A DNA stretch of 64,000 nucleotides, taken from IMG/VR virus record IMGVR_UViG_3300021963_004241, positions 32,001-96,000 of that record, one strand, 5' to 3'. Under the pieces are notes generated by a model, which was not told where the DNA came from, did no database searches, and saw only the letters and a program-made list of their open reading frames with translations. Shown piece by piece: positions 1-64,000 of this stretch. Each line of letters begins with the position of its first letter. Position 1 is the stretch's first letter. The position numbers and the translations under genes are program-made. Source of the stretch: a virus.

Positions 1-167
1 ATCTAAATCAAGCAGATAGACCTAGCAATAACGGTCTATTAGAGTTCTTAAATCTATATAAGGAATTTAAAAATCACAAATACGTAGACATCTGTCAGTT
101 TGATCTGAGAGATGTAGAAAGACACGAAGCTGTGAAGGAGATATTAAAGATTTACAAAGATTCTTGA
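1..167 (+). CDS. phoH: PhoH-like ATPase, C-terminal end (partial)
   Basis: Frame 3 reads (D)LNQADRPSNNGLLEF...FDLRDVERHEAVKEILKIYKDS*, matching the PhoH C-terminal GDxxQxD...D-V-x-R-H pattern. Confidence 0.8.
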   Translation, partial: LNQADRPSNNGLLEFLNLYKEFKNHKYVDICQFDLRDVERHEAVKEILKIYKDS

Positions 168-400
168 GGTAAGTGGGGGGTAAGTTTATCCCCCAATAAC
201 CTTTTATAAAACTCTAGCATATCATCAAAGTTAGCATCAGGATTAAGACCGTTTTTAATTACAGTCTTTTCCTTGAAGTCTAGTATTACTTTGGCAGTCT
301 GTATATGCTTAGATTTTAAACTATTTTTAAATTCAGTTATTTCGTCCCACTTGCCAGTTGGCTTTTTGTAGTAGGTGACGATCATGTATCTTTCACTCAT
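152..400 (-). CDS. hypothetical protein (82 aa)
   Basis: ORF track; overlaps the dCMP deaminase stop as in an operon. Confidence 0.7.
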   Translation of the reverse strand: MSERYMIVTYYKKPTGKWDEITEFKNSLKSKHIQTAKVILDFKEKTVIKNGLNPDANFDDMLEFYKRLLGDKLTPHLPQESL

Positions 401-914
401 TTATTTTCTTAACCTCTACTCCTGATTTCGTAAGGAAATCGATGCCTGCATTATCTCGATAATCCTCAGCGTAAAATACGCGGCGAATGCCAGACTGAAA
501 GATAAGTTTAGCGCATTCCATGCAAGGGCTATGAGTGACGAACATGTCAGCACCGAGGCCAGAATTATTAGACTTAGCCAACTTAGCGATCGCGTTTGAT
601 TCTGCATGTAATACCTCCGGTTTAGTTTTGAGAGCATATCGTCTCCATATATTAGAATCTTTTGGAAGTTGCTGTTCACAATAGGGCCAGCGTTCTTCTA
701 TTTCATCAGGATTTAACCAGCCGCCGGCATCGCTAGACATATAGTCTTTATCTTCGCAGTTGTTATCCCATCCCGCGGGCATACCGTTGTAGCCATAACT
801 GATCACCGTATCGTCTTTAACAACAACAGCACCTACGTTTAATCTTACAGCGTGACTTAACTGAGCTGCTCTTTTAGCCCAATCCATGTAAAGACTTACA
901 AACTTTTCTTTCAT
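393..914 (-). CDS. dCMP deaminase
   Basis: HAESNAI and PCMEC zinc-deaminase motifs; GYNGMP. Confidence 0.92.
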   Translation of the reverse strand: MKEKFVSLYMDWAKRAAQLSHAVRLNVGAVVVKDDTVISYGYNGMPAGWDNNCEDKDYMSSDAGGWLNPDEIEERWPYCEQQLPKDSNIWRRYALKTKPEVLHAESNAIAKLAKSNNSGLGADMFVTHSPCMECAKLIFQSGIRRVFYAEDYRDNAGIDFLTKSGVEVKKINE

Positions 915-1828
915 TGCATCCTTGAAAGTTTTACCATTGTAGCTGAAAGATTGATTTCGGGATCTACAACAAAGTAGTGATCTACCAATCCTTGTTTAAT
1001 TATTAGGATAGCAGAATCTTGTTTGTATTCGTCTCCGAAGATGCTAACGTTATCATACAGCCAACGATACACATCTACCATTTCTTCTGCACGTAGTTTC
1101 CCGCACAGCATCTTTCTTGCTTCGAGGATTTTTCCTGCCTTAAACAACTCAACCATTTCAAACTTCCACTCTAGTTCGCCAGCATCTGCTTTGTTAGGCT
1201 CAACTAATTGCCCGTCTGCGATATTCTGTTGTACGAAGTTAATACATTTCCTTAAATCTGGATAAGTTGCTGATACATATTCGTCTAACGTTTCGAGATT
1301 GAACTCAACTTCTTCTGTGACAAGGATAGTAGCAACTCTAGCTGTAAACTCTGTTTTATCAATCTTTGTGAAGTTAAAGGTTTGACAGCGACTGTGGATA
1401 GCGTCCATAATCATCCAGGGTTTATTACAGGTTAAAATGAATCTAGCAGTTTCGTGATATTCTTCCATTACGCCGCGAAGTGCTCCTTGTGCGTTGTGTG
1501 AAAGATAATCAGCCTCGTCAAGTAAAACCACCTTGAAAGGACCAAACGGAATCATCTGCACAAAGTTAGTGATCTTGTCACGAACGTCTTCAACAGAGTT
1601 AGTACGACTTGCGTTAATTTCTAAAACATCATAGTCTTCAATGCCAATCTCATTGATCAGCATCTTAGCCATTGTAGTCTTACCAATGCCAGGACTACCT
1701 GATAGTAGTAGATGAGGAATACTTTTGTCTTTGACCCAGGTTTCTACTTGTTTTCTTTGACCTTCGTCACGCCATACGTATTCTTCTAATTTTTTAGGAC
1801 GATATTTTTCAACCCATAGTGTTTTCAT
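911..1828 (-). CDS. clamp loader AAA+ subunit (RFC small / T4 gp44-like)
   Basis: LWVEKYRP, Walker A GSPGIGKT, LDEAD, SRC motif. Confidence 0.93.
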   Translation of the reverse strand: MKTLWVEKYRPKKLEEYVWRDEGQRKQVETWVKDKSIPHLLLSGSPGIGKTTMAKMLINEIGIEDYDVLEINASRTNSVEDVRDKITNFVQMIPFGPFKVVLLDEADYLSHNAQGALRGVMEEYHETARFILTCNKPWMIMDAIHSRCQTFNFTKIDKTEFTARVATILVTEEVEFNLETLDEYVSATYPDLRKCINFVQQNIADGQLVEPNKADAGELEWKFEMVELFKAGKILEARKMLCGKLRAEEMVDVYRWLYDNVSIFGDEYKQDSAILIIKQGLVDHYFVVDPEINLSATMVKLSRMQ

Positions 1829-1991
1829 TTTTATTTGCCTGTTCTCTATGATAATTTGTTGCTATGACATGGAGGTCATCGGCACAACGTCTAAGGTTGT
1901 CGCTTATTTCGATTCGTCCACATTCCTGTTCTATCTGGCTAGCGATATGATGTAGTTCTATTACTAGCTCAGATAATCTTGCATTTTTCAT
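1809..1991 (-). CDS. hypothetical protein (60 aa)
   Basis: ORF track; coupled to neighbours. Confidence 0.55.
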   Translation of the reverse strand: MKNARLSELVIELHHIASQIEQECGRIEISDNLRRCADDLHVIATNYHREQANKNENTMG

Positions 1992-2194
1992 TATAGTTTT
2001 TCTCCGCAGCTAGGACATTCATAATCGACGAGATCTTCATCTAATAATCCTTCGTCGGTGGTGCCGATCCAACCGCAAGATCCGCATTCTATTTTAGTCT
2101 CTTCTGTTTTCTTGCTAAAAATATTATCCCAATTATTATCGAAGGTTTCTTGATCGACACTAAACGGGCGAGGCCTTGATCCCTTACCGCTCAT
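1991..2194 (-). CDS. small protein with C-terminal CxxC...CxxC zinc ribbon
   Basis: CGSC and CPSC motifs. Confidence 0.65.
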   Translation of the reverse strand: MSGKGSRPRPFSVDQETFDNNWDNIFSKKTEETKIECGSCGWIGTTDEGLLDEDLVDYECPSCGEKL

Positions 2195-2624
2195 TTTTTA
2201 ATCCTTTATTAACTTCGGCAGCGATAACACGCTGGCGTAGTTCACTGGTCGAGAAGTTGTGTTCGCGTTTGTTAAAATAAAACTCGATGCCTCGTTCGAT
2301 GCATTCCCGGCGACCTGTAAAATCTTCGTTTTCGTATTCTTGTCCTAGTATTCTAACATTAATAGGATAAGAAAGTAAAATGTTGACGAGATCTTGTTCA
2401 GTTTCATAAACAAGGATTTCGTCTACGTATTTGCAGGCTTTTAGTTGTTCGTATCTTTCAAATATACTTTGAACTGGTTTATTTTTAATCCCAGGGCGGT
2501 CGATAGTAGGATCTGTTTGAAGACCTACGATCAAATAGTCGCATTTAGTCTTTGCTTCTTTAAGCATCATTATATGACCTGCGTGAAACAGATCAAACGT
2601 TGAACAAGTAAAACCTATTTTCAT
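2184..2624 (-). CDS. cytidylyltransferase (TagD/glycerol-3-phosphate CT-like)
   Basis: FDLFHAGH (HxGH) and FSTSELR motifs. Confidence 0.88.
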   Translation of the reverse strand: MKIGFTCSTFDLFHAGHIMMLKEAKTKCDYLIVGLQTDPTIDRPGIKNKPVQSIFERYEQLKACKYVDEILVYETEQDLVNILLSYPINVRILGQEYENEDFTGRRECIERGIEFYFNKREHNFSTSELRQRVIAAEVNKGLKNER

Positions 2625-3406
2625 TTTCTTCTATGTTTTTTATTAATTGATTCAACTCGATCTAACAATTCAAAGTCTGCATTTAGATCGATTGCTTCCA
2701 TTATTATAGCAGCAACATCTTTAGGAAAGCAAGCACCTCCCCAACCGTATTGACCGTCATTACCCGGAACCTGCATGTGTGTATAACCGATGCGGTCGTC
2801 CCAAATTGCCAATTCAGTTAATTTACTAAATTCGATTCCTTCTGCATCTGCTAGGTTTTTAAAATCATTCATAAAAGTTACTTTGGTAGCAAGGTAACTA
2901 TTCATCATGTATTTGTACAAGGCCGCAGTTTTGATGTCAGTTATTAAAAACTTTTGATGCACTAACGGAACACCGTGATGTATAATATCTCTAGCCTTTT
3001 CGCACCAATCCTTATTTCCGCCTAATACAAAGTAGTTGGCATTTTGATAGTCAGCTACATTATTGACTGCTGTTAAAAATTCTGGACAATGTACTATGTT
3101 AGGATACTCTTTTTGTAATCTCTCGTAAACGCTTGGAGTAGCAGTTGTTTTGCAAATGATTGGGATTGGTTTGTCAATAATAGCAAACAGTAATTCTTTT
3201 AAAGTTTGTTCTAACAAAGAAGAATCGCAATGGCCGTCATCTGTTGAAGGGCTAGGGACACAAACAAACACAGCATCGAGATCTACAAATTTTTCATAGC
3301 CGGCGCTGTTTTCTAACTTAGGATCGCGTATAAGAATATCGTCGTAACGATGTGCCCAAGCAATAGCTTGGCCGACAAAACCGAAACCTATAATACCAAT
3401 ACGCAT
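2621..3406 (-). CDS. UDP-glucose/GDP-mannose dehydrogenase family protein
   Basis: GFGFVG Rossmann motif, PEFL, GWGGACFPKD catalytic Cys motif. Confidence 0.9.
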   Translation of the reverse strand: MRIGIIGFGFVGQAIAWAHRYDDILIRDPKLENSAGYEKFVDLDAVFVCVPSPSTDDGHCDSSLLEQTLKELLFAIIDKPIPIICKTTATPSVYERLQKEYPNIVHCPEFLTAVNNVADYQNANYFVLGGNKDWCEKARDIIHHGVPLVHQKFLITDIKTAALYKYMMNSYLATKVTFMNDFKNLADAEGIEFSKLTELAIWDDRIGYTHMQVPGNDGQYGWGGACFPKDVAAIIMEAIDLNADFELLDRVESINKKHRRK

Positions 3407-3415
3407 CTGATCCTT

Positions 3416-3655
3416 TCAGGATTTAAGTATTTTAATTATACGTTTCTTTTCTTGTTCTGTCAACCAGTCTTGCTCTATGCTTCCAAAATCTGGGGCATCG
3501 TTAAGGGATTTATCTATTATCTCTTTGATAATATAGAGATCTTTTTTCAATTCAAAAGCTGTAAACCCATCATTGTAAGGACTAGAACATTCTCTGGAAA
3601 TAGAATGTATCTGGTTTACAATATCGCTTACGTCCCAGCTTTTCTTGAAACCCAT
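3416..3655 (-). CDS. hypothetical protein (79 aa)
   Basis: ORF track; operon context. Confidence 0.65.
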   Translation of the reverse strand: MGFKKSWDVSDIVNQIHSISRECSSPYNDGFTAFELKKDLYIIKEIIDKSLNDAPDFGSIEQDWLTEQEKKRIIKILKS

Positions 3656-3656
3656 T

Positions 3657-4016
3657 TTATTTTTTTAAGAATGGTACTAGATTAGGCGCAGTCCAACCGA
3701 GAGGTTTTAAAACTTTACCATCTTCACGTTTACGAACTTTGCCAGTTTCGCTATCTATTTTGGCAAAGTTAGATCGCATAACTTCCTTCCAAGCTCCCTC
3801 TGCGTCAAATCCTGCAGAATGAATAGCACCGATAGTTACTACTAAAATATCAATAAGGGCATCTAATTCTGCTTCCATGTCGTGAGCTTCTTGCAATTCA
3901 CGGAACTCTTCTTCGATTAACTTCTTATACATTGCGTATTGAGGATCATTCATCGCATCAACTGATTGATCACACGCCCGCATGAACTTTTCTTGATCCC
4001 GAAACGGATTCGTCAT
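3657..4016 (-). CDS. MazG-like/PRA-PH NTP pyrophosphohydrolase
   Basis: EEEFREL, ELDALID, EVMRSNFAK, REDGKVLKP motifs. Confidence 0.85.
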   Translation of the reverse strand: MTNPFRDQEKFMRACDQSVDAMNDPQYAMYKKLIEEEFRELQEAHDMEAELDALIDILVVTIGAIHSAGFDAEGAWKEVMRSNFAKIDSETGKVRKREDGKVLKPLGWTAPNLVPFLKK

Positions 4017-4405
4017 TTGTTCTCCAATCGATATGCTTCGTTTACACTAGGGGCAGTAACAGCATCGCCGATGCTAACACCACTTGGTTTTTCTTTAGAC
4101 CACATTAGAATACAGTTATTGTCCACCATTCTAATAGTAATAGGCTCTAGATCATCATTTTCTGAGTACTCAATTCCTCGAGTCCATCGTCCGTGTTCTA
4201 CTAAGATCCAGTCGCCGACTGTAAATTCTTCATTGTGCTCTGGACCTACAGCGTACACTTGACCCCAGCGAGGATAGATTCCTCGATCTTTACCGTCGTC
4301 ACCTAAAATAACGATTCCGCCGCTTGATCTTTGCTCGCCAAAATGCATATTGTAGACAATAACCTTATCTCTCAAAGGTGTTAATTTGCCTTTTACTGTT
4401 GCCAT
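4013..4405 (-). CDS. groES: co-chaperonin GroES-like
   Basis: LTPLRDKVIV...SSGGIVI...GQVYAVGP...VGD pattern. Confidence 0.8.
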   Translation of the reverse strand: MATVKGKLTPLRDKVIVYNMHFGEQRSSGGIVILGDDGKDRGIYPRWGQVYAVGPEHNEEFTVGDWILVEHGRWTRGIEYSENDDLEPITIRMVDNNCILMWSKEKPSGVSIGDAVTAPSVNEAYRLENK

Positions 4406-4406
4406 T

Positions 4407-4634
4407 TTAACCTTTCTTTCTATCTGCTAATTCTTCTGTAACTGCTCTTGGATTATTAGCATAATAGTCTGCTAGGATTTGTTCTCTAGTTCGAACAATT
4501 TCGCCACCTGGACCTAGTTCGTCTCCTCTAGCGTTGACCTTCATGTTTCCTACAGCAGGAGTTAGTTCGTGACGTAGAGACAGCTTCTCCATGTCAATTT
4601 CTTTACCTTGCATACTTGTATATGTTGTTCCCAT
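4407..4634 (-). CDS. hypothetical protein (75 aa)
   Basis: ORF with AAGGAG RBS. Confidence 0.7.
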   Translation of the reverse strand: MGTTYTSMQGKEIDMEKLSLRHELTPAVGNMKVNARGDELGPGGEIVRTREQILADYYANNPRAVTEELADRKKG

Positions 4635-4635
4635 T

Positions 4636-5115
4636 TTATTCTCCTTTAAAGAATTCTCCTATGGGGAGATTGTATTTAATACTGTCGATCTTATGGACCC
4701 CGATCAAATAGAGTACGTAACTGGCTACACTACTGCCGCGTCCTACACCCCAAACGATATTATTGGCTCTTAACGTATCTACAACAAATTTCATAGTTTT
4801 AAGAACAGGAATCATATCGTATTTTTTGAAGAGCTTTAATTCTTCTCCTACACGAAATACTTTGTTTTCATGCTCAGGATCTACTTGTTTCCAAATCCAG
4901 TCTTCAATATCTAACTCTTGGTATTCCTGAGGAATGAACCAATCTGTTTTATTCACTGTAGTTGGAGGTATTGGATAATGCAGATGTTCTTGATGTATTC
5001 GATCTATATATTGCGTCAAATCGTCAGAACAAATGCAGTTTTCTAAAATTTCTGGTCCAAATTTTAGAACACCTGCAATAAGATCTTCAGTTGAGTTTTC
5101 TGTTTTAATCGACAT
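4636..5115 (-). CDS. DNA polymerase III alpha (DnaE) fragment, stand-alone
   Basis: WGVGRGSSVASYVLYLIGVHKID..KYNL..EF matches the DnaE GRGS region; only 159 aa. Confidence 0.8.
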   Translation of the reverse strand: MSIKTENSTEDLIAGVLKFGPEILENCICSDDLTQYIDRIHQEHLHYPIPPTTVNKTDWFIPQEYQELDIEDWIWKQVDPEHENKVFRVGEELKLFKKYDMIPVLKTMKFVVDTLRANNIVWGVGRGSSVASYVLYLIGVHKIDSIKYNLPIGEFFKGE

Positions 5116-5335
5116 TGATCAGTTGATCCAAATCTCTATCATCTTGTTTTAATATTTTCGTTCTGTATCGTTGACTTAATTCGTCTCTATACATATTAAC
5201 AAAAGTAGCGATTTGTGTCAATAGCTGATGATTGCCTAAACGTTGGGCCATGAAGTATTTTTTTGATAATTCCTGTAACTTAGATTCTAATTCTGAATCT
5301 GATAGTGTGGAAAGATCTACTTCTAAGGCATTCAT
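5105..5335 (-). CDS. hypothetical protein (~76 aa)
   Basis: Start re-assigned to MNALEV, overlapping the upstream stop. Confidence 0.65.
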   Translation of the reverse strand: MNALEVDLSTLSDSELESKLQELSKKYFMAQRLGNHQLLTQIATFVNMYRDELSQRYRTKILKQDDRDLDQLINVD

Positions 5336-5889
5336 TAGACAAATTGACCTAGGTAATTTAAGAAAATAACACCCGAACTGTGTCTCCAAACTTCTACAAA
5401 GTAAGGATTAGTGGAAGAATTTATCACAAATGGGCTTGGGAAACTGGCTGGCTTTTTAATTACAGTACCACCCGATGCTAAAAATGTTAAAGTTCGATTT
5501 TGATCGTTGCCGTATAATTCTAGTGTAACTTTTCCTAGATTATCTGTTGGGAAGTTTAAAAAATCGACAGTAACATCTGCGGTAAATCCGTAGATTTGAT
5601 ATTCACCGTTGAGGAAATCTATAGTTGTTGCTACCTGATTAGCTAAACCACCGCTGTGTTTTTTCTTTTTATTGGCTTTAAGTACTCCGCCGGAGATTAC
5701 AGTATTAGCAAACTCGTTAGTAGCGTTCAATTTTGCCGTGTTAGCCTGGAGAGCGGTAATTTCTGTATAAGCATCACCTAAGCTGGTTTTGATAATATTG
5801 AAATTATCTCTAAATTCTTGCGTGTCGTTGTCTTGTCCCGCCAATGGAAAATTTTCATTGATCGTTGTATATTTTATATTACTGGCCAT
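5335..5889 (-). CDS. putative virion structural protein (184 aa)
   Basis: Structural gene block; N-terminal FPLAGQDNDTQEFRDNF followed by coiled coil. Confidence 0.6.
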   Translation of the reverse strand: MASNIKYTTINENFPLAGQDNDTQEFRDNFNIIKTSLGDAYTEITALQANTAKLNATNEFANTVISGGVLKANKKKKHSGGLANQVATTIDFLNGEYQIYGFTADVTVDFLNFPTDNLGKVTLELYGNDQNRTLTFLASGGTVIKKPASFPSPFVINSSTNPYFVEVWRHSSGVIFLNYLGQFV

Positions 5890-5914
5890 TTATGTCTCCG
5901 AGATTCTTTATTTA

Positions 5915-8584
5915 TTAAGGTGTTACTAGCCCATTCGTTGGGAATGGAAGATATTGTTCTTCGTCTTTTCCGTTTATGAAATCTATGGAATATCTGTCGA
6001 TTTCAAAATTAAGCAGTTTAAAACTGAAATTTAAATTCCAAAATGAACTACTGATATCCGGAATTTGATTAACTCCGGCTTTTATTGCAGTGTAATAAAA
6101 TCCTTTATACAGAACAGAGTCACCAGTTTGATAGGTTACTGAACTTAACCATGTGCCTCTAGATGCATAATCAGTCCTTAATTTAATTTTTGAAATTATT
6201 TTGTCAGCTTCTCCGGGTTTGGTATAACATAATACCAAGCATTTTACGTATCCTGGTTCGACAAATACTGTTTTATCTTCATCTGACTGAATACTTCTCA
6301 TCCATAATGGAAGAAAAGTGCTATTAGTTTCCCCTACATTCTTAATTCGAGATCTCATGTTTCTGAAAGAATTTGGAAATACACGCCGAGTGTCAGAGTC
6401 AGAAACTTTATAATTCCAGTCAACATAATTGCTTTGATTTCCACTGTCAACTGTAATGTTGTTTTGACTTACCTGTACTGGGCTGTTAATATAATCTGGT
6501 AATTCTACAACAGAGGAAATGCTTATTTTATCTTTTTCTAATTCGTCTATGACATCAATGAACACAACTTCGTATTCAACTTCTTGTGTAACTGGATTTT
6601 TTCCTACAGCTTTTCTAAGAGTACCGAATCTTAATTTTTTTCTAGAATGATTTCTACTTATAGCCTGGATGAATTGTTCTGCACTTACACTCTCGATGCC
6701 AGCATACATTAATACTTTAAGATCTGTTTGCACTCCAAATGCAGGATCACCTATACGATATAATTGCTTAGAATCAAAGATAGTTGAGTCGGTAATAAAA
6801 TCATACCATTTGTCTCTTCTATCTCTTGTTTGAAATGCTCTTGCATATATATTGCTGAAAAGTGTAGTGTCTCCATCAACTACTGATATCTTAAAAGTTT
6901 TGTCGCGAGATGAAAAATTTAAAGCATCTTTTGCAGTGATTGTAAAACTAAAAGATTTATCGAAACTAGTTATACCGTTGTCGAAAACAATATTATAAGC
7001 AGCTGAGCTAGGGTCGCTATCGTAAAATCTTGTAATACCTGCACGAGTTACTGAACCTATCTTGTTTACTTTTCCAATTATATTTCCATTGCTGAGTAAT
7101 GATAGTCCTGGTGGTAATTCACCGCTAGTTAAAGTATATGTTACAGTTCCACCGTATGCAGAGCTAGTTGCTAAAACTGAGAACATTGAATCCTGCTGAG
7201 GTCTAATAGTTCCTAGATCGCTATTGGTAATCCAGGTTATTCCGCTTTCTACTTCACCAATAGTATCAACAGTAAAGGTTCTAATAGTAGTTACAGCACC
7301 GATGTTCCAGTATGACACATTGCTAGGTAACTGATTTTTATGAGGTGTAAGGCAGAGATATATTGCTTCACCGATGCCTTCTCTAATAGCACTATCTTCG
7401 TATACCAACGGATCTATATATTTTACGATATCTCCTACCGCATAGGTTGTATCGGGATTCCAGCTGCCCACTGTTTTATATTCTGTAGCGTAAGTTTTTT
7501 CTCCAAAACTTACAGCTCTTATGGTGAATTTATATCTCTTGGTAATTTTAGGTTGGTAAGGAACCTTTCCTACTAGTTCCCCAGTTAATGTATCTAATTG
7601 TAAACCAGGGGGCAGTTCGCTATCAGTACCGTCTGGATTCTTAGTTTCTAAAAAATATCCTATGGTAAGATTTAACGAAGGAGGATTGTAAACATCTATG
7701 TACAGTGTTACGTAGTTATTGGCTCTTACTTTTCCTAAGTAAGTAGGAGTTACCCAAAACGGAGTTCTTATATTATTATTATCAGCTTTAAAAACTGTAG
7801 AAGATACTTCTATAACTGAGTTGTCCGCTCTTAAGAATTCTTCATCGATTACATATATTTTGAAGCTTCTATTTTCAGTCGAGACCCCATCGGTGACTGT
7901 TACAACAAAACTATAAAATCTGCTGATACTTTTAGGAAGTTTAGCAGGCTCTGCATAATCAAAAGTATCGTTGTCAAATGTAAATGTATCAAAACCTACA
8001 CTGGATCTTGGACCAATATCAAATGGTGCTAGATCAAATACGGTTGTATCGTAATTTCCTGTTGCCTGATTAAACTGCAATCTAGGTAAAGATTTAGTAA
8101 ACCCTTGTATCCGTCCGTCGGTGGATAATGTTAGTCCCGGAGGCAATTCTCCGCCATTGTTAGGTATATAAAATTTTAAACTGTCTCCGGCTATTAAGTC
8201 TGGATCTGTAGCCTCTAATTGAAAATCTACATAAGAATCATCTAATACAAAATAAGCATCGTTGCTTCCGACTGGTAAAAATCCAGCAGGTGTAATCCAT
8301 CTAGGGGCATCCGGTCCTTCGATTATTAAACTAAATGTTCGATCGTTTTTCTCTGATGCATTTGCAGCTCGAACAACGAATCTATATTGTTTAGTATTTT
8401 TAACTTCGACCGTCGTACCTTTGATGACTCCATTTTCTAATCTGAGACCTATCGGAAGATTACCTGCTATAACTGAGTAGGTAAGAGGTCCAGAATCACT
8501 AGATGCTTGTAATGGAAGATTGAAAGAAGATCGTTCTTCAAATGTTCCTAAAGTTCCACTAGGAGTAACCCAGGTTATAGACAT
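5915..8584 (-). CDS. virion structural protein with Ig-like (He_PIG-type) repeats and carbohydrate-binding-type W...Y..GD modules
   Basis: Repeated LPxGLxL...G.I.G units; WNPDTTYAVGDIVKY and WLSSVTYQTGDSVLY. Confidence 0.75.
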   Translation of the reverse strand: MSITWVTPSGTLGTFEERSSFNLPLQASSDSGPLTYSVIAGNLPIGLRLENGVIKGTTVEVKNTKQYRFVVRAANASEKNDRTFSLIIEGPDAPRWITPAGFLPVGSNDAYFVLDDSYVDFQLEATDPDLIAGDSLKFYIPNNGGELPPGLTLSTDGRIQGFTKSLPRLQFNQATGNYDTTVFDLAPFDIGPRSSVGFDTFTFDNDTFDYAEPAKLPKSISRFYSFVVTVTDGVSTENRSFKIYVIDEEFLRADNSVIEVSSTVFKADNNNIRTPFWVTPTYLGKVRANNYVTLYIDVYNPPSLNLTIGYFLETKNPDGTDSELPPGLQLDTLTGELVGKVPYQPKITKRYKFTIRAVSFGEKTYATEYKTVGSWNPDTTYAVGDIVKYIDPLVYEDSAIREGIGEAIYLCLTPHKNQLPSNVSYWNIGAVTTIRTFTVDTIGEVESGITWITNSDLGTIRPQQDSMFSVLATSSAYGGTVTYTLTSGELPPGLSLLSNGNIIGKVNKIGSVTRAGITRFYDSDPSSAAYNIVFDNGITSFDKSFSFTITAKDALNFSSRDKTFKISVVDGDTTLFSNIYARAFQTRDRRDKWYDFITDSTIFDSKQLYRIGDPAFGVQTDLKVLMYAGIESVSAEQFIQAISRNHSRKKLRFGTLRKAVGKNPVTQEVEYEVVFIDVIDELEKDKISISSVVELPDYINSPVQVSQNNITVDSGNQSNYVDWNYKVSDSDTRRVFPNSFRNMRSRIKNVGETNSTFLPLWMRSIQSDEDKTVFVEPGYVKCLVLCYTKPGEADKIISKIKLRTDYASRGTWLSSVTYQTGDSVLYKGFYYTAIKAGVNQIPDISSSFWNLNFSFKLLNFEIDRYSIDFINGKDEEQYLPFPTNGLVTP

Positions 8585-8589
8585 TGGTA

Positions 8590-9654
8590 TTACCTAAATA
8601 GATCGTATTGGAGATTCACTGCGGTAACAGTCGATGCATTAATTAAATTGGTAGTCGAAAGTCTTAGCTCCCAAGTATTTCCAGAGATGAAGTTCAATGA
8701 TGCAGCGCCGATAATTGTAACTCCTGTGTTATTCGGAAAGTCATCTAATAATGCGCTAACTCTTCCTTGACCTCCGAAGAAATTCCCCATTAGTCTAAAT
8801 GTTTGTGTTCCTTGAGAATTGGTCACATTGAATATAGCGTGAAATCCTTTATCAGTGGCAGCGTTGAAAGTAACTACTGTAAATGTTTCGATTGTCGCAC
8901 TGGCAACTTGTGTATAGGTTATATAATTGATTTGATGACGTTGACCAAAAGCGTTTGTAGCTGGATCGAAAGCGTAGGTAATACCATCGTTATCAATCCT
9001 TGTAGTAACTGGAGCAAACTCAATACCTACAACTACGTTATTTTGAATTCTAGTTTTTCCTAGTACAACGTAGCCAGTTCCACTGGCGGAAATTTCAATA
9101 TTAGAATTGGAATCTAAAGTTCTAATATTGTTATTCGCTATTGATATATTTTCTAAATATACGCCTTCGGCATACACATCTCTCCATTTTAGATTCGATG
9201 CTCCGAGGTCTCGAGTCTTTGTTGTGCTAGGTTTAATTCCACCGTTAACTGTTAATGTACCGGTAGTCTCAACTGCATTAACATATACAGTAGACCAATA
9301 CTTAGATGATGCACCTAAAGTCAAAGAGTTTGATGTGTTAGGAACTATATTAGAATTAACCTCGCCTCCGAACACGATATTATCAGCATCAGTATCACCT
9401 AATGTGATATTTCCTGTAGCGGTAATAGTTCCATTGATGTTAATATTACCAGTTCCAGTAATGTCGTAATTGTTTAAATTAATATTTGAACCTAAGTTAC
9501 CCCCAATGGATCCTGCTACAACAGGTATTCCACCAGATGTACTGCCGTTACCTATGTATAATTTTACTTCTGTAGTGTCAAATACTAGCTCTCCAGATGC
9601 TGGTACAACAGCGGTTCTTTGAGCGGTAGTTCCTCTTCTAATTTTTAATGCCAT
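8590..9654 (-). CDS. tail fibre-like protein
   Basis: N-terminal LKIRRGTTAQR...PASGELVFDT...LYIGNG attachment motif; LGASSKYW/LGASNLKW repeats. Confidence 0.75.
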   Translation of the reverse strand: MALKIRRGTTAQRTAVVPASGELVFDTTEVKLYIGNGSTSGGIPVVAGSIGGNLGSNINLNNYDITGTGNININGTITATGNITLGDTDADNIVFGGEVNSNIVPNTSNSLTLGASSKYWSTVYVNAVETTGTLTVNGGIKPSTTKTRDLGASNLKWRDVYAEGVYLENISIANNNIRTLDSNSNIEISASGTGYVVLGKTRIQNNVVVGIEFAPVTTRIDNDGITYAFDPATNAFGQRHQINYITYTQVASATIETFTVVTFNAATDKGFHAIFNVTNSQGTQTFRLMGNFFGGQGRVSALLDDFPNNTGVTIIGAASLNFISGNTWELRLSTTNLINASTVTAVNLQYDLFR

Positions 9655-9665
9655 TTTTTTCTCCG

Positions 9666-10232
9666 TTATAGTGTTCCAGCATCATATTCAAATGCAGCAG
9701 GACTGTCAAAAGTTCCAAAGTCTATCTCTACAGCCTGCGCCAAAAATGATAGTGTATCGGTCGGGACAGTTCCGATTGATCCAAAGTCTATGGATCCTAA
9801 AATATTTTCTAAGTTTCTAGATGTGTCAACCGTTACAACGGTTCCATTTGCAGTTACATCTATGTTAGGACCACCTTGTATGGTGATCTGATCTGTTCCT
9901 GTAATAGCATTAGCAGTTACAGAACCGGATTCAGTTGTAATAGATCTAAATCCGTCATATTGTGTTGTTCTTATTCTTACAGTGTCGGCATTCCCAACTT
10001 CTTCTATGATTATCCTGCCTTCACCTATCAATTTTTTAAATTCTAAATTGCTGCCAGTTTTCTGTTTAAATACACCTACTCCGGTTCCGCCCGTAGGAAC
10101 ATTTGAAGCAGTGACAGTTAACTGACTATTTAATTCTGTAAAATTAGCATTTACCTTTTGAAAAGCGGTGCGAAGGTCATCGCCCAGTCCGTCGTTGACT
10201 ACATTTCCTATGTTTATTGTTTGTATGGCCAT
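9666..10232 (-). CDS. baseplate/tail protein with T4 gp9/gp10-like N-terminus
   Basis: INIGNVVNDGLGDDLRTAFQKVNANF. Confidence 0.75.
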   Translation of the reverse strand: MAIQTINIGNVVNDGLGDDLRTAFQKVNANFTELNSQLTVTASNVPTGGTGVGVFKQKTGSNLEFKKLIGEGRIIIEEVGNADTVRIRTTQYDGFRSITTESGSVTANAITGTDQITIQGGPNIDVTANGTVVTVDTSRNLENILGSIDFGSIGTVPTDTLSFLAQAVEIDFGTFDSPAAFEYDAGTL

Positions 10233-10259
10233 AATGCGCTCTCTTTAGTATATTTACCG

Positions 10260-11678
10260 TTACCAAGTGTCGCCGGACCAAGCAACACGCTTCCAAATGT
10301 TGTTTACACCGTTGTAGTTTGCTGTACAGTAATAGATATACGAACTGTTAAATGCTACAGATCCAATATAATCGCCACTGGATCCGATGCTAGTAGCAGG
10401 CACAGCAGCCATTATCCTTACCCGTTGATCGGTTATCACGATTGATTGGCCATTTGCTAGATTACCATCGCCAATCTGTATTTGGCTTTGCCCGACATGG
10501 CCAAGATAGTTGGCGTTCACTGTGCCAAACTCGCCAACATGTCCAGTAGCAATAATATCACCCGGGGCTGTTAAAGTGCCATTTTCATTGAATGTCCAGT
10601 TGTTATTAGTAGTTCCTGAATCGCTTCTAATGACGACGTGTCTCTCAGCGGCTAGGATCGCATCATTAACACCGTCTATTTCAAGACCTGCGGATGAACT
10701 TGGAGATGCTAGTAGTCCGATAAAATCGCCTAAACCATATATTCGAGCGTCAGTTCCAAGGGTTATTGCGCCGGGCACTGTTAATATACCACCGTTATCA
10801 AACAGCCATTCGTAAGGTCCAGAACCGGTTCTGATTACCACTTCGCCGTCGTTTCCCGAGCCACCTGTGCCTGCTTGGATGTAAATGCTACCGCCGTCGA
10901 CAGCACCTGTACCTGATTTAAGAGTAACTGTTCCGCTACTGGCGCCAGCTAATAGAGAATCCATACTACCAAACGTAGCCTGTACTTCAGCCGAACTTAG
11001 GTACGATCCTTGAGCAGATTCTAGTTCTCCATTATTTTTAAATCGCCATTCCCCATTAGTTCCGTCTGTGGCCGCTAGAACAACACCTCCAGACAAACTG
11101 GAAAGTAATAGGTCATTGCCGTTTTGTTGGATTCTAGTTTTTTCTACATTGTTAAGGTACATTGATAGTCTAGTTGTACCTTCTTGGTTGAGCACTATCT
11201 TATCTGTTCCATTTACTAATCTGTCTCCGGTTGGTATAGTTGGCTTGCCTGTGACATTGGCCCAAGCTACAGATCCTGCTGTTACACCAGAACCTCCAAC
11301 AGTTAGTTGTCCAGATTGATTAACTGCTATAGCAGTATTACCTAGATAGATAGTTGAGTTACTGACATACAAACTACGCCAAGGTTTAGCACTACTTCCT
11401 AGGTCTCCGCCGTTGGCTACGCTGGGTAATAGGTCTCCGCCTACAGTCAAGTTGCTGGTTACAGTTGTGGCTTGATCAATAACAATAGCACTACTATCTG
11501 TGGTACTTATAGTGCTGCCAGTAAATTCAAAAGCAGCAATATTCAAACCACCACTATTTAATCCAAGAGCGGTATAAAGTTCTGAAAAATTATCATTAAC
11601 TTTACCGAAAGCAGCTCTTAGGCTATCACCTTTTCTATCGTTGGCTGTTTGACCTATATTAATTGTTTTCTTTGTCAT
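10260..11678 (-). CDS. tail fibre/baseplate protein with gp9/gp10-like N-terminus
   Basis: INIGQTANDRKGDSLRAAFGKVNDNF; repeated WxFxxxGxL fibre units. Confidence 0.75.
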   Translation of the reverse strand: MTKKTINIGQTANDRKGDSLRAAFGKVNDNFSELYTALGLNSGGLNIAAFEFTGSTISTTDSSAIVIDQATTVTSNLTVGGDLLPSVANGGDLGSSAKPWRSLYVSNSTIYLGNTAIAVNQSGQLTVGGSGVTAGSVAWANVTGKPTIPTGDRLVNGTDKIVLNQEGTTRLSMYLNNVEKTRIQQNGNDLLLSSLSGGVVLAATDGTNGEWRFKNNGELESAQGSYLSSAEVQATFGSMDSLLAGASSGTVTLKSGTGAVDGGSIYIQAGTGGSGNDGEVVIRTGSGPYEWLFDNGGILTVPGAITLGTDARIYGLGDFIGLLASPSSSAGLEIDGVNDAILAAERHVVIRSDSGTTNNNWTFNENGTLTAPGDIIATGHVGEFGTVNANYLGHVGQSQIQIGDGNLANGQSIVITDQRVRIMAAVPATSIGSSGDYIGSVAFNSSYIYYCTANYNGVNNIWKRVAWSGDTW

Positions 11679-14600
11679 TATGCTCTTCCTACCGCTATTT
11701 GAATAGTACCGATATGATCCGAATCATAGTCTTCTATCGCCTTACCTATTAGTGTTCCAACAGCAACAGTTCCGGATGCTGCAATAGCCACTCCCGGTAT
11801 ACCTGAAGTTACCATTAGGTCTCCTTTTCTTATCTTACCTACAACCTTGCAGGGAACTCGACCGACCAACGCTACACAAGACTTGTTTCCTTGACAATCT
11901 TTGTTCATAATGTAAGCAGGATCAGTAGATACTACTCCAGCTATCCTATGATCATTTTTTACATTTGAAGTTGTTACTTCTTTATCACCACCAAACACTA
12001 AAACAGTACCGGCTTCATAATCTCTATCTGCTTCGTAATATTCTGCTAAGTCAGCATACGTAGCTTCTAATCGACCATCAACTGACCATCGACCTTTAAT
12101 ACTACCAGTGTCAGTATTATTCGCACCGGCCTCTATAGCCTGTACTCTTATTACTCCGCCAGTAGAACCATTTAAATTAGTAAAATCATGTCTAGAATTT
12201 GCATACAATGTTCGATCGTTATTCGAACCGCTGCTAGAACTTCCTAATGCAATGTATGGCGCACTTAACAATACCCCACTACGTCCGCTGATTTTAGTCA
12301 CATAACCATTGACAGCAGTTTCAAATGACAGTGCAGTGTAATCTGATGATCCGTCGTAAACCTGGAATCCACTTCTACCTATAACAAATCGACCTGCAAA
12401 GTCACCGTTGGTATTTCTTGCTACAAGAGTTGATCCAGTGATGCTAGTTGATGCAGAATCAATAACTTCGTAATCTGTATCTAATACACTACCGCTAGTC
12501 TGCTTTTGCCTTAAGAAACCGTTAGTTGAGTATTGACCTTTCTTGACAGCATTACCCTGATCAACTACAGTAGCAAATGTAACCGCACTAGGTACAGAAG
12601 CTCCACCGGATGCATTACCTACTACAGTTTTATCTGCAATAGATTGGATGCTACCTAATGTAATACCTCCACCTTTTAGAGTCACATAACCATTTACAAC
12701 TGTAAATGAACTTTGATCAAATACGCTTAATCCTCTTTCAGCAATAACGGTTCCGTTAACAGTACTGTTGGCTATAGTTGTTGGTACAGTAAATGATACA
12801 GCAGTTGATGACGGAGCAGGACTACCTAGCACTGTCCAGGTTCCGTTATATCCCGAAGGAGTCATTCCGGATACTGTTATCCTGTTACCGGCTGCAAATG
12901 GAATCGGATTTCCTGTTATTGCTGCAAAGGTTATCGTTGCTGTGGTGCTTGCACAACTAGCACCAGTTACAGTCATTCCACCATTGGCTAAACCTGATCC
13001 AGCTGTAGATGATGTTGTTGACACACTGTTAGTTAATGCCAGCTTAGTTTGATCGATAGCCGCACTAGAATTAACATCTGCATTTATAATAACGCCAGAA
13101 TTGATTTGAGCATTTAAAGTTCTTGTAGCTCTAACAGTTCCGAATGCTGTACCAGCTGTCAGTGTAGTTGTTACTGTAAATGTAGTCTGTAAGTTGTTAC
13201 TGGTTACTACAGTCCAAGTTCCATTATACCCGTCTGGAGTTACACCTGCTACAGTAATTGATTGACCGGTAGTGAACGGGGCAGATCCAGTATTACTATA
13301 ACCTAAGGTTGCAGTATTGGAAGCCCAGGTAGCACTAGTTAATGTAATTGGACTTGATGCTGCATTTAAAGTTACAGTCATGTCACCAGTCATAACAGCG
13401 TTAGTAAATTGATGTTCGGCTGTTACACTTTCGCTAGCATCTGCTACGTTGGTTCCGGTGAATACCAACAGATTACTTACACCAGGATTTAAACCAACCC
13501 AATCTTTGTTATGAGGAATACTTAACCATTGTCTTGTAACAGCATTTGATGCCGATGTCGGATTCAATAAATTAATAATCCTTCCATTGGTTCCCATGTC
13601 AAGGTTGCTCAACATAGGTAAGCCGCCGTTTCTAGACATGTATCCAGGACCAATTAAATTGGCTACGTTGGCACCAGTTCGATCTTGTCCTAATCTTCTG
13701 TCGATATAGGTTTGTGTAGCAAGGTCGGTTGTTACACTGTTATTTGAAACACTGCTAAATCCAGCATCAGAACTGAAGTTAGTGATCTGTTCACCTTGTG
13801 CTAATTGGATCGATGAAATGTTAGTTAAACTGATCTTGGCACTTAATTGTGCTTCACCAGTTGATTGATTTACACCAAAAAGTTTACCAACTTTGAAGTT
13901 ACCTTCCTGGTCGATAGTTGTATAGAACACACGGCCCTTGCCAACTTCTTTTGCTTCATTTGCAGGAATCTTTTCATTTGCAGGAACACCAAAGATATTA
14001 TTTGGATAGTTAGTGTCTGCATAAGATCCTGTGCCAATATCAAGAACGTCGTGTGCTGTGGCACGTACTGTAGAAATCTTGATAGTGATGCTAGCAGGAT
14101 GGCTTTGTTTTACGTTTGCAGTTATATAATCAGTAACAGCAGTCTGTGTTGTTGATCTTTGTGTTTGAGTTGTAACAAAGTCAGTGGTCAACGCACTAGT
14201 TACCCAACTTGTATCTGGACGATAAGTTACTTGTGCAGTTATAGTTAAGCCGGTACCGTTAGTGAAACTGGCTAATGTTGCACCACCGATAGTTGCTGCT
14301 AATGTAAATGTATTGGAAGCAGGAGTGCTAGACACATAATAGATAGTACCAGAAGTTAGTCCGTTGGCAGTAGAGTTTGGTATAACAGTATCGCCCGCTG
14401 ATAGATTGTGTGTAGCACTTGTAGTAAATGTATTATTGGTAGCAATAGTTGTAATGGTTACTCTAGTAGTATAACCATTTGTTACTGTATCGGATATAGT
14501 TGTTATTCTTGAAGTAACGAAATTCGAGGCCGCTAAAGTACCGGCTGTTCCACTTTGATCTTGTGTTAGATTGTTATTGGTAGATTTTGTTACTAGAGTT

Positions 14601-17600
14601 GCTTGTGCAATCTGTCCAAGTATTGTGCTCAATCTAGACAATGTATTAACAGTTGGAGTTAATTGATATGCTGGTTCTACAAACAATCCGTAGGTATAAT
14701 ATGATCTCGCTACTACCTGTGTTTGGGTGTTGCCGCCATAGGTCAAATCGTATCTAATAGCATCTAAAATATAACCAACATCTCTCTGACAAGTTAGATA
14801 ATCATAAGTGAAGCCGGGAGTAAATCCGTTTAGGCTTCCAGCCTTTTGAACTTCAATCCAACGATATATTTCTTCTACGATAAACTGTCTATTAGATTCG
14901 ATTAATCTGCGAGCATTAAAGAATCCTACGGTAAATGCATTATTAGTTCCGCCTGTAGGATCTGTTAATGTATAAACAGGGTAGAAATTAATAGCTGTGG
15001 TACTTAAATTGCTACTTAGATTTTTGCTAAGAACAACACTAGTTCCGTTGATTAGCTGTACAAATGTTGCACTCGGAATACCGGTAGCCACTGCTAATTG
15101 TCCAACTTGTATTCCAGTTGCGTTGGCTACAGTAATATTCGGTGTACCACTAGTACCGGTAGCTGTGGTAGTTGCTGCTGCGGAGTTAGAAGCAGCAATA
15201 GATGCCAGTGCTGTAGTAGGACCGTTGCTAAGAATGCTGATCAGATTGTTTAGATTAGCGATTACTCTAAGATCAAACGTACTGTCAGATGCCTGAGATA
15301 CTAGCAAATCTCTAGTTTTAGTGAATGCTAAGATAGTAGCAGTCTTTTGTGCTGTGCTAACAACATTAGTAGAAGTTAAATTTCTATAATATGATAATGC
15401 AGACTTGATAGTTGCTAGGTTGCTATTGAACATAGCATCAAATCCAACAGCATCGATTACATATCCTACGTCACGTTGGCAAGTTGATACATTATAAGTA
15501 AAGCCGTCTCCTGGTCCTACTAGTAGAGAGTAAGAGTTTACTAGACCGCTCAAACTGGCAGTTAGTGCTGTGTCAATATTGATTCTACCAGTAGACACAC
15601 CAGTGACCGCCGGGCTTTCATATGACAACACTCTATAATTTTGACCGGCATAACCGAATACGTATTGACCTGTATTCAGTTTAGCAATAGTTGTAGTATC
15701 TGTTAGTGCAGTAATACTAATTTGTTTACTGCCAACTGCACCGTGATATGTTCTACCAACCAATTGTTGATCAGTTGACACTGTCAGCGCCATGTATGTG
15801 TAACTATCTCTTAGATTGGCAACTGCTTCACCAGTGCCCCCAGATCTTACATAACCACCTGTGGTATAGTTAATAACTGAGTATACATTTAATGGATCAT
15901 CGTCGTTGAATAGTAACGCTGTTGAATTCTTCTGTGTAGTGATATCGTCAACATCAGTTAAGAATAGTTTCTTACTCTGTCTAATAGTAACTGACTGCGA
16001 GTTAGGAACCGATGCATAAAGTCCTGTAGTACCATCTGCTCTGGTAGTGGATGCCAATACAAGTTTAATTACTCCAGTTGGTAATCCTGAAGTATTAATA
16101 CTATTGATAGTATAAGTTAATATTCTCGGCATCAATCTTACTACAGGTGTTATGGTACCGCCGCTGACATAAGTTGTCACTGTTGCGTTAGCATAAGAAA
16201 TACTACCCGGAGTTGAAGCTGTAATAACTACGACACCGTTGTATCCTGCCGGACTAATTCCTGAAATTGTAACAGTAGATCCTACTAGGAATGGAGTTAC
16301 GTATGGTCCTGCTATTGTAGCGGTACCTGTCGGAGTTCCTATGACATTACATAGAACTTCAACATAAGTGGTAGTACAGGCAGTAACTTGCCAATAGTCA
16401 TTGTATCCTGTATAGACAGTAAATCCGCTGATTCTGATCTGATCGCCCACTGCATATGGCGCAGAACCTTGTGCGCTGGCAAATGTAAATCTAGCCGTAG
16501 TTCCGTTAGCAAAAGTAAATGTAGAACTGGCTAAAGAAGTTAGTGTAGTTGATGCCTGGACAGGATTAAATGTAACAGTCGCTGTTCCGCCTCCATTGCC
16601 ACTAGCACCGGTTATACTGATAGGTGTTAACGAGTAAGTTCCAGTGGCAGCACTAGTATCGAGATTAAGAGTGATAGTACCACCGGAAGTATCAACACTG
16701 TCAACTACAAATAAATTTTTACTACTGTTGTAATTTAATAAACCAGATAATGTTCCGCCGGCGTATGGAAGTCCGGATACCTGTACATAATCTTGGCTAG
16801 CAAAGTAACCTGCCGCTATTGATCCTACTGCTAACTGTGTCTTAGCACCTTTAGTTACGGCTGTAAAACTAACTCCAGTCTGTGCGTTAGAATTCTTAAA
16901 GTGCGCTATTTCGATCTGGCTGTCAGTTAATGGAATATAGGTATAATTGTTAATGTAAAGCTCAACACCGTTTTGAGCGTTAGAATATTGTCCTACATTA
17001 TAAATTGTTGCAGATTGGCTGAAAGGATATCTTGTTCTTACGGCATCTGGAATTTCTTTTGGATCGCTGCCCTCTGCTCTTAACGCATACACACCGTTGG
17101 CGCTTGATCCACCAACTGAACGGATCTGTCCACCGTTTAATGCATAATAAGCATTGTAGCAGTAGTAAGTGAACATACCAACTGCTTCACTGATACCGCC
17201 ATTGGTAGTAAACAGACCGTAACCCATGTCGTTAAGTTGCGTCCAGTCGTTACTTAAAATACTTCTATTACCAGCTGTAATCAGTTCAAACAGTTCAGCA
17301 ACGGTTCCACCGGTTCCGGATGCTGTTTCACCGCTGATAAAACTTACAGTGCTAGTAGTACAATCTGTTACAGTCCATACACCGTTATATCCTGTAGCAG
17401 TAGTACCAAATCCTGTTACTGTAATTTGATTACCAACAGTAAACGGTGCAGTTCCTCTGGTTGCGAATGTAATGGTTGCCACACTTCCTGTTCCGGCAAC
17501 TGTACAAGGTGTGATCAAACCAGCTAATGCATTGGTGTAAGGGGTTGATGAATCTAACACTAGAGTAGCACTAGATCCAGTTGGATTGTAAACAAAGTTA

Positions 17601-20587
17601 CGTAGATAGTTTACTTTGTAGTTGACTCCCTGTACTGTAAAGATACAAGGTAACTGTGGTCTTCTAAATAGTTGATCTACTTCAAGAGTAAAATTGTCAG
17701 TCTTTGATTTAATTCTAAATCTTTGATTACCAGTGTATCCGTCTACAAAGATACCTCCACGGAATGATTGTTTGTTGATACTAGCAGAGAATATAGATCC
17801 TTGCTGTGAATACGGAGACTTAGTAAGTATTTGTCCTTCGGGGTCAAGTACCTGCGCCATTCCACCGTGACCTTGTACAGTAATCTGCCTTAAAATATTA
17901 GCATCATTTAATAAGAATACATCCATTTCTGAATTATTCTTAGGGAAGTTTACTTGGCTAGGTTGATCTAGCATCTGAGAAATAACATTGACTAGTGTAG
18001 ATAATGTTGTTCTGGAGCTAGGAATATTTTGACTAGGGTTACCTGGCTCAGCAGTTAGCGCAAAGTTGATGACCTGAACAGCATCTGGGTCTGTGTTTAA
18101 TCTTGTATGAGGTGTGTTTGTAACGACCTTGTCAGCCAGTGTACCTAAGTGTGCTACAGCAGCAAGAGTTAATGGTTTCTGACTTCCCGATCCAACCGGA
18201 GTTAATCCTGCGTCGACAGAACCAGTTAATCCAATGGCTATAAGTCCACTGGTACTTTGATAATATTTTAATGCAGATTCAACAGATCTGGTATAGCTGC
18301 CATAGATTAAATCGTAGGCCAACGCATCGACCATTAACCCCACGTCTCTTTCGCATAGTGTTTGATTATATGGAACTAGTCCCGGTAATGTGTTTACATA
18401 AGCTACTACTTCTTTTTGTAAGAATAATCTGTTCAAACTTAATAGAGTTGAAGCGTTATAGTTCTTACCGATATTGTTAATAATAGGCCAGATTGGTCTA
18501 GAGTTATCTCTTAGATAATGATAACCGTATTCAAGAACAGTTCGCAAATACCAATTTCCCGCCGTAGCAGTTGTTGTACTGGTTAACTCATCATAAACCT
18601 GTACAGTAAATTGTGTTGAAGAAACGATGCTTCTAACAATACCTTCGCCTCGATTCATTCCAAATACTTTACCTAACCAGTTAACATTGGCACTAGCAGT
18701 ACCAATAGTTACGGTGATAAGACCGTTTATTCCGCTAGGTGTTGCTGTAGTATTAAGAGCATCAGCATAGTTAGGACCGCTCAAGCCTGTTACTCTGAGA
18801 TTATCGATTACAGGATCTCTTCTGAAGTAAATCTGGGTATACGGACTGGTACTGATTCCTGGTTTAGGTCTAATTAAAGTTCTACGGAATTCTTCACCAA
18901 TTAAAGATATATTTGGTGGAATACGCAAAGGTAAGTTTTCTTCAAATACACCAGACTCCATCTGGATGGTAATTTGCTTATTCTTTACAAGTTCGCCATA
19001 GAGTAATTCTTCACCGTTAATAAATTCACCCTGCAAGATACCTACATCAAACATTTCGTTATTACCGCTACCTGCAGGATAACCATTTGCTGGTGTATCT
19101 AGAGATGCACTATGGCTTAATATTTCTGCTACAGCGCCAGAAGTTGCTCCTTTGATACCTAACCCTTCTCTGATGTCTTGAGATCTTGGATCAACGCTCT
19201 TTGAAAAATCTGTTTTGATTCCGTTAGTGAATATAAAAAGTCTAGGCAATCTTACTGTAACTGTTGGGATAGCTGTATATCCAGTTCCGCCAGCTAATAA
19301 AGAGACCGTTGTAACAACCCCGTCAGTAACGTTGGCCACTGCGCTAGCTCCACTACCAGTTCCGGAAATCGTAACACTGACTGGTCCGTACCCAGTGCCC
19401 CCATCGAAGATACTTAATTCTGTTACTTTATATGTTAGATTAAATGTTGCACCGGCACCAATTGCTGTTAGTTGAGACCCTGGTGCAGAAGTTACTGTAG
19501 TTGATACATTAGTAGTTCCAGGTAAACTGCTATAGTTTCCAGAACTTAGTCTTTGATAAGTTAGGATAGCACCATTTGATGTGTTAATAGACAACACTCT
19601 ATAAGATGCTTGTGCAGAATATGAACCGCCCTGGATGGTTAGCACGTCGCCGACACGATAACCAGTTCCTGTATTATTTAGAGCTTCAACTTCAACAGTC
19701 ATTCTAGCTCTAATGTCTGCGCCCGAACCGCTGTTAGGAGCAGTTTCGATTTTAGTTAATGTACAAGCCAAACCGTCGTTATAGGTTAATTTTTTAGCAT
19801 ATACACTAAGTTCGTATAATGATTCAGTTATGACTCTTTCGGCTTCTTTAACTGCTCTTTCAAGAGTCCTAAATGCGTATGCCGGAGATCTTCCCTTTCT
19901 ACTATCGGGAATATCTGTTCGATTATCGTTTCCTCCTAGATTCACATATAAAGAAGTTGTGCTGGCAAAACTAGAAGCATCAACATACGACTTAGTAGCA
20001 GCGATTAGGCCGCCATAATTATCATCGTCTTCTGCCCTAGGGGATCTTGACAGAACCAAAGGTCCAGTCATAGTTCCAAACGCTCTGTTGGTTATACCTG
20101 TAGCAGGATCTATAGCACTAACACCAGCTATACTTAATTTAGAATCTACATATGATTTTTTAGCAGCATCGTCCGCTGCCACAGGATCTGCAAGATTTTT
20201 AATTCTTCGTGCTATTCCGTCCGAAGTAGCGTTAAGATCGCCGCCCAATGCTGGACTTTTATCATTTACTATGCTCTGATTTAATGCTGTAAATGTAACT
20301 GTTCCGGCTGTTTCGTCGTGTGTGATAGTTAATCCTGTTGCGGCAACTAATCGACGGAATTCCATTCCTGTCTGATTATTGTTAACTACTAGGATTTTTT
20401 GTTGTTGATTGAGATACGATCCAGGAACGTCGTCGAGTCCTGTAAATCTTAGTCGTTCCCCTAATCCTAAAGAGCTGTAAAGCTCTTGGAAATTATCGTT
20501 TACTTTCTTAAACGAGTCGCGAATACTATCGCCTGTGCCGTCATTATCGGTTAAACCAACATCAATTATTTTTCTTGCCATGTTCAA
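11678..20587 (-). CDS. giant virion structural/tail fibre protein (2969 aa)
   Basis: gp9/10-like N-terminus (NDGTGDSIRDSFKKVNDNF), three CxRDVG repeats, Thr/Gly-rich beta repeats (GYNGxWTV), C-terminal YADLAEYY chaperone-like domain. Confidence 0.85.
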   Translation of the reverse strand: MNMARKIIDVGLTDNDGTGDSIRDSFKKVNDNFQELYSSLGLGERLRFTGLDDVPGSYLNQQQKILVVNNNQTGMEFRRLVAATGLTITHDETAGTVTFTALNQSIVNDKSPALGGDLNATSDGIARRIKNLADPVAADDAAKKSYVDSKLSIAGVSAIDPATGITNRAFGTMTGPLVLSRSPRAEDDDNYGGLIAATKSYVDASSFASTTSLYVNLGGNDNRTDIPDSRKGRSPAYAFRTLERAVKEAERVITESLYELSVYAKKLTYNDGLACTLTKIETAPNSGSGADIRARMTVEVEALNNTGTGYRVGDVLTIQGGSYSAQASYRVLSINTSNGAILTYQRLSSGNYSSLPGTTNVSTTVTSAPGSQLTAIGAGATFNLTYKVTELSIFDGGTGYGPVSVTISGTGSGASAVANVTDGVVTTVSLLAGGTGYTAIPTVTVRLPRLFIFTNGIKTDFSKSVDPRSQDIREGLGIKGATSGAVAEILSHSASLDTPANGYPAGSGNNEMFDVGILQGEFINGEELLYGELVKNKQITIQMESGVFEENLPLRIPPNISLIGEEFRRTLIRPKPGISTSPYTQIYFRRDPVIDNLRVTGLSGPNYADALNTTATPSGINGLITVTIGTASANVNWLGKVFGMNRGEGIVRSIVSSTQFTVQVYDELTSTTTATAGNWYLRTVLEYGYHYLRDNSRPIWPIINNIGKNYNASTLLSLNRLFLQKEVVAYVNTLPGLVPYNQTLCERDVGLMVDALAYDLIYGSYTRSVESALKYYQSTSGLIAIGLTGSVDAGLTPVGSGSQKPLTLAAVAHLGTLADKVVTNTPHTRLNTDPDAVQVINFALTAEPGNPSQNIPSSRTTLSTLVNVISQMLDQPSQVNFPKNNSEMDVFLLNDANILRQITVQGHGGMAQVLDPEGQILTKSPYSQQGSIFSASINKQSFRGGIFVDGYTGNQRFRIKSKTDNFTLEVDQLFRRPQLPCIFTVQGVNYKVNYLRNFVYNPTGSSATLVLDSSTPYTNALAGLITPCTVAGTGSVATITFATRGTAPFTVGNQITVTGFGTTATGYNGVWTVTDCTTSTVSFISGETASGTGGTVAELFELITAGNRSILSNDWTQLNDMGYGLFTTNGGISEAVGMFTYYCYNAYYALNGGQIRSVGGSSANGVYALRAEGSDPKEIPDAVRTRYPFSQSATIYNVGQYSNAQNGVELYINNYTYIPLTDSQIEIAHFKNSNAQTGVSFTAVTKGAKTQLAVGSIAAGYFASQDYVQVSGLPYAGGTLSGLLNYNSSKNLFVVDSVDTSGGTITLNLDTSAATGTYSLTPISITGASGNGGGTATVTFNPVQASTTLTSLASSTFTFANGTTARFTFASAQGSAPYAVGDQIRISGFTVYTGYNDYWQVTACTTTYVEVLCNVIGTPTGTATIAGPYVTPFLVGSTVTISGISPAGYNGVVVITASTPGSISYANATVTTYVSGGTITPVVRLMPRILTYTINSINTSGLPTGVIKLVLASTTRADGTTGLYASVPNSQSVTIRQSKKLFLTDVDDITTQKNSTALLFNDDDPLNVYSVINYTTGGYVRSGGTGEAVANLRDSYTYMALTVSTDQQLVGRTYHGAVGSKQISITALTDTTTIAKLNTGQYVFGYAGQNYRVLSYESPAVTGVSTGRINIDTALTASLSGLVNSYSLLVGPGDGFTYNVSTCQRDVGYVIDAVGFDAMFNSNLATIKSALSYYRNLTSTNVVSTAQKTATILAFTKTRDLLVSQASDSTFDLRVIANLNNLISILSNGPTTALASIAASNSAAATTTATGTSGTPNITVANATGIQVGQLAVATGIPSATFVQLINGTSVVLSKNLSSNLSTTAINFYPVYTLTDPTGGTNNAFTVGFFNARRLIESNRQFIVEEIYRWIEVQKAGSLNGFTPGFTYDYLTCQRDVGYILDAIRYDLTYGGNTQTQVVARSYYTYGLFVEPAYQLTPTVNTLSRLSTILGQIAQATLVTKSTNNNLTQDQSGTAGTLAASNFVTSRITTISDTVTNGYTTRVTITTIATNNTFTTSATHNLSAGDTVIPNSTANGLTSGTIYYVSSTPASNTFTLAATIGGATLASFTNGTGLTITAQVTYRPDTSWVTSALTTDFVTTQTQRSTTQTAVTDYITANVKQSHPASITIKISTVRATAHDVLDIGTGSYADTNYPNNIFGVPANEKIPANEAKEVGKGRVFYTTIDQEGNFKVGKLFGVNQSTGEAQLSAKISLTNISSIQLAQGEQITNFSSDAGFSSVSNNSVTTDLATQTYIDRRLGQDRTGANVANLIGPGYMSRNGGLPMLSNLDMGTNGRIINLLNPTSASNAVTRQWLSIPHNKDWVGLNPGVSNLLVFTGTNVADASESVTAEHQFTNAVMTGDMTVTLNAASSPITLTSATWASNTATLGYSNTGSAPFTTGQSITVAGVTPDGYNGTWTVVTSNNLQTTFTVTTTLTAGTAFGTVRATRTLNAQINSGVIINADVNSSAAIDQTKLALTNSVSTTSSTAGSGLANGGMTVTGASCASTTATITFAAITGNPIPFAAGNRITVSGMTPSGYNGTWTVLGSPAPSSTAVSFTVPTTIANSTVNGTVIAERGLSVFDQSSFTVVNGYVTLKGGGITLGSIQSIADKTVVGNASGGASVPSAVTFATVVDQGNAVKKGQYSTNGFLRQKQTSGSVLDTDYEVIDSASTSITGSTLVARNTNGDFAGRFVIGRSGFQVYDGSSDYTALSFETAVNGYVTKISGRSGVLLSAPYIALGSSSSGSNNDRTLYANSRHDFTNLNGSTGGVIRVQAIEAGANNTDTGSIKGRWSVDGRLEATYADLAEYYEADRDYEAGTVLVFGGDKEVTTSNVKNDHRIAGVVSTDPAYIMNKDCQGNKSCVALVGRVPCKVVGKIRKGDLMVTSGIPGVAIAASGTVAVGTLIGKAIEDYDSDHIGTIQIAVGRA

Positions 20588-20652
20588 TACCCTGGAAAAA
20601 TGGTTACTTCAATATTTAGCCCAAAGTTTGATAAGCCTAATGTAAATATTAG

Positions 20653-20940
20653 ATGTTCTTAGATATTGAGACAGTCGTTTCGGAATATAAACGACCAAGC
20701 AAATTAGGCAATGAGCACACCTACACGCGAACTAAAACTGTCGCAGTGTTTAGGTGTGATAATTGTAATGAAATCTTTAAAAGAGATCTAAAGAAGATTG
20801 ATCGCAAACGATTAAGCAACAACTACTTTCACGTGTGCTCAAACTGCGATGCCAAGAGATTTGCCCAAAGAAAAGGTGTAGAGCAAAAGAATATATGGAA
20901 TTTGCCGGCTAGCAGCAATTTACCTGTGGGAAAATATTAG
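20653..20940 (+). CDS. small zinc-binding protein
   Basis: CDNC...CSNC motifs; preceded by TAAATA. Confidence 0.7.
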   Translation: MFLDIETVVSEYKRPSKLGNEHTYTRTKTVAVFRCDNCNEIFKRDLKKIDRKRLSNNYFHVCSNCDAKRFAQRKGVEQKNIWNLPASSNLPVGKY

Positions 20941-21257
20941 ATCCTAAAAGATTCTCCACACCCGCATCGATCTTTTTCTAAAGGATTTATAAAGTCGAAC
21001 CCTTCGTTTAGCCCGTTACGTTTCCAATCCATTGTTAGTCCTTCTAAAAACGTAAGACTTTTTGGATCTACGAATACGTGTACTCCGTAGCTCACAAAGC
21101 TAATATCTTCTAATCTAACGGAATCTACGTATTCTAAAGCGTAGGCATACCCGCTGCAACCGGTAGTTTTAACTCCGATTCGGATACCTAATCCTTTGCC
21201 TCTGCGTTCTATTTGTTGTTTTACTTTATCGGCTGCTAACTCAGTCAGTGATATCAT
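20937..21257 (-). CDS. iscA: Fe-S cluster carrier IscA
   Basis: TGCSGYAY and CGCGESF motifs. Confidence 0.95.
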   Translation of the reverse strand: MISLTELAADKVKQQIERRGKGLGIRIGVKTTGCSGYAYALEYVDSVRLEDISFVSYGVHVFVDPKSLTFLEGLTMDWKRNGLNEGFDFINPLEKDRCGCGESFRI

Positions 21258-21627
21258 GTTTCTTTTTGTAGTCTTCTATGGCTGCTTTAATTGCGTCTTC
21301 TGCTAGGATAGAACAATGTATTTTAACCGGAGGGAGCGCAAGCTCTTCTGCAATCTGACTATTCTTAATCTGTGTTGCTTGGTCAAGCGTTTTGCCCTTA
21401 ACCCATTCAGTGACCAATGAACTGCTCGCAATAGCACTTCCGCAACCATAAGTTTTAAACTTAGCATCTTCGATAATTCCTTGATTATTAACTTTGATTT
21501 GCAATTTCATTACATCACCACAGGCAGGTGCACCGACCATTCCTGTGCCAATAGTATCATCTATTTCGAACTTGCCCACATTTCGTGGATTTTCATAATG
21601 ATCAATTACTTTTTCAGAATATGCCAT
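21241..21627 (-). CDS. iscU: Fe-S cluster scaffold IscU
   Basis: DHYENPRNVG, APACGDVM, YGCGSAIAS, LPPVKIHCS. Confidence 0.97.
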   Translation of the reverse strand: MAYSEKVIDHYENPRNVGKFEIDDTIGTGMVGAPACGDVMKLQIKVNNQGIIEDAKFKTYGCGSAIASSSLVTEWVKGKTLDQATQIKNSQIAEELALPPVKIHCSILAEDAIKAAIEDYKKKHDITD

Positions 21628-21628
21628 A

Positions 21629-22183
21629 TTAAACTCCTAGTCTAGTATTAACAACATCCCAATCGATTATTCTCCAAATATTTGATAGGTATTTGGCCTT
21701 ATCTTGTTGATAATCTAATGCCCAGGCGTGTTCCCAAGCATCTATCAACAGAGCAATCTTCATCGTGTTTTTGTATTCGTGATTGTGTATGGTATGCAAG
21801 TCTCCAGCGGTGTCCATGTAGATCCAATTTGATCCTTGTGCTGCCATAAACTCTTTTTCAAATGCTTTTTTAAATTCTTCAAAGCTTCCATATTTTTCTT
21901 CGATTAAATCCTTGCTTGCACCAATAGCTTTATTTGCAGCTCTTGGGGGAGTTAGATTATTGAAAAATAAATTATGAAGGACAGCACCTCCGTAGTTAAA
22001 ATCCGGGTCGCCTTCACCTTTATTATATCTCTCTGAATACTTAGAAGCAAGCCCATCGTAATGGTATTTTATAGTTGCTTCGCTCATAACGGGATCAAGC
22101 TCATCTTTTTTAAATTTGAGCTTATCTTGTTTTAATTCTCGTTGATCTTTAGATTCTGTTAAACTTTTAATAAAATGTAGCAT
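21629..22183 (-). CDS. sod: Fe/Mn superoxide dismutase
   Basis: HNLFF, DAWEHAW metal-ligand motif. Confidence 0.88.
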   Translation of the reverse strand: MLHFIKSLTESKDQRELKQDKLKFKKDELDPVMSEATIKYHYDGLASKYSERYNKGEGDPDFNYGGAVLHNLFFNNLTPPRAANKAIGASKDLIEEKYGSFEEFKKAFEKEFMAAQGSNWIYMDTAGDLHTIHNHEYKNTMKIALLIDAWEHAWALDYQQDKAKYLSNIWRIIDWDVVNTRLGV

Positions 22184-22227
22184 ACCTATATTTACCGCGC
22201 TAAATATTCCACAAGGAGATTTATAAA

Positions 22228-22515
22228 ATGCTTGGATTACTCAAAAAACTTTTTGGCGGTAAAACTGAAGAGGCACCAAAAGCAGAAGCCCCATACAAGG
22301 TTGAAGCACCTACTACTGTAGCAGAACAAGCTACTGAGGCAATGGTAGCATCTACAGCACCAGCTGCTTGGCCATTCCCAGATGCACAAAAGCCTGCGGA
22401 ACCCGTAGCAGAAGCTGCACCTAAAAAGAAAAAAGCGCCAGCAAAAAAGGCTGCTCCAAAAACTAAAGCAGCCCCTGCTGAGAAAAAACCACGTACTAAG
22501 AAATCAAAGTCCTAA
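22228..22515 (+). CDS. Lys/Ala/Pro-rich small protein (histone-like tail)
   Basis: AAGGAG RBS; PKKKKAPAKKAAPK low-complexity C-terminus. Confidence 0.7.
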   Translation: MLGLLKKLFGGKTEEAPKAEAPYKVEAPTTVAEQATEAMVASTAPAAWPFPDAQKPAEPVAEAAPKKKKAPAKKAAPKTKAAPAEKKPRTKKSKS

Positions 22516-23529
22516 GCTTTTGGCTTCTTCGTAAAGTGCAAAGCTGGCTAAATTCTTAGCCTTGCTTTCGCACATAATGTCGTGTGTTTCTCTAAAGCTC
22601 AGAGCCCATCTGTTAACTGCTGTATTCCAGTAGAAGTCAGAATGAGCTCTGAGTTTTGCTTTCTTGTAACCATTTTCTAGAAGAACGGGATAGTCGGGCA
22701 TTGTATTTGAGCAATGTCCATTGAGAATATCTTCACGGCTAACGGAATAGTGACACACAGGACGAACACCACGCCAGCTATCAATGACTTTCTGCACTCG
22801 GGCATCTGTTGGTACAATATACTCACCTTCACGACACCAGTGATGATGTATATCGAGCACGATAGGTACAACATCAGAAATAGTAAGACAGTCATCTAAC
22901 CCCCAAGCGTTTTCTTCGTTTTCAATAGTAATAGTATTACGTGCTTCGGGTGTTAGGCGAGCCAACGCAGCACGTATTCCATCGGGGCCTCGTCGACCCG
23001 CGATATGAACGTTGATTTTAAAGTCTTGAAACGTTTGACCAAACCCCATCCAGCGAGCCATGTCCACATGGTATTCAAACTCCTCAATTGATCGATTTAC
23101 AATATCATCGTTATCAGATGCAAGCACAGTAAACTGGCCAGGGTGAAAAGACAACCGAACATTATTCGAACGAGCCACATCTCCGATTTGTCCAAATCCT
23201 CTTTCGCAATAGTTTCTAGTATCGGGAAGCCGCCAAAACCAGCTCCAAGTAGGCTCAGTGTAGACAGGAAGTATATCGCTGCTGAGTCGTACCATTCTAA
23301 GATTTTCATCGAGCCCTCCTACACGCTCTACAAGTTTACGAGTTGCTTCGATGTTTTGGACCATTAGATCCCACAGCTTTTGTTCAGCAACTGCCTTGTC
23401 TTGTCTATTTAACCAGGCCACTGTAGTAGCACCAGTGTTGTAGATCTTACACTCATCTTTGGGTTTAATACCGTCCACTTGATCAGGGCGGTCGATCCAT
23501 TTGCAGGCAAAGCCGATACGTTTAGTCAT
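22504..23529 (-). CDS. uvsE: UV damage endonuclease
   Basis: RIGFACK, RLSSD, RLSFHPGQF, LDIHHH, HSD, MCESKAK. Confidence 0.92.
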   Translation of the reverse strand: MTKRIGFACKWIDRPDQVDGIKPKDECKIYNTGATTVAWLNRQDKAVAEQKLWDLMVQNIEATRKLVERVGGLDENLRMVRLSSDILPVYTEPTWSWFWRLPDTRNYCERGFGQIGDVARSNNVRLSFHPGQFTVLASDNDDIVNRSIEEFEYHVDMARWMGFGQTFQDFKINVHIAGRRGPDGIRAALARLTPEARNTITIENEENAWGLDDCLTISDVVPIVLDIHHHWCREGEYIVPTDARVQKVIDSWRGVRPVCHYSVSREDILNGHCSNTMPDYPVLLENGYKKAKLRAHSDFYWNTAVNRWALSFRETHDIMCESKAKNLASFALYEEAKSLGL

Positions 23530-23547
23530 ATAAGCAGTATAACGTCA

Positions 23548-24267
23548 TTAACGCCAGTTGTCAACAATAACAGGATCTTCAACATCGTGTGGATTTGGAG
23601 TTCCGTGGAATGCCAATATACAAGTACCTTTTGGAACTATAGGATCGATTACTTGTTTAAAGAAGAACTGACCTCCTCTTCTTTCTAACTCGGATTGATT
23701 TCTAATTTCCCATTTATAACTGCGTATCCATTCTGCTGGAAAAAATTTAATCTCGTCTCTGTATAAAGACCAGATGTATTCCTGGTCTCCGGCAAATCTA
23801 CTGCATATATTAGGATCTTGTTCTATTGTAGTCCATATCCTAGAGTAGTTGTCTCCTCGCCATTTTAACACAGCACTGCCTAACTTAGGTGCTCGGTATC
23901 CGAATACTCTTCCGACATCTTCTAATCCTACAAATTTGTCAGGTTCAAAAGAAAAAAAGTGATCGATGTTTTTTACAATAACCATGTCAAGGTCTATAAA
24001 GAAGTTGGTATCTTTAGAATCGAAATGACCTTTTTTAAAAATATACGGTTTCCACCACCATCCTCGATAGTTTCCGGCAGGCAGCATTCTTATATCTATA
24101 TCAGGATTTAACCCTGCCGCATTATCTGTAAAGCAGATAAAATTATAGGGCAAGGTTAAATTTCTAGATATCATGTTGAATAGTTTGTTAACATACTCGG
24201 GGCCGTATTTGTCCCCGTGTTTCAAACAGACAATATTAACCTTCGTAGGTTGCGCTGTTTCCTGCAT
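23548..24267 (-). CDS. glycosyltransferase (GT-A-like)
   Basis: CLKHGDKYGPEYV, WWWKP, FIDLD (DxD), GDQ, FHG.PNP; start taken at the ATG inside the queD 3' end. Confidence 0.75.
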   Translation of the reverse strand: MQETAQPTKVNIVCLKHGDKYGPEYVNKLFNMISRNLTLPYNFICFTDNAAGLNPDIDIRMLPAGNYRGWWWKPYIFKKGHFDSKDTNFFIDLDMVIVKNIDHFFSFEPDKFVGLEDVGRVFGYRAPKLGSAVLKWRGDNYSRIWTTIEQDPNICSRFAGDQEYIWSLYRDEIKFFPAEWIRSYKWEIRNQSELERRGGQFFFKQVIDPIVPKGTCILAFHGTPNPHDVEDPVIVDNWR

Positions 24268-24802
24268 GCTCGAATACTTTTGCAGAACGAAGTTTAACAC
24301 CTGAGCCAGTTGGATAACGTGCTTCAAAGACACGCCCGTCTGGATGGGTCCATCCTCGTCCTTCTTGATATGCTGCTAGTATTTCAGACATTGTTTGATA
24401 TGCTAGTTCAGCAAACTTTTCGCAACCGACCGCATCTACAATTCTAAGATCGCAAAGTGCTCTGCGTTCGTGGGGTTTAACAGCTTCTAAAGATCCTGTT
24501 CCAGATATAGGAGGATCACCGAGGTTACTCATTTGCCTGAAAAAGTTTAGATGAGGATCATCTTTAGCAACTACTAGAGTATGATCGAATTGCCATTCGC
24601 TCCATTCTTTGAATGCTTTGAGACCTCCAAAGTCCATAACCCAATTACGATCGTCTAATGTTTCAGATTCGAAAACGAGTTCGATACCGATTGAGTAACC
24701 GTGAATTAATGAGCAGTGTGAGTGTGTAGAACGCCATTGGCGGAAGCAACAACTAAGTCCTCTGTCGTTGCCATAAGTTTTTGTAGAAAGATATTTTGCC
24801 AT
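24236..24802 (-). CDS. queD: 6-pyruvoyl/6-carboxy-tetrahydropterin synthase (QueD-like)
   Basis: HCSLIHGY, WVMDFGGLK, FDH, GCEKFAE; AAGGAG RBS before MAKYLS. Confidence 0.85.
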   Translation of the reverse strand: MAKYLSTKTYGNDRGLSCCFRQWRSTHSHCSLIHGYSIGIELVFESETLDDRNWVMDFGGLKAFKEWSEWQFDHTLVVAKDDPHLNFFRQMSNLGDPPISGTGSLEAVKPHERRALCDLRIVDAVGCEKFAELAYQTMSEILAAYQEGRGWTHPDGRVFEARYPTGSGVKLRSAKVFEHAGNSATYEG

Positions 24803-24888
24803 CTCTAGTCTCCTTGTAAAAGTAGCAAGTTTGATGACATGCAGAGTATTTAAAGTGGGATGAACGCCTAAGACCACTAACCAGTAGT

Positions 24889-25494
24889 TTACAGAGTTGC
24901 ATTGAAAATGTCAATGTCTTTAACAACAACATTCTCCAAATCCCATTGCCTTGGTAACTGCCAATTGGACTTGTTGTAAACTACGAAGTATTTATCAGGA
25001 AAACTTTCGAAGACCTTTGAGATCTGATAGACCCAATAGCTGTGGTCAATAGCGTGACTATCTGATTTAGAATAGTTTTGAGTTCCTTTATATACGTTAT
25101 TGACTTTGCCGTCGATGCCGTATAAATCAAATCCGATCATTTCAACAGTACTGGGATAATCCAATGCTGCCAACAGTGCAGCATATGGTCCACTACCCCA
25201 GTGCCAGGGGTCGTCTTCTCTGTTTGTTCCAGCATACGGCAAGTTGGGAACTACTCTAACCTGTGGGAATTGTTTGTAGTTGTTTATCCAATCTGTCCTG
25301 GTATAAATTTTAGATATTTTTTTAAGACTGACTAGTGCTTCGTCAACCATTCGAGAGTCAACACAGATCAAATGATCTACATAATGATCTCTAAAAATAG
25401 CATTGCACCCGTATTTGGTACAATGTATTAAATCTAGATTTATATTTTTTCTGCTTTCACCGTTACCAATGACGAGAGTTTTGTCTGATAGCAT
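24889..25494 (-). CDS. DUF115/MptE-like nucleotide-binding protein
   Basis: VIGNGESR, GCNA, MIGFD motifs. Confidence 0.55.
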   Translation of the reverse strand: MLSDKTLVIGNGESRKNINLDLIHCTKYGCNAIFRDHYVDHLICVDSRMVDEALVSLKKISKIYTRTDWINNYKQFPQVRVVPNLPYAGTNREDDPWHWGSGPYAALLAALDYPSTVEMIGFDLYGIDGKVNNVYKGTQNYSKSDSHAIDHSYWVYQISKVFESFPDKYFVVYNKSNWQLPRQWDLENVVVKDIDIFNATL

Positions 25495-25514
25495 TACGCT
25501 ATTTAAAAAGATTT

Positions 25515-26384
25515 TTAATTGTGATTAAAAATTTGACCGAAAGGTAACCATTGTCCTGGGCGACCTGCTTGCACACAAACCCATCCAACACATTTACCTA
25601 GATTAGGTTCAGTGTTCCACAATATATCACCTTGTGTAAAGCTGCCGTCGCTTGGAGGTTCAGTTCCGCTTAGGTGTAGGTTATTATTAAATTTAATAGA
25701 ACCACCTACATGCAATTGGACTCTAGGATCTACAGAATTGACATTTACACCCAATGTACCATTTATAGACACTTTAGTTGGACCGAAGTTTTTATTTCCA
25801 AGGTCAATGTCTCCGTTAGCCTTAACGGTAATTCTGGATGTACTGTCCGTAACGATATCGAAATCATCAGAAGCAAAGGTTCCTATTTGTGCCCTAAACT
25901 CTTCAGAAGTACCAATAATAATCTCAACACCGTGTTCAGCTACGCTAATGGCAGCATTTGGACTATCTGTTCCGATGCCCAATCTATCCGAAGCAGCATC
26001 ATAATATAAGTACTCGTTTATGATTAGATTGCCATCTACTATTAAACTTTTTAATCTTCCTACTTCTCTTAGGCTGCTAGAGCTAACACTAGGACCTAGA
26101 GAAGATTCTGACAATACAGGAACACCACCTACGCTGTAGATTTTATCTTTGGCGATATCGATGTTTTCTGTAGTAAACAACTTATCAGAATTACCAGATA
26201 GGATCAGCTGTTTAGTGATTCCTTTACCAGACCAAATCAATCCTTTGCCAACAAGATTTCCGTCTTTGCCTGCTTTAAATTCTACAAATGGCACATTCAC
26301 AAGACTTACATCTTGTGTTCTTTCTTCTAATAATTCTTTCAGTGCAGAAGTTATTGTTTCTAAATTTTTATCTAACGAGCTCAT
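25515..26384 (-). CDS. tail-fibre-like structural protein (paralogue of next gene)
   Basis: GKGLIW, RLGIGTDSPNA, GDILWN..P..G..GWVC...G.PG.W..FG. Confidence 0.65.
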   Translation of the reverse strand: MSSLDKNLETITSALKELLEERTQDVSLVNVPFVEFKAGKDGNLVGKGLIWSGKGITKQLILSGNSDKLFTTENIDIAKDKIYSVGGVPVLSESSLGPSVSSSSLREVGRLKSLIVDGNLIINEYLYYDAASDRLGIGTDSPNAAISVAEHGVEIIIGTSEEFRAQIGTFASDDFDIVTDSTSRITVKANGDIDLGNKNFGPTKVSINGTLGVNVNSVDPRVQLHVGGSIKFNNNLHLSGTEPPSDGSFTQGDILWNTEPNLGKCVGWVCVQAGRPGQWLPFGQIFNHN

Positions 26385-27511
26385 AAATTAACTATTGCTC
26401 CAAATGGTGACCAGGTTCCTGGACTACCTGATTGTGTGCATACCCAACCAACATAACCTCCTACGTGAGGATAGTTGTTCCAAACAATATCTCCTTGATC
26501 GTAGTCACCGGATGTTGGAGAATTGTTTCCGTATTCGTGTCTATGACCGTGGAACTTGATAGGACCGGCAACATGAAGATCTACGTCCGGATCTGGGACA
26601 TTCACCCTAACAGCTAGTTTGCCGTGTATTCCTACTTGTATAGGAGGCATTTTGTTATTGCCTAGAGTGATGTTGCCGTTTGCGGCTATAGAAATTCTAG
26701 TAGTGTTATCAGTAACAATATCAAATGCTTGCCCGGCAAAGGTACCGACCATTCCTTTAGTATTGTTGATAGTGCCTAGCATCACTTCGATACCATCTTC
26801 GGCTACACTGATTGCTGCGTTAGGAGCATCAACACCTAATCCTAGTCTGTTGGTAATAGAATCAAAAAATAGATATTCTGCTATTTCAACGTCGCCATCT
26901 ACTTTTAATTCTCTCAGTCTGCCTAATTCTTTTAGATTACTTTTAGTTACAGAAGGTCCAAGTGTGTTTGAAGAAAGCACACCAATACCGCCAATGGAAA
27001 ATGATTTTTCTGCTGCTAGATCAAAATGTTCTGTACTAAACAGCCTATCAGGATTTCCTGACATTACCAATTGCTTAGTAATTCCCCAACCAGTCCAAAG
27101 CAACCCTTTTCCGTATGGGCTGTCACCTTTGATCGCTTTAAATTCTAATGGAGATGTCTTTTCTAATTTGAGATCAGCTTTGATTTCTCCAACCTCCAAT
27201 ACTGCTGCTTTTATCGTTCCCGTTACAGTGAGATCGCCTTCTGTAGTCACGGGACCTTGCAGTACTGAAGTGGTTATTTTGTTTGTTACTATGCCGTCGT
27301 CGTTAACTTGTAAAACTAGATCTTTAGCACTATCTTTGATTCCTGTGCTGGCAAAATTTACGATTTTCCCGCCAGAGATATGATCACCGGTAAGCCCTCT
27401 TTTCGGCATAGCTAATACCAGTTGTGTTGGATCTAGAGCGGCTTTATCTGCTATGTTATTGAGATGTTTTCCGAGATCTTGAAGGATAGAATCAATAGTT
27501 TGTTTGGTCAT
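26381..27511 (-). CDS. tail-fibre-like structural protein (paralogue of previous gene)
   Basis: Same motifs as 25515-26384; start MTKQ follows TAAATA. Confidence 0.65.
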   Translation of the reverse strand: MTKQTIDSILQDLGKHLNNIADKAALDPTQLVLAMPKRGLTGDHISGGKIVNFASTGIKDSAKDLVLQVNDDGIVTNKITTSVLQGPVTTEGDLTVTGTIKAAVLEVGEIKADLKLEKTSPLEFKAIKGDSPYGKGLLWTGWGITKQLVMSGNPDRLFSTEHFDLAAEKSFSIGGIGVLSSNTLGPSVTKSNLKELGRLRELKVDGDVEIAEYLFFDSITNRLGLGVDAPNAAISVAEDGIEVMLGTINNTKGMVGTFAGQAFDIVTDNTTRISIAANGNITLGNNKMPPIQVGIHGKLAVRVNVPDPDVDLHVAGPIKFHGHRHEYGNNSPTSGDYDQGDIVWNNYPHVGGYVGWVCTQSGSPGTWSPFGAIVNL

Positions 27512-27532
27512 AGTACTGTATTTATCAGCCAA

Positions 27533-27556
27533 TAAAAAAGCGGGCCGGAGCCCGCT
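27533..27556 (-). terminator. intrinsic terminator
   Basis: AGCGGGC-TCCG-GCCCGCT followed by a T-run on the minus strand. Confidence 0.8.
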
Positions 27557-27577
27557 GGTTACTGAGTAATTACTTTG

Positions 27578-28747
27578 TTATTGTATTTTTAACAGCACAG
27601 TTTCTTCGTTAATACGACCATTCATTTTAGTATCAACAGCATTGATATCTTCAAGGAATTTTCGTAGTGCTACTTTACCAGCAGATTTAAACTCTTTGAG
27701 TTTCTCTTCAGGCTTACGCAGGGTCTTTTGAACGCTGAGATTTTCGCTAAATCCTGTGATGCTGGTTCCTTTAATACCCAATTCCATGTATTCATTGGCA
27801 ACATATTTGCCTAATTTGCGTGTTTTAGTATTGTAAACCCACAGCTCTTTAGAACCAATAATGTCAGCAGGATTAATCGATACTAGTTTCAGCGGCTCAA
27901 AAGTTTTAGCATATTTCACTTTAGCTACAAGTTTATCTTTGCTCACGGTCTTTTTGGCACGTGGCTTGCGATTAACTTTAGCTTCCTGCATCAGCATATT
28001 GCAGGCACTAAGAATTTCGTTATAGAAAGAGACGATCTTCTTAACATCTGCTTTGCTAAGGTGTCTATAAGCTTCTTTAAGCTGCTCGCACTTGCCTTCT
28101 TGTAGTTCGACATACTCGTCGTGTTGACGTTGATAAAAGTCACGAATAATTCGAGCGTGTGCAGCCTTGGCGTCTTTGCCTTTAAGGAGATTAAGAACTT
28201 TAAATGCTTTTGGATCGAAGGTTGCAGGATCTTCAGCAAACAGCTCTAGGGCATCTTCAATTTCTTCTGCCATTTTATAGCTGGCTTCTCTTACACGTTC
28301 CTGGATACTGATCTGCGGAACAGCTGATACTGGTTCTGCAGTTTCTTCATCTTCAGCATCATCGCGACCTTCATTAATGACATTCTGGATAGCATTACGT
28401 AACCAGGTATCAGTATTACGACCCTCATTGAAATCAGGACGAAGGTCGGGCATTCCTTTAAGAAGATTGGCTGCTACGGCACCCATTGTAAGTCCACAAC
28501 GATTATCTTTAGTTTTCTTAAAAGCAGAAATCTGATCTTTAGTATAACCGTTACGACCCATCCAATCAATAACTTTTGGTTTTAATTCTTTACCGCTTTT
28601 TTCAAGACGATACCATTCCATTGATCGGCGGAAGTGTTTAGAGAATTCGTCAGCTGACCAGGTTTCGTGACCATCCCACTTTGGGCTGAGATCACGTCCT
28701 TTGTTTTCACGAACAGCGATAGACAACTTCTTTGTTTTGGTTACCAA
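27578..28747 (-). CDS. conserved phage protein (389 aa)
   Basis: Long ORF, AGGAG RBS, TTG start, upstream TTGACA-N17-TACACT. Confidence 0.8.
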   Translation of the reverse strand: MVTKTKKLSIAVRENKGRDLSPKWDGHETWSADEFSKHFRRSMEWYRLEKSGKELKPKVIDWMGRNGYTKDQISAFKKTKDNRCGLTMGAVAANLLKGMPDLRPDFNEGRNTDTWLRNAIQNVINEGRDDAEDEETAEPVSAVPQISIQERVREASYKMAEEIEDALELFAEDPATFDPKAFKVLNLLKGKDAKAAHARIIRDFYQRQHDEYVELQEGKCEQLKEAYRHLSKADVKKIVSFYNEILSACNMLMQEAKVNRKPRAKKTVSKDKLVAKVKYAKTFEPLKLVSINPADIIGSKELWVYNTKTRKLGKYVANEYMELGIKGTSITGFSENLSVQKTLRKPEEKLKEFKSAGKVALRKFLEDINAVDTKMNGRINEETVLLKIQ

Positions 28748-28810
28748 TTTAGGCTCCTGTTGTTAAGTTAAACAAAATAATACTTAGTGTAACTTCGAAA
28801 AAACATTCTG

Positions 28811-29005
28811 TCAATCAAGTACGAATCTCTGGAATTCTTCCAAATCACCATCTTCGGTTTCGCGATAGATCACTGTTTCTGTAAAGCCTTCGTCTAATGT
28901 TCTTTCGGCTAGTTCCATCGCTTCTTTTTGACTTTTAGTTGTTTCGATTAACTGTTCGTGTCCTGCCTCGTCAACGGCCCAGACCTCATAGAGTTCCCAG
29001 GTCAT
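28811..29005 (-). CDS. hypothetical protein (64 aa)
   Basis: ORF track. Confidence 0.65.
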   Translation of the reverse strand: MTWELYEVWAVDEAGHEQLIETTKSQKEAMELAERTLDEGFTETVIYRETEDGDLEEFQRFVLD

Positions 29006-29028
29006 TTTATCTCACTTATCTCCTTGAA

Positions 29029-29625
29029 TTAAACAAATTTTTTCCAATCTCCATCGGGCGCCACTGCCCAACCAAGACGTTGGAGATCATTCCGGATCTC
29101 GTCGGTTATACAGCCTTCCGGCACGTATCTGTCAACAACAGCCTTTCTGGCTAATTGTTCTTCGGTAAATTCTTCGTTTTCTTTAGCAGGTGAATAGATT
29201 CCGATATCCCTTATACCTGAACAGTACCAATCTATGTAATCACCTTTTTGTTGCATGTCGGCAACGATGCCTCCGGCATAACGCCAAGAGGCGCTCCAAA
29301 AATCTTTCTCTGGATCTTGCCTAAGAATCGGAACGACTTCCATTTTGATAAAGTCATTATTGCACATTGCCGCATATAAGTTTTGGGCATAGGCATCATC
29401 AGCACGAGCTTTTTCCAGGATCCAATCGGTGGTTAGGAGATCGTATTCCATGTTGTCGATTCTGCTTTGGGGATCTTCAAATTTACGATCGTGATCGTCG
29501 AGGACCTTTTCAAAATAATCTAGGTATGCTTCGCTGGGAGGTTCACCTTTTTCCTCCATTCTTTTAACATACCCTTCTTTTTGAAAGGAGTGCCGCTGTG
29601 GGCTCTTAGACACAGTCTTGTTCAT
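29029..29625 (-). CDS. hypothetical protein (198 aa)
   Basis: ORF track; YAQNLYAAMCNN / GDYIDWYCSG motifs. Confidence 0.75.
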   Translation of the reverse strand: MNKTVSKSPQRHSFQKEGYVKRMEEKGEPPSEAYLDYFEKVLDDHDRKFEDPQSRIDNMEYDLLTTDWILEKARADDAYAQNLYAAMCNNDFIKMEVVPILRQDPEKDFWSASWRYAGGIVADMQQKGDYIDWYCSGIRDIGIYSPAKENEEFTEEQLARKAVVDRYVPEGCITDEIRNDLQRLGWAVAPDGDWKKFV

Positions 29626-29995
29626 TTGCTTCTTTTACAGCTTGTATATTTTCTTTTTTAGAAAGTCTTTTATTACGGAATTCTTTAACATCTTTAATAG
29701 ATGATTTTAAAGTTTCTGCATAGTTCAATGCAGTCTGTTCGGACATAGTAAGAACTGTTTCCTGTTGTAGATAACCTTTAGTAAGTAAAGTCCAAATCTG
29801 TTTAAATCGATTCATTGACCACCAAGGACTTTTTACAGTTGAATAGATCGTTACAGTAACACCTACATCTTCAGCCTCTATCCAAAGATCGTGAGTATGC
29901 CAATCTGCACCACAGTCACAGACTACGTGATACATTTTTGAATCACCCCATTCGTTCTTTTTAAGAATACCTTCCGCAGGTGTTTGTAATTTCAT
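29606..29995 (-). CDS. hypothetical protein (129 aa)
   Basis: ORF track; CDC..H motif. Confidence 0.7.
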   Translation of the reverse strand: MKLQTPAEGILKKNEWGDSKMYHVVCDCGADWHTHDLWIEAEDVGVTVTIYSTVKSPWWSMNRFKQIWTLLTKGYLQQETVLTMSEQTALNYAETLKSSIKDVKEFRNKRLSKKENIQAVKEANEQDCV

Positions 29996-30267
29996 TGCAG
30001 TTTCCTATTCCGTGGCATACCCATGGATTCTAATTCGTTTAATTCTTCTTCGTCAAAAAAATGTTCAGCTAACTGTGCAAGAATTTCAGGGGGGAGATCA
30101 TCCGGATCAACCATCCTACCAGAAGATTTAATTTCTTCGTGTGTTTTTCCTTCGAACATTTTTTGAATATCTTTAACAAGCTCGTTGAGTTCTTCTTGGG
30201 TTCCCTCGAAGTGATCGAAGCAACCGGGTGCAAATACAACCTTGGTTTCTTTCTTTTCATCAGTCAT
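29992..30267 (-). CDS. hypothetical protein (91 aa)
   Basis: ORF track; ATGA coupling. Confidence 0.7.
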   Translation of the reverse strand: MTDEKKETKVVFAPGCFDHFEGTQEELNELVKDIQKMFEGKTHEEIKSSGRMVDPDDLPPEILAQLAEHFFDEEELNELESMGMPRNRKLQ

Positions 30268-30434
30268 TGTAATGCTTTCTTAAATTGGTGTTTAAGCCAA
30301 TACTTGTGTTTGGCCCAATACTCTTTTATTTTATATGGGGATTCGCCATATGTCAAATGTTCTTCGGAGTTTTCTATCCAAAGTTGATAAACCCACGCCC
30401 GGAATCTACTAGGAGTTTTTGGAGTTAAGTCCAT
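30264..30434 (-). CDS. small hypothetical protein (56 aa, not in ORF track)
   Basis: MDLTPKTPSRFRAWVYQLWIENSEEH...KALQ*; fills the gap and overlaps both neighbours. Confidence 0.65.
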   Translation of the reverse strand: MDLTPKTPSRFRAWVYQLWIENSEEHLTYGESPYKIKEYWAKHKYWLKHQFKKALQ

Positions 30435-31234
30435 AACGATTCGCGAATTTTAATAAGACGGATCATCATTTCTTCATCTTCTTTATTGTATGCTTCTTCA
30501 AGCTCTCTGGTTTTATTAAGGGCAGTATTACACATTTCTGCCATTTCGGGAGTTTTATCTTCCATATCTAAAAGATGATAACCTTTTTCGCGGCGAAGAT
30601 TACAGTAAGCAGTCCAACCGCTAGCGTCGTGAACATCTGGACGATTTGGATAAATTTCTTTCCACCAGGTATAGAGCTCTAAGATTTCTTTAGCAGCTTT
30701 GGCTTGATATGTAGGTTCTTCCTGTTCGCCTTCTTGGATGAACTCTTTGTTAGTTAGAGTCTTTGCCCAATTTAGATAAGCAATGCCAGCTTCTGGACAC
30801 CGCCAGTTTCGATACCAACGACGCCACCAGGGATAGCTGTGCTTTTTACGGGCTTCTTCGTCCCATACACAGTGATGCCACGCCTGTTCTATCTCGACGA
30901 AATCCACAAGCTCGTTAAAAAGACAGGGAAGAAAACGATTTCCCACATCACGCCATTCGCCAGGCTTAATGTCCCTAGGATGGGCAGTAAGAGCATGAGT
31001 ACGGGTAATCCAACGATTGTTAATATAGTAGCGAACATCATTAATCCTATCAGGAATGAACATCCAAACGTCTTGGATGTAGTCGAGACCTTCTTCAGCT
31101 AACCACCAACGGAAAGGATATCTGGCTTTGGCAGCTTTCTCCCACTCAGCCCATTCTTTTCCGGTGCCACACTTTAGTTTTGTGGTCCCGCGGATCCAGT
31201 CTGCAAATTTTGAACAAGTCCAGTAATTTCTCAT
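30425..31234 (-). CDS. Trp-rich hypothetical protein (269 aa)
   Basis: ORF track; upstream TTGACA-N17-TATAAT (31244-31272). Confidence 0.8.
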   Translation of the reverse strand: MRNYWTCSKFADWIRGTTKLKCGTGKEWAEWEKAAKARYPFRWWLAEEGLDYIQDVWMFIPDRINDVRYYINNRWITRTHALTAHPRDIKPGEWRDVGNRFLPCLFNELVDFVEIEQAWHHCVWDEEARKKHSYPWWRRWYRNWRCPEAGIAYLNWAKTLTNKEFIQEGEQEEPTYQAKAAKEILELYTWWKEIYPNRPDVHDASGWTAYCNLRREKGYHLLDMEDKTPEMAEMCNTALNKTRELEEAYNKEDEEMMIRLIKIRESLWT

Positions 31235-31289
31235 AGTAAAGTAATTATAAGATATTTTTTAAAACCTGTCAATACTTATGAATTTTGAT

Positions 31290-31673
31290 TCAAAATTTTC
31301 TTTGATATCCGGCTAGATTAAGCATTACAGAATATTGTTCGTAGGCTTTTTGTACAGCAGGATTGGTATTACGATAGTGTGCTTCTTCTCTTTCTTTGTC
31401 CATTAAAGTTTGGAACATATCGACCTCACCCTGACTGTGCCGTTGCCATCTAAAGAATCTGCGCTCCATTTCTATAAGAGTGCGTAGTCTACCTTCTGGT
31501 ATTTCTAAAGTAATGACTTTTTCAGTTTCGTATTCTACAATGTCATTTCGGATGATGTCAGCACGTTCTGGTTCTGTAAAGAATCTGGGAGGGTGATATC
31601 GTGCCCTGCGTTTTTGGTCGTTCAGGACACGAACCTCGTAATTTTGACAGAAATCTTTTAATTCTTCAGTCAT
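31290..31673 (-). CDS. hypothetical protein (127 aa)
   Basis: ORF track. Confidence 0.7.
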   Translation of the reverse strand: MTEELKDFCQNYEVRVLNDQKRRARYHPPRFFTEPERADIIRNDIVEYETEKVITLEIPEGRLRTLIEMERRFFRWQRHSQGEVDMFQTLMDKEREEAHYRNTNPAVQKAYEQYSVMLNLAGYQRKF

Positions 31674-32349
31674 TGCTGATTAAACTCTCGCTCATAGGAA
31701 ATATAGCAGCGATAGCTTTGGCGCAGGCAAGAGCAACTAATTGATGCTCTTTTTGTGTACCGTTTCCAGAACGCAGTTCAATAAAATGAACCCAACTACG
31801 TAAGGTACCATTCATGTATAGACGACTCACAGTTAATCCCTCTGGCAGCACCGCACGGGCTTGTTCTTTAGCTATGCCCTTAGATATAGCCCATTCGTAT
31901 GTTTCCTTGGCGACTCTGATGAGTTCGAGTTGTCTATCTCTCCATTCATCTTGTATGATTGCATGGCCAAGTGTGCCGTCCAGAGGGACACTGTTCTGTC
32001 TATTTTTTGGATCTTGTAATCTTGCTTCTCTAATAGTAAACGAGAGGTCTCGAGTAGGGTCAGCATATCGTTGGCTGAACTCTTGGAATGAGAAACTTCT
32101 GTGTCGCAAGATTTGTCTTGCGATGTCTCTTGTGGTTTCGATTTCAACGCAGGCTGAGACCATTTCAAGTGGACTCCAGTGTGCGTGTTTGACCAGGTAT
32201 CTGATGAGTTTTTCACTTGTCTCTGTATTGAGCTGGTTTGAGGGATTGCTGACACGGGCGCAATACGCAATGAGTTCCTGCGCATCGTCGATGCCCAAGT
32301 TTGCAAATTCCTCTGTTGGTTGTGAATAGGAGACCAATCGTACATTCAT
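31666..32349 (-). CDS. thyX: FAD-dependent thymidylate synthase
   Basis: HWSPLE, RQILRHRSFSFQEFSQRY ThyX signature. Confidence 0.96.
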   Translation of the reverse strand: MNVRLVSYSQPTEEFANLGIDDAQELIAYCARVSNPSNQLNTETSEKLIRYLVKHAHWSPLEMVSACVEIETTRDIARQILRHRSFSFQEFSQRYADPTRDLSFTIREARLQDPKNRQNSVPLDGTLGHAIIQDEWRDRQLELIRVAKETYEWAISKGIAKEQARAVLPEGLTVSRLYMNGTLRSWVHFIELRSGNGTQKEHQLVALACAKAIAAIFPMSESLISND

Positions 32350-32817
32350 TTATTTGTCTTTCTTATCAGGGAAGCACAATGCTTCCATCGTTTTGTAATG
32401 TTCGTATGCTTTCTTAAGTGCTTCGAACTGTTCTAATTTTTCTGGATCGGGAACAAGTATTGACAATCTCTGTTCCATTTGTTCCATAAATTTTGTTAAA
32501 CTTCTTTCGCCTATTTTTATATCACCGTCCTTGATTTCCATTCCGCCTTGGGTAATTACAACGTTTGCATTATTATTGATACCAAGACCGCTATTTGACC
32601 AGGTGTATCCATTACTGCCAGCGATAGTATAATTTCCGCCGGTAAAAGAAGTAGTTGAAGAAGTAGGTATAGTTATCGATGTTGCCATGTTGTTCCATAA
32701 AGGATCTATGGTAATAGTGTCTATGCCGGAACTGCTTAATGTATAACTTTCTCCTGTATAGACACTGTTACCAAGATCGATAACAATGTCATTGTCTTCG
32801 ATCTTATCATCGCTCAT
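32350..32817 (-). CDS. hypothetical protein (155 aa)
   Basis: ORF track. Confidence 0.7.
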   Translation of the reverse strand: MSDDKIEDNDIVIDLGNSVYTGESYTLSSSGIDTITIDPLWNNMATSITIPTSSTTSFTGGNYTIAGSNGYTWSNSGLGINNNANVVITQGGMEIKDGDIKIGERSLTKFMEQMEQRLSILVPDPEKLEQFEALKKAYEHYKTMEALCFPDKKDK

Positions 32818-32818
32818 T

Positions 32819-33013
32819 TTACGCAGCCTTGGCTTCTTTGCGAGCGTTCTTTTCTTCTGTAATTTCTGTTCTACGAGCTTTAACTAATTTTGCAACTTCC
32901 TGTAATGCTTTACGAGCACGAGTACCTGCTGCACCATTACCACTTGAAAATTTTGCATCTTCTGCTAAGAATGCTTCGAAATGAGATTTTAATTGTTCTA
33001 CTGTATTTGACAT
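32819..33013 (-). CDS. histone H1-like (Hc1-type) small basic protein
   Basis: KF..GN.AAGTRARKAL motif. Confidence 0.7.
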   Translation of the reverse strand: MSNTVEQLKSHFEAFLAEDAKFSSGNGAAGTRARKALQEVAKLVKARRTEITEEKNARKEAKAA

Positions 33014-33052
33014 AATTTTTCCTTATATATGTTCTCTACTTATTATAGAGAA

Positions 33053-33163
33053 TGGTGTGGTCGGTAGGATTTGAACCTACAAAGGCGGCGACTACGTCTG
33101 TGCCCCATCCCAAGTGCGTTATCACAACGGACCGGAGGTATACCATATTCCACTCACGACCAC
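33053..33163 (-). ncRNA. atypical tRNA-like RNA (111 nt), no canonical anticodon loop
   Basis: Acceptor GTGGTCG/CGACCAC-A-CCA, T arm GTAGG-TTCAAAT-CCTAC, Leu-like D loop; own promoter TTGACT-N16-TATAAT. Confidence 0.75.
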
Positions 33164-33194
33164 ATTGTAATTATATATTAATAAACTAAAAAGT

Positions 33195-33224
33195 CAAAAA
33201 AATAGGGCACCAAAGTGCCCTATT
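33195..33224 (-). terminator. intrinsic terminator
   Basis: AATAGGGCAC-TTTG-GTGCCCTATT + T-run. Confidence 0.75.
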
Positions 33225-33447
33225 ATTGTCCCATTCTATCGGGATTGACCATCCAACCTAATTCAGAATTTCTAGTTTGAAGACGTTCAATTTCATTGGC
33301 AGCTTCTTCTAAAAGATCTGATATTCGATCTGGTTTACCTTCTTGAACTGATTTTCGATCTTGATTCTGTCGTCTAATCTCTGCCCGCTTACGAAGGCGG
33401 AAAACTAAACTTTGTTCACTGACCGGTAAATGACTTTCATCTTTCAT
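33223..33447 (-). CDS. hypothetical protein (~74 aa)
   Basis: Start MKDESH overlaps the ligase stop (ATGA). Confidence 0.65.
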   Translation of the reverse strand: MKDESHLPVSEQSLVFRLRKRAEIRRQNQDRKSVQEGKPDRISDLLEEAANEIERLQTRNSELGWMVNPDRMGQ

Positions 33448-34343
33448 GCTAATTGTTCCCTTACCCAAGCCAGACGAGATTGCTCGTCCATTGCTGTATA
33501 TTCTACTATATTAGCACGTATGGCGTCAACTAGAGGATAGTATTCTTCGTCTAGATTGTGCTTGATGTCTTTCTTCAAATCTACTAACTTGTCTGTGCGT
33601 GGATTGCGAGCAACCCACTTCGAAGTCAAGTAGTAAGGTGACTTGATCTTAGCACTAATACCTTCGTCTGTGTAGAATACATAACCTTCGTGCCTGCACT
33701 CCTTGGCCATTTGTTCTAGACGTTCCATTGACGTTGTTACGCTTTCTGGAACGAAACAGTTGAACATACGACTCAGGTCTTGCAGTACAAAAGGATCGTG
33801 ACCTACTCGACTACCCCATTCGTTTTCACGATATCCTAGCACATACATACCTGACGATTCTGGAATAATATGTGGATCCAACGGATGTACACATTCAAAC
33901 ATAACAGTAAGGCCTTGCATGTCGGCAGTAGAAAACGCCAATTGCCAATCTGGCCAGGACATATGTTGCAGCATTCTATCTTTGGCCATGGTAACAAAGT
34001 CGCTGTCAGTGCTGCCAGTAGTAGACACTAATACGTCTCCATTGTACCAAGTGCAGACAACCATAAAGCCGTTAACCTTTCGGAATGCTGTAACCTTAGT
34101 ATCTGGAGCAAGCACTGGTGCTTCCTTTTCGATACCATAGTTATAGATCTTTGTAAATGGATAAGCAACCAAGTTGAAATCCTTGTCCACAATGGATCCA
34201 CGGCATTCGGCAATGTATTCGTTCCATAAGTTATCGTAGAAAACTTTTTTCTTGTACTTTAGGACATAAATGCCATCTCCGGCAGACTTCATGTTTACCA
34301 GTCCGGATTCAGCAACATACTTTTTTAATTCATCTTTAAACAT
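33444..34343 (-). CDS. RNA ligase (T4 Rnl1-like)
   Basis: ECRG, PFTKIYN, KVNG (motif I), FE, EGYV, KIKS..Y nucleotidyltransferase motifs. Confidence 0.85.
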   Translation of the reverse strand: MFKDELKKYVAESGLVNMKSAGDGIYVLKYKKKVFYDNLWNEYIAECRGSIVDKDFNLVAYPFTKIYNYGIEKEAPVLAPDTKVTAFRKVNGFMVVCTWYNGDVLVSTTGSTDSDFVTMAKDRMLQHMSWPDWQLAFSTADMQGLTVMFECVHPLDPHIIPESSGMYVLGYRENEWGSRVGHDPFVLQDLSRMFNCFVPESVTTSMERLEQMAKECRHEGYVFYTDEGISAKIKSPYYLTSKWVARNPRTDKLVDLKKDIKHNLDEEYYPLVDAIRANIVEYTAMDEQSRLAWVREQLA

Positions 34344-34530
34344 TTCCTAGTCCAATCCTTGAATAACCAAGTTTACTTCGTGTTTCTCTGCGAGTCTCTC
34401 GTCGCTCGGCGAAACGTTTTACACCAGCCAAATAACCAGCGAGATAACTTTCCCAGTCCAGCTTGTTAGACTCTTTATCGTAATCACGTCGCACACGTTC
34501 AATAAACTCAGGGGTCATTAAACTCTCCAA
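34336..34530 (-). CDS. hypothetical protein (64 aa)
   Basis: ORF track. Confidence 0.55.
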   Translation of the reverse strand: MESLMTPEFIERVRRDYDKESNKLDWESYLAGYLAGVKRFAERRETRRETRSKLGYSRIGLGNV

Positions 34531-34979
34531 ATTTCCTTAAAGCCTTCTTCTTCAGTTGGCTCTTGCAAGTTAGCGATCATAGAACGCATGACATTATCTG
34601 GAATAGACTTGCCTGGTCGATTAACCAGTCTTCGAGATAATTCTTCCTCATCAGGAGTTCTAAATACGATAGCGATTTTTTCGTAGTTAGGCAACATTGC
34701 CAATTTTGCTTTACGACTTTTTGCGCTAGTATTTGTTTGATCCCAGATGATGTTGAGATTATTTGCCTGTGCAATAGCCACGTGATTTTCCATCAACTTG
34801 GTTGCGATTTTAATATAGTCGTTAAAAATCTCGTTATAAGTTTTGCCCACACGAGCAGCTTCCTCGTCAACAAAACGATCAGAACTTACAACTGTGCAAT
34901 CTTTGACCCAGTCTTGATTAGAGATCCAGGTAGACTTTCCGCTACCTGGAACACCGATTAACATATATAAAGTTGGCAT
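34518..34979 (-). CDS. polynucleotide kinase-like P-loop protein (AAA_33)
   Basis: GVPGSGKST, SSD, DQTN...SR motifs. Confidence 0.85.
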   Translation of the reverse strand: MPTLYMLIGVPGSGKSTWISNQDWVKDCTVVSSDRFVDEEAARVGKTYNEIFNDYIKIATKLMENHVAIAQANNLNIIWDQTNTSAKSRKAKLAMLPNYEKIAIVFRTPDEEELSRRLVNRPGKSIPDNVMRSMIANLQEPTEEEGFKEIWRV

Positions 34980-35483
34980 TTAGCCTCCGATGTGTTGACG
35001 GGCTTCCGCCATTAAGGCAGGATCACCTTTGGTCATTACTTCTAACAACAATCTCTTTTCTTCTAAGTAGGTCTTAGCAAACTTTTCATCGTGTTGCATA
35101 ATACTACGAGTGTTAGAGATTAAGTCAGCCAACTTGACGGTTTGTGCTTCGGCTGGTGCCATTGCAGTGTGCGCTCTGTCGATTGCTTTGCGTGTGGCAC
35201 GATTGCCTTGTTCCGGACGGGATACGTCCGTAAGCCATCCCACCAACTCACTGACTTCTTCACCGAACTCTGCTCGAATAACTTCAATAGTAACTCCTGT
35301 GTCTTCAACAACATCATGTAACCAAGCCGCTGCCAACATCTCCTTTGAATGAGATACTTTGCTGACGATTTTTACAACTTCAGCAGGATGGACGATGTAG
35401 GGCTCGTTGGTATACTTGCGTAATTGAGCCGCCGCACCGTGAGCTGCTGTAGCAAATACTCTAGCCTTTTCTACTATGTCCAT
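34980..35483 (-). CDS. HD-domain hydrolase (SpoT/Mesh1-like)
   Basis: AH...RK...PYIVHP, LHDVVED, VKLADLISN. Confidence 0.88.
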   Translation of the reverse strand: MDIVEKARVFATAAHGAAAQLRKYTNEPYIVHPAEVVKIVSKVSHSKEMLAAAWLHDVVEDTGVTIEVIRAEFGEEVSELVGWLTDVSRPEQGNRATRKAIDRAHTAMAPAEAQTVKLADLISNTRSIMQHDEKFAKTYLEEKRLLLEVMTKGDPALMAEARQHIGG

Positions 35484-35492
35484 AACATCTCC

Positions 35493-36041
35493 TTAAACGT
35501 GATGACCTTTGATTTCGCCTTTTAATGCTCTTGAGATAGCATCTTCCATTTCAAGGACGATCCAACCAGTTGAATCCATGCCTACATCTAATGCACGAAA
35601 CTTTTCTAATCCACTGGTGTTGCCATGCAAGTGACCGTGGAAGTGAACAGCGCCTCGATGCATTTGATCCCATTCTGCTATTGGATAATGGAACATAACA
35701 CACTTAGTACCATTGTAAGTGATATCTAAGTAATCGTGTATTTCCTCAAAGCAAGAGCGGAATACTGGATCGTTCAACAATTTGCGATCGTGATTTCCTT
35801 TAACTAATATTTTAACACCATTGCATCGTTTCATGTATTGTACAGCCTTAGCCGATGGCAAAAATGCAACATCGCCTAAGATATAAACTTGGTCTTCTGG
35901 TTCGACTATTTCGTTCCATTCCTTGACCATTTGTTCGTTCATGTAATCTACATCGTTTTTAAATCTTGCTCTCGTGACAGGACAGAACTTCATTATGTTC
36001 GTATGTCCGAAATGTAAGTCACTTGTTATATAAGTTTTCAT
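35493..36041 (-). CDS. calcineurin-like metallophosphoesterase
   Basis: SDLHFGH, LGD, GNHD, HGHLH. Confidence 0.9.
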   Translation of the reverse strand: MKTYITSDLHFGHTNIMKFCPVTRARFKNDVDYMNEQMVKEWNEIVEPEDQVYILGDVAFLPSAKAVQYMKRCNGVKILVKGNHDRKLLNDPVFRSCFEEIHDYLDITYNGTKCVMFHYPIAEWDQMHRGAVHFHGHLHGNTSGLEKFRALDVGMDSTGWIVLEMEDAISRALKGEIKGHHV

Positions 36042-36050
36042 TTTATTCTA

Positions 36051-36242
36051 TTACCAATTCTCCACACTAGAAACTACAACTTCAAACCTCCCAGTTTGAT
36101 CATTGACTTTTGTCTCTATGGTCATAGTCGTATGACTGCCAATACCAGAACTATTATCCTGAGTAATTTCTGCTACCTCTACATCTGGAAACTTTTCAAA
36201 AATTTCCATCATTCTTTTGATATCATCTCTATGTAAGTACAT
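36051..36242 (-). CDS. hypothetical protein (63 aa)
   Basis: ORF track. Confidence 0.65.
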   Translation of the reverse strand: MYLHRDDIKRMMEIFEKFPDVEVAEITQDNSSGIGSHTTMTIETKVNDQTGRFEVVVSSVENW

Positions 36243-36805
36243 TAAATATCTCCTTCACGTTCTCTACGAGCTCTACGCTCTGCGGCCAGTGTAAAAACTT
36301 TTTCGTTGTCGTTGGTCCACTCTACTGTTTTAGGAAGAATGATCCCGAACTCGGTTGTATGACCGTTGATAGTATGGGGCTCATTCTCGTCATAGGTCCA
36401 ACCTAGGCACTTCATCATTCGATGCTTGACTAACAGGTTAGGTGATCGAAAAGCCTCGGAATCACGAAAGCCTAACATAACACCTACTTCTGCTACGGCA
36501 CCAGAACGACATACACCTGCGTGGCAATGAACTACTACGTTCATATGTTCCTCGAGTGCGTGTTGCAGTAGTCGAACAAGCTCGTCGGCTTGTTCTTGAC
36601 TGCATCGCATGGTCTCGTCTATTACAAGATCTTTAGCTTCAACGTCGAGAAACTTAAATTGATGTGTTTCGCGAAACTGATGTTTAGGTTCTGGAAATTC
36701 CATGTCTGGATCAACGATCTGTATGAGCATAGAATTAAAACCGGCATCGATGTGAAATCCTTTTTTAATATCGCTCAAAGATACGTTTTGGATCCAGGGA
36801 TTCAT
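36242..36805 (-). CDS. CX5R (tyrosine/dual-specificity-like) phosphatase
   Basis: VHCHAGVCRS. Confidence 0.85.
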   Translation of the reverse strand: MNPWIQNVSLSDIKKGFHIDAGFNSMLIQIVDPDMEFPEPKHQFRETHQFKFLDVEAKDLVIDETMRCSQEQADELVRLLQHALEEHMNVVVHCHAGVCRSGAVAEVGVMLGFRDSEAFRSPNLLVKHRMMKCLGWTYDENEPHTINGHTTEFGIILPKTVEWTNDNEKVFTLAAERRARREREGDI

Positions 36806-36984
36806 TTTAAATTCTTCTTAATTTTATTAATGATATCGTTGGCCTGATCAAAGTTATTGATGCACTCCTCTACGATAATCTCATTATTTAGGTAATCATA
36901 GGCAACGGATTTTTGAAATCTCAAATCCTGTTGCCATTTGATCTTATTACCGATGTAGTCTATCTTAATTCTGTCTGTGTTCAT
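36802..36984 (-). CDS. hypothetical protein (~60 aa)
   Basis: ATGA-coupled on both sides. Confidence 0.55.
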   Translation of the reverse strand: MNTDRIKIDYIGNKIKWQQDLRFQKSVAYDYLNNEIIVEECINNFDQANDIINKIKKNLK

Positions 36985-37199
36985 TGTCGCCGCCTTTTCA
37001 TCCAAGTGTATTTTGATCCATCTGGTAACAGTCCGTCCTTGACGCTATCGGATCCAAAAACTCCAACTAGTTCAAAATCGTCTCCATTTATTTTTACAAA
37101 TAAACCAATTTCTTTTGATCTAGTTAATGCTAATTCTAGAGTGTCTACTTCTTCCTCGCAAGCTCTTCCCCTTGCGTCTTTCCAATTTACTTTATACAT
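36981..37199 (-). CDS. hypothetical protein (72 aa)
   Basis: ORF track; upstream TAGACA-N17-TATAAT. Confidence 0.7.
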   Translation of the reverse strand: MYKVNWKDARGRACEEEVDTLELALTRSKEIGLFVKINGDDFELVGVFGSDSVKDGLLPDGSKYTWMKRRRQ

Positions 37200-37234
37200 T
37201 CCTTGATTATATCTTCTTTTTTCATTCTTGTCTA

Positions 37235-37308
37235 TGGTGCTCCCAACTGGTAACGATCCAGTGTTTCTACATTACCAATGTAGTGTAATACCTTTATACT
37301 ATGAGAGC
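37235..37308 (-). tRNA. tRNA-Thr(GGT)
   Basis: Cloverleaf, loop TTGGTAA, CCA; T loop ATCGTTA. Confidence 0.88.
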
Positions 37309-37938
37309 CGAAAATTTTTCTACTAGTTCTCTATGTGGTCGGATTCCAGGATGGCAGTTATCCGGAAAATCTTCAGACCATTTCATTTGATCTAAGATAG
37401 TTTTGTGATCTTTTAAAAGACGGTTTTTAAACTCTAAACTGTCTGCGGATTTTTCTATGAGGTCCAAATGACAGAGTGTATGTACAGTTGGAAATTGTTT
37501 GCCAAAAATAGAACTGCGCCAATCAGGAATCACAAAATCTGCAGATGTTATCTCATAGAAACAATCTAATAATTTTGCCTGTCCACCAATGACTAATGTT
37601 TTAGCCGAGGTGAACTTTTTAAGTTTATCAAATTCCTGATAGATTATTCTAGAATTACTTTCTATAACATCATTTATAAGGAATGATTTATCAGCATCGA
37701 AAAGATTCCTATCTCTTAGAGATTCTGTGTGAAACCAAATGATCCAATCTATTTTAGATATTAAATGATTCTTTGCTGAACTAATCGATGCTAGATTAGA
37801 TCCGCCATTGTTAGCACAGTTGTAAACTGTGTACCCTAGATCTTTTAGTAGAAATTCTGTATGGTATTTTGCATCAACTCCGGGCGGTCCGTAGTAATTT
37901 GGGACCCCCCAACTGTCGCCTAATATTAATATGTTCAT
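37294..37938 (-). CDS. SGNH-hydrolase-like protein
   Basis: ILGDSW and DNCHP motifs. Confidence 0.7.
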   Translation of the reverse strand: MNILILGDSWGVPNYYGPPGVDAKYHTEFLLKDLGYTVYNCANNGGSNLASISSAKNHLISKIDWIIWFHTESLRDRNLFDADKSFLINDVIESNSRIIYQEFDKLKKFTSAKTLVIGGQAKLLDCFYEITSADFVIPDWRSSIFGKQFPTVHTLCHLDLIEKSADSLEFKNRLLKDHKTILDQMKWSEDFPDNCHPGIRPHRELVEKFSALIV

Positions 37939-37949
37939 GTGGATATTTA

Positions 37950-38024
37950 TGGCCTCCCCAGTAGGAATCGAACCTACAACTAAACCTTAGGAGTGTTTTG
38001 TTATATCCATTTAACTATAGGGAG
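37950..38024 (-). tRNA. tRNA-Arg(CCT)
   Basis: Cloverleaf, loop CTCCTAA, CCA. Confidence 0.85.
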
Positions 38025-38028
38025 AATT

Positions 38029-38105
38029 TGGCCTGACTGGAGGGACTCGAACCCCCGACCTACAGCTTAGAAGGCTGTTGCTCTATCCAGTTGAGCTACA
38101 GTCAG
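38029..38105 (-). tRNA. tRNA-Arg(TCT)
   Basis: Cloverleaf, loop CTTCTAA, CCA. Confidence 0.95.
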
Positions 38106-38110
38106 ATATT

Positions 38111-38184
38111 TGGAGCGGGGTAAGAGAATCGAACTCTCCGCATCAGCTTGGAAGGCTGAGGTATTACCACTATACGAACCCCGC
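38111..38184 (-). tRNA. tRNA-Gly(TCC)
   Basis: Cloverleaf, loop CTTCCAA, CCA. Confidence 0.95.
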
Positions 38185-38202
38185 ATAGATATTACTGTAG
38201 CA

Positions 38203-38613
38203 TCATCTTGATTTTTCTGCAAGTTCTTTATAACCTGCCCAGCTAGGATGTATTGAATCTTTTTGTAAACGATCTGTTTTAATGATAGTATCTCCTCGGC
38301 TTCTTGCGATTATGTTAACGATATCATTAACGTTGGGTTTACAGAACTTGTCATTACAAGGCGGCAAGATCCAGAACACTTTATCTGCTTCTACTCTGGC
38401 CCGCATAGCAGACAATTCTTTAAAAGTATGAACACCAGAATGGTCATTAGTTCCGAGACTGATGATAACTGTGCTTGCTGCTATATTTTTTTCAGCAAAC
38501 TTTTTATTCCAGCCCCAACTGTTGATCCCGCCAACACTGTAACTAACGCATTCTTTCCTTACGTTAGCTGTTCCTACTGCAATACTGTCGCCTACGATTA
38601 AACATTCTAACAT
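38203..38613 (-). CDS. GDSL/SGNH hydrolase-like protein
   Basis: IVGDSIA, LGTND, DSIHP. Confidence 0.8.
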   Translation of the reverse strand: MLECLIVGDSIAVGTANVRKECVSYSVGGINSWGWNKKFAEKNIAASTVIISLGTNDHSGVHTFKELSAMRARVEADKVFWILPPCNDKFCKPNVNDIVNIIARSRGDTIIKTDRLQKDSIHPSWAGYKELAEKSR

Positions 38614-38624
38614 ATATTATCCTT

Positions 38625-38700
<76 letters not shown>

Positions 38701-38749
38701 ATTGAGACACACTACTTATCCTATTATACGCCATGTGTCAGGGCGAAAT

Positions 38750-38826
<77 letters not shown>

Positions 38827-38931
38827 AATAGATTTAGGGCACAACAACTAAAAGTATCTACAATACTAATGTCATCTTTGTTATTTAAAATGAGCACAAT
38901 AACGATGCGTCAAGAGTGCTATTCCCTAAAA

Positions 38932-39007
38932 TGGTTGCAGGGGAGGGAATCGAACCCCCGACCTCAAGGTTATGAGCCTTGCCAGATACCGCTTCTAACA
39001 CCCTGCG
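38932..39007 (-). tRNA. initiator-type tRNA-Met(CAT)
   Basis: C1:A72 mismatch, loop CTCATAA, CCA; only two of the usual three G-C anticodon-stem pairs. Confidence 0.88.
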
Positions 39008-39011
39008 TCAA

Positions 39012-39155
39012 ACTTTTGTTAATGGTACAGTTTACTACCCTCTTGCTACCTATTGTTGATCTGTTACACAGACCATTTACTAGTATCATAGGCTTTCCGC
39101 TTTGGGCAAGGTTAGCTGTGTACATTAGCCCACGAGCTGTACCATTAACAAAAGT
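39012..39155 (-). ncRNA. candidate structured RNA closed by a perfect 19-bp stem
   Basis: acttttgttaatggtacag (39012-39030) / ctgtaccattaacaaaagt (39137-39155) with internal hairpins. Confidence 0.55.
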
Positions 39156-39359
39156 GTCTAGCTACAGTTCCCTGTTCCGCCCTAGACTGAGTTGTCTACC
39201 CTGTCGATCAGTATTTAAATTTTTGTCGCCAGTTCTGCTTCTGCCGCCACGGTGTCTCAAGTCGCCGAAAAGGCCTTGGGGTCGATTACCGTTTGCACCC
39301 TGACGTTTTGGTGAAGTCAATTACCCCCTTTAATAACGAGGAAGGGACCCCGGGGTCTG

Positions 39360-39932
39360 TTAGATTAATCCTTCTAGTTGAAGAGTTGCAACAACTTCAT
39401 CGCTGAGAGGGATCTCAGTTTTGATGTTTAACTCAAGAACTTCATCATTCAAAGATTGTTTCTGTTTCTTGAGATCATTTAATTGAGCACGGAAACGATC
39501 AATGTCTCCTACTCGCAACACACTGGTTTCAACAGTGTCACCGTAGCCATAGATACGACTACGTGCTTCGTCTTTCAAATTCTTGATCTTCTCAAGTTTG
39601 CCTTTGACAACTTCGATGTCAGTGACAGTGTCACGACCAACGATTTCAGTCAGTTGTGCAACACGCTTGTCGATGAAAGCTGCTTTAGTCAGCTTAAGAT
39701 CGATTCCGCTTTCGGCATTTGCGGCACACACTAGTCCGCGAATGTTGTAAAGGGCAACCAACAGGTTAGTCCTTCGGAGATCATTTTCCAGCATCTTCTG
39801 ATTGGCTTTTTCAATCTCAGCTTCTGGATTTTGAAATTCGTTGAGAGTTACATTGAACTCTACTTTGATATTTTTAACGGCATCGTTGATGCTGTTTTGA
39901 ATTGCATTTGCTTTACGTAATGTTACTTTCAT
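39360..39932 (-). CDS. coiled-coil protein (190 aa), possibly DIP1984/DUF6847-like
   Basis: GAGG RBS; helical; C-terminal LNDEVLELNIKTEI. Family resemblance from memory only. Confidence 0.7.
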   Translation of the reverse strand: MKVTLRKANAIQNSINDAVKNIKVEFNVTLNEFQNPEAEIEKANQKMLENDLRRTNLLVALYNIRGLVCAANAESGIDLKLTKAAFIDKRVAQLTEIVGRDTVTDIEVVKGKLEKIKNLKDEARSRIYGYGDTVETSVLRVGDIDRFRAQLNDLKKQKQSLNDEVLELNIKTEIPLSDEVVATLQLEGLI

Positions 39933-39949
39933 TTGTGCCTCTCTATGTT

Positions 39950-40220
39950 AACGGGTCGGTAAAGGGTCAAGTAATAGACCGGACAATTGACAAGACCTAT
40001 TGTGCGATGTCGTCGGTCTGGACAATATGCAATAGACAGGCTACAGAGACCTGAATATTTCCGATTAGCAATTGACAGGTATATAAGAATCGGTTCACTC
40101 AAGCACGAACAGTTTTCAAGACTGTTTGCCAGGATTAGTTCGTATTCGCTTATGGGCGAAAACGATTGTCTATTCTCTTCTACCCTCTACTTCACCGGCT
40201 TTGGTATTACTACCTCAGCA
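39950..40220 (-). ncRNA. candidate structured 5' leader/ncRNA with repeated GUCWAUU motifs
   Basis: Promoter TTGACA-N16-TATAAT (40226-40253); ~290-nt ORF-free leader; 5'/3' pairing CGGUGAAG/CUUUACCG. Confidence 0.55.
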
Positions 40221-40280
40221 AAACTATTATAGTTGATTTAAAACTAATGTCAACCAGTTGTCTTAAATTTTTCTTTATTT

Positions 40281-40356
40281 TGGCTCCCCGGGGAAGGATC
40301 GAACTTCCGACCAATTGATTAACAGTCAACTGCTACTACCGCTGAGCTACCGGGGA
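40281..40356 (-). tRNA. tRNA-Asn(GTT)
   Basis: Cloverleaf, loop CTGTTAA, CCA. Confidence 0.93.
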
Positions 40357-40363
40357 ATGTGTT

Positions 40364-40437
40364 TGGTGCCCCTACACAGAATCGAACTGCAAACTACGGA
40401 TTACAAAACCGTCGTTATACCATTTAACTATAAGGGC
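40364..40437 (-). tRNA. tRNA-Thr(TGT)
   Basis: Cloverleaf, loop TTTGTAA, CCA. Confidence 0.88.
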
Positions 40438-40443
40438 GAAACT

Positions 40444-40611
40444 TTACTTACTTCTTGATTCTAATGTCCTGATTCTATTTTGAATCTTGCTCTTGTCTTT
40501 TGGACGAGAGCTCTTTTCTAACATCTCACGTAATTGTACTAGATTAAGTGGTCCTAGTCTAGTCTTTCCTGTTTTTGTTTTCATTGGATCTGCATGATTT
40601 GTTTTTGACAT
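40444..40611 (-). CDS. small basic protein (55 aa, not in ORF track)
   Basis: GAGGA RBS; MSKTNHADPMKTKTGKTRLGPLNL...SRSK*. Confidence 0.65.
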   Translation of the reverse strand: MSKTNHADPMKTKTGKTRLGPLNLVQLREMLEKSSRPKDKSKIQNRIRTLESRSK

Positions 40612-40625
40612 ATTATCCTCTTATT

Positions 40626-40701
40626 TGGTGGAGGTAAACGGGATCGAACCGATGACCTTTAGCTTGCAAAGCTACTGCTCTCCCAGCTGAGCTATACCCC
40701 C
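40626..40701 (-). tRNA. tRNA-Ala(TGC)
   Basis: Cloverleaf, G3:U70, loop TTTGCAA, CCA. Confidence 0.95.
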
Positions 40702-41171
40702 ATTGTGTACTTATAAACGTTTTTTTCTACTGGTAACCATTCCGGATTTTCTAAAGGATCAAAATATTTAGAATCGTATTCTCCAGAATATATAACACAA
40801 TCATTTTTTACTAACAAATCTTTATTACCAGAAAACTTGGATAGATTTAAGTATCCTAGTTCTCTGTTTCTTACACACATATTCCAAGCCATTCCTGCTA
40901 AGAATATTCCATCGACGGTATCGTCATCTAGTAAGAATTTAATCTCATCGATAGTAGTGGCGTAAATTTTTTTACCTTTAAGATTACATACTATAGAAGA
41001 TGCTTTCTTGTTATCGTATGCAGCTATGACTATAGTGTCGATGTCATTTCTCGATTCAACGAATCTTTTGATATTTCTCAACACAGCATAATGCGCTGAC
41101 AACGGAAAAAGTAAAATATTAATCCAATCTAATTCCCAGGGATCTATAATTATTAAAATCCTCTTTTTCAT
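40692..41171 (-). CDS. isochorismatase/cysteine-hydrolase-like protein
   Basis: LIIIDPW and LAGMAWNMCV motifs. Confidence 0.55.
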   Translation of the reverse strand: MKKRILIIIDPWELDWINILLFPLSAHYAVLRNIKRFVESRNDIDTIVIAAYDNKKASSIVCNLKGKKIYATTIDEIKFLLDDDTVDGIFLAGMAWNMCVRNRELGYLNLSKFSGNKDLLVKNDCVIYSGEYDSKYFDPLENPEWLPVEKNVYKYTMGV

Positions 41172-41179
41172 TAGACGAG

Positions 41180-41362
41180 TTATTCTTCTGCTTTGTCTTT
41201 ATTTCGAGATCTCGACGATACTGGTTTAATCAACGCAGCCATCTCGGCTTGTATCATTGCACGTTTCCACTGAGCCTTTTTGTGAGGATCTTGAAACTTA
41301 GACAATGCTAAACTTGTCTTTAGAGGTTTTGACATTCTATAATTAGCGCCTGGTTTTAACAT
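41180..41362 (-). CDS. small basic protein (60 aa)
   Basis: AGGA RBS before MLKPG; the ORF-track start lies inside tRNA-Ser. Confidence 0.65.
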   Translation of the reverse strand: MLKPGANYRMSKPLKTSLALSKFQDPHKKAQWKRAMIQAEMAALIKPVSSRSRNKDKAEE

Positions 41363-41382
41363 ATTTTTCCTTTTTAAAAATT

Positions 41383-41477
41383 TGGCGGAGTGTATTGGAT
41401 TCGAACCAATGATGCAGGTTTTTGCCCACATGCCTTCTTAGCAGGAAGGTGCCTTCGACCAACTCGGCCAACACTCC
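41383..41477 (-). tRNA. tRNA-Ser(GCT)
   Basis: Cloverleaf with long variable arm, loop CTGCTAA, CCA. Confidence 0.93.
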
Positions 41478-41483
41478 AATGTT

Positions 41484-43088
41484 TCACTTGAGATACTTTC
41501 TTTCCCAGGTTTTATAATCTACATCCTGGAATATATTTTCTTTTAACCATTCATAATTATTAGGTAAGTCATCGCTGATTAAATCGTGCTTTACTTCTCT
41601 CGAAGTAAAATAATGACGTCCTAAGTTCAACTGATTTTTAGTTATCGAATCTTTCTTAAATTTAGATAAATCTAATTTCCAAGAAGCCGCTAACTGCAAC
41701 CACATATATTCTGCAAATAATGTCCAATGGTCTTTAGCATTGGTTATGGAATTTCTTCCATCGCTATACTTTTGAAAAATCAAATCTTCGTGACGTTCTT
41801 TGTCGCCGATCGATCGCATGTCGTTCCAAAAGTCAGTGTCAGTTCTCTTACTAAGAGTGTAATGTATCTTTATAAAATCTGTTAGATCGTCAATGGTGTA
41901 TGCCAGTTTCTTATTGTAATTGGACCAATCTAAGTTTCCAGTTTTTTTATATCCGTCTAAACTGTTGATCAATTCGTATATTCCACTGATCAAAATGTAT
42001 AACGCATTTGCTTCTAATGGTTCGTAGAAACCAGAACACAGTCCTACAGTGGCTACGTTACCATTGGCAAATTGTTCTAATCTAGCAGGTTTCCAGGATA
42101 GCACTCTGGGTTCTAATCTTCTATTAGAATTTAGTTTTTTGTACTCGTCTATAGCCTGTTCAACATCTAAGTGACTAGAACTAAAACAAAGTCCACATCC
42201 CATCCTATGATATAAACCGATCTTAAACATCCATCCGTTGGGTTGTGCTATCGATTGTGTGTAATTTACTAACTCTTTTTGTATGTCGTTATATTCTAAT
42301 TGTGCAACTACAGCAGTATCGATGGCATAATCTTTGTAGGGAATCACATTCCAGTTTAGTGCTTTGACTAACAGTCTCGCGAAACCAGAAGCATCAACAA
42401 ACAAATCAGCTGTAACAACTTCTCCATCTTCTAAAACAACGGATGATATTTTATCCTGTTCACATTTTACTTCTATGACTTTTTTAGAAATATGTTTCAC
42501 ACCGTTCGGTAATGCAATAAAATCTCTTACATAGTCTCCGCATTTATCTGCGTTGATGTGTTGACTCCAGCTGTAAAACTGATTAAGTAGATACTTGTCA
42601 TTTAAAAACGGAGAAACGTTTTTCTCCATGTAATGATATGCACTACTCCAATACCTATCAAACTTGTCTATGGAACCATCTAACAACAGTTGAGAAAATA
42701 CATCTGTTGTTTTAACAGTACTCTCTGGATATTTTAAATCGTTGTAGCTGACTAATTCTGAAGTTTCTCTGTACAGCAACTCTGCTGCGGAAGGATACGA
42801 AAATCCAAAATATTCGGATTCATTTTGATCCCCAGTGATCCATCCAGTGAACTTGTTAGCTAATTTATAAACAGCACCAGTTTCATTCATCCAGTGCTTT
42901 GTGTCAATTTCTAGAAAATCAAAAAATCCTTGTACGTGCGGTGTAACACTTTCTCCTACTCCAATCTTTGGAATATCCGGAGACTCTATCAAAGTGATAT
43001 TAAATTGATCATAGACTTTTGAAAGAGCTCCTGCTGTAAACCAGCCAGAAGTGCCGCCACCGACTATAACTATATTTTTTATTTTCAT
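41484..43088 (-). CDS. flavin-dependent tryptophan halogenase family protein
   Basis: IVGGGTSGW, IGVGES, KLANKF, FVDASGF, GWMFKIGL, GFYEPLEA, DTDFW. Confidence 0.88.
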   Translation of the reverse strand: MKIKNIVIVGGGTSGWFTAGALSKVYDQFNITLIESPDIPKIGVGESVTPHVQGFFDFLEIDTKHWMNETGAVYKLANKFTGWITGDQNESEYFGFSYPSAAELLYRETSELVSYNDLKYPESTVKTTDVFSQLLLDGSIDKFDRYWSSAYHYMEKNVSPFLNDKYLLNQFYSWSQHINADKCGDYVRDFIALPNGVKHISKKVIEVKCEQDKISSVVLEDGEVVTADLFVDASGFARLLVKALNWNVIPYKDYAIDTAVVAQLEYNDIQKELVNYTQSIAQPNGWMFKIGLYHRMGCGLCFSSSHLDVEQAIDEYKKLNSNRRLEPRVLSWKPARLEQFANGNVATVGLCSGFYEPLEANALYILISGIYELINSLDGYKKTGNLDWSNYNKKLAYTIDDLTDFIKIHYTLSKRTDTDFWNDMRSIGDKERHEDLIFQKYSDGRNSITNAKDHWTLFAEYMWLQLAASWKLDLSKFKKDSITKNQLNLGRHYFTSREVKHDLISDDLPNNYEWLKENIFQDVDYKTWERKYLK

Positions 43089-43128
43089 ATTTGTATATAT
43101 TATAGAAAAATAGTTTTCTATAATAAAT

Positions 43129-43227
43129 TGGTGCCTCCGGCAGGACTCGAACCTGCACACTCAGGCTTATCTGGCCTGTGCTTTGGCGAGGTATAAGCTC
43201 GCTTCTTTACCATTAAGCTACGGAGGC
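43129..43227 (-). tRNA. tRNA-Ile(TAT) with unusually long variable arm
   Basis: GCGAG-CTTATAC-CTCGC anticodon arm; 29-nt variable region with CAGGC/GCCTG stem; CCA. Confidence 0.85.
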
Positions 43228-43232
43228 ATTTT

Positions 43233-43307
43233 TGGTGCATCGTGAGAGGGTTGAACTCCCGACCTTGGCCTTGTAAGGGCCCTGCTCTACCACTGAGCTA
43301 ACGATGC
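43233..43307 (-). tRNA. tRNA-Val(TAC)
   Basis: Cloverleaf, loop CTTACAA, CCA. Confidence 0.93.
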
Positions 43308-43529
43308 TTATTTCTTTTTCCCTATCTCTTTAGAAACTTTAGTTAGATACTGTTTCATTTCTTTATATGTAGGAAAATGAAGTTTGTCCCCTTGTATCTC
43401 AAGTACCCACATTATTTCGTCTGCGTCATGAGGGCTTTCAACTTGTTCTACTACGAAGTCGACATTAGGCAGTTTCTTTTCAAAGTCCGCCATGTCTTTG
43501 GTAAATTTTGCGAAATTAATCTCTTCCAT
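43308..43529 (-). CDS. hypothetical protein (73 aa)
   Basis: AAGGA RBS before MEEINF. Confidence 0.65.
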   Translation of the reverse strand: MEEINFAKFTKDMADFEKKLPNVDFVVEQVESPHDADEIMWVLEIQGDKLHFPTYKEMKQYLTKVSKEIGKKK

Positions 43530-43538
43530 GATTATCCT

Positions 43539-43622
43539 TGGTGCCCCAGGAGAGACTCGAACTCTCACGCCTTGCGACATTGGCTTCTAAGACCAACGTG
43601 TCTACCATTCCACCACCGGGGC
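43539..43622 (-). tRNA. tRNA-Leu(TAG)
   Basis: Class II cloverleaf, loop CTTAGAA, CCA. Confidence 0.93.
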
Positions 43623-43641
43623 ATAAATCTATTATAGCAAA

Positions 43642-43827
43642 TTACTTAGCTGTGTCAAGTCTCTTTTCTAATTTTTTTAGAGTATCCTTGCGCATTAAGA
43701 ATCGTCTTTCCTGACTAGGCCTATGAACGACGAGATATTCAACACCATCTATTACCTGCACATCTCGCGTGTTCTCACAAACAAATTTTTCGTGATTAAG
43801 AATGTTTTCAAAAGTTACAGGCTTCAT
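43642..43827 (-). CDS. hypothetical protein (61 aa)
   Basis: AAGGAG RBS. Confidence 0.7.
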   Translation of the reverse strand: MKPVTFENILNHEKFVCENTRDVQVIDGVEYLVVHRPSQERRFLMRKDTLKKLEKRLDTAK

Positions 43828-43838
43828 AATTATCTCCT

Positions 43839-43912
43839 TGGGGTGCCTTGGGGAATCGAACCCTCGCCTGCTGATTCACAGTCAGCTTTGCTACCACTAC
43901 ACTAAAGACACC
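43839..43912 (-). tRNA. tRNA-His(GTG)
   Basis: G-1:C73, loop CTGTGAA, CCA. Confidence 0.93.
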
Positions 43913-43918
43913 ATTGTG

Positions 43919-43992
43919 TGGCGGCGGTACCAGGGCTCGAACCTAGAACGACTGAGTCAAAGTCAGTTGTGTTACCATTACACCATACCGCT
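43919..43992 (-). tRNA. tRNA-Gln(TTG)
   Basis: Cloverleaf, loop CTTTGAC, CCA. Confidence 0.92.
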
Positions 43993-43997
43993 ATATT

Positions 43998-44073
43998 TGG
44001 TGCTGCCTCGTGGGATCGAACCACGTTCCTCGGTTCTTCAGACCGGTGCTATGACCACATCAGCTAAAGCAGC
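43998..44073 (-). tRNA. tRNA-Phe(GAA)
   Basis: Cloverleaf, loop CTGAAGA, CCA. Confidence 0.9.
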
Positions 44074-44078
44074 AAAAT

Positions 44079-44154
44079 TGGTGGAGGCACAGGGACTCGA
44101 ACCCTGAACCTACCGGTTAAAAGCCGGTTGCTCTAGCCATTGAGCTATACCTCC
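44079..44154 (-). tRNA. tRNA-Lys(TTT)
   Basis: Cloverleaf, loop CTTTTAA, CCA. Confidence 0.94.
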
Positions 44155-44246
44155 GTATAGTCCGTATTAGATTGATTTACTGTGCCAACCCGGACCACAC
44201 GGAGTACCGGGCGACACTAAGGTTTACCTACCTTCATGCCATTCTC

Positions 44247-44315
44247 CTATTTTAAATTTTTGTCTATCCAAATTAATCCTACTACAACCAAAATAATAAC
44301 TGCGATCGCCCCATT
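44247..44315 (-). CDS. 22-aa single-transmembrane peptide (not in ORF track)
   Basis: AAGGAG RBS; MGAIAVIILVVVGLIWIDKNLK*. Confidence 0.55.
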   Translation of the reverse strand, partial: NGAIAVIILVVVGLIWIDKNLK

Positions 44316-44331
44316 TTGTTTTCTCCTTTAA

Positions 44332-44413
44332 TGGTACCCCTGCCCGGACTCGAACCGGGAGAAACTAACACTCCTTTTGAGAGAGCTGCCTTTACCAATT
44401 TGGCCACAGGGGC
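44332..44413 (-). tRNA. tRNA-Leu(CAA)
   Basis: Cloverleaf, loop CTCAAAA, CCA. Confidence 0.88.
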
Positions 44414-44416
44414 ATT

Positions 44417-44501
44417 TGGTGCGAGCGGAGGGTCACGATCCCTCAATCCCGAAGGCGGCAGATTTTAAGTCTGCTGTGTATACCAATTCCACCACGCTCG
44501 C
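44417..44501 (-). tRNA. tRNA-Leu(TAA)
   Basis: Class II cloverleaf, loop CTTAAAA; T loop ATCGTGA. Confidence 0.9.
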
Positions 44502-44508
44502 ATATTTC

Positions 44509-44584
44509 TGGCACCCCTGGAAGGAATCGAACCTCCTACTCCGATGTTCGTAGCATCGTACTCTGTCCAATGAGTTACAGGGGT
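44509..44584 (-). tRNA. tRNA-Arg(ACG)
   Basis: Cloverleaf, loop CTACGAA, CCA. Confidence 0.92.
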
Positions 44585-44586
44585 AT

Positions 44587-44661
44587 TGGCCGGCCTGGAG
44601 AGATTCGAACTCCCGACAGCTGGTTTCGAAGACCAGAACTCTTCCACTGAGCTACAGGCCG
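44587..44661 (-). tRNA. tRNA-Arg(TCG)
   Basis: Cloverleaf, loop CTTCGAA, CCA. Confidence 0.9.
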
Positions 44662-44664
44662 AAT

Positions 44665-44743
44665 TGGTCTGGATGGTAGGATTCGAACCTACAACCTCGA
44701 TCTTCCAAAGATCGCCGTCTACGCAGATTGACATTACACCCAG
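44665..44743 (-). tRNA. tRNA-Pro(TGG), second divergent copy
   Basis: CGATC-TTTGGAA-GATCG arm, CCA. Confidence 0.85.
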
Positions 44744-44752
44744 GTTAAAGGA

Positions 44753-44976
44753 TTGTAGCCTAGCGTCCTCAGGTTCATCGCTAGTGTTTACGCATACAGA
44801 GCCGGACTTCCTTATGCGGAGGTTTTCCAGGACATGTTACTTGGGCTACTAAGCCAGGCGCTTCCACTTCAGCTACCGCCCGGAATGGACGGTGGGGAGT
44901 CGAACCCCCTCCTGCTCTACATTGTATTAAGTTTCGAACCTTTTTACAATGTGCTTTTTACTTGCTAACGCTACAA
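44753..44976 (-). ncRNA. RNA with circularly permuted tRNA-like domain (YrlA/Y-RNA-like)
   Basis: T arm, then closed acceptor hairpin, then D arm at 44851-44918; ends complementary (TTGTAGC/GCTACAA). Confidence 0.6.
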
Positions 44977-44979
44977 ACT

Positions 44980-45054
44980 TGGTGCCGCAGGGTGGGAACG
45001 ATCCACCGACCTACGCCTTATCAAGACGTTGCTCTACCACTGAGCTACTGAGGC
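44980..45054 (-). tRNA. tRNA-Ile(GAT)
   Basis: Cloverleaf, loop TTGATAA; T loop ATCGTTC. Confidence 0.9.
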
Positions 45055-45064
45055 AAATTTTATT

Positions 45065-45139
45065 TGGTGGTAACGATAGGACTCGAACCTATACCTTGCA
45101 GCGTATGAAGCTGTTGCACGACCATTATGCTACGTTACC
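45065..45139 (-). tRNA. tRNA-CAT (elongator Met or lysidine Ile2)
   Basis: Cloverleaf, loop TTCATAC, paired G1-C72, CCA. Confidence 0.88.
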
Positions 45140-45141
45140 GT

Positions 45142-45216
45142 TGGCGGTCCCAAGGGGTAACGATCCCCTTCTTTCAGCGTGACAGGCTGATGTGCGTCCA
45201 TGAACACTTTGAGACC
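45142..45216 (-). tRNA. tRNA-Asp(GTC)
   Basis: Cloverleaf, loop CTGTCAC; T loop ATCGTTA. Confidence 0.9.
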
Positions 45217-45222
45217 TAATGT

Positions 45223-45312
45223 TGGCGGAAGCGGTGAGATTCGAACTCACGGACCATTTCTGATCGTCTGTTTTCAAGACAGGTGCAATAAACCGGACTC
45301 TGCCACACTTCC
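45223..45312 (-). tRNA. tRNA-Ser(TGA)
   Basis: Class II cloverleaf, loop CTTGAAA, CCA. Confidence 0.93.
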
Positions 45313-45774
45313 TTCGATTTTAAATTTTGTTAGAATGTCTACACTCCAACGATAAGCATAACTAGTGCCATGCTCATTACTAAAGAATAATTTTTTACTG
45401 TGAGGTAGATCCATGTCTAGGATATAGACATGGTCTGGATCAAACTTAGGATCATTGAATCCTATGTAAACTTTTGTATCGTGTTTCTTAGCTATGTTTT
45501 TATAACTGTTATAGAATCGTTCATCAAAGCCAAAGTATCTTTGACCATACATTTCGTAACAGTTTCTTTTCTTAGCATCTATAAAACAGATCTTTTCTGT
45601 CTCAGTATTGTAAAGAACATAGTCGGGAAATTGATCTCCGTCCTCGTCTCTATGTACGTCTCGGGTATCATTGACTTCCCAGTTTGTATTAGCGAAGTAT
45701 TGGTCCATCCATTTCTCCATCTTGGATTCCCATACTTGGCCTACAGCTAATGATTTTCTAAATTTAATTCCCAT
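45274..45774 (-). CDS. PD-(D/E)xK nuclease-like protein
   Basis: WE...FPDYVLY...FIDAKKR; own promoter TTGACA-N17-TACACT. Confidence 0.65.
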   Translation of the reverse strand: MGIKFRKSLAVGQVWESKMEKWMDQYFANTNWEVNDTRDVHRDEDGDQFPDYVLYNTETEKICFIDAKKRNCYEMYGQRYFGFDERFYNSYKNIAKKHDTKVYIGFNDPKFDPDHVYILDMDLPHSKKLFFSNEHGTSYAYRWSVDILTKFKIEGSVAESGLLHLS

Positions 45775-45808
45775 ACTACAGTGTATAGTATAAAAATTAG
45801 TTTGTCAA

Positions 45809-45886
45809 TGGAGCACCGGGTAGGATTTGAACCTACGGTTTTATGGATTTGCAATCCACTGCATTGGGCCTCTCTGCCACCGGTGC
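45809..45886 (-). tRNA. tRNA-Cys(GCA)
   Basis: Cloverleaf, loop TTGCAAA, U73, CCA. Confidence 0.92.
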
Positions 45887-45891
45887 ATAAC

Positions 45892-45967
45892 TGGTACACG
45901 GTACGGGAATCGAACCCGTCTTTCCGCCTTGAAAGGGCAGCGTCCTCGACCGATAGACGAACCGTGC
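45892..45967 (-). tRNA. tRNA-Glu(TTC)
   Basis: Cloverleaf, loop CTTTCAA, CCA. Confidence 0.93.
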
Positions 45968-46064
45968 ATAAAAACTGCTAAGGGACACACAGGGCTGTTG
46001 TTTAAGAGTGAGCGGCGACTTTACGTAAAAGTCTCCTCCCGCAACTCTCCCATTAAGACTTTAC

Positions 46065-46139
46065 TGGCGTACCCCCAGGGATTCGAACCCCGACTAGCAG
46101 TTTTGGAGACTGTCGTGCTGCCGTTGACACTAGGGATAC
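46065..46139 (-). tRNA. tRNA-Trp(CCA)
   Basis: Cloverleaf, loop CTCCAAA, CCA. Confidence 0.92.
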
Positions 46140-46145
46140 ATTCTT

Positions 46146-46230
46146 TGGTGGATGCGGCTGGAGTCGAACCAGCAGTGCCAGAGGCGGCGGATTTACAGTC
46201 CACTGGGGTTACCAATTTTCCTACACATCC
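46146..46230 (-). tRNA. tRNA-Tyr(GTA)
   Basis: Class II cloverleaf, loop CTGTAAA, CCA. Confidence 0.93.
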
Positions 46231-46319
46231 AAAAACTATTCTGAAATACACTGACGACAATATGCTATGCATCCTATTTCTATGCGTCTAGGCTGTGGCC
46301 AATATGTTTTAGAATAGTG

Positions 46320-47205
46320 TTAAAGCTGAGATTACACTTTAACCAGTAACACCTCGAGCATTATACTGCACCTTGCGAGCACAGCTTCTCTCGACATCCA
46401 CATAAGCCCTTGCGGTACCTATGTCTGCTACCAGCATCGCCGTTTTTAAAGACAGGCAGTAGTCTTGTCGTCATACGCTATTCTGTATCATCTATCCCGT
46501 TGACCTTGCGAGCCATTCAAGTGCGCTAACACTTTACGAAACTTCCAATACAAACTAGTATCACCTTGCGAGCTTTACTAGGCTTGATTCACTTGCGTGT
46601 CAAGCATTAGATGCTTTTCACGTATGACCGAGGCAGTCTTTGCATTTTTGTGTTGATAGTTGGAATCGAACCAACTGCCGTCTGTTTAACATACAGATGC
46701 TCTACCGAATGAGCTATATCGAACCTACCGTGATGAGCTACCTCTGTTGCTCAATAATCTTTTGGACTACTGAATACAACTCACCACATACCTTTTGTCT
46801 TGCGGACTACTCAGTGATGTTTCACGATCGGTGTCCTGCATCAAAACAGTCCACTAACCATTAACATTGCACACGAGCTCTTGACTGCAACATCTCGAAC
46901 CAATGCACTACCCTTTCTCATACCTGTTCGCAAGTTGGTTTTGTTAGGAAGTCAGCACCACCTGTTACTTTTCATACGCCCAGGTTCCTTACGGCCTGTC
47001 GACGCACATTCTTTCCCTAACACTTGCTTCACAGTTACATCCACCGGTCTTATCAGTGAACGCTACCTCGCGGTAGTGAGCAGGCTTGTTTACGTGAACC
47101 ATTGCTGGCGCTAGTATGTAGGCATTCTAGCTTTGGCTGTGTCACCACAGTTATTCTTCGTAACGCTGGGCGAACCATACGCTACAGGACAATAAACTGC
47201 CCTAA
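46320..47205 (-). ncRNA. large structured ncRNA, GOLLD-like
   Basis: ~890 nt with no credible minus-strand ORF, at least 8 C-GNRA-G tetraloop hairpins, promoter TTGACA-N16-TATAAT at 47212-47239, adjacent to tRNA array, internal tRNA. Confidence 0.72.
46651..46724 (-). tRNA. tRNA-Asn(GTT)-like element embedded in the large ncRNA (no CCA)
   Basis: D arm GCTC/GAGC, TCTGT-ATGTTAA-ACAGA, T arm GTTGG-TTCGATT-CCAAC, bulged acceptor. Confidence 0.7.
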
Positions 47206-47487
47206 GTCTCTATTATATACAAGTTATTTTACTTGTCAATACTTTTTGGTTAAACACTCTTCCCTATGGTTTTAGACAGCGTCAGGGGCTGAATGAAGAG
47301 TGTGTATTAAAGTGCTCTATGTACGCTATGCGCCGCCTTGTTCAGAGGTCGATAGAACACTTTAATACGCTACCATTTTACGCATCTAGGTTGTCGCCCT
47401 AGACTTACCATCCGGTAGGCCGCCCACATTAGTAGCAAGATTTTTATAGTGCCCTGCAGGGTCGCGTTCCCTATCACACTTCGCGTT

Positions 47488-47646
47488 CTACGAAAGGTCT
47501 TCCTTACGTTCCCGCACTTTGTCTAACGAGTAAAAAAATGTGTTTCTTTTCACTTTAGATTCAATTAATTTCTTAAATTGTTCTTCAGTTAAAACAAATC
47601 CTTCACTGTGCTCAACTTTGTAATCGTCATCTATCTCAAATTCCAT
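47488..47646 (-). CDS. small hypothetical protein (52 aa, not in ORF track), first gene after attenuator
   Basis: AAGGA RBS; MEFEIDDDYKVEHSEGFVLTEEQFKKL...DLS*. Confidence 0.6.
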   Translation of the reverse strand: MEFEIDDDYKVEHSEGFVLTEEQFKKLIESKVKRNTFFYSLDKVRERKEDLS

Positions 47647-47660
47647 CTGTTCCTTTCGGC

Positions 47661-47696
47661 AAACAAAAACCCCAGGGTTTTTAATCCTGGGGTCCT
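47661..47696 (-). terminator. intrinsic terminator of putative attenuator
   Basis: ACCCCAGG-attaaaaac-CCTGGGGT-TTTTGTTT. Confidence 0.85.
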
Positions 47697-47746
47697 TTTG
47701 AAGTTTGTGTAGTTTTGTTTACGCTACACGATCCTCCGAGGACCCC
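47689..47746 (-). promoter_or_regulatory. antiterminator hairpin
   Basis: GGGGTCCT (47739-47746, in leader ORF) complementary to AGGACCCC (47689-47696, terminator 5' arm); inner GGAG/CTTC and GTGTAG/CTACAC helices. Confidence 0.75.
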
Positions 47747-47862
47747 GATTCTGGTGTACGATCATTAGATAGACTAATCTCACATACAGACCAATATGAG
47801 GGCATAAAGCCTCCCAACTGGGCTATCTGTTTCGCTTGTCTATGTAACGATAATTGTTTCAT
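47719..47862 (-). CDS. attenuator leader peptide containing all 20 amino acids (47 aa, not in ORF track)
   Basis: AAGGA RBS; MKQLSLHRQAKQIAQLGGFMPSYWSVCEISLSNDRTPESGSSEDRVA*. Confidence 0.75.
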   Translation of the reverse strand: MKQLSLHRQAKQIAQLGGFMPSYWSVCEISLSNDRTPESGSSEDRVA

Positions 47863-47901
47863 TTGCTTTTCTTTCCTTGTGCTGTTTCCAGCGATGTTCT
47901 T

Positions 47902-47992
47902 ACTATAACAACTGTTAAGAAGCTTGTCAACCTATTTTGGCATTCTTCCTAACCATTGCAAAAATTATAATGTAACTTTATTTAGTTGTCAA
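47902..47992 (-). promoter_or_regulatory. tandem sigma70-type promoters
   Basis: TTGACA-N17-TATAGT (47902-47930) and TTGACA-N17-TATAAT (47964-47992). Confidence 0.8.
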
Positions 47993-48074
47993 TCTAAAAA
48001 GTACACTATAATGTGGTATTTTTACAACATTCTAAATATTGTACACAGTTATTTATGTTCTGTAAATACACTGG

Positions 48075-49049
48075 ATGATGAATTACGAAAAAATTTCTTG
48101 GCAGTCTATAAAATCGTTTGGTCAACAAACAATGTTAGATCGTCCACTGTTCAACATAAGTTGGATACTGGGCAGGTTCTGCAATTACAAATGTAGCTAC
48201 TGTTGGCCCTACGCCAGAAGCGATCAACAAGACTACCAATCACTTGATGTGTATAAGAATACAATTGATCAAATTAAAAGTCAAGCCCGTTCGAACGGAT
48301 TCACAGAGTTCCATTGGAGCTTCAGCGGCGGCGAGCCAACTGCTTATAAACATCTAAATGACTTAGTCAAGTATTTGGACGAGAAGGAAAGTTCCTATCA
48401 AAGTGTGCATATGACTACTAATCTTAGTCCGGGAAGCAAATGGTGGAACACCTGGTGTAGTAATACTTGTTTATTACAAAGAAGAAGCATCACAGCCAGC
48501 TTTCACGAGGAGTTTGCCAAAGAGCAAGAGTTTGGAGACAAGTGTTTGCAACTAATGTATGAGCGTGTGCATGTAACTATCAATCAAGTAATGGTGCCTG
48601 ATCGATTCTATGAGCTGTATGAACGCTGCGATCGATTCCACAGGAAAGGTATCAACGTCACATTGAAACCCCAAAGTGATCCTACTGCTAGCCGTGTAGT
48701 AGAAGGGTACACTGACGAAATGATAAAGATTATGCAAACAGGATTTCCCCAAAGATCTGAAGATGAAAATGTATATCAAATCCGTTTAAACAACGGAACA
48801 ACAGATTATTACTTTGATCAAGCAGAAAGATTTAATGCTTTTGGATTTAATAAATTTAAAAATTGGACCTGCAACAGCGGGTATCAAAGTCTAGTGATCA
48901 GAGGAAATGAAGTAAAACGTGCTTACAGTTGCAAAGAAGAACCCTTAGGAACTTTGGAGGATTTCCAAATTTTTAAAGAACCTAAGGTCTGTGTAACAGA
49001 AACTTGTGTAAGTTCAGCAGACAGTAAAATACCAAAAAGAATACAATGA
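48075..49049 (+). CDS. radical SAM protein
   Basis: CNYKCSYC, FSGGEP, C-terminal Cys cluster. Confidence 0.9.
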   Translation: MMNYEKISWQSIKSFGQQTMLDRPLFNISWILGRFCNYKCSYCWPYARSDQQDYQSLDVYKNTIDQIKSQARSNGFTEFHWSFSGGEPTAYKHLNDLVKYLDEKESSYQSVHMTTNLSPGSKWWNTWCSNTCLLQRRSITASFHEEFAKEQEFGDKCLQLMYERVHVTINQVMVPDRFYELYERCDRFHRKGINVTLKPQSDPTASRVVEGYTDEMIKIMQTGFPQRSEDENVYQIRLNNGTTDYYFDQAERFNAFGFNKFKNWTCNSGYQSLVIRGNEVKRAYSCKEEPLGTLEDFQIFKEPKVCVTETCVSSADSKIPKRIQ

Positions 49050-49723
49050 TTTGGAATCAATACTTTAAATTAGATGAGCAGGGCAATCGCTGTATGGCCC
49101 AGCAGACCTATGAACCGTTAGTTAGCGAGGATGGCAAAACTTTTTGTAAAAACTACGATCAGGATAACGAATACCAAAAATTAACAGGATACCCGAGACC
49201 TTTGTATACTAGAGAAGTAGTTGATTGGTTTTTTAATAACGAAATCAAATGGTTAGAATTTTTTAAAAATAAACCATATGCTCCAGAAGTTGTTGACATA
49301 GATTTAAAAAATAAAAAGATCTACATCAAATGGTATAACGAAACCTGTAATCAAATTATGTATGGTGGGAAGTTTTGGCCTAAAGATATTTGGAAACAAC
49401 AGATAAAAGACATAATTAAAGATCAATACCGAGATGGTGTATACAAACTCACGATGTATCCGCACTGCCATTACATCGATGATCAAAATAACATGAGGGC
49501 GATTGATTGGTACGGATGTGTTCCTGTATCAGACCCTTTTGTAGAAGCTGTTTACATGGACGGAATCATACACGAGACAGCTAAATTTAGATTAGACGAA
49601 ACAGGAGATCAGATCGACCATAGATACAATCTTGAAATCATGTTCAAGAATAGTTTAAGATCTCACGTCCTCTGGGGAGAAGAAAACATGAGTTTCATTT
49701 ATAAGGATCTCTTCAATGCCTAA
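49046..49723 (+). CDS. kinase-like-fold protein (paralogue of 53376-54071)
   Basis: WFFNNEIKWL..APEVVDID...YKLTMYPHC..RAIDWY; fold is inference. Confidence 0.5.
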   Translation: MIWNQYFKLDEQGNRCMAQQTYEPLVSEDGKTFCKNYDQDNEYQKLTGYPRPLYTREVVDWFFNNEIKWLEFFKNKPYAPEVVDIDLKNKKIYIKWYNETCNQIMYGGKFWPKDIWKQQIKDIIKDQYRDGVYKLTMYPHCHYIDDQNNMRAIDWYGCVPVSDPFVEAVYMDGIIHETAKFRLDETGDQIDHRYNLEIMFKNSLRSHVLWGEENMSFIYKDLFNA

Positions 49724-50291
49724 GTATGTAGGTTCCACTGAAAATTTAATAGACTGGGGAAGCATTGTAAAAATATGCAAGTCCAGGAATGATGGTGACT
49801 TTAATTCTGTAACCACAGTAGTTGATAGATCTGAATCTAGCTGGCAGGAGGATCAGGATCTGTTAGGGTCTTATAGAGAAGTTATAAAAATTTGGACCGA
49901 TGCTGGATATGCCTTAGAAAAAATACAGTGGTACGATTACTATCCAGGAACTCATTTTGATATAGAGGTACAAAATAAATTTGCAGATCTAGTCAATGCA
50001 GATCCAAGAAGGGTATTTGTTAGCGAACTATGGCCAGGCCGATGTGTTCCATACCACTGGGATGTAGAAGACAAAGAGAAAGAATGGTTAGCCGAAGGCG
50101 ATCTAGTTCGTTACGTTTGCTTTATGGAGAAGCCTCAATTTGGTCATGTGTTGATAATTGAAAATGATATTTTTTATAATACCAAACAACACGATGTATG
50201 GGAATGGGACAACTATAGGAATTGGCATGCTGGAACTAATTGTGGTTCAGAGCCCTATTACCTATTTCATTTTTTAGGAAAACCTAGATGA
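49716..50291 (+). CDS. 2OG-Fe(II) oxygenase (Asp/Asn beta-hydroxylase-like)
   Basis: PYHWD (HxD) ... WHAGTN. Confidence 0.7.
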   Translation: MPKYVGSTENLIDWGSIVKICKSRNDGDFNSVTTVVDRSESSWQEDQDLLGSYREVIKIWTDAGYALEKIQWYDYYPGTHFDIEVQNKFADLVNADPRRVFVSELWPGRCVPYHWDVEDKEKEWLAEGDLVRYVCFMEKPQFGHVLIIENDIFYNTKQHDVWEWDNYRNWHAGTNCGSEPYYLFHFLGKPR

Positions 50292-50833
50292 TAGAATACA
50301 TAGGAAACTGTTCTCAGATAATAGATTGGGATGAAATAATAAAACAGTGTGCATCGACTGCTCCGGAATACATAGGACCTAGTCATAAGAAAAGTGATGA
50401 CATTCCTGGTCTTAAAGAAGTCTCGGACTTATGGGACCATGCCGGATACAAAAATCTAAATGAAGGCGGCACCGTTGGATGGAGTATGTATCTTCCAGGT
50501 AAGCAATTTGATTCTTCAGTGATTGATAAGTTTTGTGGATTTTACAATATTGAAACTTATCGCACTGCCTGGATCAGTAGGATAGATGTTGGACACTTTG
50601 CTCCTATACATTGGGATGTAAACGATCAGGAAGAACAATTATCTAAGTTACCTCCTATGGTCCGATATCATTGTCATATATCAAAACCAAAGTTCGGACA
50701 CGTTTTTATAGTAGAAGATCAATGCTTCTATAACAAAGCGCAAGGCGATACATTTAAATGGGCAGATAGGAGATACTGGCACGCCGGATCTAACTGCGGA
50801 CTAGAACCTAAATATATTTTGAATTTGTGGTGA
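50288..50833 (+). CDS. 2OG-Fe(II) oxygenase (paralogue of previous)
   Basis: PIHWD ... WHAGSN. Confidence 0.7.
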   Translation: MIEYIGNCSQIIDWDEIIKQCASTAPEYIGPSHKKSDDIPGLKEVSDLWDHAGYKNLNEGGTVGWSMYLPGKQFDSSVIDKFCGFYNIETYRTAWISRIDVGHFAPIHWDVNDQEEQLSKLPPMVRYHCHISKPKFGHVFIVEDQCFYNKAQGDTFKWADRRYWHAGSNCGLEPKYILNLW

Positions 50834-50836
50834 TGT

Positions 50837-51292
50837 ATGTTTAAAGTTTGTATTACAGGTACAACTAGAGGACTTGGTAAATTTTTAAAAGAATATTTTA
50901 CCAAGAAGGGATATTTTGTTATTGGATTAAATCGAGGTGATGATATCGTTACTTCGGCAGTAGGTTGTAATTTGTTTATTAATAATGCTTACGGCGGAAA
51001 ATTGCAAATAGATCTTTTTAATGAATTACACTCTAGAATTAAAAATATAGTAGTAATGGGTAGCGTAGCCGCAGACTATCCCGATCCTAGTATGCCTGAA
51101 TATAGTCAGAATAAAAAAGAATTAAAACAACGTGTATTAGAAGTAGCGAATACAAGTGACAGAAATATATTGTTATTAGAACTAACAGGTGCAAGTTATA
51201 ATGATCCAGAAACAATAGGTAAAGTTATTGATTTTTGGCTTGCTAATCCAACAGTAACTTGTGTATCGTTTATTCACGGAGAAAAGAATTGA
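50837..51292 (+). CDS. short-chain dehydrogenase-like protein
   Basis: ITGTTRGLG, FINNA, YSQNK (YxxxK). Confidence 0.75.
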   Translation: MFKVCITGTTRGLGKFLKEYFTKKGYFVIGLNRGDDIVTSAVGCNLFINNAYGGKLQIDLFNELHSRIKNIVVMGSVAADYPDPSMPEYSQNKKELKQRVLEVANTSDRNILLLELTGASYNDPETIGKVIDFWLANPTVTCVSFIHGEKN

Positions 51293-51885
51293 GTAAGAGG
51301 ATAGTTATAACTGGTCACACCAGCGGCATTGGCAAATCTATATATGATGCTCTCAAGCAAGATAGCTGTAGAGAAATTGTAGGGTTGTCTCGCAGTAATG
51401 GATACGACATTGATAAAGATTTTGATCGAGTGGTCGAAGAAGCGTCTGGTTGTGAGTTGTTTATTAACAATGCCTACAGGGACGGACAGCAGTTAAAGTT
51501 GCTACAAGCACTAAAGAATAAAGTTGATTCTATGGTAGTTATGGGCAGTGTCAGTAGATTTTATCCAGAAATTATACCTACGCAATATGTGAAAGACAAG
51601 CAAGAGTTAGCAGAAGAATGTAGATTGATAAGTTTAGATCCAAACGGAATACCTATACTGCATTTAGATCTTAGTTTTATCGAAGGCACAACAGTTGACA
51701 ATGATCCTGCTGCGTTTGTTAGTGATTATACCACTAGCCACGACGATATAATAGAGTCGATTGTGTTCTGGACTAGACATCCCGTTGTAAGACAAATGGA
51801 ATTTAGATGGAAGCTGACTCCTTATCTAAGGGAGCAGCTATACAGGATTAATCCAAATTTAGATCCATCTAGGATAACGATTTAA
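51289..51885 (+). CDS. short-chain dehydrogenase-like protein
   Basis: ITGHTSGIG, FINNA, YVKDK; TTG start overlapping the upstream stop. Confidence 0.75.
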   Translation: MSKRIVITGHTSGIGKSIYDALKQDSCREIVGLSRSNGYDIDKDFDRVVEEASGCELFINNAYRDGQQLKLLQALKNKVDSMVVMGSVSRFYPEIIPTQYVKDKQELAEECRLISLDPNGIPILHLDLSFIEGTTVDNDPAAFVSDYTTSHDDIIESIVFWTRHPVVRQMEFRWKLTPYLREQLYRINPNLDPSRITI

Positions 51886-52413
51886 ATTTTCATAGAACTT
51901 ATCAACTTTTATTTTCCAAACAGTTTGATCAGTTCCTCTATAAAATACATCTTTAACTTTTTCAACGATTCCTAGTTTTTCAAGAGTAGGGAAGTAAGTT
52001 CTGTGTACAAATCTTTGGCTAGCAACAATACTTTCATTAGAGGTTGCATAGATATTATCTCCAGCCCACTCAATGCAAGCAGGTAGGAAGAATTGATCGG
52101 TGATGTTTTGATGTTGACCTATTGCCACTCGAGCAGTCATCATTCCACCGTTTGATCTAGCACCTGTTAGTACACAGCATCTCGCCAACACTCTGTAACT
52201 ACCCGTACCCATTACATCATCAAAAGTGTGAGAGACTACACTACCCACTGCTTGATCATTTTCGTAGAGTATCCAAGCTTTCCAATCTCTCTCGTTTTTA
52301 AAACAGTCTATCATTCTTTGTTGATTACTGTTATTGTAAAAACCTTTTTGGTCAGCTTTATTATAAAAGTCAGTTAGATCTAGATCAGAGGTCCATTCTA
52401 ATAACTTGTACAT
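51859..52413 (-). CDS. hypothetical protein, possibly GNAT-fold
   Basis: Start MYKLLEW; WILY...VG...YRVLAR pattern; fold uncertain. Confidence 0.5.
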   Translation of the reverse strand: MYKLLEWTSDLDLTDFYNKADQKGFYNNSNQQRMIDCFKNERDWKAWILYENDQAVGSVVSHTFDDVMGTGSYRVLARCCVLTGARSNGGMMTARVAIGQHQNITDQFFLPACIEWAGDNIYATSNESIVASQRFVHRTYFPTLEKLGIVEKVKDVFYRGTDQTVWKIKVDKFYENLNRYPRWI

Positions 52414-53374
52414 TGGTAACATCTTCCTTGGATCTATTAAAATATTTGGTTCCGCACATATCACATTCTGCAATGGCACAAAATTTACTTAAATGAAATT
52501 TCATCACATCGCCGTCTGTGCAGTTTTCTAAATCTAGATAATTGTAATCGAGATACTTTTTCCAGTCCGGATCATCTAGACTATTATGAAATTCTAACAA
52601 TCTTTTTAGTGTGCCAAGTGCAGCACATTTATATATTTTCTTGTCTATTAGAAAACTGCACATAGGACTACTACATCCTTGCTTATACGAAAGATGTGGT
52701 AGTCCTGTTTGAAATGGTTTAGGTTTACCATCTTTCATATAATGATTCTTTTTAAATTCTCCTTGCGGTCTAAAGTGTACAAATATTTCGTTGTCGTGAT
52801 AGTAAAGATCGTTGGGTTGTTCTCCCTGGCTGTAATCTTTATTAATATCAATCCACTTAGCAAAGAACGGATCGTTTCTAGGATTGTCTAATTTCATAAA
52901 GTCGTACAAGAATTTGTTAGCATCACCGGGTTTCAGACCTAACTGATTTACTAATTCGTCAACGCTGTTTGATATTTTCTCTGACATCGATGCATCAAAT
53001 GATGAAAAATGATTGCACACAAATAGACTGCATTTATGTTTTCTTAGTAATTCAGAAACTTCATTTATTCTTTTAGACAATAATGTTCCGTTTGTAGAGA
53101 ACTGTATTGGAGTATCCGGATCAAGAGACCTTATGTATGAAAGGATAGCATCTATTTTATCAAGGTAATACAAGGGTTCGCCACCAATCATGCTGTAAAG
53201 TTCGATTTCAAACTTTTCTCTTGCTAATCGAATCCCCTCGAATATAGTTTCAAGGTCAGGATCGTTAGTTGTATCTCTGATAGTATCACTACGAGTGTCA
53301 CATTGGTTGCAAAACAAATTACATCTTGCACCGTAGTAGATGTCTAACATTTTTAAATATGGTTTGAATATCAT
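52385..53374 (-). CDS. radical SAM protein
   Basis: CNLFCNQC, IGGEP, STNG, YKC...ECDMC. Confidence 0.88.
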   Translation of the reverse strand: MIFKPYLKMLDIYYGARCNLFCNQCDTRSDTIRDTTNDPDLETIFEGIRLAREKFEIELYSMIGGEPLYYLDKIDAILSYIRSLDPDTPIQFSTNGTLLSKRINEVSELLRKHKCSLFVCNHFSSFDASMSEKISNSVDELVNQLGLKPGDANKFLYDFMKLDNPRNDPFFAKWIDINKDYSQGEQPNDLYYHDNEIFVHFRPQGEFKKNHYMKDGKPKPFQTGLPHLSYKQGCSSPMCSFLIDKKIYKCAALGTLKRLLEFHNSLDDPDWKKYLDYNYLDLENCTDGDVMKFHLSKFCAIAECDMCGTKYFNRSKEDVTNVQVIRMDL

Positions 53375-53375
53375 T

Positions 53376-54071
53376 TTATTTGTATATGTTTTTGGCTTGT
53401 TCCATTAAATCGTCTGGAAAATTATTTTTAAAACTATCAAATGCCAGCATCTGTAAATCAATAAACGGAACAGGGCTATCGACTGACAGTCCTAGTTTAT
53501 CTATTTTTAAATAGAGATCCTTTTGTCTATCTTCACTGATGTGGCTCAACACACTGTTAATCGTGATCGGAGCTTCGTGATCTTTGTAACAAAAGAAATA
53601 ATTGATGCTTTTTAATTTTCCATTAATTACAAAGTAACTACTAGGGTGTAGACTATACTTATAGATTCCTAATTGTCTATGTGCTCTAAATATGTCAAGC
53701 ATCTGTTCTTTCCAATCAGGAAGAACGCTGTCATAATTTTGTTCTACAGTCCCTGCCTGTTGCCAAAAATCATAACCGTCGATTTCTAGATAGATTTTTC
53801 TTTTGTCTAGATCTATATTAAGTATCTTTGGTACCAAGTCCGGAAACGAATTACGCATCTGTGTAATATAATTTACTTCACGCAACCATTTTTCTTCCAT
53901 TAAAGAAGAATCTACGACTTGATTTTGTCCTCGATGATATTCAGTATCGTTATGATACCATTGGCAAAATGTTTTACGGTCTTTGCTTATAAGGCTTGTG
54001 TAGATTAAATTATTTCGGCAAAGGCCTTTGCCAGGAACATCATTGTAGTAATATTCGTAATCCGTATTCAT
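53376..54071 (-). CDS. kinase-like-fold protein (paralogue of 49046-49723)
   Basis: KWLREVNY..VPKILNID...YKYSLHPSS..LKSINY. Confidence 0.5.
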   Translation of the reverse strand: MNTDYEYYYNDVPGKGLCRNNLIYTSLISKDRKTFCQWYHNDTEYHRGQNQVVDSSLMEEKWLREVNYITQMRNSFPDLVPKILNIDLDKRKIYLEIDGYDFWQQAGTVEQNYDSVLPDWKEQMLDIFRAHRQLGIYKYSLHPSSYFVINGKLKSINYFFCYKDHEAPITINSVLSHISEDRQKDLYLKIDKLGLSVDSPVPFIDLQMLAFDSFKNNFPDDLMEQAKNIYK

Positions 54072-54098
54072 GCAAATACTTATCAGCTAAGTATTGCT

Positions 54099-54914
54099 AT
54101 GATTAGAGGTATTGGCGGTAAGCCCTACATTAACTTAGATCCGTTTTTGGATGTAAAAGGATTTATAGATCTACACGCTGAGATCTGTAAAGGTTTTGCT
54201 TTGGCTAGAGATTATGCCAAGGAAGGAACTTGGATGGCACCTGGCTTTGATCAAAGCAGAGGTAGTTATGTTATCGATTGGAAACCAATCTACAAAGCGT
54301 TTGAAGAATATCAGAAACTACCCGATGATCATCCTATTAAGGTGCAGGGAAAAGAAATCTATCCTACAGACTTTAAAGATTATAAACAGCGCAATTTATT
54401 CACACGTTATCTTAAGAGTGTGTTGGGTGCTAATGATCCTTACGTATATTATTTCCTATGGAATGAAGGCGACTGGAATGAACGCAATGCTGAACGTCAG
54501 CTAACAGAAGAAAGTCGATTCTTTCCGGGCGTAGTAAGTTGGGTAAAAAGTTTGCAGGCACACGGTGTGATAGATCGTATTGGACGTGTGATATTCTTTC
54601 ATTGCGACCATAACGGTAAGGCTTTTGAGCACAGAGACTTAGATGCTAAGAATGGTGTGTTTGAAAACGACTACTATACTCCTCATAACAATGAGTTTAT
54701 ACACATACGTTATCGTACCAAACGTGGGTTCTATATTTGGGATCCAGACACACAAGACAAACACTATGTAAACTCACATGCCGCTTTCTGGAACGACCAA
54801 GATTGGCACGGTGGAGAACACAGTTTAGAACAAGAATACGGACTAAGAATAGATTGTAAGTTTAGTAAAGAATTTAGAAAAATTATAAACATAGATCATT
54901 TGGATTTTTATTAA
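54099..54914 (+). CDS. putative 2OG-Fe(II)/cupin oxygenase
   Basis: FEHRD ... WHGG...LRID. Confidence 0.55.
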   Translation: MIRGIGGKPYINLDPFLDVKGFIDLHAEICKGFALARDYAKEGTWMAPGFDQSRGSYVIDWKPIYKAFEEYQKLPDDHPIKVQGKEIYPTDFKDYKQRNLFTRYLKSVLGANDPYVYYFLWNEGDWNERNAERQLTEESRFFPGVVSWVKSLQAHGVIDRIGRVIFFHCDHNGKAFEHRDLDAKNGVFENDYYTPHNNEFIHIRYRTKRGFYIWDPDTQDKHYVNSHAAFWNDQDWHGGEHSLEQEYGLRIDCKFSKEFRKIINIDHLDFY

Positions 54915-56062
54915 TGACTTCCAAGTATTGTCCTTTGCCCTTTAGGGAAGTAGTTCTATTCAACGGTGACATTTTACAGCCCTGTTGTCAAAATCACGCT
55001 TATAAAGTTTTTATAAAAGATTCCTTCGATCAGTCTTTTAACACAGGAGTGTTAGAACAGTTCAGGAATCAATTGTTGTCCGGCCAACCTGTTAAAGGCT
55101 GCGACCAATGTTATAACGAAGAAGCTGCCGGTGTAGAATCTATGAGGCAAAGAAGTATTAACCGATACGGATATGTTGATAATGTTGAGATCCACGCAAT
55201 TCAAATGCAGTTTGATAACTTGTGTAATTTAAAATGTAGAATGTGTGCATCTACTAATAGTCATATGTTGTATGAAGATGAAATAGAAGTATTAGGTAAG
55301 ACAATCAATCCTAAAAAGTTTATCTTAACAACAAGACATAATGAAATAGATAAGACACATTTAAAAGAAATTAAATTTTGGGGCGGTGAACCGTTAATAA
55401 GTCCTAGAGCTCAAGAATTTTTTAAAGACTTTACGACCTCCGGAGAAATATCTCAAGTTGTAATCTCTACATACACTAACGGAATGGTCACACCTTCAGG
55501 ATACATTTTAGAAGCGTTTGAAAAATGTAGGTATCTTGATTTGTTTGTTAGCATAGATGCATACGGCGGATTGAATGAATACATTAGAGGAAAGTCAAAC
55601 TTTGATGATATTGTTAACACACTAAATTTCTTGCGGTCTTTAATGAAATCAAGACCTCCCGAAAGTACTTTTATCGGCGTGTCGACTCTTGTGAATATAT
55701 ACAATGTTAATAAGTTACAAGACTTAGATTCATTTATTAAGAAAGAATTTCCTGAGTTTGGGTTAGAGAAGAAATTTTTATTCTATCCGGAATTTTTAAG
55801 AATAAGTTCTTTGCCCGCCGAGTATAAAAATAAAATAAGATCTTCAGTTGAACCATATCCGGAAGTTCTTAAATTTTTAAACAACGAAGATACTGAGTAC
55901 TTCGATGAATTTATTTTTTATAGTAATTCAATTGATAAGCTAAGACAAGAATTTTTAAAAGAAGTAAACCCGGAGTTGTATGATTTTATGAAATCTTACA
56001 AATCAAAGAAGCAAGTTAAACAAATAGATTTACAAAAATTATATCCACAGATAGATTTATGA
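54914..56062 (+). CDS. radical SAM protein with N-terminal twitch/SPASM-like Cys domain
   Basis: CPLPF..PCC..CDQC then CNLKCRMC, WGGEP. Confidence 0.88.
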   Translation: MTSKYCPLPFREVVLFNGDILQPCCQNHAYKVFIKDSFDQSFNTGVLEQFRNQLLSGQPVKGCDQCYNEEAAGVESMRQRSINRYGYVDNVEIHAIQMQFDNLCNLKCRMCASTNSHMLYEDEIEVLGKTINPKKFILTTRHNEIDKTHLKEIKFWGGEPLISPRAQEFFKDFTTSGEISQVVISTYTNGMVTPSGYILEAFEKCRYLDLFVSIDAYGGLNEYIRGKSNFDDIVNTLNFLRSLMKSRPPESTFIGVSTLVNIYNVNKLQDLDSFIKKEFPEFGLEKKFLFYPEFLRISSLPAEYKNKIRSSVEPYPEVLKFLNNEDTEYFDEFIFYSNSIDKLRQEFLKEVNPELYDFMKSYKSKKQVKQIDLQKLYPQIDL

Positions 56063-56658
56063 ACAAAATAGTATATTCAGAAATGCCTTTAGTTGCCGTC
56101 TACGAAGATGTTGTTGATCACGAATACTGTGATTATATCATTGACAAGTTTAATAAAGACGGAATGAATCCTAGAGCAGGGTGGGAATCCTATCAGCAGT
56201 CAGACGGACAAGTACACGAAGGAATTGAACAACGTAACATAAGTTGGGATACGCCACAAGAAATCAGAGAACACTTTTGGGCCATAATAACCCAAGTCAC
56301 AGGAGTACCTCGAAGTCATATTGAAGCTGGAGACATTTATAGATACGATCAAGGTCAGTTTTTTGATCTACACGTAGATTTTCCTTTAGAACCAAGGAAG
56401 ATCAAATATTATGAAAAGGGCGGAGATCGAAAGCATACTGCTATATTCTATTTGAATGATGATTATGAAGGTGGAGAACTTAGTTTTCCTGTATTAGGTT
56501 TTTCGATAAAGCCTAAAAAAGGTTCAATGGCTTGGCTAGAATATGACTATCCAGATGAATCAATTAATCAGTCTGGCGTACACGAGTCAACAGTAATAAC
56601 CAAAGGCGAGAAATGGATCTGTGCTACGTTTATAGCAAACGGACCTAGGGTGATCTAA
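56059..56658 (+). CDS. 2OG-Fe(II) oxygenase (prolyl 4-hydroxylase-like)
   Basis: LHVD, YLNDDYEGGEL.F, HES..ITKGEKW. Confidence 0.85.
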   Translation: MNKIVYSEMPLVAVYEDVVDHEYCDYIIDKFNKDGMNPRAGWESYQQSDGQVHEGIEQRNISWDTPQEIREHFWAIITQVTGVPRSHIEAGDIYRYDQGQFFDLHVDFPLEPRKIKYYEKGGDRKHTAIFYLNDDYEGGELSFPVLGFSIKPKKGSMAWLEYDYPDESINQSGVHESTVITKGEKWICATFIANGPRVI

Positions 56659-58067
56659 TGGAAGAATTTTGGATTAAACCTCAAGATACTGAGCTAGGCC
56701 ATTGGCAAAATAAAATAGCATCGATGACCGGCAGCAATACTTTTTGTGCATTGCCCTGGATACACTTTGCAACTAGACCAAATGGCGACATGAGATTATG
56801 TTGTTCGTCAAATGCCTCTGGTGCTGGCGAAGATCATATAGTAGGATTAGTAAAAAACGAAACAGGACGACCTGCTAACTTCGGTAGAGAAACTCCTATG
56901 AGCGCCTGGAATAACGAATACATGCGTTCGGTTAGAACAACGATGCTGCGCAATGAAATTCCTGCTAGCTGTCGTAAATGTTTTGAAGAAGAAAGCAAAG
57001 GAATAGCCAGCAAGCGCATTTGGGAAACAGCATCCTGGTCTTTGGACGGAATCGATTTAGAGGAGTTAGTAGAACAGACTGCTCAAGATGGCACTGTGCC
57101 GGAGAAGTTAGTCTATCTAGATCTTAGATTAGGCCATACCTGTAACTTAAAATGTGTTATGTGCAGTCCACACGATTCGAGTTTGTGGGTAGCAGATCAT
57201 AAAAAAGTCTATCCGTTATTCAAACACGATGCATTGAAGAGTCAAATGAGTTGGGACCAAAAGGAGTTCAACAATTATTGGCACGAAAATCCAGACTTCT
57301 GGAAAGAAATGTATAAACAGATTCCTAATCTAAAACAAGTTTACTTTGCAGGCGGGGAACCTTTACTAATAAAAGAACACAAAAAGTTTTTAGAAGAAAT
57401 AATCAGTCAAGGATATGCGGATAAGATCCTAATCAGATACAACACAAACGGATTATTAGTAAATGAAGAGATCATTGATCTATGGACAAAATTTAAAAAA
57501 GTTAAAGTAGGATTTAGCATAGATGCTTATGGTGATAAAAATTATTACATAAGATATCCTAGCGATTGGTCAGTTATCGAAAAGAACTTGCACAGGTTAG
57601 ATAACACCCCAGACAATATACAAGTCAGTATAGCCACAGCTATACAGATACTAAACATCAAACATCTGCCAGACTTTGCTCGATGGAAGATAAAACAGAA
57701 CTTTAAAAAGATAAATTTTGAAAATGTCACGGGCGGAATACAAGCAGGTGGCGGTATCTTTAATATGCATCTGCTTTACATACCTACATTTTTAGATATT
57801 AGATGTTTACCGCAAGAAGATAAAGCAGAAGTAAGAAAATCATTTGCAGAATTTGCAACCTGGTTACACGAAAATTACAGACAGGATGAAGACTTTTGGA
57901 AAAAGAATCCTTATGGTTGGCGCCGCTGGCAAGCTGTACTAGAATTTATGGATTCGGCAGACAACAGTCATTTGTTACCAGCATTAAAAGAATATCTCGC
58001 AGAGTTAGATAAAGTAAGAAATACAAAGTTTTCTACTTTCTTCCCAGAATTAAAATTCATAGAATAA
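56658..58067 (+). CDS. radical SAM protein with N-terminal twitch/SPASM-like Cys domain
   Basis: CALPW..LCC..CRKC then CNLKCVMC, AGGEP, NTNG. Confidence 0.9.
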   Translation: MEEFWIKPQDTELGHWQNKIASMTGSNTFCALPWIHFATRPNGDMRLCCSSNASGAGEDHIVGLVKNETGRPANFGRETPMSAWNNEYMRSVRTTMLRNEIPASCRKCFEEESKGIASKRIWETASWSLDGIDLEELVEQTAQDGTVPEKLVYLDLRLGHTCNLKCVMCSPHDSSLWVADHKKVYPLFKHDALKSQMSWDQKEFNNYWHENPDFWKEMYKQIPNLKQVYFAGGEPLLIKEHKKFLEEIISQGYADKILIRYNTNGLLVNEEIIDLWTKFKKVKVGFSIDAYGDKNYYIRYPSDWSVIEKNLHRLDNTPDNIQVSIATAIQILNIKHLPDFARWKIKQNFKKINFENVTGGIQAGGGIFNMHLLYIPTFLDIRCLPQEDKAEVRKSFAEFATWLHENYRQDEDFWKKNPYGWRRWQAVLEFMDSADNSHLLPALKEYLAELDKVRNTKFSTFFPELKFIE

Positions 58068-59149
58068 TGCCAGATTTTAAGTTTTTAGATCAAACTAATA
58101 ATCATCACTCATTTCAAGTAGCTTGGGAATCTACTTTAAAATGTAATCTTGATTGTAGTTATTGCGGTGATGGGCACGACAATAAGATAGATCATCCTAG
58201 TTTAGAAGATAGTTTATCTACAATTGACTTTATAGTAGAGTATCTCAATCTTTACATGATGGATAGGCCCGAGCATATAAGATTTGCAAATCTAAATATC
58301 CAAGGCGGAGAAAGTATATTCCATCCAAATATTATAGAAATATTAGAGTACTTGAGAAAAAAGAAAAGCCTCTACAATGATTGGAACTTGAATGTAGCAT
58401 TGATTACAAATGGAACTACAGGAACCGATCGATGGAAACGTATTGCAGATCTTGTTGACTACTTTACAATGAGTTTTCATTCAGAAAGCTTGCCTAAGCA
58501 ACAGGAACTATTTAAATCTAATGTTCTTTATCTTAGAGATCAAAAAAAGAATTTTAAAGTTTCCGTATTGATGCATCCTAAACACTGGGATAGGTGTGTA
58601 GAGATTGTTGAATGGTGTAAAGAAAACAATATAAGTTATACTCCAAGACAACTAGATCATACTTGGACTGAGTTTAGATTTAATTACAACGCTGAACAAA
58701 CTGAATACTTGACAGGAATAAAACAAGTTCCGATTACAACTAAGGTCATTTCATTTTTTAGAAATGGTATCAATCTTTCTTCTCAGGGCAGAGCTTGCTG
58801 CGGGGGAGAAGTACTATGCACAGACAAAGATAAAGAAACAACCTACATAAAAGGAAATAATTTTAAAGGCTGGCATTGTTCTGTGAATAGATTCTTTCTC
58901 TACATTAGGCAAACAACAGGAGAGATCTATACTAATAAAGACTGTAGAATGAATCTAGAGGGAAAGGTTGGAGTCATAGGGATGTTAAAAGACTCAGATA
59001 AAATTTTAAAAGACCTAAAAGAACGGATATCAACCGATACATTACCAGATATAATTTGTAAGAAACATAGTTGTTGGTGTGGACTGTGTGCTCCTAAAGC
59101 AGAAACAAAAGAAATGTTTGATGAAATAATGGAAAAGTACAAATGCTGA
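58067..59149 (+). CDS. radical SAM protein
   Basis: CNLDCSYC, GRACCGG, CWCGLC. Confidence 0.88.
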   Translation: MPDFKFLDQTNNHHSFQVAWESTLKCNLDCSYCGDGHDNKIDHPSLEDSLSTIDFIVEYLNLYMMDRPEHIRFANLNIQGGESIFHPNIIEILEYLRKKKSLYNDWNLNVALITNGTTGTDRWKRIADLVDYFTMSFHSESLPKQQELFKSNVLYLRDQKKNFKVSVLMHPKHWDRCVEIVEWCKENNISYTPRQLDHTWTEFRFNYNAEQTEYLTGIKQVPITTKVISFFRNGINLSSQGRACCGGEVLCTDKDKETTYIKGNNFKGWHCSVNRFFLYIRQTTGEIYTNKDCRMNLEGKVGVIGMLKDSDKILKDLKERISTDTLPDIICKKHSCWCGLCAPKAETKEMFDEIMEKYKC

Positions 59150-60117
59150 CTCGTGTTATTAACAGCAGAAAATCAAATGTTCTTAGCATAGAATTTATGT
59201 TAGGTAATCTATGCAATTACAAATGTTCGTATTGCTTTCCTGGCAGCAACGAAGGTGATCATCCCTGGCCAGATTATGAATTATTAATTAAAAATTTAAA
59301 ATATCTTTTAGACACTTATAAAAATAACGGTAAAGATGTTTTTGAATTCTACTTAGTAGGTGGTGAACCTACACTGTGGAAGAAGTTGCCTGACTTATGT
59401 AAGTTTTTAAAATCAAATTATAATGCAGTTATCCGATTATCAACTAATGGTTACAAAAGTAGCAACTGGTGGAAACAACATGCTAAGTTGTTTGATGCTG
59501 TAGAAATATCTGTGCATCACGAATATGCCAAACCGCATCACATTATCGATGTAGGGGATGCTCTTTATAGAGAAAAAACTAATCTAGTTGCCAATGTATT
59601 AATGGATCCTGCACATTGGGATAAGTGCAAAGGCATATTAGAGATGTTAAGGGGCAGCGAAAAGCGTTGGCCTATAGTTGCCAAATGGGTACACTTTAAC
59701 GGAGAAAGTAGATACAACTCTGATCAAGTTCAATATCTCGAGAAGCCTCTCAAACGTTGGCCTAATCTATGGTGGTGGTTTACTTTGCCCTACAAAGAAT
59801 ATTATAAACTATGGGTGATCGAGAACGGAAAAAAGAAACTTGTTGCAGATAATTGGCTTACTCTACAAGGGAAAAATAAATTCAAAGGATGGATCTGTAA
59901 CTTAGGTGTAGATCATCTTGAAATATTTCAGACAGGCCGTATAGGTGGCAATTGTAAACAGAAGGTTTACGGGAGAGATTCTTTTTATAATCTCTATGAT
60001 GAGAACTTTGTTAGAGAGTTTAGTCCCAATATCAAACCGATAGTTTGTCAGAAAGACATATGTGAGTGCGGTTTTGAAACCGGAATTAATAAATTTATTC
60101 CAATTCAGCCGTTGTAA
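59143..60117 (+). CDS. radical SAM protein
   Basis: CNYKCSYC, VGGEP, FKGWIC, CECG. Confidence 0.88.
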   Translation: MLTRVINSRKSNVLSIEFMLGNLCNYKCSYCFPGSNEGDHPWPDYELLIKNLKYLLDTYKNNGKDVFEFYLVGGEPTLWKKLPDLCKFLKSNYNAVIRLSTNGYKSSNWWKQHAKLFDAVEISVHHEYAKPHHIIDVGDALYREKTNLVANVLMDPAHWDKCKGILEMLRGSEKRWPIVAKWVHFNGESRYNSDQVQYLEKPLKRWPNLWWWFTLPYKEYYKLWVIENGKKKLVADNWLTLQGKNKFKGWICNLGVDHLEIFQTGRIGGNCKQKVYGRDSFYNLYDENFVREFSPNIKPIVCQKDICECGFETGINKFIPIQPL

Positions 60118-61198
60118 CTTCTTTCCAAAGCTGTTTAAAATCTTCAAACGATTGTGCTTTAGGTACACACATACCACAACCGCATCTCTGATTAGGACAT
60201 ACGATTGCAGGAAGTTTATCCTTGTTTAAAAACTCTTTTAAATTATCTAGGATCTGTTGTGATTCTTTTATATTACCAATAGGACCCTTGCCATCAAATG
60301 TAGCTTGACAAGTTTGATGATGAAAGACATTTCCTGTATGTTGGTCAATGTGCATAAAGAACCAATTAACTGTACAATGCCAATCTTTAAACCAGTTCTT
60401 TACTAACTTTACCTCAGTCCACTCGCCGTTGACTTTTCCTGTAGTGCATCTGCCACCGCAGCAGGCTCGACCTATGTTAGTTCCTTCTTGTTTTTGTTCA
60501 GCCGATCTATCAAGATTCATAAATTTAAAGAACCAATCTTGTTGTTCTTTAGTATATTCGTGACTGGTTCTACGATTCTTACCTTCTGAATCTATGAACC
60601 ATCCCTTGCGTTCCATGTTACCATCACCGATGGGCACAGGGTTTATCTTTGTAATACCGTTAGATCTTAGATTTTCACAAATCTCAACAGCTTCATCGAA
60701 GTGGTCACAGTGTAACATTATATTGGCCTGCACACTCATTCCCGCTTTATGCAATTCAATGATGTTCTTCCAGCTGCGTAACTTTAATTTCGGAGAAGCT
60801 TCCGTATGATAACTGATAGTAACGTGTATAAAGTTATCTAAGATCTTGCTTGTGAATTGAGGTCCCCAGGTTCCGTTGGTAGTAAGACCTAATTTGAATC
60901 CTCCTACGGATTTTATATAATCAATTAAAGGCCAGAAGTTAGGATTAGCCGTAGGCTCACCTCCGGTAAAATCTATATTGCTGTGATCTTTGTATACTCT
61001 TTTGTCTTTATACAAGTCAGTATATTGTTTAATGAAGTTGAAAGTTTCTTTTAATTCTTCTAGTGAGGGGTAAGGACTGTAATTATTGTGTCTGGTGCTT
61101 TCGCAGTAGGAGCAATCTAAGTTACACCTTCTTAACATATCCCAGGTTATCATTAATCCGGAAGGATTTTTTAAATTAATAGCAGTAGTTTCAATCAT
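60095..61198 (-). CDS. radical SAM protein (paralogue of 58067-59149)
   Basis: CNLDCSYC, TGGEP, GRACCGG, CGCGMC. Confidence 0.88.
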   Translation of the reverse strand: MIETTAINLKNPSGLMITWDMLRRCNLDCSYCESTRHNNYSPYPSLEELKETFNFIKQYTDLYKDKRVYKDHSNIDFTGGEPTANPNFWPLIDYIKSVGGFKLGLTTNGTWGPQFTSKILDNFIHVTISYHTEASPKLKLRSWKNIIELHKAGMSVQANIMLHCDHFDEAVEICENLRSNGITKINPVPIGDGNMERKGWFIDSEGKNRRTSHEYTKEQQDWFFKFMNLDRSAEQKQEGTNIGRACCGGRCTTGKVNGEWTEVKLVKNWFKDWHCTVNWFFMHIDQHTGNVFHHQTCQATFDGKGPIGNIKESQQILDNLKEFLNKDKLPAIVCPNQRCGCGMCVPKAQSFEDFKQLWKEVTTAELE

Positions 61199-62108
61199 TT
61201 TTGTATTTTGTTAGCGGGATATCGGCTGCACAAGTACACCAATCTCTAGTACAAACAATTGGACTGGAAGGAATTTCAAATGTTCCTTCGTATATGTTGC
61301 CAAGGCTTCCACCGACCCTACAGGTTGCTCTATGTACTTCACCGTTCCAGTTAATCATCAAACTTTCAATTCCGGCATTACAAGTCCATCCTTTGAATTG
61401 ATTCAAGTGATTCTTAATAATATCATTAGCATGTATTATCTGTTGGTCATCTATTCTGCAATTGGGCTTGGCAGTTGCATCTTGACTTAATAGCCATTCT
61501 AGATCGTCACCGTCATATCTTAAATCATCAAATATATTATGATCTCCATCAGTCCATCTTATCCTACGAACAGCATACCTGATGCCTAACTCTTGGAATT
61601 TTTTCACTACCGTACGAACACTGTGCATGTGTTTATGATGCGCCATTACATTAACATGAAAATCACGCTCGGTGCTGTCATAAAACTTAAGAATAGTGTC
61701 AAACACTCTCATCCATTCTTGTTCGAAGTGCAGACTGAATACTAAATGATTATAAAAAATTTCGTTATCTAAATACCATTTATATCCTCTGGTACCGTTG
61801 GTAGTTACGTTAACCCAAAACACATATTTTCTTTTTAAGTATTCTAGAAAATCCTCGATGTCGGGATGAACGCAAGGTTCTCCACCAGTTAAACTAATTC
61901 TTAAGGGTTTACCTATTTCACATAAAGTATCAACTGCTGACTCGAGAACGTTTATATCAGTGTGAGGACTGTAATTATCGTGTATGCTGCTAGGACAATA
62001 TGAACAGTCGTAGTTACACCGCTTGCCTAGATTCCACTCTACTTTAAGTTGATCCTGATGTGGCCAAGAACTAGTGATCTTGTACAAATTGTTCTCCCAA
62101 CTTATCAA
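61191..62108 (-). CDS. radical SAM protein
   Basis: CNYDCSYC, TGGEP, FKGWTC, CTCAAD. Confidence 0.88.
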   Translation of the reverse strand: MISWENNLYKITSSWPHQDQLKVEWNLGKRCNYDCSYCPSSIHDNYSPHTDINVLESAVDTLCEIGKPLRISLTGGEPCVHPDIEDFLEYLKRKYVFWVNVTTNGTRGYKWYLDNEIFYNHLVFSLHFEQEWMRVFDTILKFYDSTERDFHVNVMAHHKHMHSVRTVVKKFQELGIRYAVRRIRWTDGDHNIFDDLRYDGDDLEWLLSQDATAKPNCRIDDQQIIHANDIIKNHLNQFKGWTCNAGIESLMINWNGEVHRATCRVGGSLGNIYEGTFEIPSSPIVCTRDWCTCAADIPLTKYKND

Positions 62109-63063
62109 ATGATCCGCACTGTCTGCTACATTCTCTTAGAGGTTTATTCATCCAGGTAGATTCTATCTTGTGAAAATAGTCAGAATTAAAAATTTCTTCA
62201 AGTGTATTTTCTCTTAGACTAGGTAGCATATCTATTTGATCCATGTAGTCTACTCTGCTTTCGTGTCTAGGAAGTATCCAACTAAAATCTAACCAGCAAC
62301 AAGGACTAATAGATCCCGATGCTCCTATATAAAATTCTTTATTATTTTGCACCTTGCAGTTTATAAAAGGTTTTTCTACTTTCAATGATTCTACGATTTT
62401 AGGAATCATCTCCTTGCTCTTAACTGTTGGTTGAAGTATATGTGTAGTTTTTCCTCGCTCGTCAATGACGTGCAGTTTATCATCTTGAAATCTAGATGTG
62501 TGTTTAACAGTAAATTTTCTAAATCCTAAATCTTGAGACATAGATCTGCAGGATTCTATCTGGTGTTCATTATGAGCAAACGCTAACATAGCCCATTCAG
62601 CGTTACCGCCTGCTTGTATAAATGCCCGAGCATTTTCTATTATCTTATCAAAGTCAGTATCGATCCTATACAAATGATGTGTATCCTTTAGTCCATCGAT
62701 GCCGAATGCTACCCTTATGTTGAGCTTGGCTAATCTTTCCCACCATTTGATATCTCTAGCACTTCCATTAGTGTGCATATTCAATATAACAGAAGGATTT
62801 ATAGATCTAATGTATTCTAATATTTCTAAACAATCCTTGGCAATTATAGGATCTCCAAGATTCCCGCATAGATTAATTCCCTGTAACTGCTGAATAAAAC
62901 TTTCAGGAAACCATTTTTTAAATACATCTAGATCAATTTCTGTTATTTCAAACAATGGATTTAATATTCCACCATTGATTCTTCTAGGACACATAGGACA
63001 CCTAGCTTGGCATCTTGTGGTTAATTCCAAGTGTATACTTTTTATGTCGGAAAGTTTATACAT
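62071..63063 (-). CDS. radical SAM protein with C-terminal SPASM/twitch
   Basis: CQARCPMC, GNLGDP, PCC, CSRQC. Confidence 0.88.
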   Translation of the reverse strand: MYKLSDIKSIHLELTTRCQARCPMCPRRINGGILNPLFEITEIDLDVFKKWFPESFIQQLQGINLCGNLGDPIIAKDCLEILEYIRSINPSVILNMHTNGSARDIKWWERLAKLNIRVAFGIDGLKDTHHLYRIDTDFDKIIENARAFIQAGGNAEWAMLAFAHNEHQIESCRSMSQDLGFRKFTVKHTSRFQDDKLHVIDERGKTTHILQPTVKSKEMIPKIVESLKVEKPFINCKVQNNKEFYIGASGSISPCCWLDFSWILPRHESRVDYMDQIDMLPSLRENTLEEIFNSDYFHKIESTWMNKPLRECSRQCGSFDKLGEQFVQDH

Positions 63064-64000
63064 AGTCTTTAAACTCTGGCACAGCATCTGTTAGACTTTG
63101 ATTACGTGTGCTGTCTAATCTTTTATTAAATTCAACAAAGTCGTTCCATAGATGACTTTGATCTTTAGCCTGTAGATAATTTATATTATCTTTGATTTGT
63201 TGTCTTGTTACTTTTTCTAGCAAAGCATTTTCTGTTATAGCTGGAAACGTAAACAGTCTTTGTTCTACTGATTTCAATCTGTTAATTGCTTCTTCTTTTA
63301 ACGGTTGAGGCAATACCTGTGCAGATAACACATTAGGGTAACTTACTCTATGACTATAGAATACTATTCCTAATTCGTTGATAAAATGATCTACACATTC
63401 TGCAGCCTGTAATATATTAGCGGCCTGCGCGGTAAATGCTCCTACTATTCGCGTAACATTTTTGATTTTTTGTATTTCTCGTATGTTGTTAACAACCAAA
63501 TCCCAGTTACTGTTAGTGCGTATGTAATTGTAAACATTCCCAACGCCGTCAAGGCTGACATTAACGGCAACTGATCTAAACTTAGGCCAATATTCGTGAA
63601 CACTTCTTCCTCCCTTTATTCCTAGTGTTGTGCCATTAGTGGCATATTTTAATTCTATATTCTTGCCATATGGCTCTAGCATATCTAGTATTCGATAATG
63701 CTGCGGATCCATTAGAGGTTCGCCGCCTGCAAATTCTACACGTCTAAAATGAGGAAGTAATTTTTCAAAACTATTCCACCAATTATCAGTGTTATCAAAC
63801 GGTCCTATGTATTGTCCGGGAGTCTTAACTAACTTGGCTACAGTAGGTACTAGGTAATTGTTTTCTTTTTCGTAGAAAGGTTTAACTTCATCCCAATCTT
63901 TCCAGTTCGTGCTATCCAACGGATTGCACATTCTACATTTGAGATTGCAAAGATTGTTAAGTTTAATCTCAATAGTAGGAAATGTAAATGGCATATTGAA
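63056..64000 (-). CDS. radical SAM protein (5'-partial)
   Basis: CNLKCRMC, AGGEP, ATNG; runs off the window end. Confidence 0.88.
   Translation of the reverse strand, partial: FNMPFTFPTIEIKLNNLCNLKCRMCNPLDSTNWKDWDEVKPFYEKENNYLVPTVAKLVKTPGQYIGPFDNTDNWWNSFEKLLPHFRRVEFAGGEPLMDPQHYRILDMLEPYGKNIELKYATNGTTLGIKGGRSVHEYWPKFRSVAVNVSLDGVGNVYNYIRTNSNWDLVVNNIREIQKIKNVTRIVGAFTAQAANILQAAECVDHFINELGIVFYSHRVSYPNVLSAQVLPQPLKEEAINRLKSVEQRLFTFPAITENALLEKVTRQQIKDNINYLQAKDQSHLWNDFVEFNKRLDSTRNQSLTDAVPEFKDYV

Follow-up and report, generated by a model that had tools for sequence, protein, structure and literature searches.

A GOLLD-family RNA with a tRNA-shaped linker module at the head of a viral tRNA array

The stretch of DNA analyzed here (the window) comprises 64,000 nucleotides, positions 32,001 to 96,000 of the IMG/VR virus record IMGVR_UViG_3300021963_004241. 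Its minus strand carries a gene-free stretch of 0.9 kb, which encodes an RNA that clearly belongs to GOLLD, a known family of large RNAs that form cages, together with a long array of tRNA genes that begins shortly downstream of it and a group of five enzyme genes that adjoins the other side of the array (Table 1). The source record is a contig of 111 kb with a CheckV completeness estimate of 31% and, because it is this long at so low an estimated completeness, it probably represents a giant phage. One protein of the record has distant homologues in the PA5oct-like Pseudomonas and Stenotrophomonas jumbo phages.

Table 1. Features of the GOLLD locus and its surroundings. Positions are those of the window, and A2 is the alignment of relatives described in the text.
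Feature	Position	Strand	Basis
Rnl1-type RNA ligase	33444-34343	(-)	
AAA_33 (P-loop) kinase	34518-34979	(-)	
HD phosphohydrolase	34980-35483	(-)	
Metallophosphoesterase	35493-36041	(-)	
Dual-specificity phosphatase	36242-36805	(-)	
29 tRNA genes, all with encoded CCA	37235..46230	(-), same strand as GOLLD	ARAGORN, Rfam
Spacer from GOLLD to the first array tRNA (tRNA-Tyr)	46231..46317	(-)	Promoter and terminator scan, fold
Whole GOLLD RNA, ~888 nt	about 46318..47205	(-)	Rfam match, full-length homology, RNAalifold
3′ domain (conserved), containing GGUCAUACG/CGUAUGAC as long-range helix and also five C-GCAA-G hairpins	46323..46649	(-)	Rfam ~130-416; covariation, A2 746-1098
tRNA-like module with GUU anticodon, without CCA, with a weak A/U-rich acceptor, in the variable linker (J13/15)	46650..46723	(-)	ARAGORN, Rfam tRNA
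Conserved hairpin opening the Rfam model (positions 1-62), directly 5′ of the linker	46728..46787	(-)	cmscan alignment; covarying helix, A2 575-632
5′ domain (~420 nt), outside the Rfam model, with many GNRA-capped hairpins including CUACC-GCGA-GGUAG	46788..47205	(-)	Subfamily conservation, covariation
Sigma-70-type promoter TTGACA-N16-TATAAT	47212..47239	(-)	12/12 consensus match
Structured non-coding element, ~200 nt	47255-47470	(-)	MFE z-score -2.6
47-codon ORF	47719-47862	(-)	
Consensus promoters preceding the 47-codon ORF	47992-47964 and 47930-47902		

GOLLD RNA was reportedly first described by Weinberg et al. in 2009. In the window, the Rfam GOLLD model (RF02032) matched positions 46323-46787 of the minus strand from end to end (model positions 1-416 of 416) with 225.6 bits and an E-value of 1.3e-62, compared to a curated gathering cut-off of 150 bits, and a search of the whole virus record recovered the identical match. 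All 15 relatives that were tested also passed this cut-off, with full-length matches of 157-230 bits. The model spans only the first hairpin, the variable linker and the conserved 3′ domain of the RNA. The Rfam search returned no match to ROOL (RF03087) in the window, and at a threshold of E = 1 on positions 46200-48100 it gave, besides GOLLD and tRNA, only noise (YrlA and mir-2076, each at 21 bits). A sequence-only reading of this DNA had pointed to an ORF-poor stretch behind its own promoter and had offered two identities for it, a GOLLD family member or a new RNA of similar size. The first of these is correct and the second is not needed; two of the checks that this reading had proposed, an Infernal search with the GOLLD model and a search for covariation among homologues, gave positive results. 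The paucity of ORFs was also borne out, since no ORF on either strand is longer than 77 aa, and this, together with the RNA-type covariation, rules out a protein-coding interpretation. Its general statement that GOLLD RNAs adjoin tRNAs and sometimes hold one inside agrees with published work (PMC12286853, PMC6582537, PMC12990946).

Relatives were gathered by two pattern scans of viral contigs, each of which was filtered with nhmmer. The first scan, for a motif at the 3′ end, gave 118 loci, just 11 of which matched the window GOLLD by nhmmer, and the second used the 14-mer AAAGACTGCCTCGG, whose matches are mostly due to chance, so that the nhmmer filtering was needed. About 40 viral-metagenome loci proved to be homologous over the full ~890 nt, corresponding to 36 unique sequences, and some of the contigs that carry them are 100-364 kb long. 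The loci L107 and L108 looked like GOLLDs with an internal tRNA, that of L107 having a CCA, but both scored below the Rfam GOLLD cut-off and were dropped. A nucleotide search of isolated phages gave short matches only and no near relative; the GOLLD core had a short match in the Xanthomonas phages BUDD and X1 (~70% identity), and the tRNA module had one in Serratia phages (~80% identity). As a separate observation, the viral contig of L108, which came from the 3′-motif scan, carries a tmRNA gene (L108:10991-11258, minus strand; RF00023, 96.6 bits) that is unrelated to GOLLD.

The consensus fold was predicted with RNAalifold on an alignment of 31 sequences (A2). It contained 206 pairs, 162 of which are supported by one or more compensatory double changes, with a covariation term of -48 kcal/mol. 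Since the helices of the 5′ domain, the first hairpin, the long-range 3′ helix and the terminal stem all covary, the whole of the ~888 nt can be considered one structured RNA, whose 3′ end is carried by the terminal stem to about position 46318. The covarying helices of the 5′ domain lie at A2 columns 137-151, 157-180, 219-262, 273-408, 293-361, 432-473, 475-541 and 543-572, and the covarying hairpins of the 3′ domain lie at columns 777-800, 801-829, 830-903, 968-1072 and 1076-1098, while the long-range helix (columns 753-760/908-915) is built from CG, UA, AU and GC pair types. The hairpin loops that the sequence-only reading had listed on the minus strand were all recovered at their positions: the six C-GCAA-G loops correspond to plus-strand CTTGCG at 46372, 46409, 46505, 46565, 46592 and 46799, the C-GUAA-G loop to CTTACG at 46988, and the CUACC-GCGA-GGUAG hairpin (~47062-47075) to CTCGCG at 47067. 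Each of the six GCAA motifs caps a hairpin, both in the Rfam alignment and in the RNAalifold consensus, and their number far exceeds expectation, with six copies of CTTGCG in 920 nt against 0.2 expected by shuffling and a shuffle maximum of three. The published J13/15-L20 kissing loop was sought by eye in alignment A2 and was not assigned.

The ~420 nt between the promoter and the first model hairpin correspond to the less conserved 5′ region that is a known trait of the GOLLD family (PMC12286853). A sequence HMM built from this domain detects only the subfamily of giant-phage contigs, and it found no GOLLD outside the subfamily in our sample, which included four loci that resemble the published env-38 and have a tRNA-Met directly upstream (L002, L046, L099 and L106).

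The promoter noted earlier is present upstream of the RNA, and transcription would start near positions 47203-47207. A TTGACA/-10 pair was found at the same place in 7 of the 23 relatives whose upstream sequence extends to 70 nt or more (L060, L154, L036, L061, L095, L161 and L025), while in several other relatives tRNAs lie directly upstream of GOLLD, where the promoter would be. GOLLD would be transcribed on the minus strand from its consensus sigma-70 promoter, and transcription starting at more distant upstream promoters probably reads through into it as well. It would be the first RNA of the phage's 29-tRNA operon. The first tRNA of the array, tRNA-Tyr, begins 88 nt downstream of GOLLD, and a scan of the spacer between them found neither a promoter nor a canonical terminator, which makes read-through from GOLLD into the tRNA array likely. 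This spacer is predicted to fold into a long imperfect hairpin followed by UUUUU (z = -1.8). The 3′ side of GOLLD would be released by the processing of the next tRNA. We infer the ends of the GOLLD RNA, its abundance and its integrity at the tRNA module.

Within the array, the tRNA callers disagreed at certain positions: the matches at 43132-43227 (59 bits) and 44669-44742 (36.5 bits) on the minus strand were found by Rfam only, and the tRNA-Asp that ARAGORN placed at 45142-45216 was missing from the Rfam list. Without exception, GOLLD in the relatives shares its strand with the neighboring tRNAs, and it is often found in the middle of an array, flanked by tRNAs on either side; in relatives with sufficient sequence downstream, the next tRNA in most cases follows 65-150 nt after GOLLD. 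Just upstream of the GOLLD promoter lies a conserved, structured non-coding element, 21 of whose 39 consensus pairs show compensatory changes among eight sequences, and which has no ORF of more than 35 aa and no Rfam match. In relatives this element heads the tRNA array, at a distance of 1.8-3 kb from GOLLD. The 47-codon ORF that lies further upstream, behind two consensus promoters of its own, uses all 20 amino acids, for which ~2% would be expected from its composition. In six relatives (L216, L155, L235, L208, L126 and L176) the structured element is likewise preceded by a homologous ORF, 45-53 aa long and using 19-20 residue types, and in these the pair of leader ORF and structured element heads the tRNA array. 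The five genes that adjoin the array's other side (33444-36805) look like an RNA end-healing and sealing set.

The module in the GOLLD linker lies between the first model hairpin and an A-rich junction. ARAGORN called it as tRNA-Asn(GTT), and the Rfam tRNA model (RF00005) matched positions 46651-46723 with 56.1 bits, confirming the cloverleaf with a GUU anticodon, a bulged acceptor and no CCA that had been read from the sequence. The cloverleaf is canonical, with a GG in the D loop, a TTCGATT T loop and an anticodon loop of 7 nt containing U33 and A37. In the acceptor, five of the seven pairs form in register, or seven if one C is bulged, and only one is a G-C pair. The array tRNAs served as controls: all 29 encode a CCA and have at least three G-C pairs in the acceptor, and in 26 of them the acceptor is fully paired (7/7). 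The module is identical to the phage's true tRNA-Asn (40281-40356) at 47 of 74 positions, which is the background level and no closer than its similarity to other tRNAs. The presence of a tRNA or pseudo-tRNA at the same place in the GOLLD linker has already been described (PMC6582537, PMC12286853, PMC12990946).

A module was found at the same place in every relative inspected. ARAGORN called it in 30 of the 36 unique sequences, without a CCA in any of the 30; five of the six sequences that it missed carry a degenerate tRNA-like module, and the sixth is L025. The D, anticodon and T arms covary in the relatives (RNAalifold, A2), and so do the inner four acceptor pairs, which are never lost, while the outer three are often broken and form the least conserved part of the module. 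The anticodons seen were GTT, TTT, CTT, ATT, GAT, TAT, TCT, GCT, TGG, CTA and TTG, and on a tree of 31 sequences built from the rest of the RNA the anticodon changed at least 13 times, with sister sequences differing from each other (GTT/ATT and TTT/GTT) and a GAT nested inside a GTT clade. Some copies have anticodon loops of 6 or 8 nt, or a T loop that is broken or degenerate. Among the 29 seven-nucleotide loops, U33 and a purine at position 37 were present in all, and U36 in 26. Near-identical modules were seen on different branches of the tree, for example those of the window and L201 and those of L221 and L194, which suggests that modules also move between backbones by recombination. Since the arms covary while the anticodon and the outer acceptor vary, selection acts on the tRNA shape, but not on the decoding identity of the module or on its acceptor end. 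On the basis of these sequence comparisons, we favor the view that the module is a tethered tRNA mimic and not a working tRNA gene.

It is thus highly probable that the locus as a whole encodes a GOLLD RNA of ~888 nt with its own promoter, standing at the head of a 29-tRNA operon and carrying in its linker a tRNA-shaped, non-working module. The family is a known one, as is the kind of insertion, and nothing about the locus is categorically new. Our addition is a modest one, consisting of the comparison across the subfamily, in which the module is CCA-less and its anticodon drifts, and of the operon context. The RNA resembles the GOLLD family in its full-length model match, its conserved 3′ domain with the long-range helix, its variable 5′ domain of ~420 nt and its size of ~0.9 kb, and also in its phage origin, its position in a tRNA island and its variable linker after the first model hairpin. 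It differs from env-38 GOLLD, in which the linker is a disordered loop of 42 nt, whereas a full tRNA-shaped module is present here. The tRNA-array GOLLD of Mycobacterium/Mycolicibacterium shares both the tRNA-like element in the linker and an array of ~30 tRNAs (PMC6582537, PMC12990946). However, its element is of the Phe type, whereas the module anticodons here are those of Asn, Lys, Arg and others, and the present subfamily comes from uncultured giant phages with distant protein links to Pseudomonas/Stenotrophomonas jumbo phages. ROOL (RF03087) is likewise a large phage or prophage RNA found near tRNA islands, and it forms an RNA-only cage with an internal disordered linker, but its sequence and fold are unrelated to those of GOLLD. 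A tRNA-shaped domain that lies within a larger non-coding RNA and does not serve decoding is also found in YrlA and the bacterial Y RNAs (RF02553); in contrast to YrlA, the module here is not permuted, and the YrlA model reached only 21 bits, compared to its cut-off of 69 bits. No surroundings of the Ro type were noticed either.

Cryo-EM of GOLLD has revealed a closed RNA-only cage, formed by 14 copies in env-38 and by 12 in Streptococcus agalactiae, with the linker directed inward (PMC12286853, PMC12990946). The account of the cage and its inward-facing linker by Kretsch et al. 2025 (PMC12286853) also describes the 5′ and 3′ halves of the RNA as separate structural domains. The present RNA would conform to this published two-domain form, with a subfamily-specific 5′ domain, a universally conserved 3′ domain and the variable linker between them, and, judging by homology, 10-14 copies of it most likely assemble by themselves into a closed RNA-only cage, their linkers pointing inward. 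Such a particle would therefore enclose 10-14 tRNA mimics. Its cap or its copy number could differ here, because the sequence HMM of the 5′ domain misses the GOLLDs outside the subfamily in our sample.

During infection, the cage may present tRNA look-alikes, held to it covalently, which engage a tRNA-binding factor, and the GOLLD RNA may be part of the programme by which the phage supplies and repairs tRNAs. If the RNA is as we describe it, acting as bait for a tRNA-binding factor is the most likely of its roles, although we put this forward tentatively and only from the anatomy of the RNA and its gene neighborhood. A ranking of the roles is speculative; ours places bait, including decoys for anticodon nucleases, ahead of the storage of a releasable tRNA, and storage ahead of a processing site that splits the RNA.

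One form that bait could take is that of a decoy or sponge: the tethered mimics would occupy anticodon nucleases of the host, or a different enzyme that reads the anticodon loop, and so shield the genuine tRNAs of phage and host. Several anticodon nucleases target Lys, Asn and Arg tRNAs, and in phage T4, enzymes of the ligase, kinase and phosphatase types repair tRNA that has been cut by a nuclease. Consistent with such a role, the modules vary at anticodon positions 34 and 35 and keep U33, U36 and purine 37, most of their anticodons read ANN codons, being of the Asn, Lys, Arg, Ile and Ser types, and genes for an Rnl1-type ligase, a kinase and a phosphatase adjoin the array. Nonetheless, the case is circumstantial: the bias towards U36 could have come from a GUU ancestor via single substitutions, modules also recombine between backbones, and the interior of the cage may be out of reach of a nuclease. 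We consider the decoy role unlikely, though worth keeping in view, and say the same of the broader proposal that the cage is a carrier of 10-14 mimics serving as a decoy or trap for anticodon-loop readers, alongside the RNA-repair genes and a translation-sensing leader. If true, the decoy-carrier proposal would provide the first function for GOLLD.

Another possibility, which has been published for the tRNA-Phe in the Mycolicibacterium GOLLD (PMC12990946), is that the module is a genuine tRNA-Asn held in "inhibited storage", where it would be shielded in the assembly and later freed on demand by RNase P, RNase Z and CCA addition to serve in translation. The canonical cloverleaf (56 bits), with its GG in the D loop, its TTCGATT T loop, U33 and A37, is in keeping with this idea, and excision of the module followed by CCA addition is possible, the D and T loops and the 7-nt anticodon loop being canonical. 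On the other hand, the module lacks the CCA that 29 of 29 array tRNAs encode, its acceptor is weak or bulged with a single G-C pair, and the array already contains a proper tRNA-Asn(GTT), which makes the module redundant. Furthermore, the anticodons of sister sequences differ (GTT, TTT, CTT, ATT and GAT), some relatives have defective loops, and the internal element in Mycobacterium is a pseudo-tRNA for which no expression of its own was detectable (PMC6582537). Storage of a functional tRNA-Asn is, in our judgement, quite improbable.

A comparably small chance is given to the module being mainly a processing signal, at which RNase P and/or RNase Z would split GOLLD into 5′ and 3′ pieces that stay assembled. 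The conservation of the tRNA elbow elements and the separation of the 5′ and 3′ halves into distinct domains in the solved cage (PMC12286853) would accommodate such a split, but the cleavage sites lie in the outer three acceptor pairs, where the module is least conserved, and there is no CCA to aid bacterial RNase P. Finally, the notion that there is no functional RNA at the locus, but only a chance model match in an intergenic spacer or a decayed tRNA region, has virtually no probability left, since it is refuted by the match to the GOLLD model (E = 1e-62) and by ~40 full-length relatives with compensatory changes in 162 pairs, with the conservation of the promoter also arguing against it.

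The tethered tRNA mimic that we favor thus belongs to an RNA family that is among the largest bacterial and phage RNAs without a known function, and whose cage structure was solved only recently. The subfamily described here is well populated, and throughout it the linker is a tRNA look-alike that lacks CCA and whose anticodon is unstable. The position of GOLLD between a conserved leader and a full set of tRNAs adjoining RNA-repair genes provides a concrete handle on function, and the alignment of the subfamily is a good basis for modelling the 5′ cap.

Other genes of the neighborhood may also be mentioned. In the middle of the tRNA array, positions 41484-43160 of the minus strand encode a 558-aa protein of the flavin-dependent tryptophan halogenase family (phrog_2928, E = 3e-89). 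On the plus strand, divergent from the GOLLD/tRNA unit, the region 48075-59149 contains a row of radical-SAM proteins, encoded at 48075-49049, 54914-56062, 56658-58067 and 58067-59149.

Follow-up and report, generated by a model that had tools for sequence, protein, structure and literature searches.

The window, a 64,000-nucleotide stretch of DNA from the 111-kb genome of an uncultured phage, carries on its minus strand a short leader ORF followed by a predicted antiterminator hairpin, an intrinsic terminator, a second small ORF, non-coding RNA elements and a tRNA array (Table 1). The leader and its switch element are present once in the genome. Residues 7–36 of the leader peptide form the shortest stretch containing all 20 amino acids, and codons 1–38 comprise 32 distinct codons. 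An earlier note on this DNA had described two sigma70 promoters and a ribosome-binding site ahead of a 47-codon ORF that covers the 20 amino acids by codon 36, a hairpin with the stop codon in its apex, and an intrinsic terminator with a U-run. All of these elements were recovered: the promoters by the promoter scan, the AAGGA site (47878-47874), the ORF with its codon counts and the terminator (47693-47661) from the sequence, and the hairpin by folding.

Table 1. Features of the leader and the downstream tRNA region, as positions in the window.
Feature	Position	Strand	Details and basis
Distal sigma-70-type promoter, TTGACA-17-TATAAT	47964..47992	-	12/12 consensus matches (promoter scan)
Proximal promoter, TTGACA-17-TATAGT, TG upstream	47902..47930	-	11/12 matches; ~33 nt 5′ of the ATG
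Shine-Dalgarno AAGGA	47874..47878	-	11 nt ahead of the leader ATG; direct sequence reading
Leader ORF, 47 codons + TAA	47719..47862	-	all 20 amino acids by codon 36; one internal Met
P1 5′ arm GGGGTCCT of antiterminator	47739..47746	-	leader codons 39-42; partner 47689-47696; fold
Antiterminator inner helices	47700..47736	-	P2 = 47733-47736/47700-47703, GGAG/CTTC
P3 helix of antiterminator	47724-47729/47707-47712	-	GTGTAG/CTACAC; stop codon 47719-47721 at top of P3
P1 3′ arm AGGACCCC	47689..47696	-	last five bases are the start of the terminator 5′ arm
Intrinsic terminator, ACCCCAGG / 9-nt loop / CCTGGGGT then TTTTGTTT	47661..47693	-	sequence, fold
Terminator parts	5′ arm 47686-47693; A-rich 9-nt loop 47677-47685; 3′ arm 47669-47676; U-tract 47661-47668	-	
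52-aa ORF, first gene past the terminator	47488..47646	-	own ribosome-binding site; ORF list
Non-coding, strongly folding 248-nt element	47240..47487	-	between the 52-aa ORF and the next promoter
Internal promoter ahead of GOLLD, TTGACA-16-TATAAT	47212..47239	-	12/12 consensus matches
GOLLD RNA with embedded tRNA-Asn-like element	46323..47205	-	Rfam RF02032
tRNA array with interspersed protein genes and further promoters	37235..46230	-	ARAGORN, Rfam, promoter scan

The hairpin is built from three stacked helices, P1 (GGGGTCCT/AGGACCCC), P2 (GGAG/CTTC) and P3 (GTGTAG/CTACAC), and folds with −24.6 kcal/mol (z = −3.75). The terminator has an 8-bp stem, six pairs of which are G-C, ahead of its U-tract; it was not called by the consensus scan because its 9-nt loop exceeds the 8-nt loop limit of that scan. 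The antiterminator and terminator helices have five bases in common and nearly equal energies. In the ensemble of the 238-nt leader transcript, pair probabilities were 0.53–0.64 for the terminator and 0.37–0.49 for P1. When prefixes of the transcript were folded without a ribosome, the hairpin was complete before the terminator 3′ arm existed. No clear helix competing for the P1 5′ arm, of the pause or anti-antiterminator (1:2) type, was seen in the folds; pairing internal to the ORF, between codons ~4–12 and the stretch before P1 (mean z = −2.3 against shuffles), does not involve the P1 arm. Searching 47200–47900 against Rfam at permissive thresholds gave a best E of 0.12, with unrelated models far below their gathering scores and no T-box.

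Homologous leaders of 42–55 residues were found in viral contigs, at least 157 of them distinct. A terminator-pattern search contributed at least 118 viral contigs, and an independent coding-motif pattern at least 120, of which 73 were new. An HMMER search of 1.84 billion proteins returned 19 clusters of 43–73 residues. The leader frame is open in at least 157 distinct homologues, with indels that keep or restore it. Among the matches listed, a promoter with at least 10/12 consensus matches lies within 180 nt 5′ of the leader ORF in 83/83 family loci; many members have an AAGGA-like site, and one sub-family has instead a −10 box immediately 5′ of the ATG. The peptide matched no Pfam or PHROG family, and BLAST searches of 50,697 cultured-phage records, made with the region and with the peptide, gave no match. 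The terminator pattern was likewise unmatched in 185,579 prokaryote species genomes and so yields no prophage or host clue. A neighbouring radical SAM gene was tried as a synteny link and rejected: of its 316 viral-contig relatives 80 were compared, and none of these had the leader, similar upstream DNA or a tRNA.

Beyond the terminator, the 52-residue ORF has no match in Pfam or PHROG; a homologous ORF of 49–65 residues follows the terminator in 49/83 family loci among the matches listed. The 248-nt element (MFE −76.9 kcal/mol) is 74–93% identical in 62 family loci among the matches listed and matches no Rfam family. The GOLLD match (RF02032) scores 225.6 bits with E = 2.6e-63 over 46323-46787, and ARAGORN placed the embedded tRNA-Asn at 46650-46723. 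Including this one, there are 30 tRNAs, all on the strand of the leader and together covering all 20 amino acids. The earlier note had counted 30 anticodon classes in the array; the tRNA-Ile(UAU) that it listed was not called by ARAGORN, which reported two CAT anticodons instead. Its observation that anticodons CCT, GGT and TCG have no readable codon in the leader held as well. Its proposal that the leader codons mirror the array was rejected: 41/47 leader codons are readable by phage tRNAs against 39.5 expected, and exact Watson-Crick matches number 22 against 26 expected.

Among the matches listed, a tRNA gene lies on the same strand within 1500 nt downstream in every locus with enough sequence (85/85 and 53/53, or 138/138). 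The link between the leader element and tRNA arrays is, across the loci compared, invariable. The caution that internal promoters at 47212, 45780, 43631 and 40226 could serve much of the array was justified, as the promoter scan found all four. From the consensus promoter 450 nt downstream and the further internal ones, GOLLD and the array of this phage can, as judged from the promoter sequences, be transcribed independently; the predicted switch would here gate solely the 52-residue ORF and the 248-nt element without bypass from an internal promoter. Across the family, among the matches listed, a promoter lies between the terminator and the first tRNA in 26/83 loci and none does in the other 57/83. 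When amino acids missing from a leader were compared with tRNAs missing from its array, the four informative cases fell two on each side, with arrays end-truncated by the ends of the loci.

The earlier note had proposed comparing the leader's completeness with a null frequency. This comparison failed in the single genome and succeeded at the level of the family. In the phage genome, 0.27% of 36-residue windows in long ORFs contain all 20 amino acids. Two of the 640 ORFs of at least 36 residues are complete within their first 36 codons, so that the completeness of this one leader is not significant and may be chance. Among the matches listed, 137/157 leaders contain all 20 amino acids. Of 105 leaders among the matches listed, 90 were complete, against a mean of 21.5 and a maximum of 36 in 2000 column shuffles; random draws at the family composition gave 3.4 complete leaders expected. 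The excess persisted in cluster representatives among the matches listed, below 65% identity (50/66 complete; shuffle mean 11.7, maximum 23) and below 50% identity (28/39; mean 6.7, maximum 14), and in both sets every shuffle stayed below the observed value.

The residues that occur singly are kept while their positions change. Cys is spread over 28 alignment columns and is absent from 3 sequences against 30 expected; His is absent from none against 24.5 expected, Tyr from 2 against 21 and Phe from 2 against 16 (all among the matches listed). All four shift between columns and are very rarely lost, a pattern that points to separate selection on each amino acid. Of the 157 leaders among the matches listed, 156 have an internal Met, and for Ser, Leu and Arg the presence of both codon boxes is in excess. 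Codon runs are absent: among the matches listed, 129 of the 157 leaders have a single Cys, 134 a single His, 143 a single Trp and 120 a single Tyr. Ala makes up 5.9% of family leader residues. The earlier note had asked whether completeness would be conserved while the peptide drifts, and this is what the alignments suggest. Codon differences among leaders are 835 synonymous against 2583 nonsynonymous, so on these counts the peptide is evolving almost neutrally and its residue order drifts. Codon sampling alone would not predict the conserved motif of the peptide (roughly AKQxGFMPxYW ... NDRTPE). Taken over the family comparison, completeness for the 20 amino acids is under selection.

The rare residues almost always lie upstream of P1. 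When the count was restricted to codons at least 8 nt upstream of P1, completeness fell to 56/90 among the matches listed, and in some members Val, Gly or Glu occurs solely beside or within the hairpin. A stall at such codons should favour termination, not read-through.

The RNA elements are conserved along with the amino acid set. The hairpin is stable in 99% of members (mean ΔG −23.7 kcal/mol, mean z = −3.8 against interior shuffles), and of the full-length minimum-energy folds among the matches listed, 51 contain the antiterminator and 37 the terminator. RNAalifold on a plain MAFFT alignment of 88 sequences returned the invariant terminator only, because the variable hairpin was misaligned; evidence on the hairpin was instead taken from per-sequence folds, stop-codon-anchored counts and a hairpin-only alignment. 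In the latter, RNAalifold identified compensatory changes in P1 and P2, including P2 pairs with double changes. Throughout the family the P3 5′ strand carries the stop codon at its top, with the U of this codon paired in 86% of 128 sequences among the matches listed, and hairpin positions upstream of the codon show several pair types. The terminator is kept in all family members, compensatory variants included. A nucleotide common to the antiterminator and the terminator covaries with both of its partners, as G-C-G in 83 and A-U-A/G in 36 of 131 distinct switches among the matches listed, which bears out the predicted conservation of the complementarity. Judged from this covariation, P1 and the terminator are mutually exclusive helices.

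These comparisons of completeness, helix covariation, peptide drift and tRNA-array context favour the attenuator interpretation put forward earlier, and we consider it likely that the element is a ribosome-mediated transcription attenuator ahead of the phage tRNA region that senses the decoding of every amino acid. Slow decoding at any leader codon would probably let transcription continue towards the tRNA genes. In the proposed mechanism, transcription would start at either strong promoter and the 47-codon leader would be translated co-transcriptionally. The 5′ side of the P1–P3 hairpin, which would act as the antiterminator, would consist of the final nine sense codons plus the stop codon. 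Since the P1 3′ arm and the terminator 5′ arm share five bases, only one of the two structures could form. A ribosome keeping pace with the polymerase would unwind the 5′ side of the hairpin and come to rest on the stop codon; this would leave the shared segment free, so that the terminator would form and transcription would end at 47661. A ribosome held at any of approximately the first 36 codons by a missing, uncharged or cleaved tRNA would allow the hairpin to close first and block the terminator, and an untranslated leader is expected to have the same read-through outcome. Polymerase reading through would enter the 52-residue ORF, the 248-nt element, GOLLD and the tRNA genes. Because the leader is kept complete, slow decoding of any of the 20 amino acids would be registered. 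The translation of the leader, the direction of the switch and its physiological trigger are predicted here from its architecture. Such a switch would either keep the supply of phage tRNA under homeostatic control or be induced by the loss of tRNA, and a role in counter-defence may follow. With one codon per amino acid, sensitivity is low relative to the codon runs of classical attenuators.

We give an even chance to the most specific form of this model, in which a sensor of every tRNA gates the phage tRNA arrays and the loss, cleavage or non-charging of any single tRNA induces tRNA production. Selection would then keep every amino acid represented by one codon or more, elongator Met and the two codon boxes each of Ser, Leu and Arg among them, and tRNA could be lost to host anticodon nucleases or to phage-induced host shut-off. 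The same attenuator might alternatively respond to the state of translation as a whole (availability of ribosomes, host shut-off or defences that block translation) and not to the supply of each tRNA, its broad composition merely making the leader an average mRNA. Read-through should indeed be the default without translation, there is only one codon per amino acid, and the leader codons are unmatched to the array; uORF sensors known for their breadth, whiB7 (PMC10274678) and toiL (PMC12121999), react to many kinds of translation stress. We nevertheless regard this reading as unlikely. An average 47-codon mRNA would be complete in ~3% of cases even at the flat composition of the family, and the relocation of single Cys, His, Tyr and Phe residues without loss, the near-universal internal Met and the doubled Ser, Leu and Arg boxes are signs of separate selection for each of the amino acids.

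The switch could also run in reverse, translation to the stop codon favouring read-through if ribosome release lets the hairpin refold before the terminator is made, and stalling or absent translation causing termination. The P1 5′ arm, 19–25 nt upstream of the stop codon, would lie just outside a stop-bound ribosome, and with so little energy between the two folds, kinetics would decide the outcome. Read-through is nevertheless what an absent or stalled ribosome should cause, as the hairpin closes in full before the terminator 3′ arm has been made; the geometry is also that of trp-type and whiB7-type attenuators, in which loss of the start codon is constitutive. This reversal appears improbable. 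It is very improbable that the leader is a gene for some ordinary small protein of the phage, ending in a terminator of its own, with a hairpin that only stabilises the mRNA 3′ end and a composition that is a side effect of sequence conservation. A conserved peptide motif, dedicated promoters and a ribosome-binding site would fit such a gene. Against it stand the near-neutral codon differences and a C-terminal third whose RNA is conserved across three different reading frames (the GGGTCC arm occurs in all three, 64/22/4 across the family among the matches listed). Completeness is also much higher than the conserved columns would yield, covariation at the terminator overlap is three-way, neither Pfam nor PHROG has a matching family, and tRNA arrays always adjoin. 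That the leader is a RiPP precursor for the divergent radical-SAM and oxygenase island starting at 48075 is almost certainly wrong: a radical SAM gene (Pfam PF04055) does start 213 nt upstream on the other strand and the pairing recurs in loci L081-L083, but such a gene is near the leader in just 3/143 loci with at least 1800 nt upstream (among the matches listed), and 0/80 loci found via the radical SAM gene have the leader or any tRNA.

Why tRNA arrays are found in phages, and what use is made of them, has long been asked, and recent work has tied phage tRNAs to escape from host tRNA-cleaving defences. We know of no regulator of phage tRNA arrays. The leader switch offers a concrete hypothesis, namely that slower decoding of any amino acid induces the array. 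If the sensor of every tRNA is real, viral tRNA genes would have their first known regulator, and it would also be the first case of an attenuator under selection to cover the entire genetic code. The selection is unusual in preserving the residue set of a peptide and not its order, a property that can be used to find similar sensors. If the logic holds, the 150-nt cassette would be a compact natural reporter of all 20 aminoacyl-tRNA supplies. The earlier note knew of no described example, and our literature search likewise returned no description of an all-amino-acid leader switch before phage tRNAs.

Several known systems resemble the element in part. Classical attenuators (trpL, hisL, pheL, leuL, thrL) use runs of one or a few cognate codons to control biosynthetic enzymes, and their 1:2 pause helix causes termination when the leader is untranslated. 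The phage element shares with them a short leader, an intrinsic terminator, an overlapping antiterminator and, as proposed, a choice of helix that depends on where the ribosome stands with respect to the stop codon. Unlike them, its leader lacks codon runs (Cys, His, Trp and Tyr mostly occur once each), the folds showed no clear competitor helix for the P1 5′ arm, and the element would control tRNAs instead of biosynthetic enzymes. T-box riboswitches are untranslated and bind one specific uncharged tRNA directly, switching between terminator and antiterminator according to tRNA charging; the phage leader is likewise a predicted terminator/antiterminator switch, in a region without a T-box or other Rfam match. 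The toiL uORF reportedly acts through Rho-dependent termination in an antibiotic response without a link to tRNA genes, and to our knowledge completeness has never been reported for it. The phage leader resembles it as a regulatory uORF proposed to sense stalling and differs in its intrinsic terminator and its tRNA-gene link. toiL lies in the E. coli topAI-yjhQ transcript and senses ribosome stalling of several causes (PMC12121999).

The whiB7/wblC uORF attenuator of mycobacteria and other Actinobacteria is similar in function. There, transcription reads through when the ribosome stalls, and expression becomes constitutive when the start codon is lost; the composition of the uORF determines which amino-acid starvations are sensed, one Trp codon being enough (PMC10274678). 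The M. smegmatis uORF contains 19/20 amino acids, and the uORF is highly variable and Ala-enriched, with several amino acids missing in M. tuberculosis, so completeness is not conserved (PMC10274678). In both systems a uORF, predicted to be translated in the phage, is followed by alternative antiterminator and terminator helices. The likeness is functional only, without sequence similarity: whiB7 control concerns a bacterial transcription factor, whereas the phage-borne element precedes a 52-residue ORF, non-coding RNAs and tRNAs, and its leader is held at ~47 codons with all 20 residues.

The leader, a 47-codon ORF upstream of the phage tRNA array, lies on a single contig of 111,181 bp with 38% G+C. 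Each element that the earlier note had described, namely two promoters, a ribosome-binding site, the ORF, an intrinsic terminator and a three-helix antiterminator (P1–P3) with the stop codon at its apex, is present. As had been claimed, the leader reaches its 20th amino acid at codon 36, with residues 7–36 forming the shortest complete stretch, and a codon count confirmed 32 different codons within codons 1–38. The three-tier hairpin starts at codon 39 and places the TAA at its apex (−24.6 kcal/mol, z = −3.75). The terminator begins with the five bases that end the P1 3′ arm, so that both helices have them in common. The terminator was absent from a consensus scan solely because of the 8-nt loop limit of that scan.

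Features of the leader locus and the region following it (window coordinates)
Feature	Position	Strand	Details
Distal leader promoter	47992-47964	-	TTGACA-17-TATAAT; 12/12 consensus matches
Proximal leader promoter	47930-47902	-	TTGACA-17-TATAGT with upstream TG; 11/12 consensus matches
Shine-Dalgarno site	47878-47874	-	AAGGA; between promoters and leader ORF
Leader ORF	47862-47719	-	47 codons
P1	47746-47739 + 47696-47689	-	GGGGTCCT + AGGACCCC; hairpin fold
P2		-	GGAG + CTTC; hairpin fold
P3		-	GTGTAG + CTACAC; hairpin fold
Intrinsic terminator	end at 47661	-	ACCCCAGG / 9-nt loop / CCTGGGGT then TTTTGTTT
52-aa ORF	47646-47488	-	first gene after switch; no Pfam or PHROG family
248-nt non-coding element	47487-47240	-	after 52-aa ORF; no Rfam match
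Promoter before GOLLD	47239-47212	-	12/12 consensus matches
GOLLD RNA	46323-47205	-	Rfam RF02032, 225.6 bits over 46323-46787
tRNA-Asn(GTT)	46650-46723	-	embedded in GOLLD
Internal promoters	47239-47212, 45808-45780, 43658-43631, 40253-40226, 37234-37206	-	promoter scan

The presence of all 20 amino acids, termed completeness here, is not beyond chance in this genome taken alone, and the case rests on relatives. In the long ORFs of the genome 0.27% of 36-residue windows are complete, and among 640 ORFs of 36 aa or longer, 2 have the full set within codons 1–36, about as expected. The other such ORF (79 aa, minus-strand offset about 75525) fits the chance rate of ~0.3%. Relatives of the leader were found in viral contigs by several routes. 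Searching with the 52-aa ORF yielded three syntenic contigs, in each of which a leader homologue and the identical terminator accompany a tRNA array. The terminator DNA pattern matched at least 118 loci in viral contigs and none among 185,579 prokaryote species genomes; an independent coding-region pattern, ATGATCGYACACCAGAG, matched at least 120 loci in viral contigs, 73 of those listed being new. HMMER with the peptide alone retrieved 19 clusters (43–73 aa) from 1.84 billion representative proteins. Cultured-phage records held nothing similar to the leader region, the 80 loci reached via the divergent radical SAM gene next to the leader had neither leader nor tRNAs, and no Rfam family matched the leader, the switch or the 248-nt stretch.

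The all-20 coverage stressed in the earlier note, at chance level in the single genome, stands well above controls in the family. Complete leaders account for 80 of 90 distinct members in the terminator-ascertained set, 48 of 54 in the coding-motif set and 14 of 19 HMMER cluster representatives, the remaining five each being without one residue type; pooled distinct leaders of 42–55 aa are complete in 137 of 157 cases. In an alignment of 105 sequences 90 are complete, compared with 21.5 on average after column shuffling (sd 3.9, maximum 36 in 2000) and with 3.4 in random draws at family composition. One leader per identity cluster was taken to lessen the effect of relatedness; 50 of 66 representatives below 65% identity (shuffle mean 11.7, maximum 23) and 28 of 39 below 50% (mean 6.7, maximum 14) are complete, and no shuffle matched either count. 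The signal arises because residues move between columns yet are not lost. Cys occupies 28 alignment columns, none above 18%, and is single in 81/105 leaders, yet is missing from 3 (30 expected); His is missing from none (24.5 expected), Tyr from 2 (21 expected) and Phe from 2 (16 expected). An internal Met, the residue needed for sampling elongator tRNA-Met, occurs in 156/157 leaders. Leaders average 35.4 distinct codons versus 32.0 with synonymous codons redrawn, and Ser is encoded from both of its codon boxes in 88/90 leaders, Leu in 74/90 and Arg in 68/90, each exceeding all 500 redraws; such variety is only suggestive, since fixed codons at conserved positions contribute to it. On this comparative evidence, completeness of the leader is under selection. 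The leader could possibly be a general sensor of translation status, but residue-by-residue retention would then be left unexplained. We favor a ribosome-mediated attenuator that senses the decoding of every amino acid.

The peptide itself drifts. Leader pairs 75–97% identical differ at codon positions 1, 2 and 3 in proportions of 32%, 27% and 41%, and their codon differences comprise 835 synonymous and 2583 nonsynonymous ones, a near-neutral balance. The GGGTCC of the P1 arm is read in all three frames across members (64, 22 and 4), and therefore constraint there acts on RNA. The leader frame is open in every variant, and the peptide keeps a motif, roughly AKQxGFMPxYW ... NDRTPE; its conservation may partly stem from long-range pairing inside the ORF (mean z = −2.3 versus shuffles). 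An ordinary small protein fits these data poorly, given the near-neutral drift, the RNA arm read in three frames and the completeness statistics.

The antiterminator is conserved. Across 88 members the P1–P3 hairpin averages −23.7 kcal/mol with a mean z of −3.8 against interior shuffles, 99% lying below −1. When the terminator is included, 51 members have the antiterminator as their minimum-energy fold and 37 have the terminator; in the ensemble of the 238-nt window transcript, pair probabilities are 0.37–0.49 for P1 and 0.53–0.64 for the terminator, and without the terminator 3′ arm a prefix of this transcript forms the complete hairpin. The nucleotide common to both helices is C in 89 of 131 distinct switches, almost always with G opposite in both P1 and the terminator (83 sequences), and U in 42, where P1 has A opposite (36 sequences) and the terminator has A or G. 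A second P1 pair changes from C-G to U-A. RNAalifold on 51 diverse hairpins recovered P1 together with a portion of P2, and five pairs showed compensatory changes. Among 128 stop-anchored sequences, the U of the stop codon is paired in 86% and the six positions upstream in 62–86%, with several pair types apiece. The earlier note's expectation for homologues, that completeness and antiterminator/terminator complementarity persist while the peptide drifts, is thus borne out. The A-rich terminator loop (47669-47685, minus strand; ATTAAAAAC, ACTAAACAC and similar) is also conserved. When P1 is closed, predicted folds pair this loop with the U-tract (AAAAACCC/GGGUUUUU), so that during read-through the U-tract would no longer be available. 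A deletion in one relative, L265, runs from the P1 5′ arm to the P1 3′ arm and leaves CCAGGGACCCTGGGGTTTTT, with the leader frame continuing beyond; this locus is possibly a naturally occurring switch mutant.

From this geometry we infer how the attenuator would operate. A ribosome keeping pace with the polymerase would open the 5′ side of P1–P3 and halt on the TAA; GGACCCC would then be available to the terminator 3′ arm, causing termination. A ribosome held within about the first 36 codons would let P1 close ahead of synthesis of the terminator 3′ arm, and transcription would go on. Read-through would likewise be the expected state of an untranslated leader. In the window the set-completing codon, Thr36, begins 11 nt 5′ of P1, the commonest distance in the family, and rare residues are almost always upstream of P1. 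When only codons lying 8 nt or more upstream of P1 are counted, 56/90 leaders are complete, and some members have Val, Gly or Glu solely at or inside the hairpin. A switch working in the reversed direction is very improbable in our estimate; kinetics would decide.

The genomic context places the switch ahead of tRNA genes. All loci with at least 1500 nt of downstream sequence have a same-strand tRNA within that distance (85/85, at 185–1171 nt; 53/53, at 257–966 nt), and the arrays contain up to 41 tRNAs, none on the opposite strand. A promoter with at least 10/12 matches precedes the leader in 83/83 loci and occurs between terminator and first tRNA in only 26/83. In a sub-family (L090, L097, L111, L143 and relatives) the −10 box (TACAAT/TATAAT) ends ~10 nt before the leader ATG and a Shine-Dalgarno site is absent; leaderless or near-leaderless translation would be expected there. 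A RiPP precursor for the neighboring radical SAM island is excluded, the radical SAM gene being nearby in only 3/143 family loci.

Relatives of the 52-aa ORF (49–65 aa) directly follow the terminator in 49/83 family loci and share a core of roughly HTLT.EQ..KLI..K.ERA. The 248-nt element is 74–93% identical across 62 family loci and folds strongly (−76.9 kcal/mol). In L081–L083 tRNA-Tyr lies immediately 3′ of it; in the window a promoter and GOLLD intervene, as if inserted. A small stem-loop (47472-47458, minus strand), also found just 3′ of the terminator in 28/83 loci, keeps a 7-nt loop, AACGNGA, on a covarying stem (AGGG/CCCT, AGGT/ACCT, TGGA/TCCA, TGGC/GCCA) and could be a candidate processing, protein-binding or nut-like site.

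ARAGORN called 30 tRNA genes on the leader strand, covering all 20 amino acids; the Ile-UAU tRNA listed previously is not among them. Rfam tRNA-model matches without an ARAGORN call lie at 43132-43227 (59 bits) and 44669-44742 (36.5 bits) on the minus strand, the latter overlapping a weak YrlA-like match (44610-44718, 31.4 bits, under the gathering score). A gene for a 558-aa tryptophan-halogenase-family flavoenzyme (41484-43160, minus strand; PF04820, E = 7.7e-89) sits within the array; a dual-specificity phosphatase-like gene lies at 36242-36805. The proposed mirroring of the array by leader codons did not hold up: 41 of 47 are readable by phage tRNAs versus 39.5 expected, and 86% of codons in the genome's genes are readable. 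The caveat that internal promoters could drive the array independently was upheld by the promoter scan. These promoters can drive GOLLD and the array. In this phage the proposed switch would be certain to control no more than the 52-aa ORF with the 248-nt element, and would add to transcription further down. Counter-defence is one of several possible roles; an equally good fit is homeostatic control of tRNA supply.

Ribosome-mediated attenuation is a known kind of mechanism. A full-text literature search returned no description of this phage leader/switch element; what is new here is that the leader is selected to cover all amino acids, that it is proposed to control tRNA genes and that it occurs in a phage. 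Such logic is already demonstrated in the whiB7 uORF, where composition sets what is sensed, a single Trp codon suffices and loss of the start codon makes expression constitutive (PMC10274678). The whiB7 uORF, which senses many amino acids, is a functional analogue of the phage leader.
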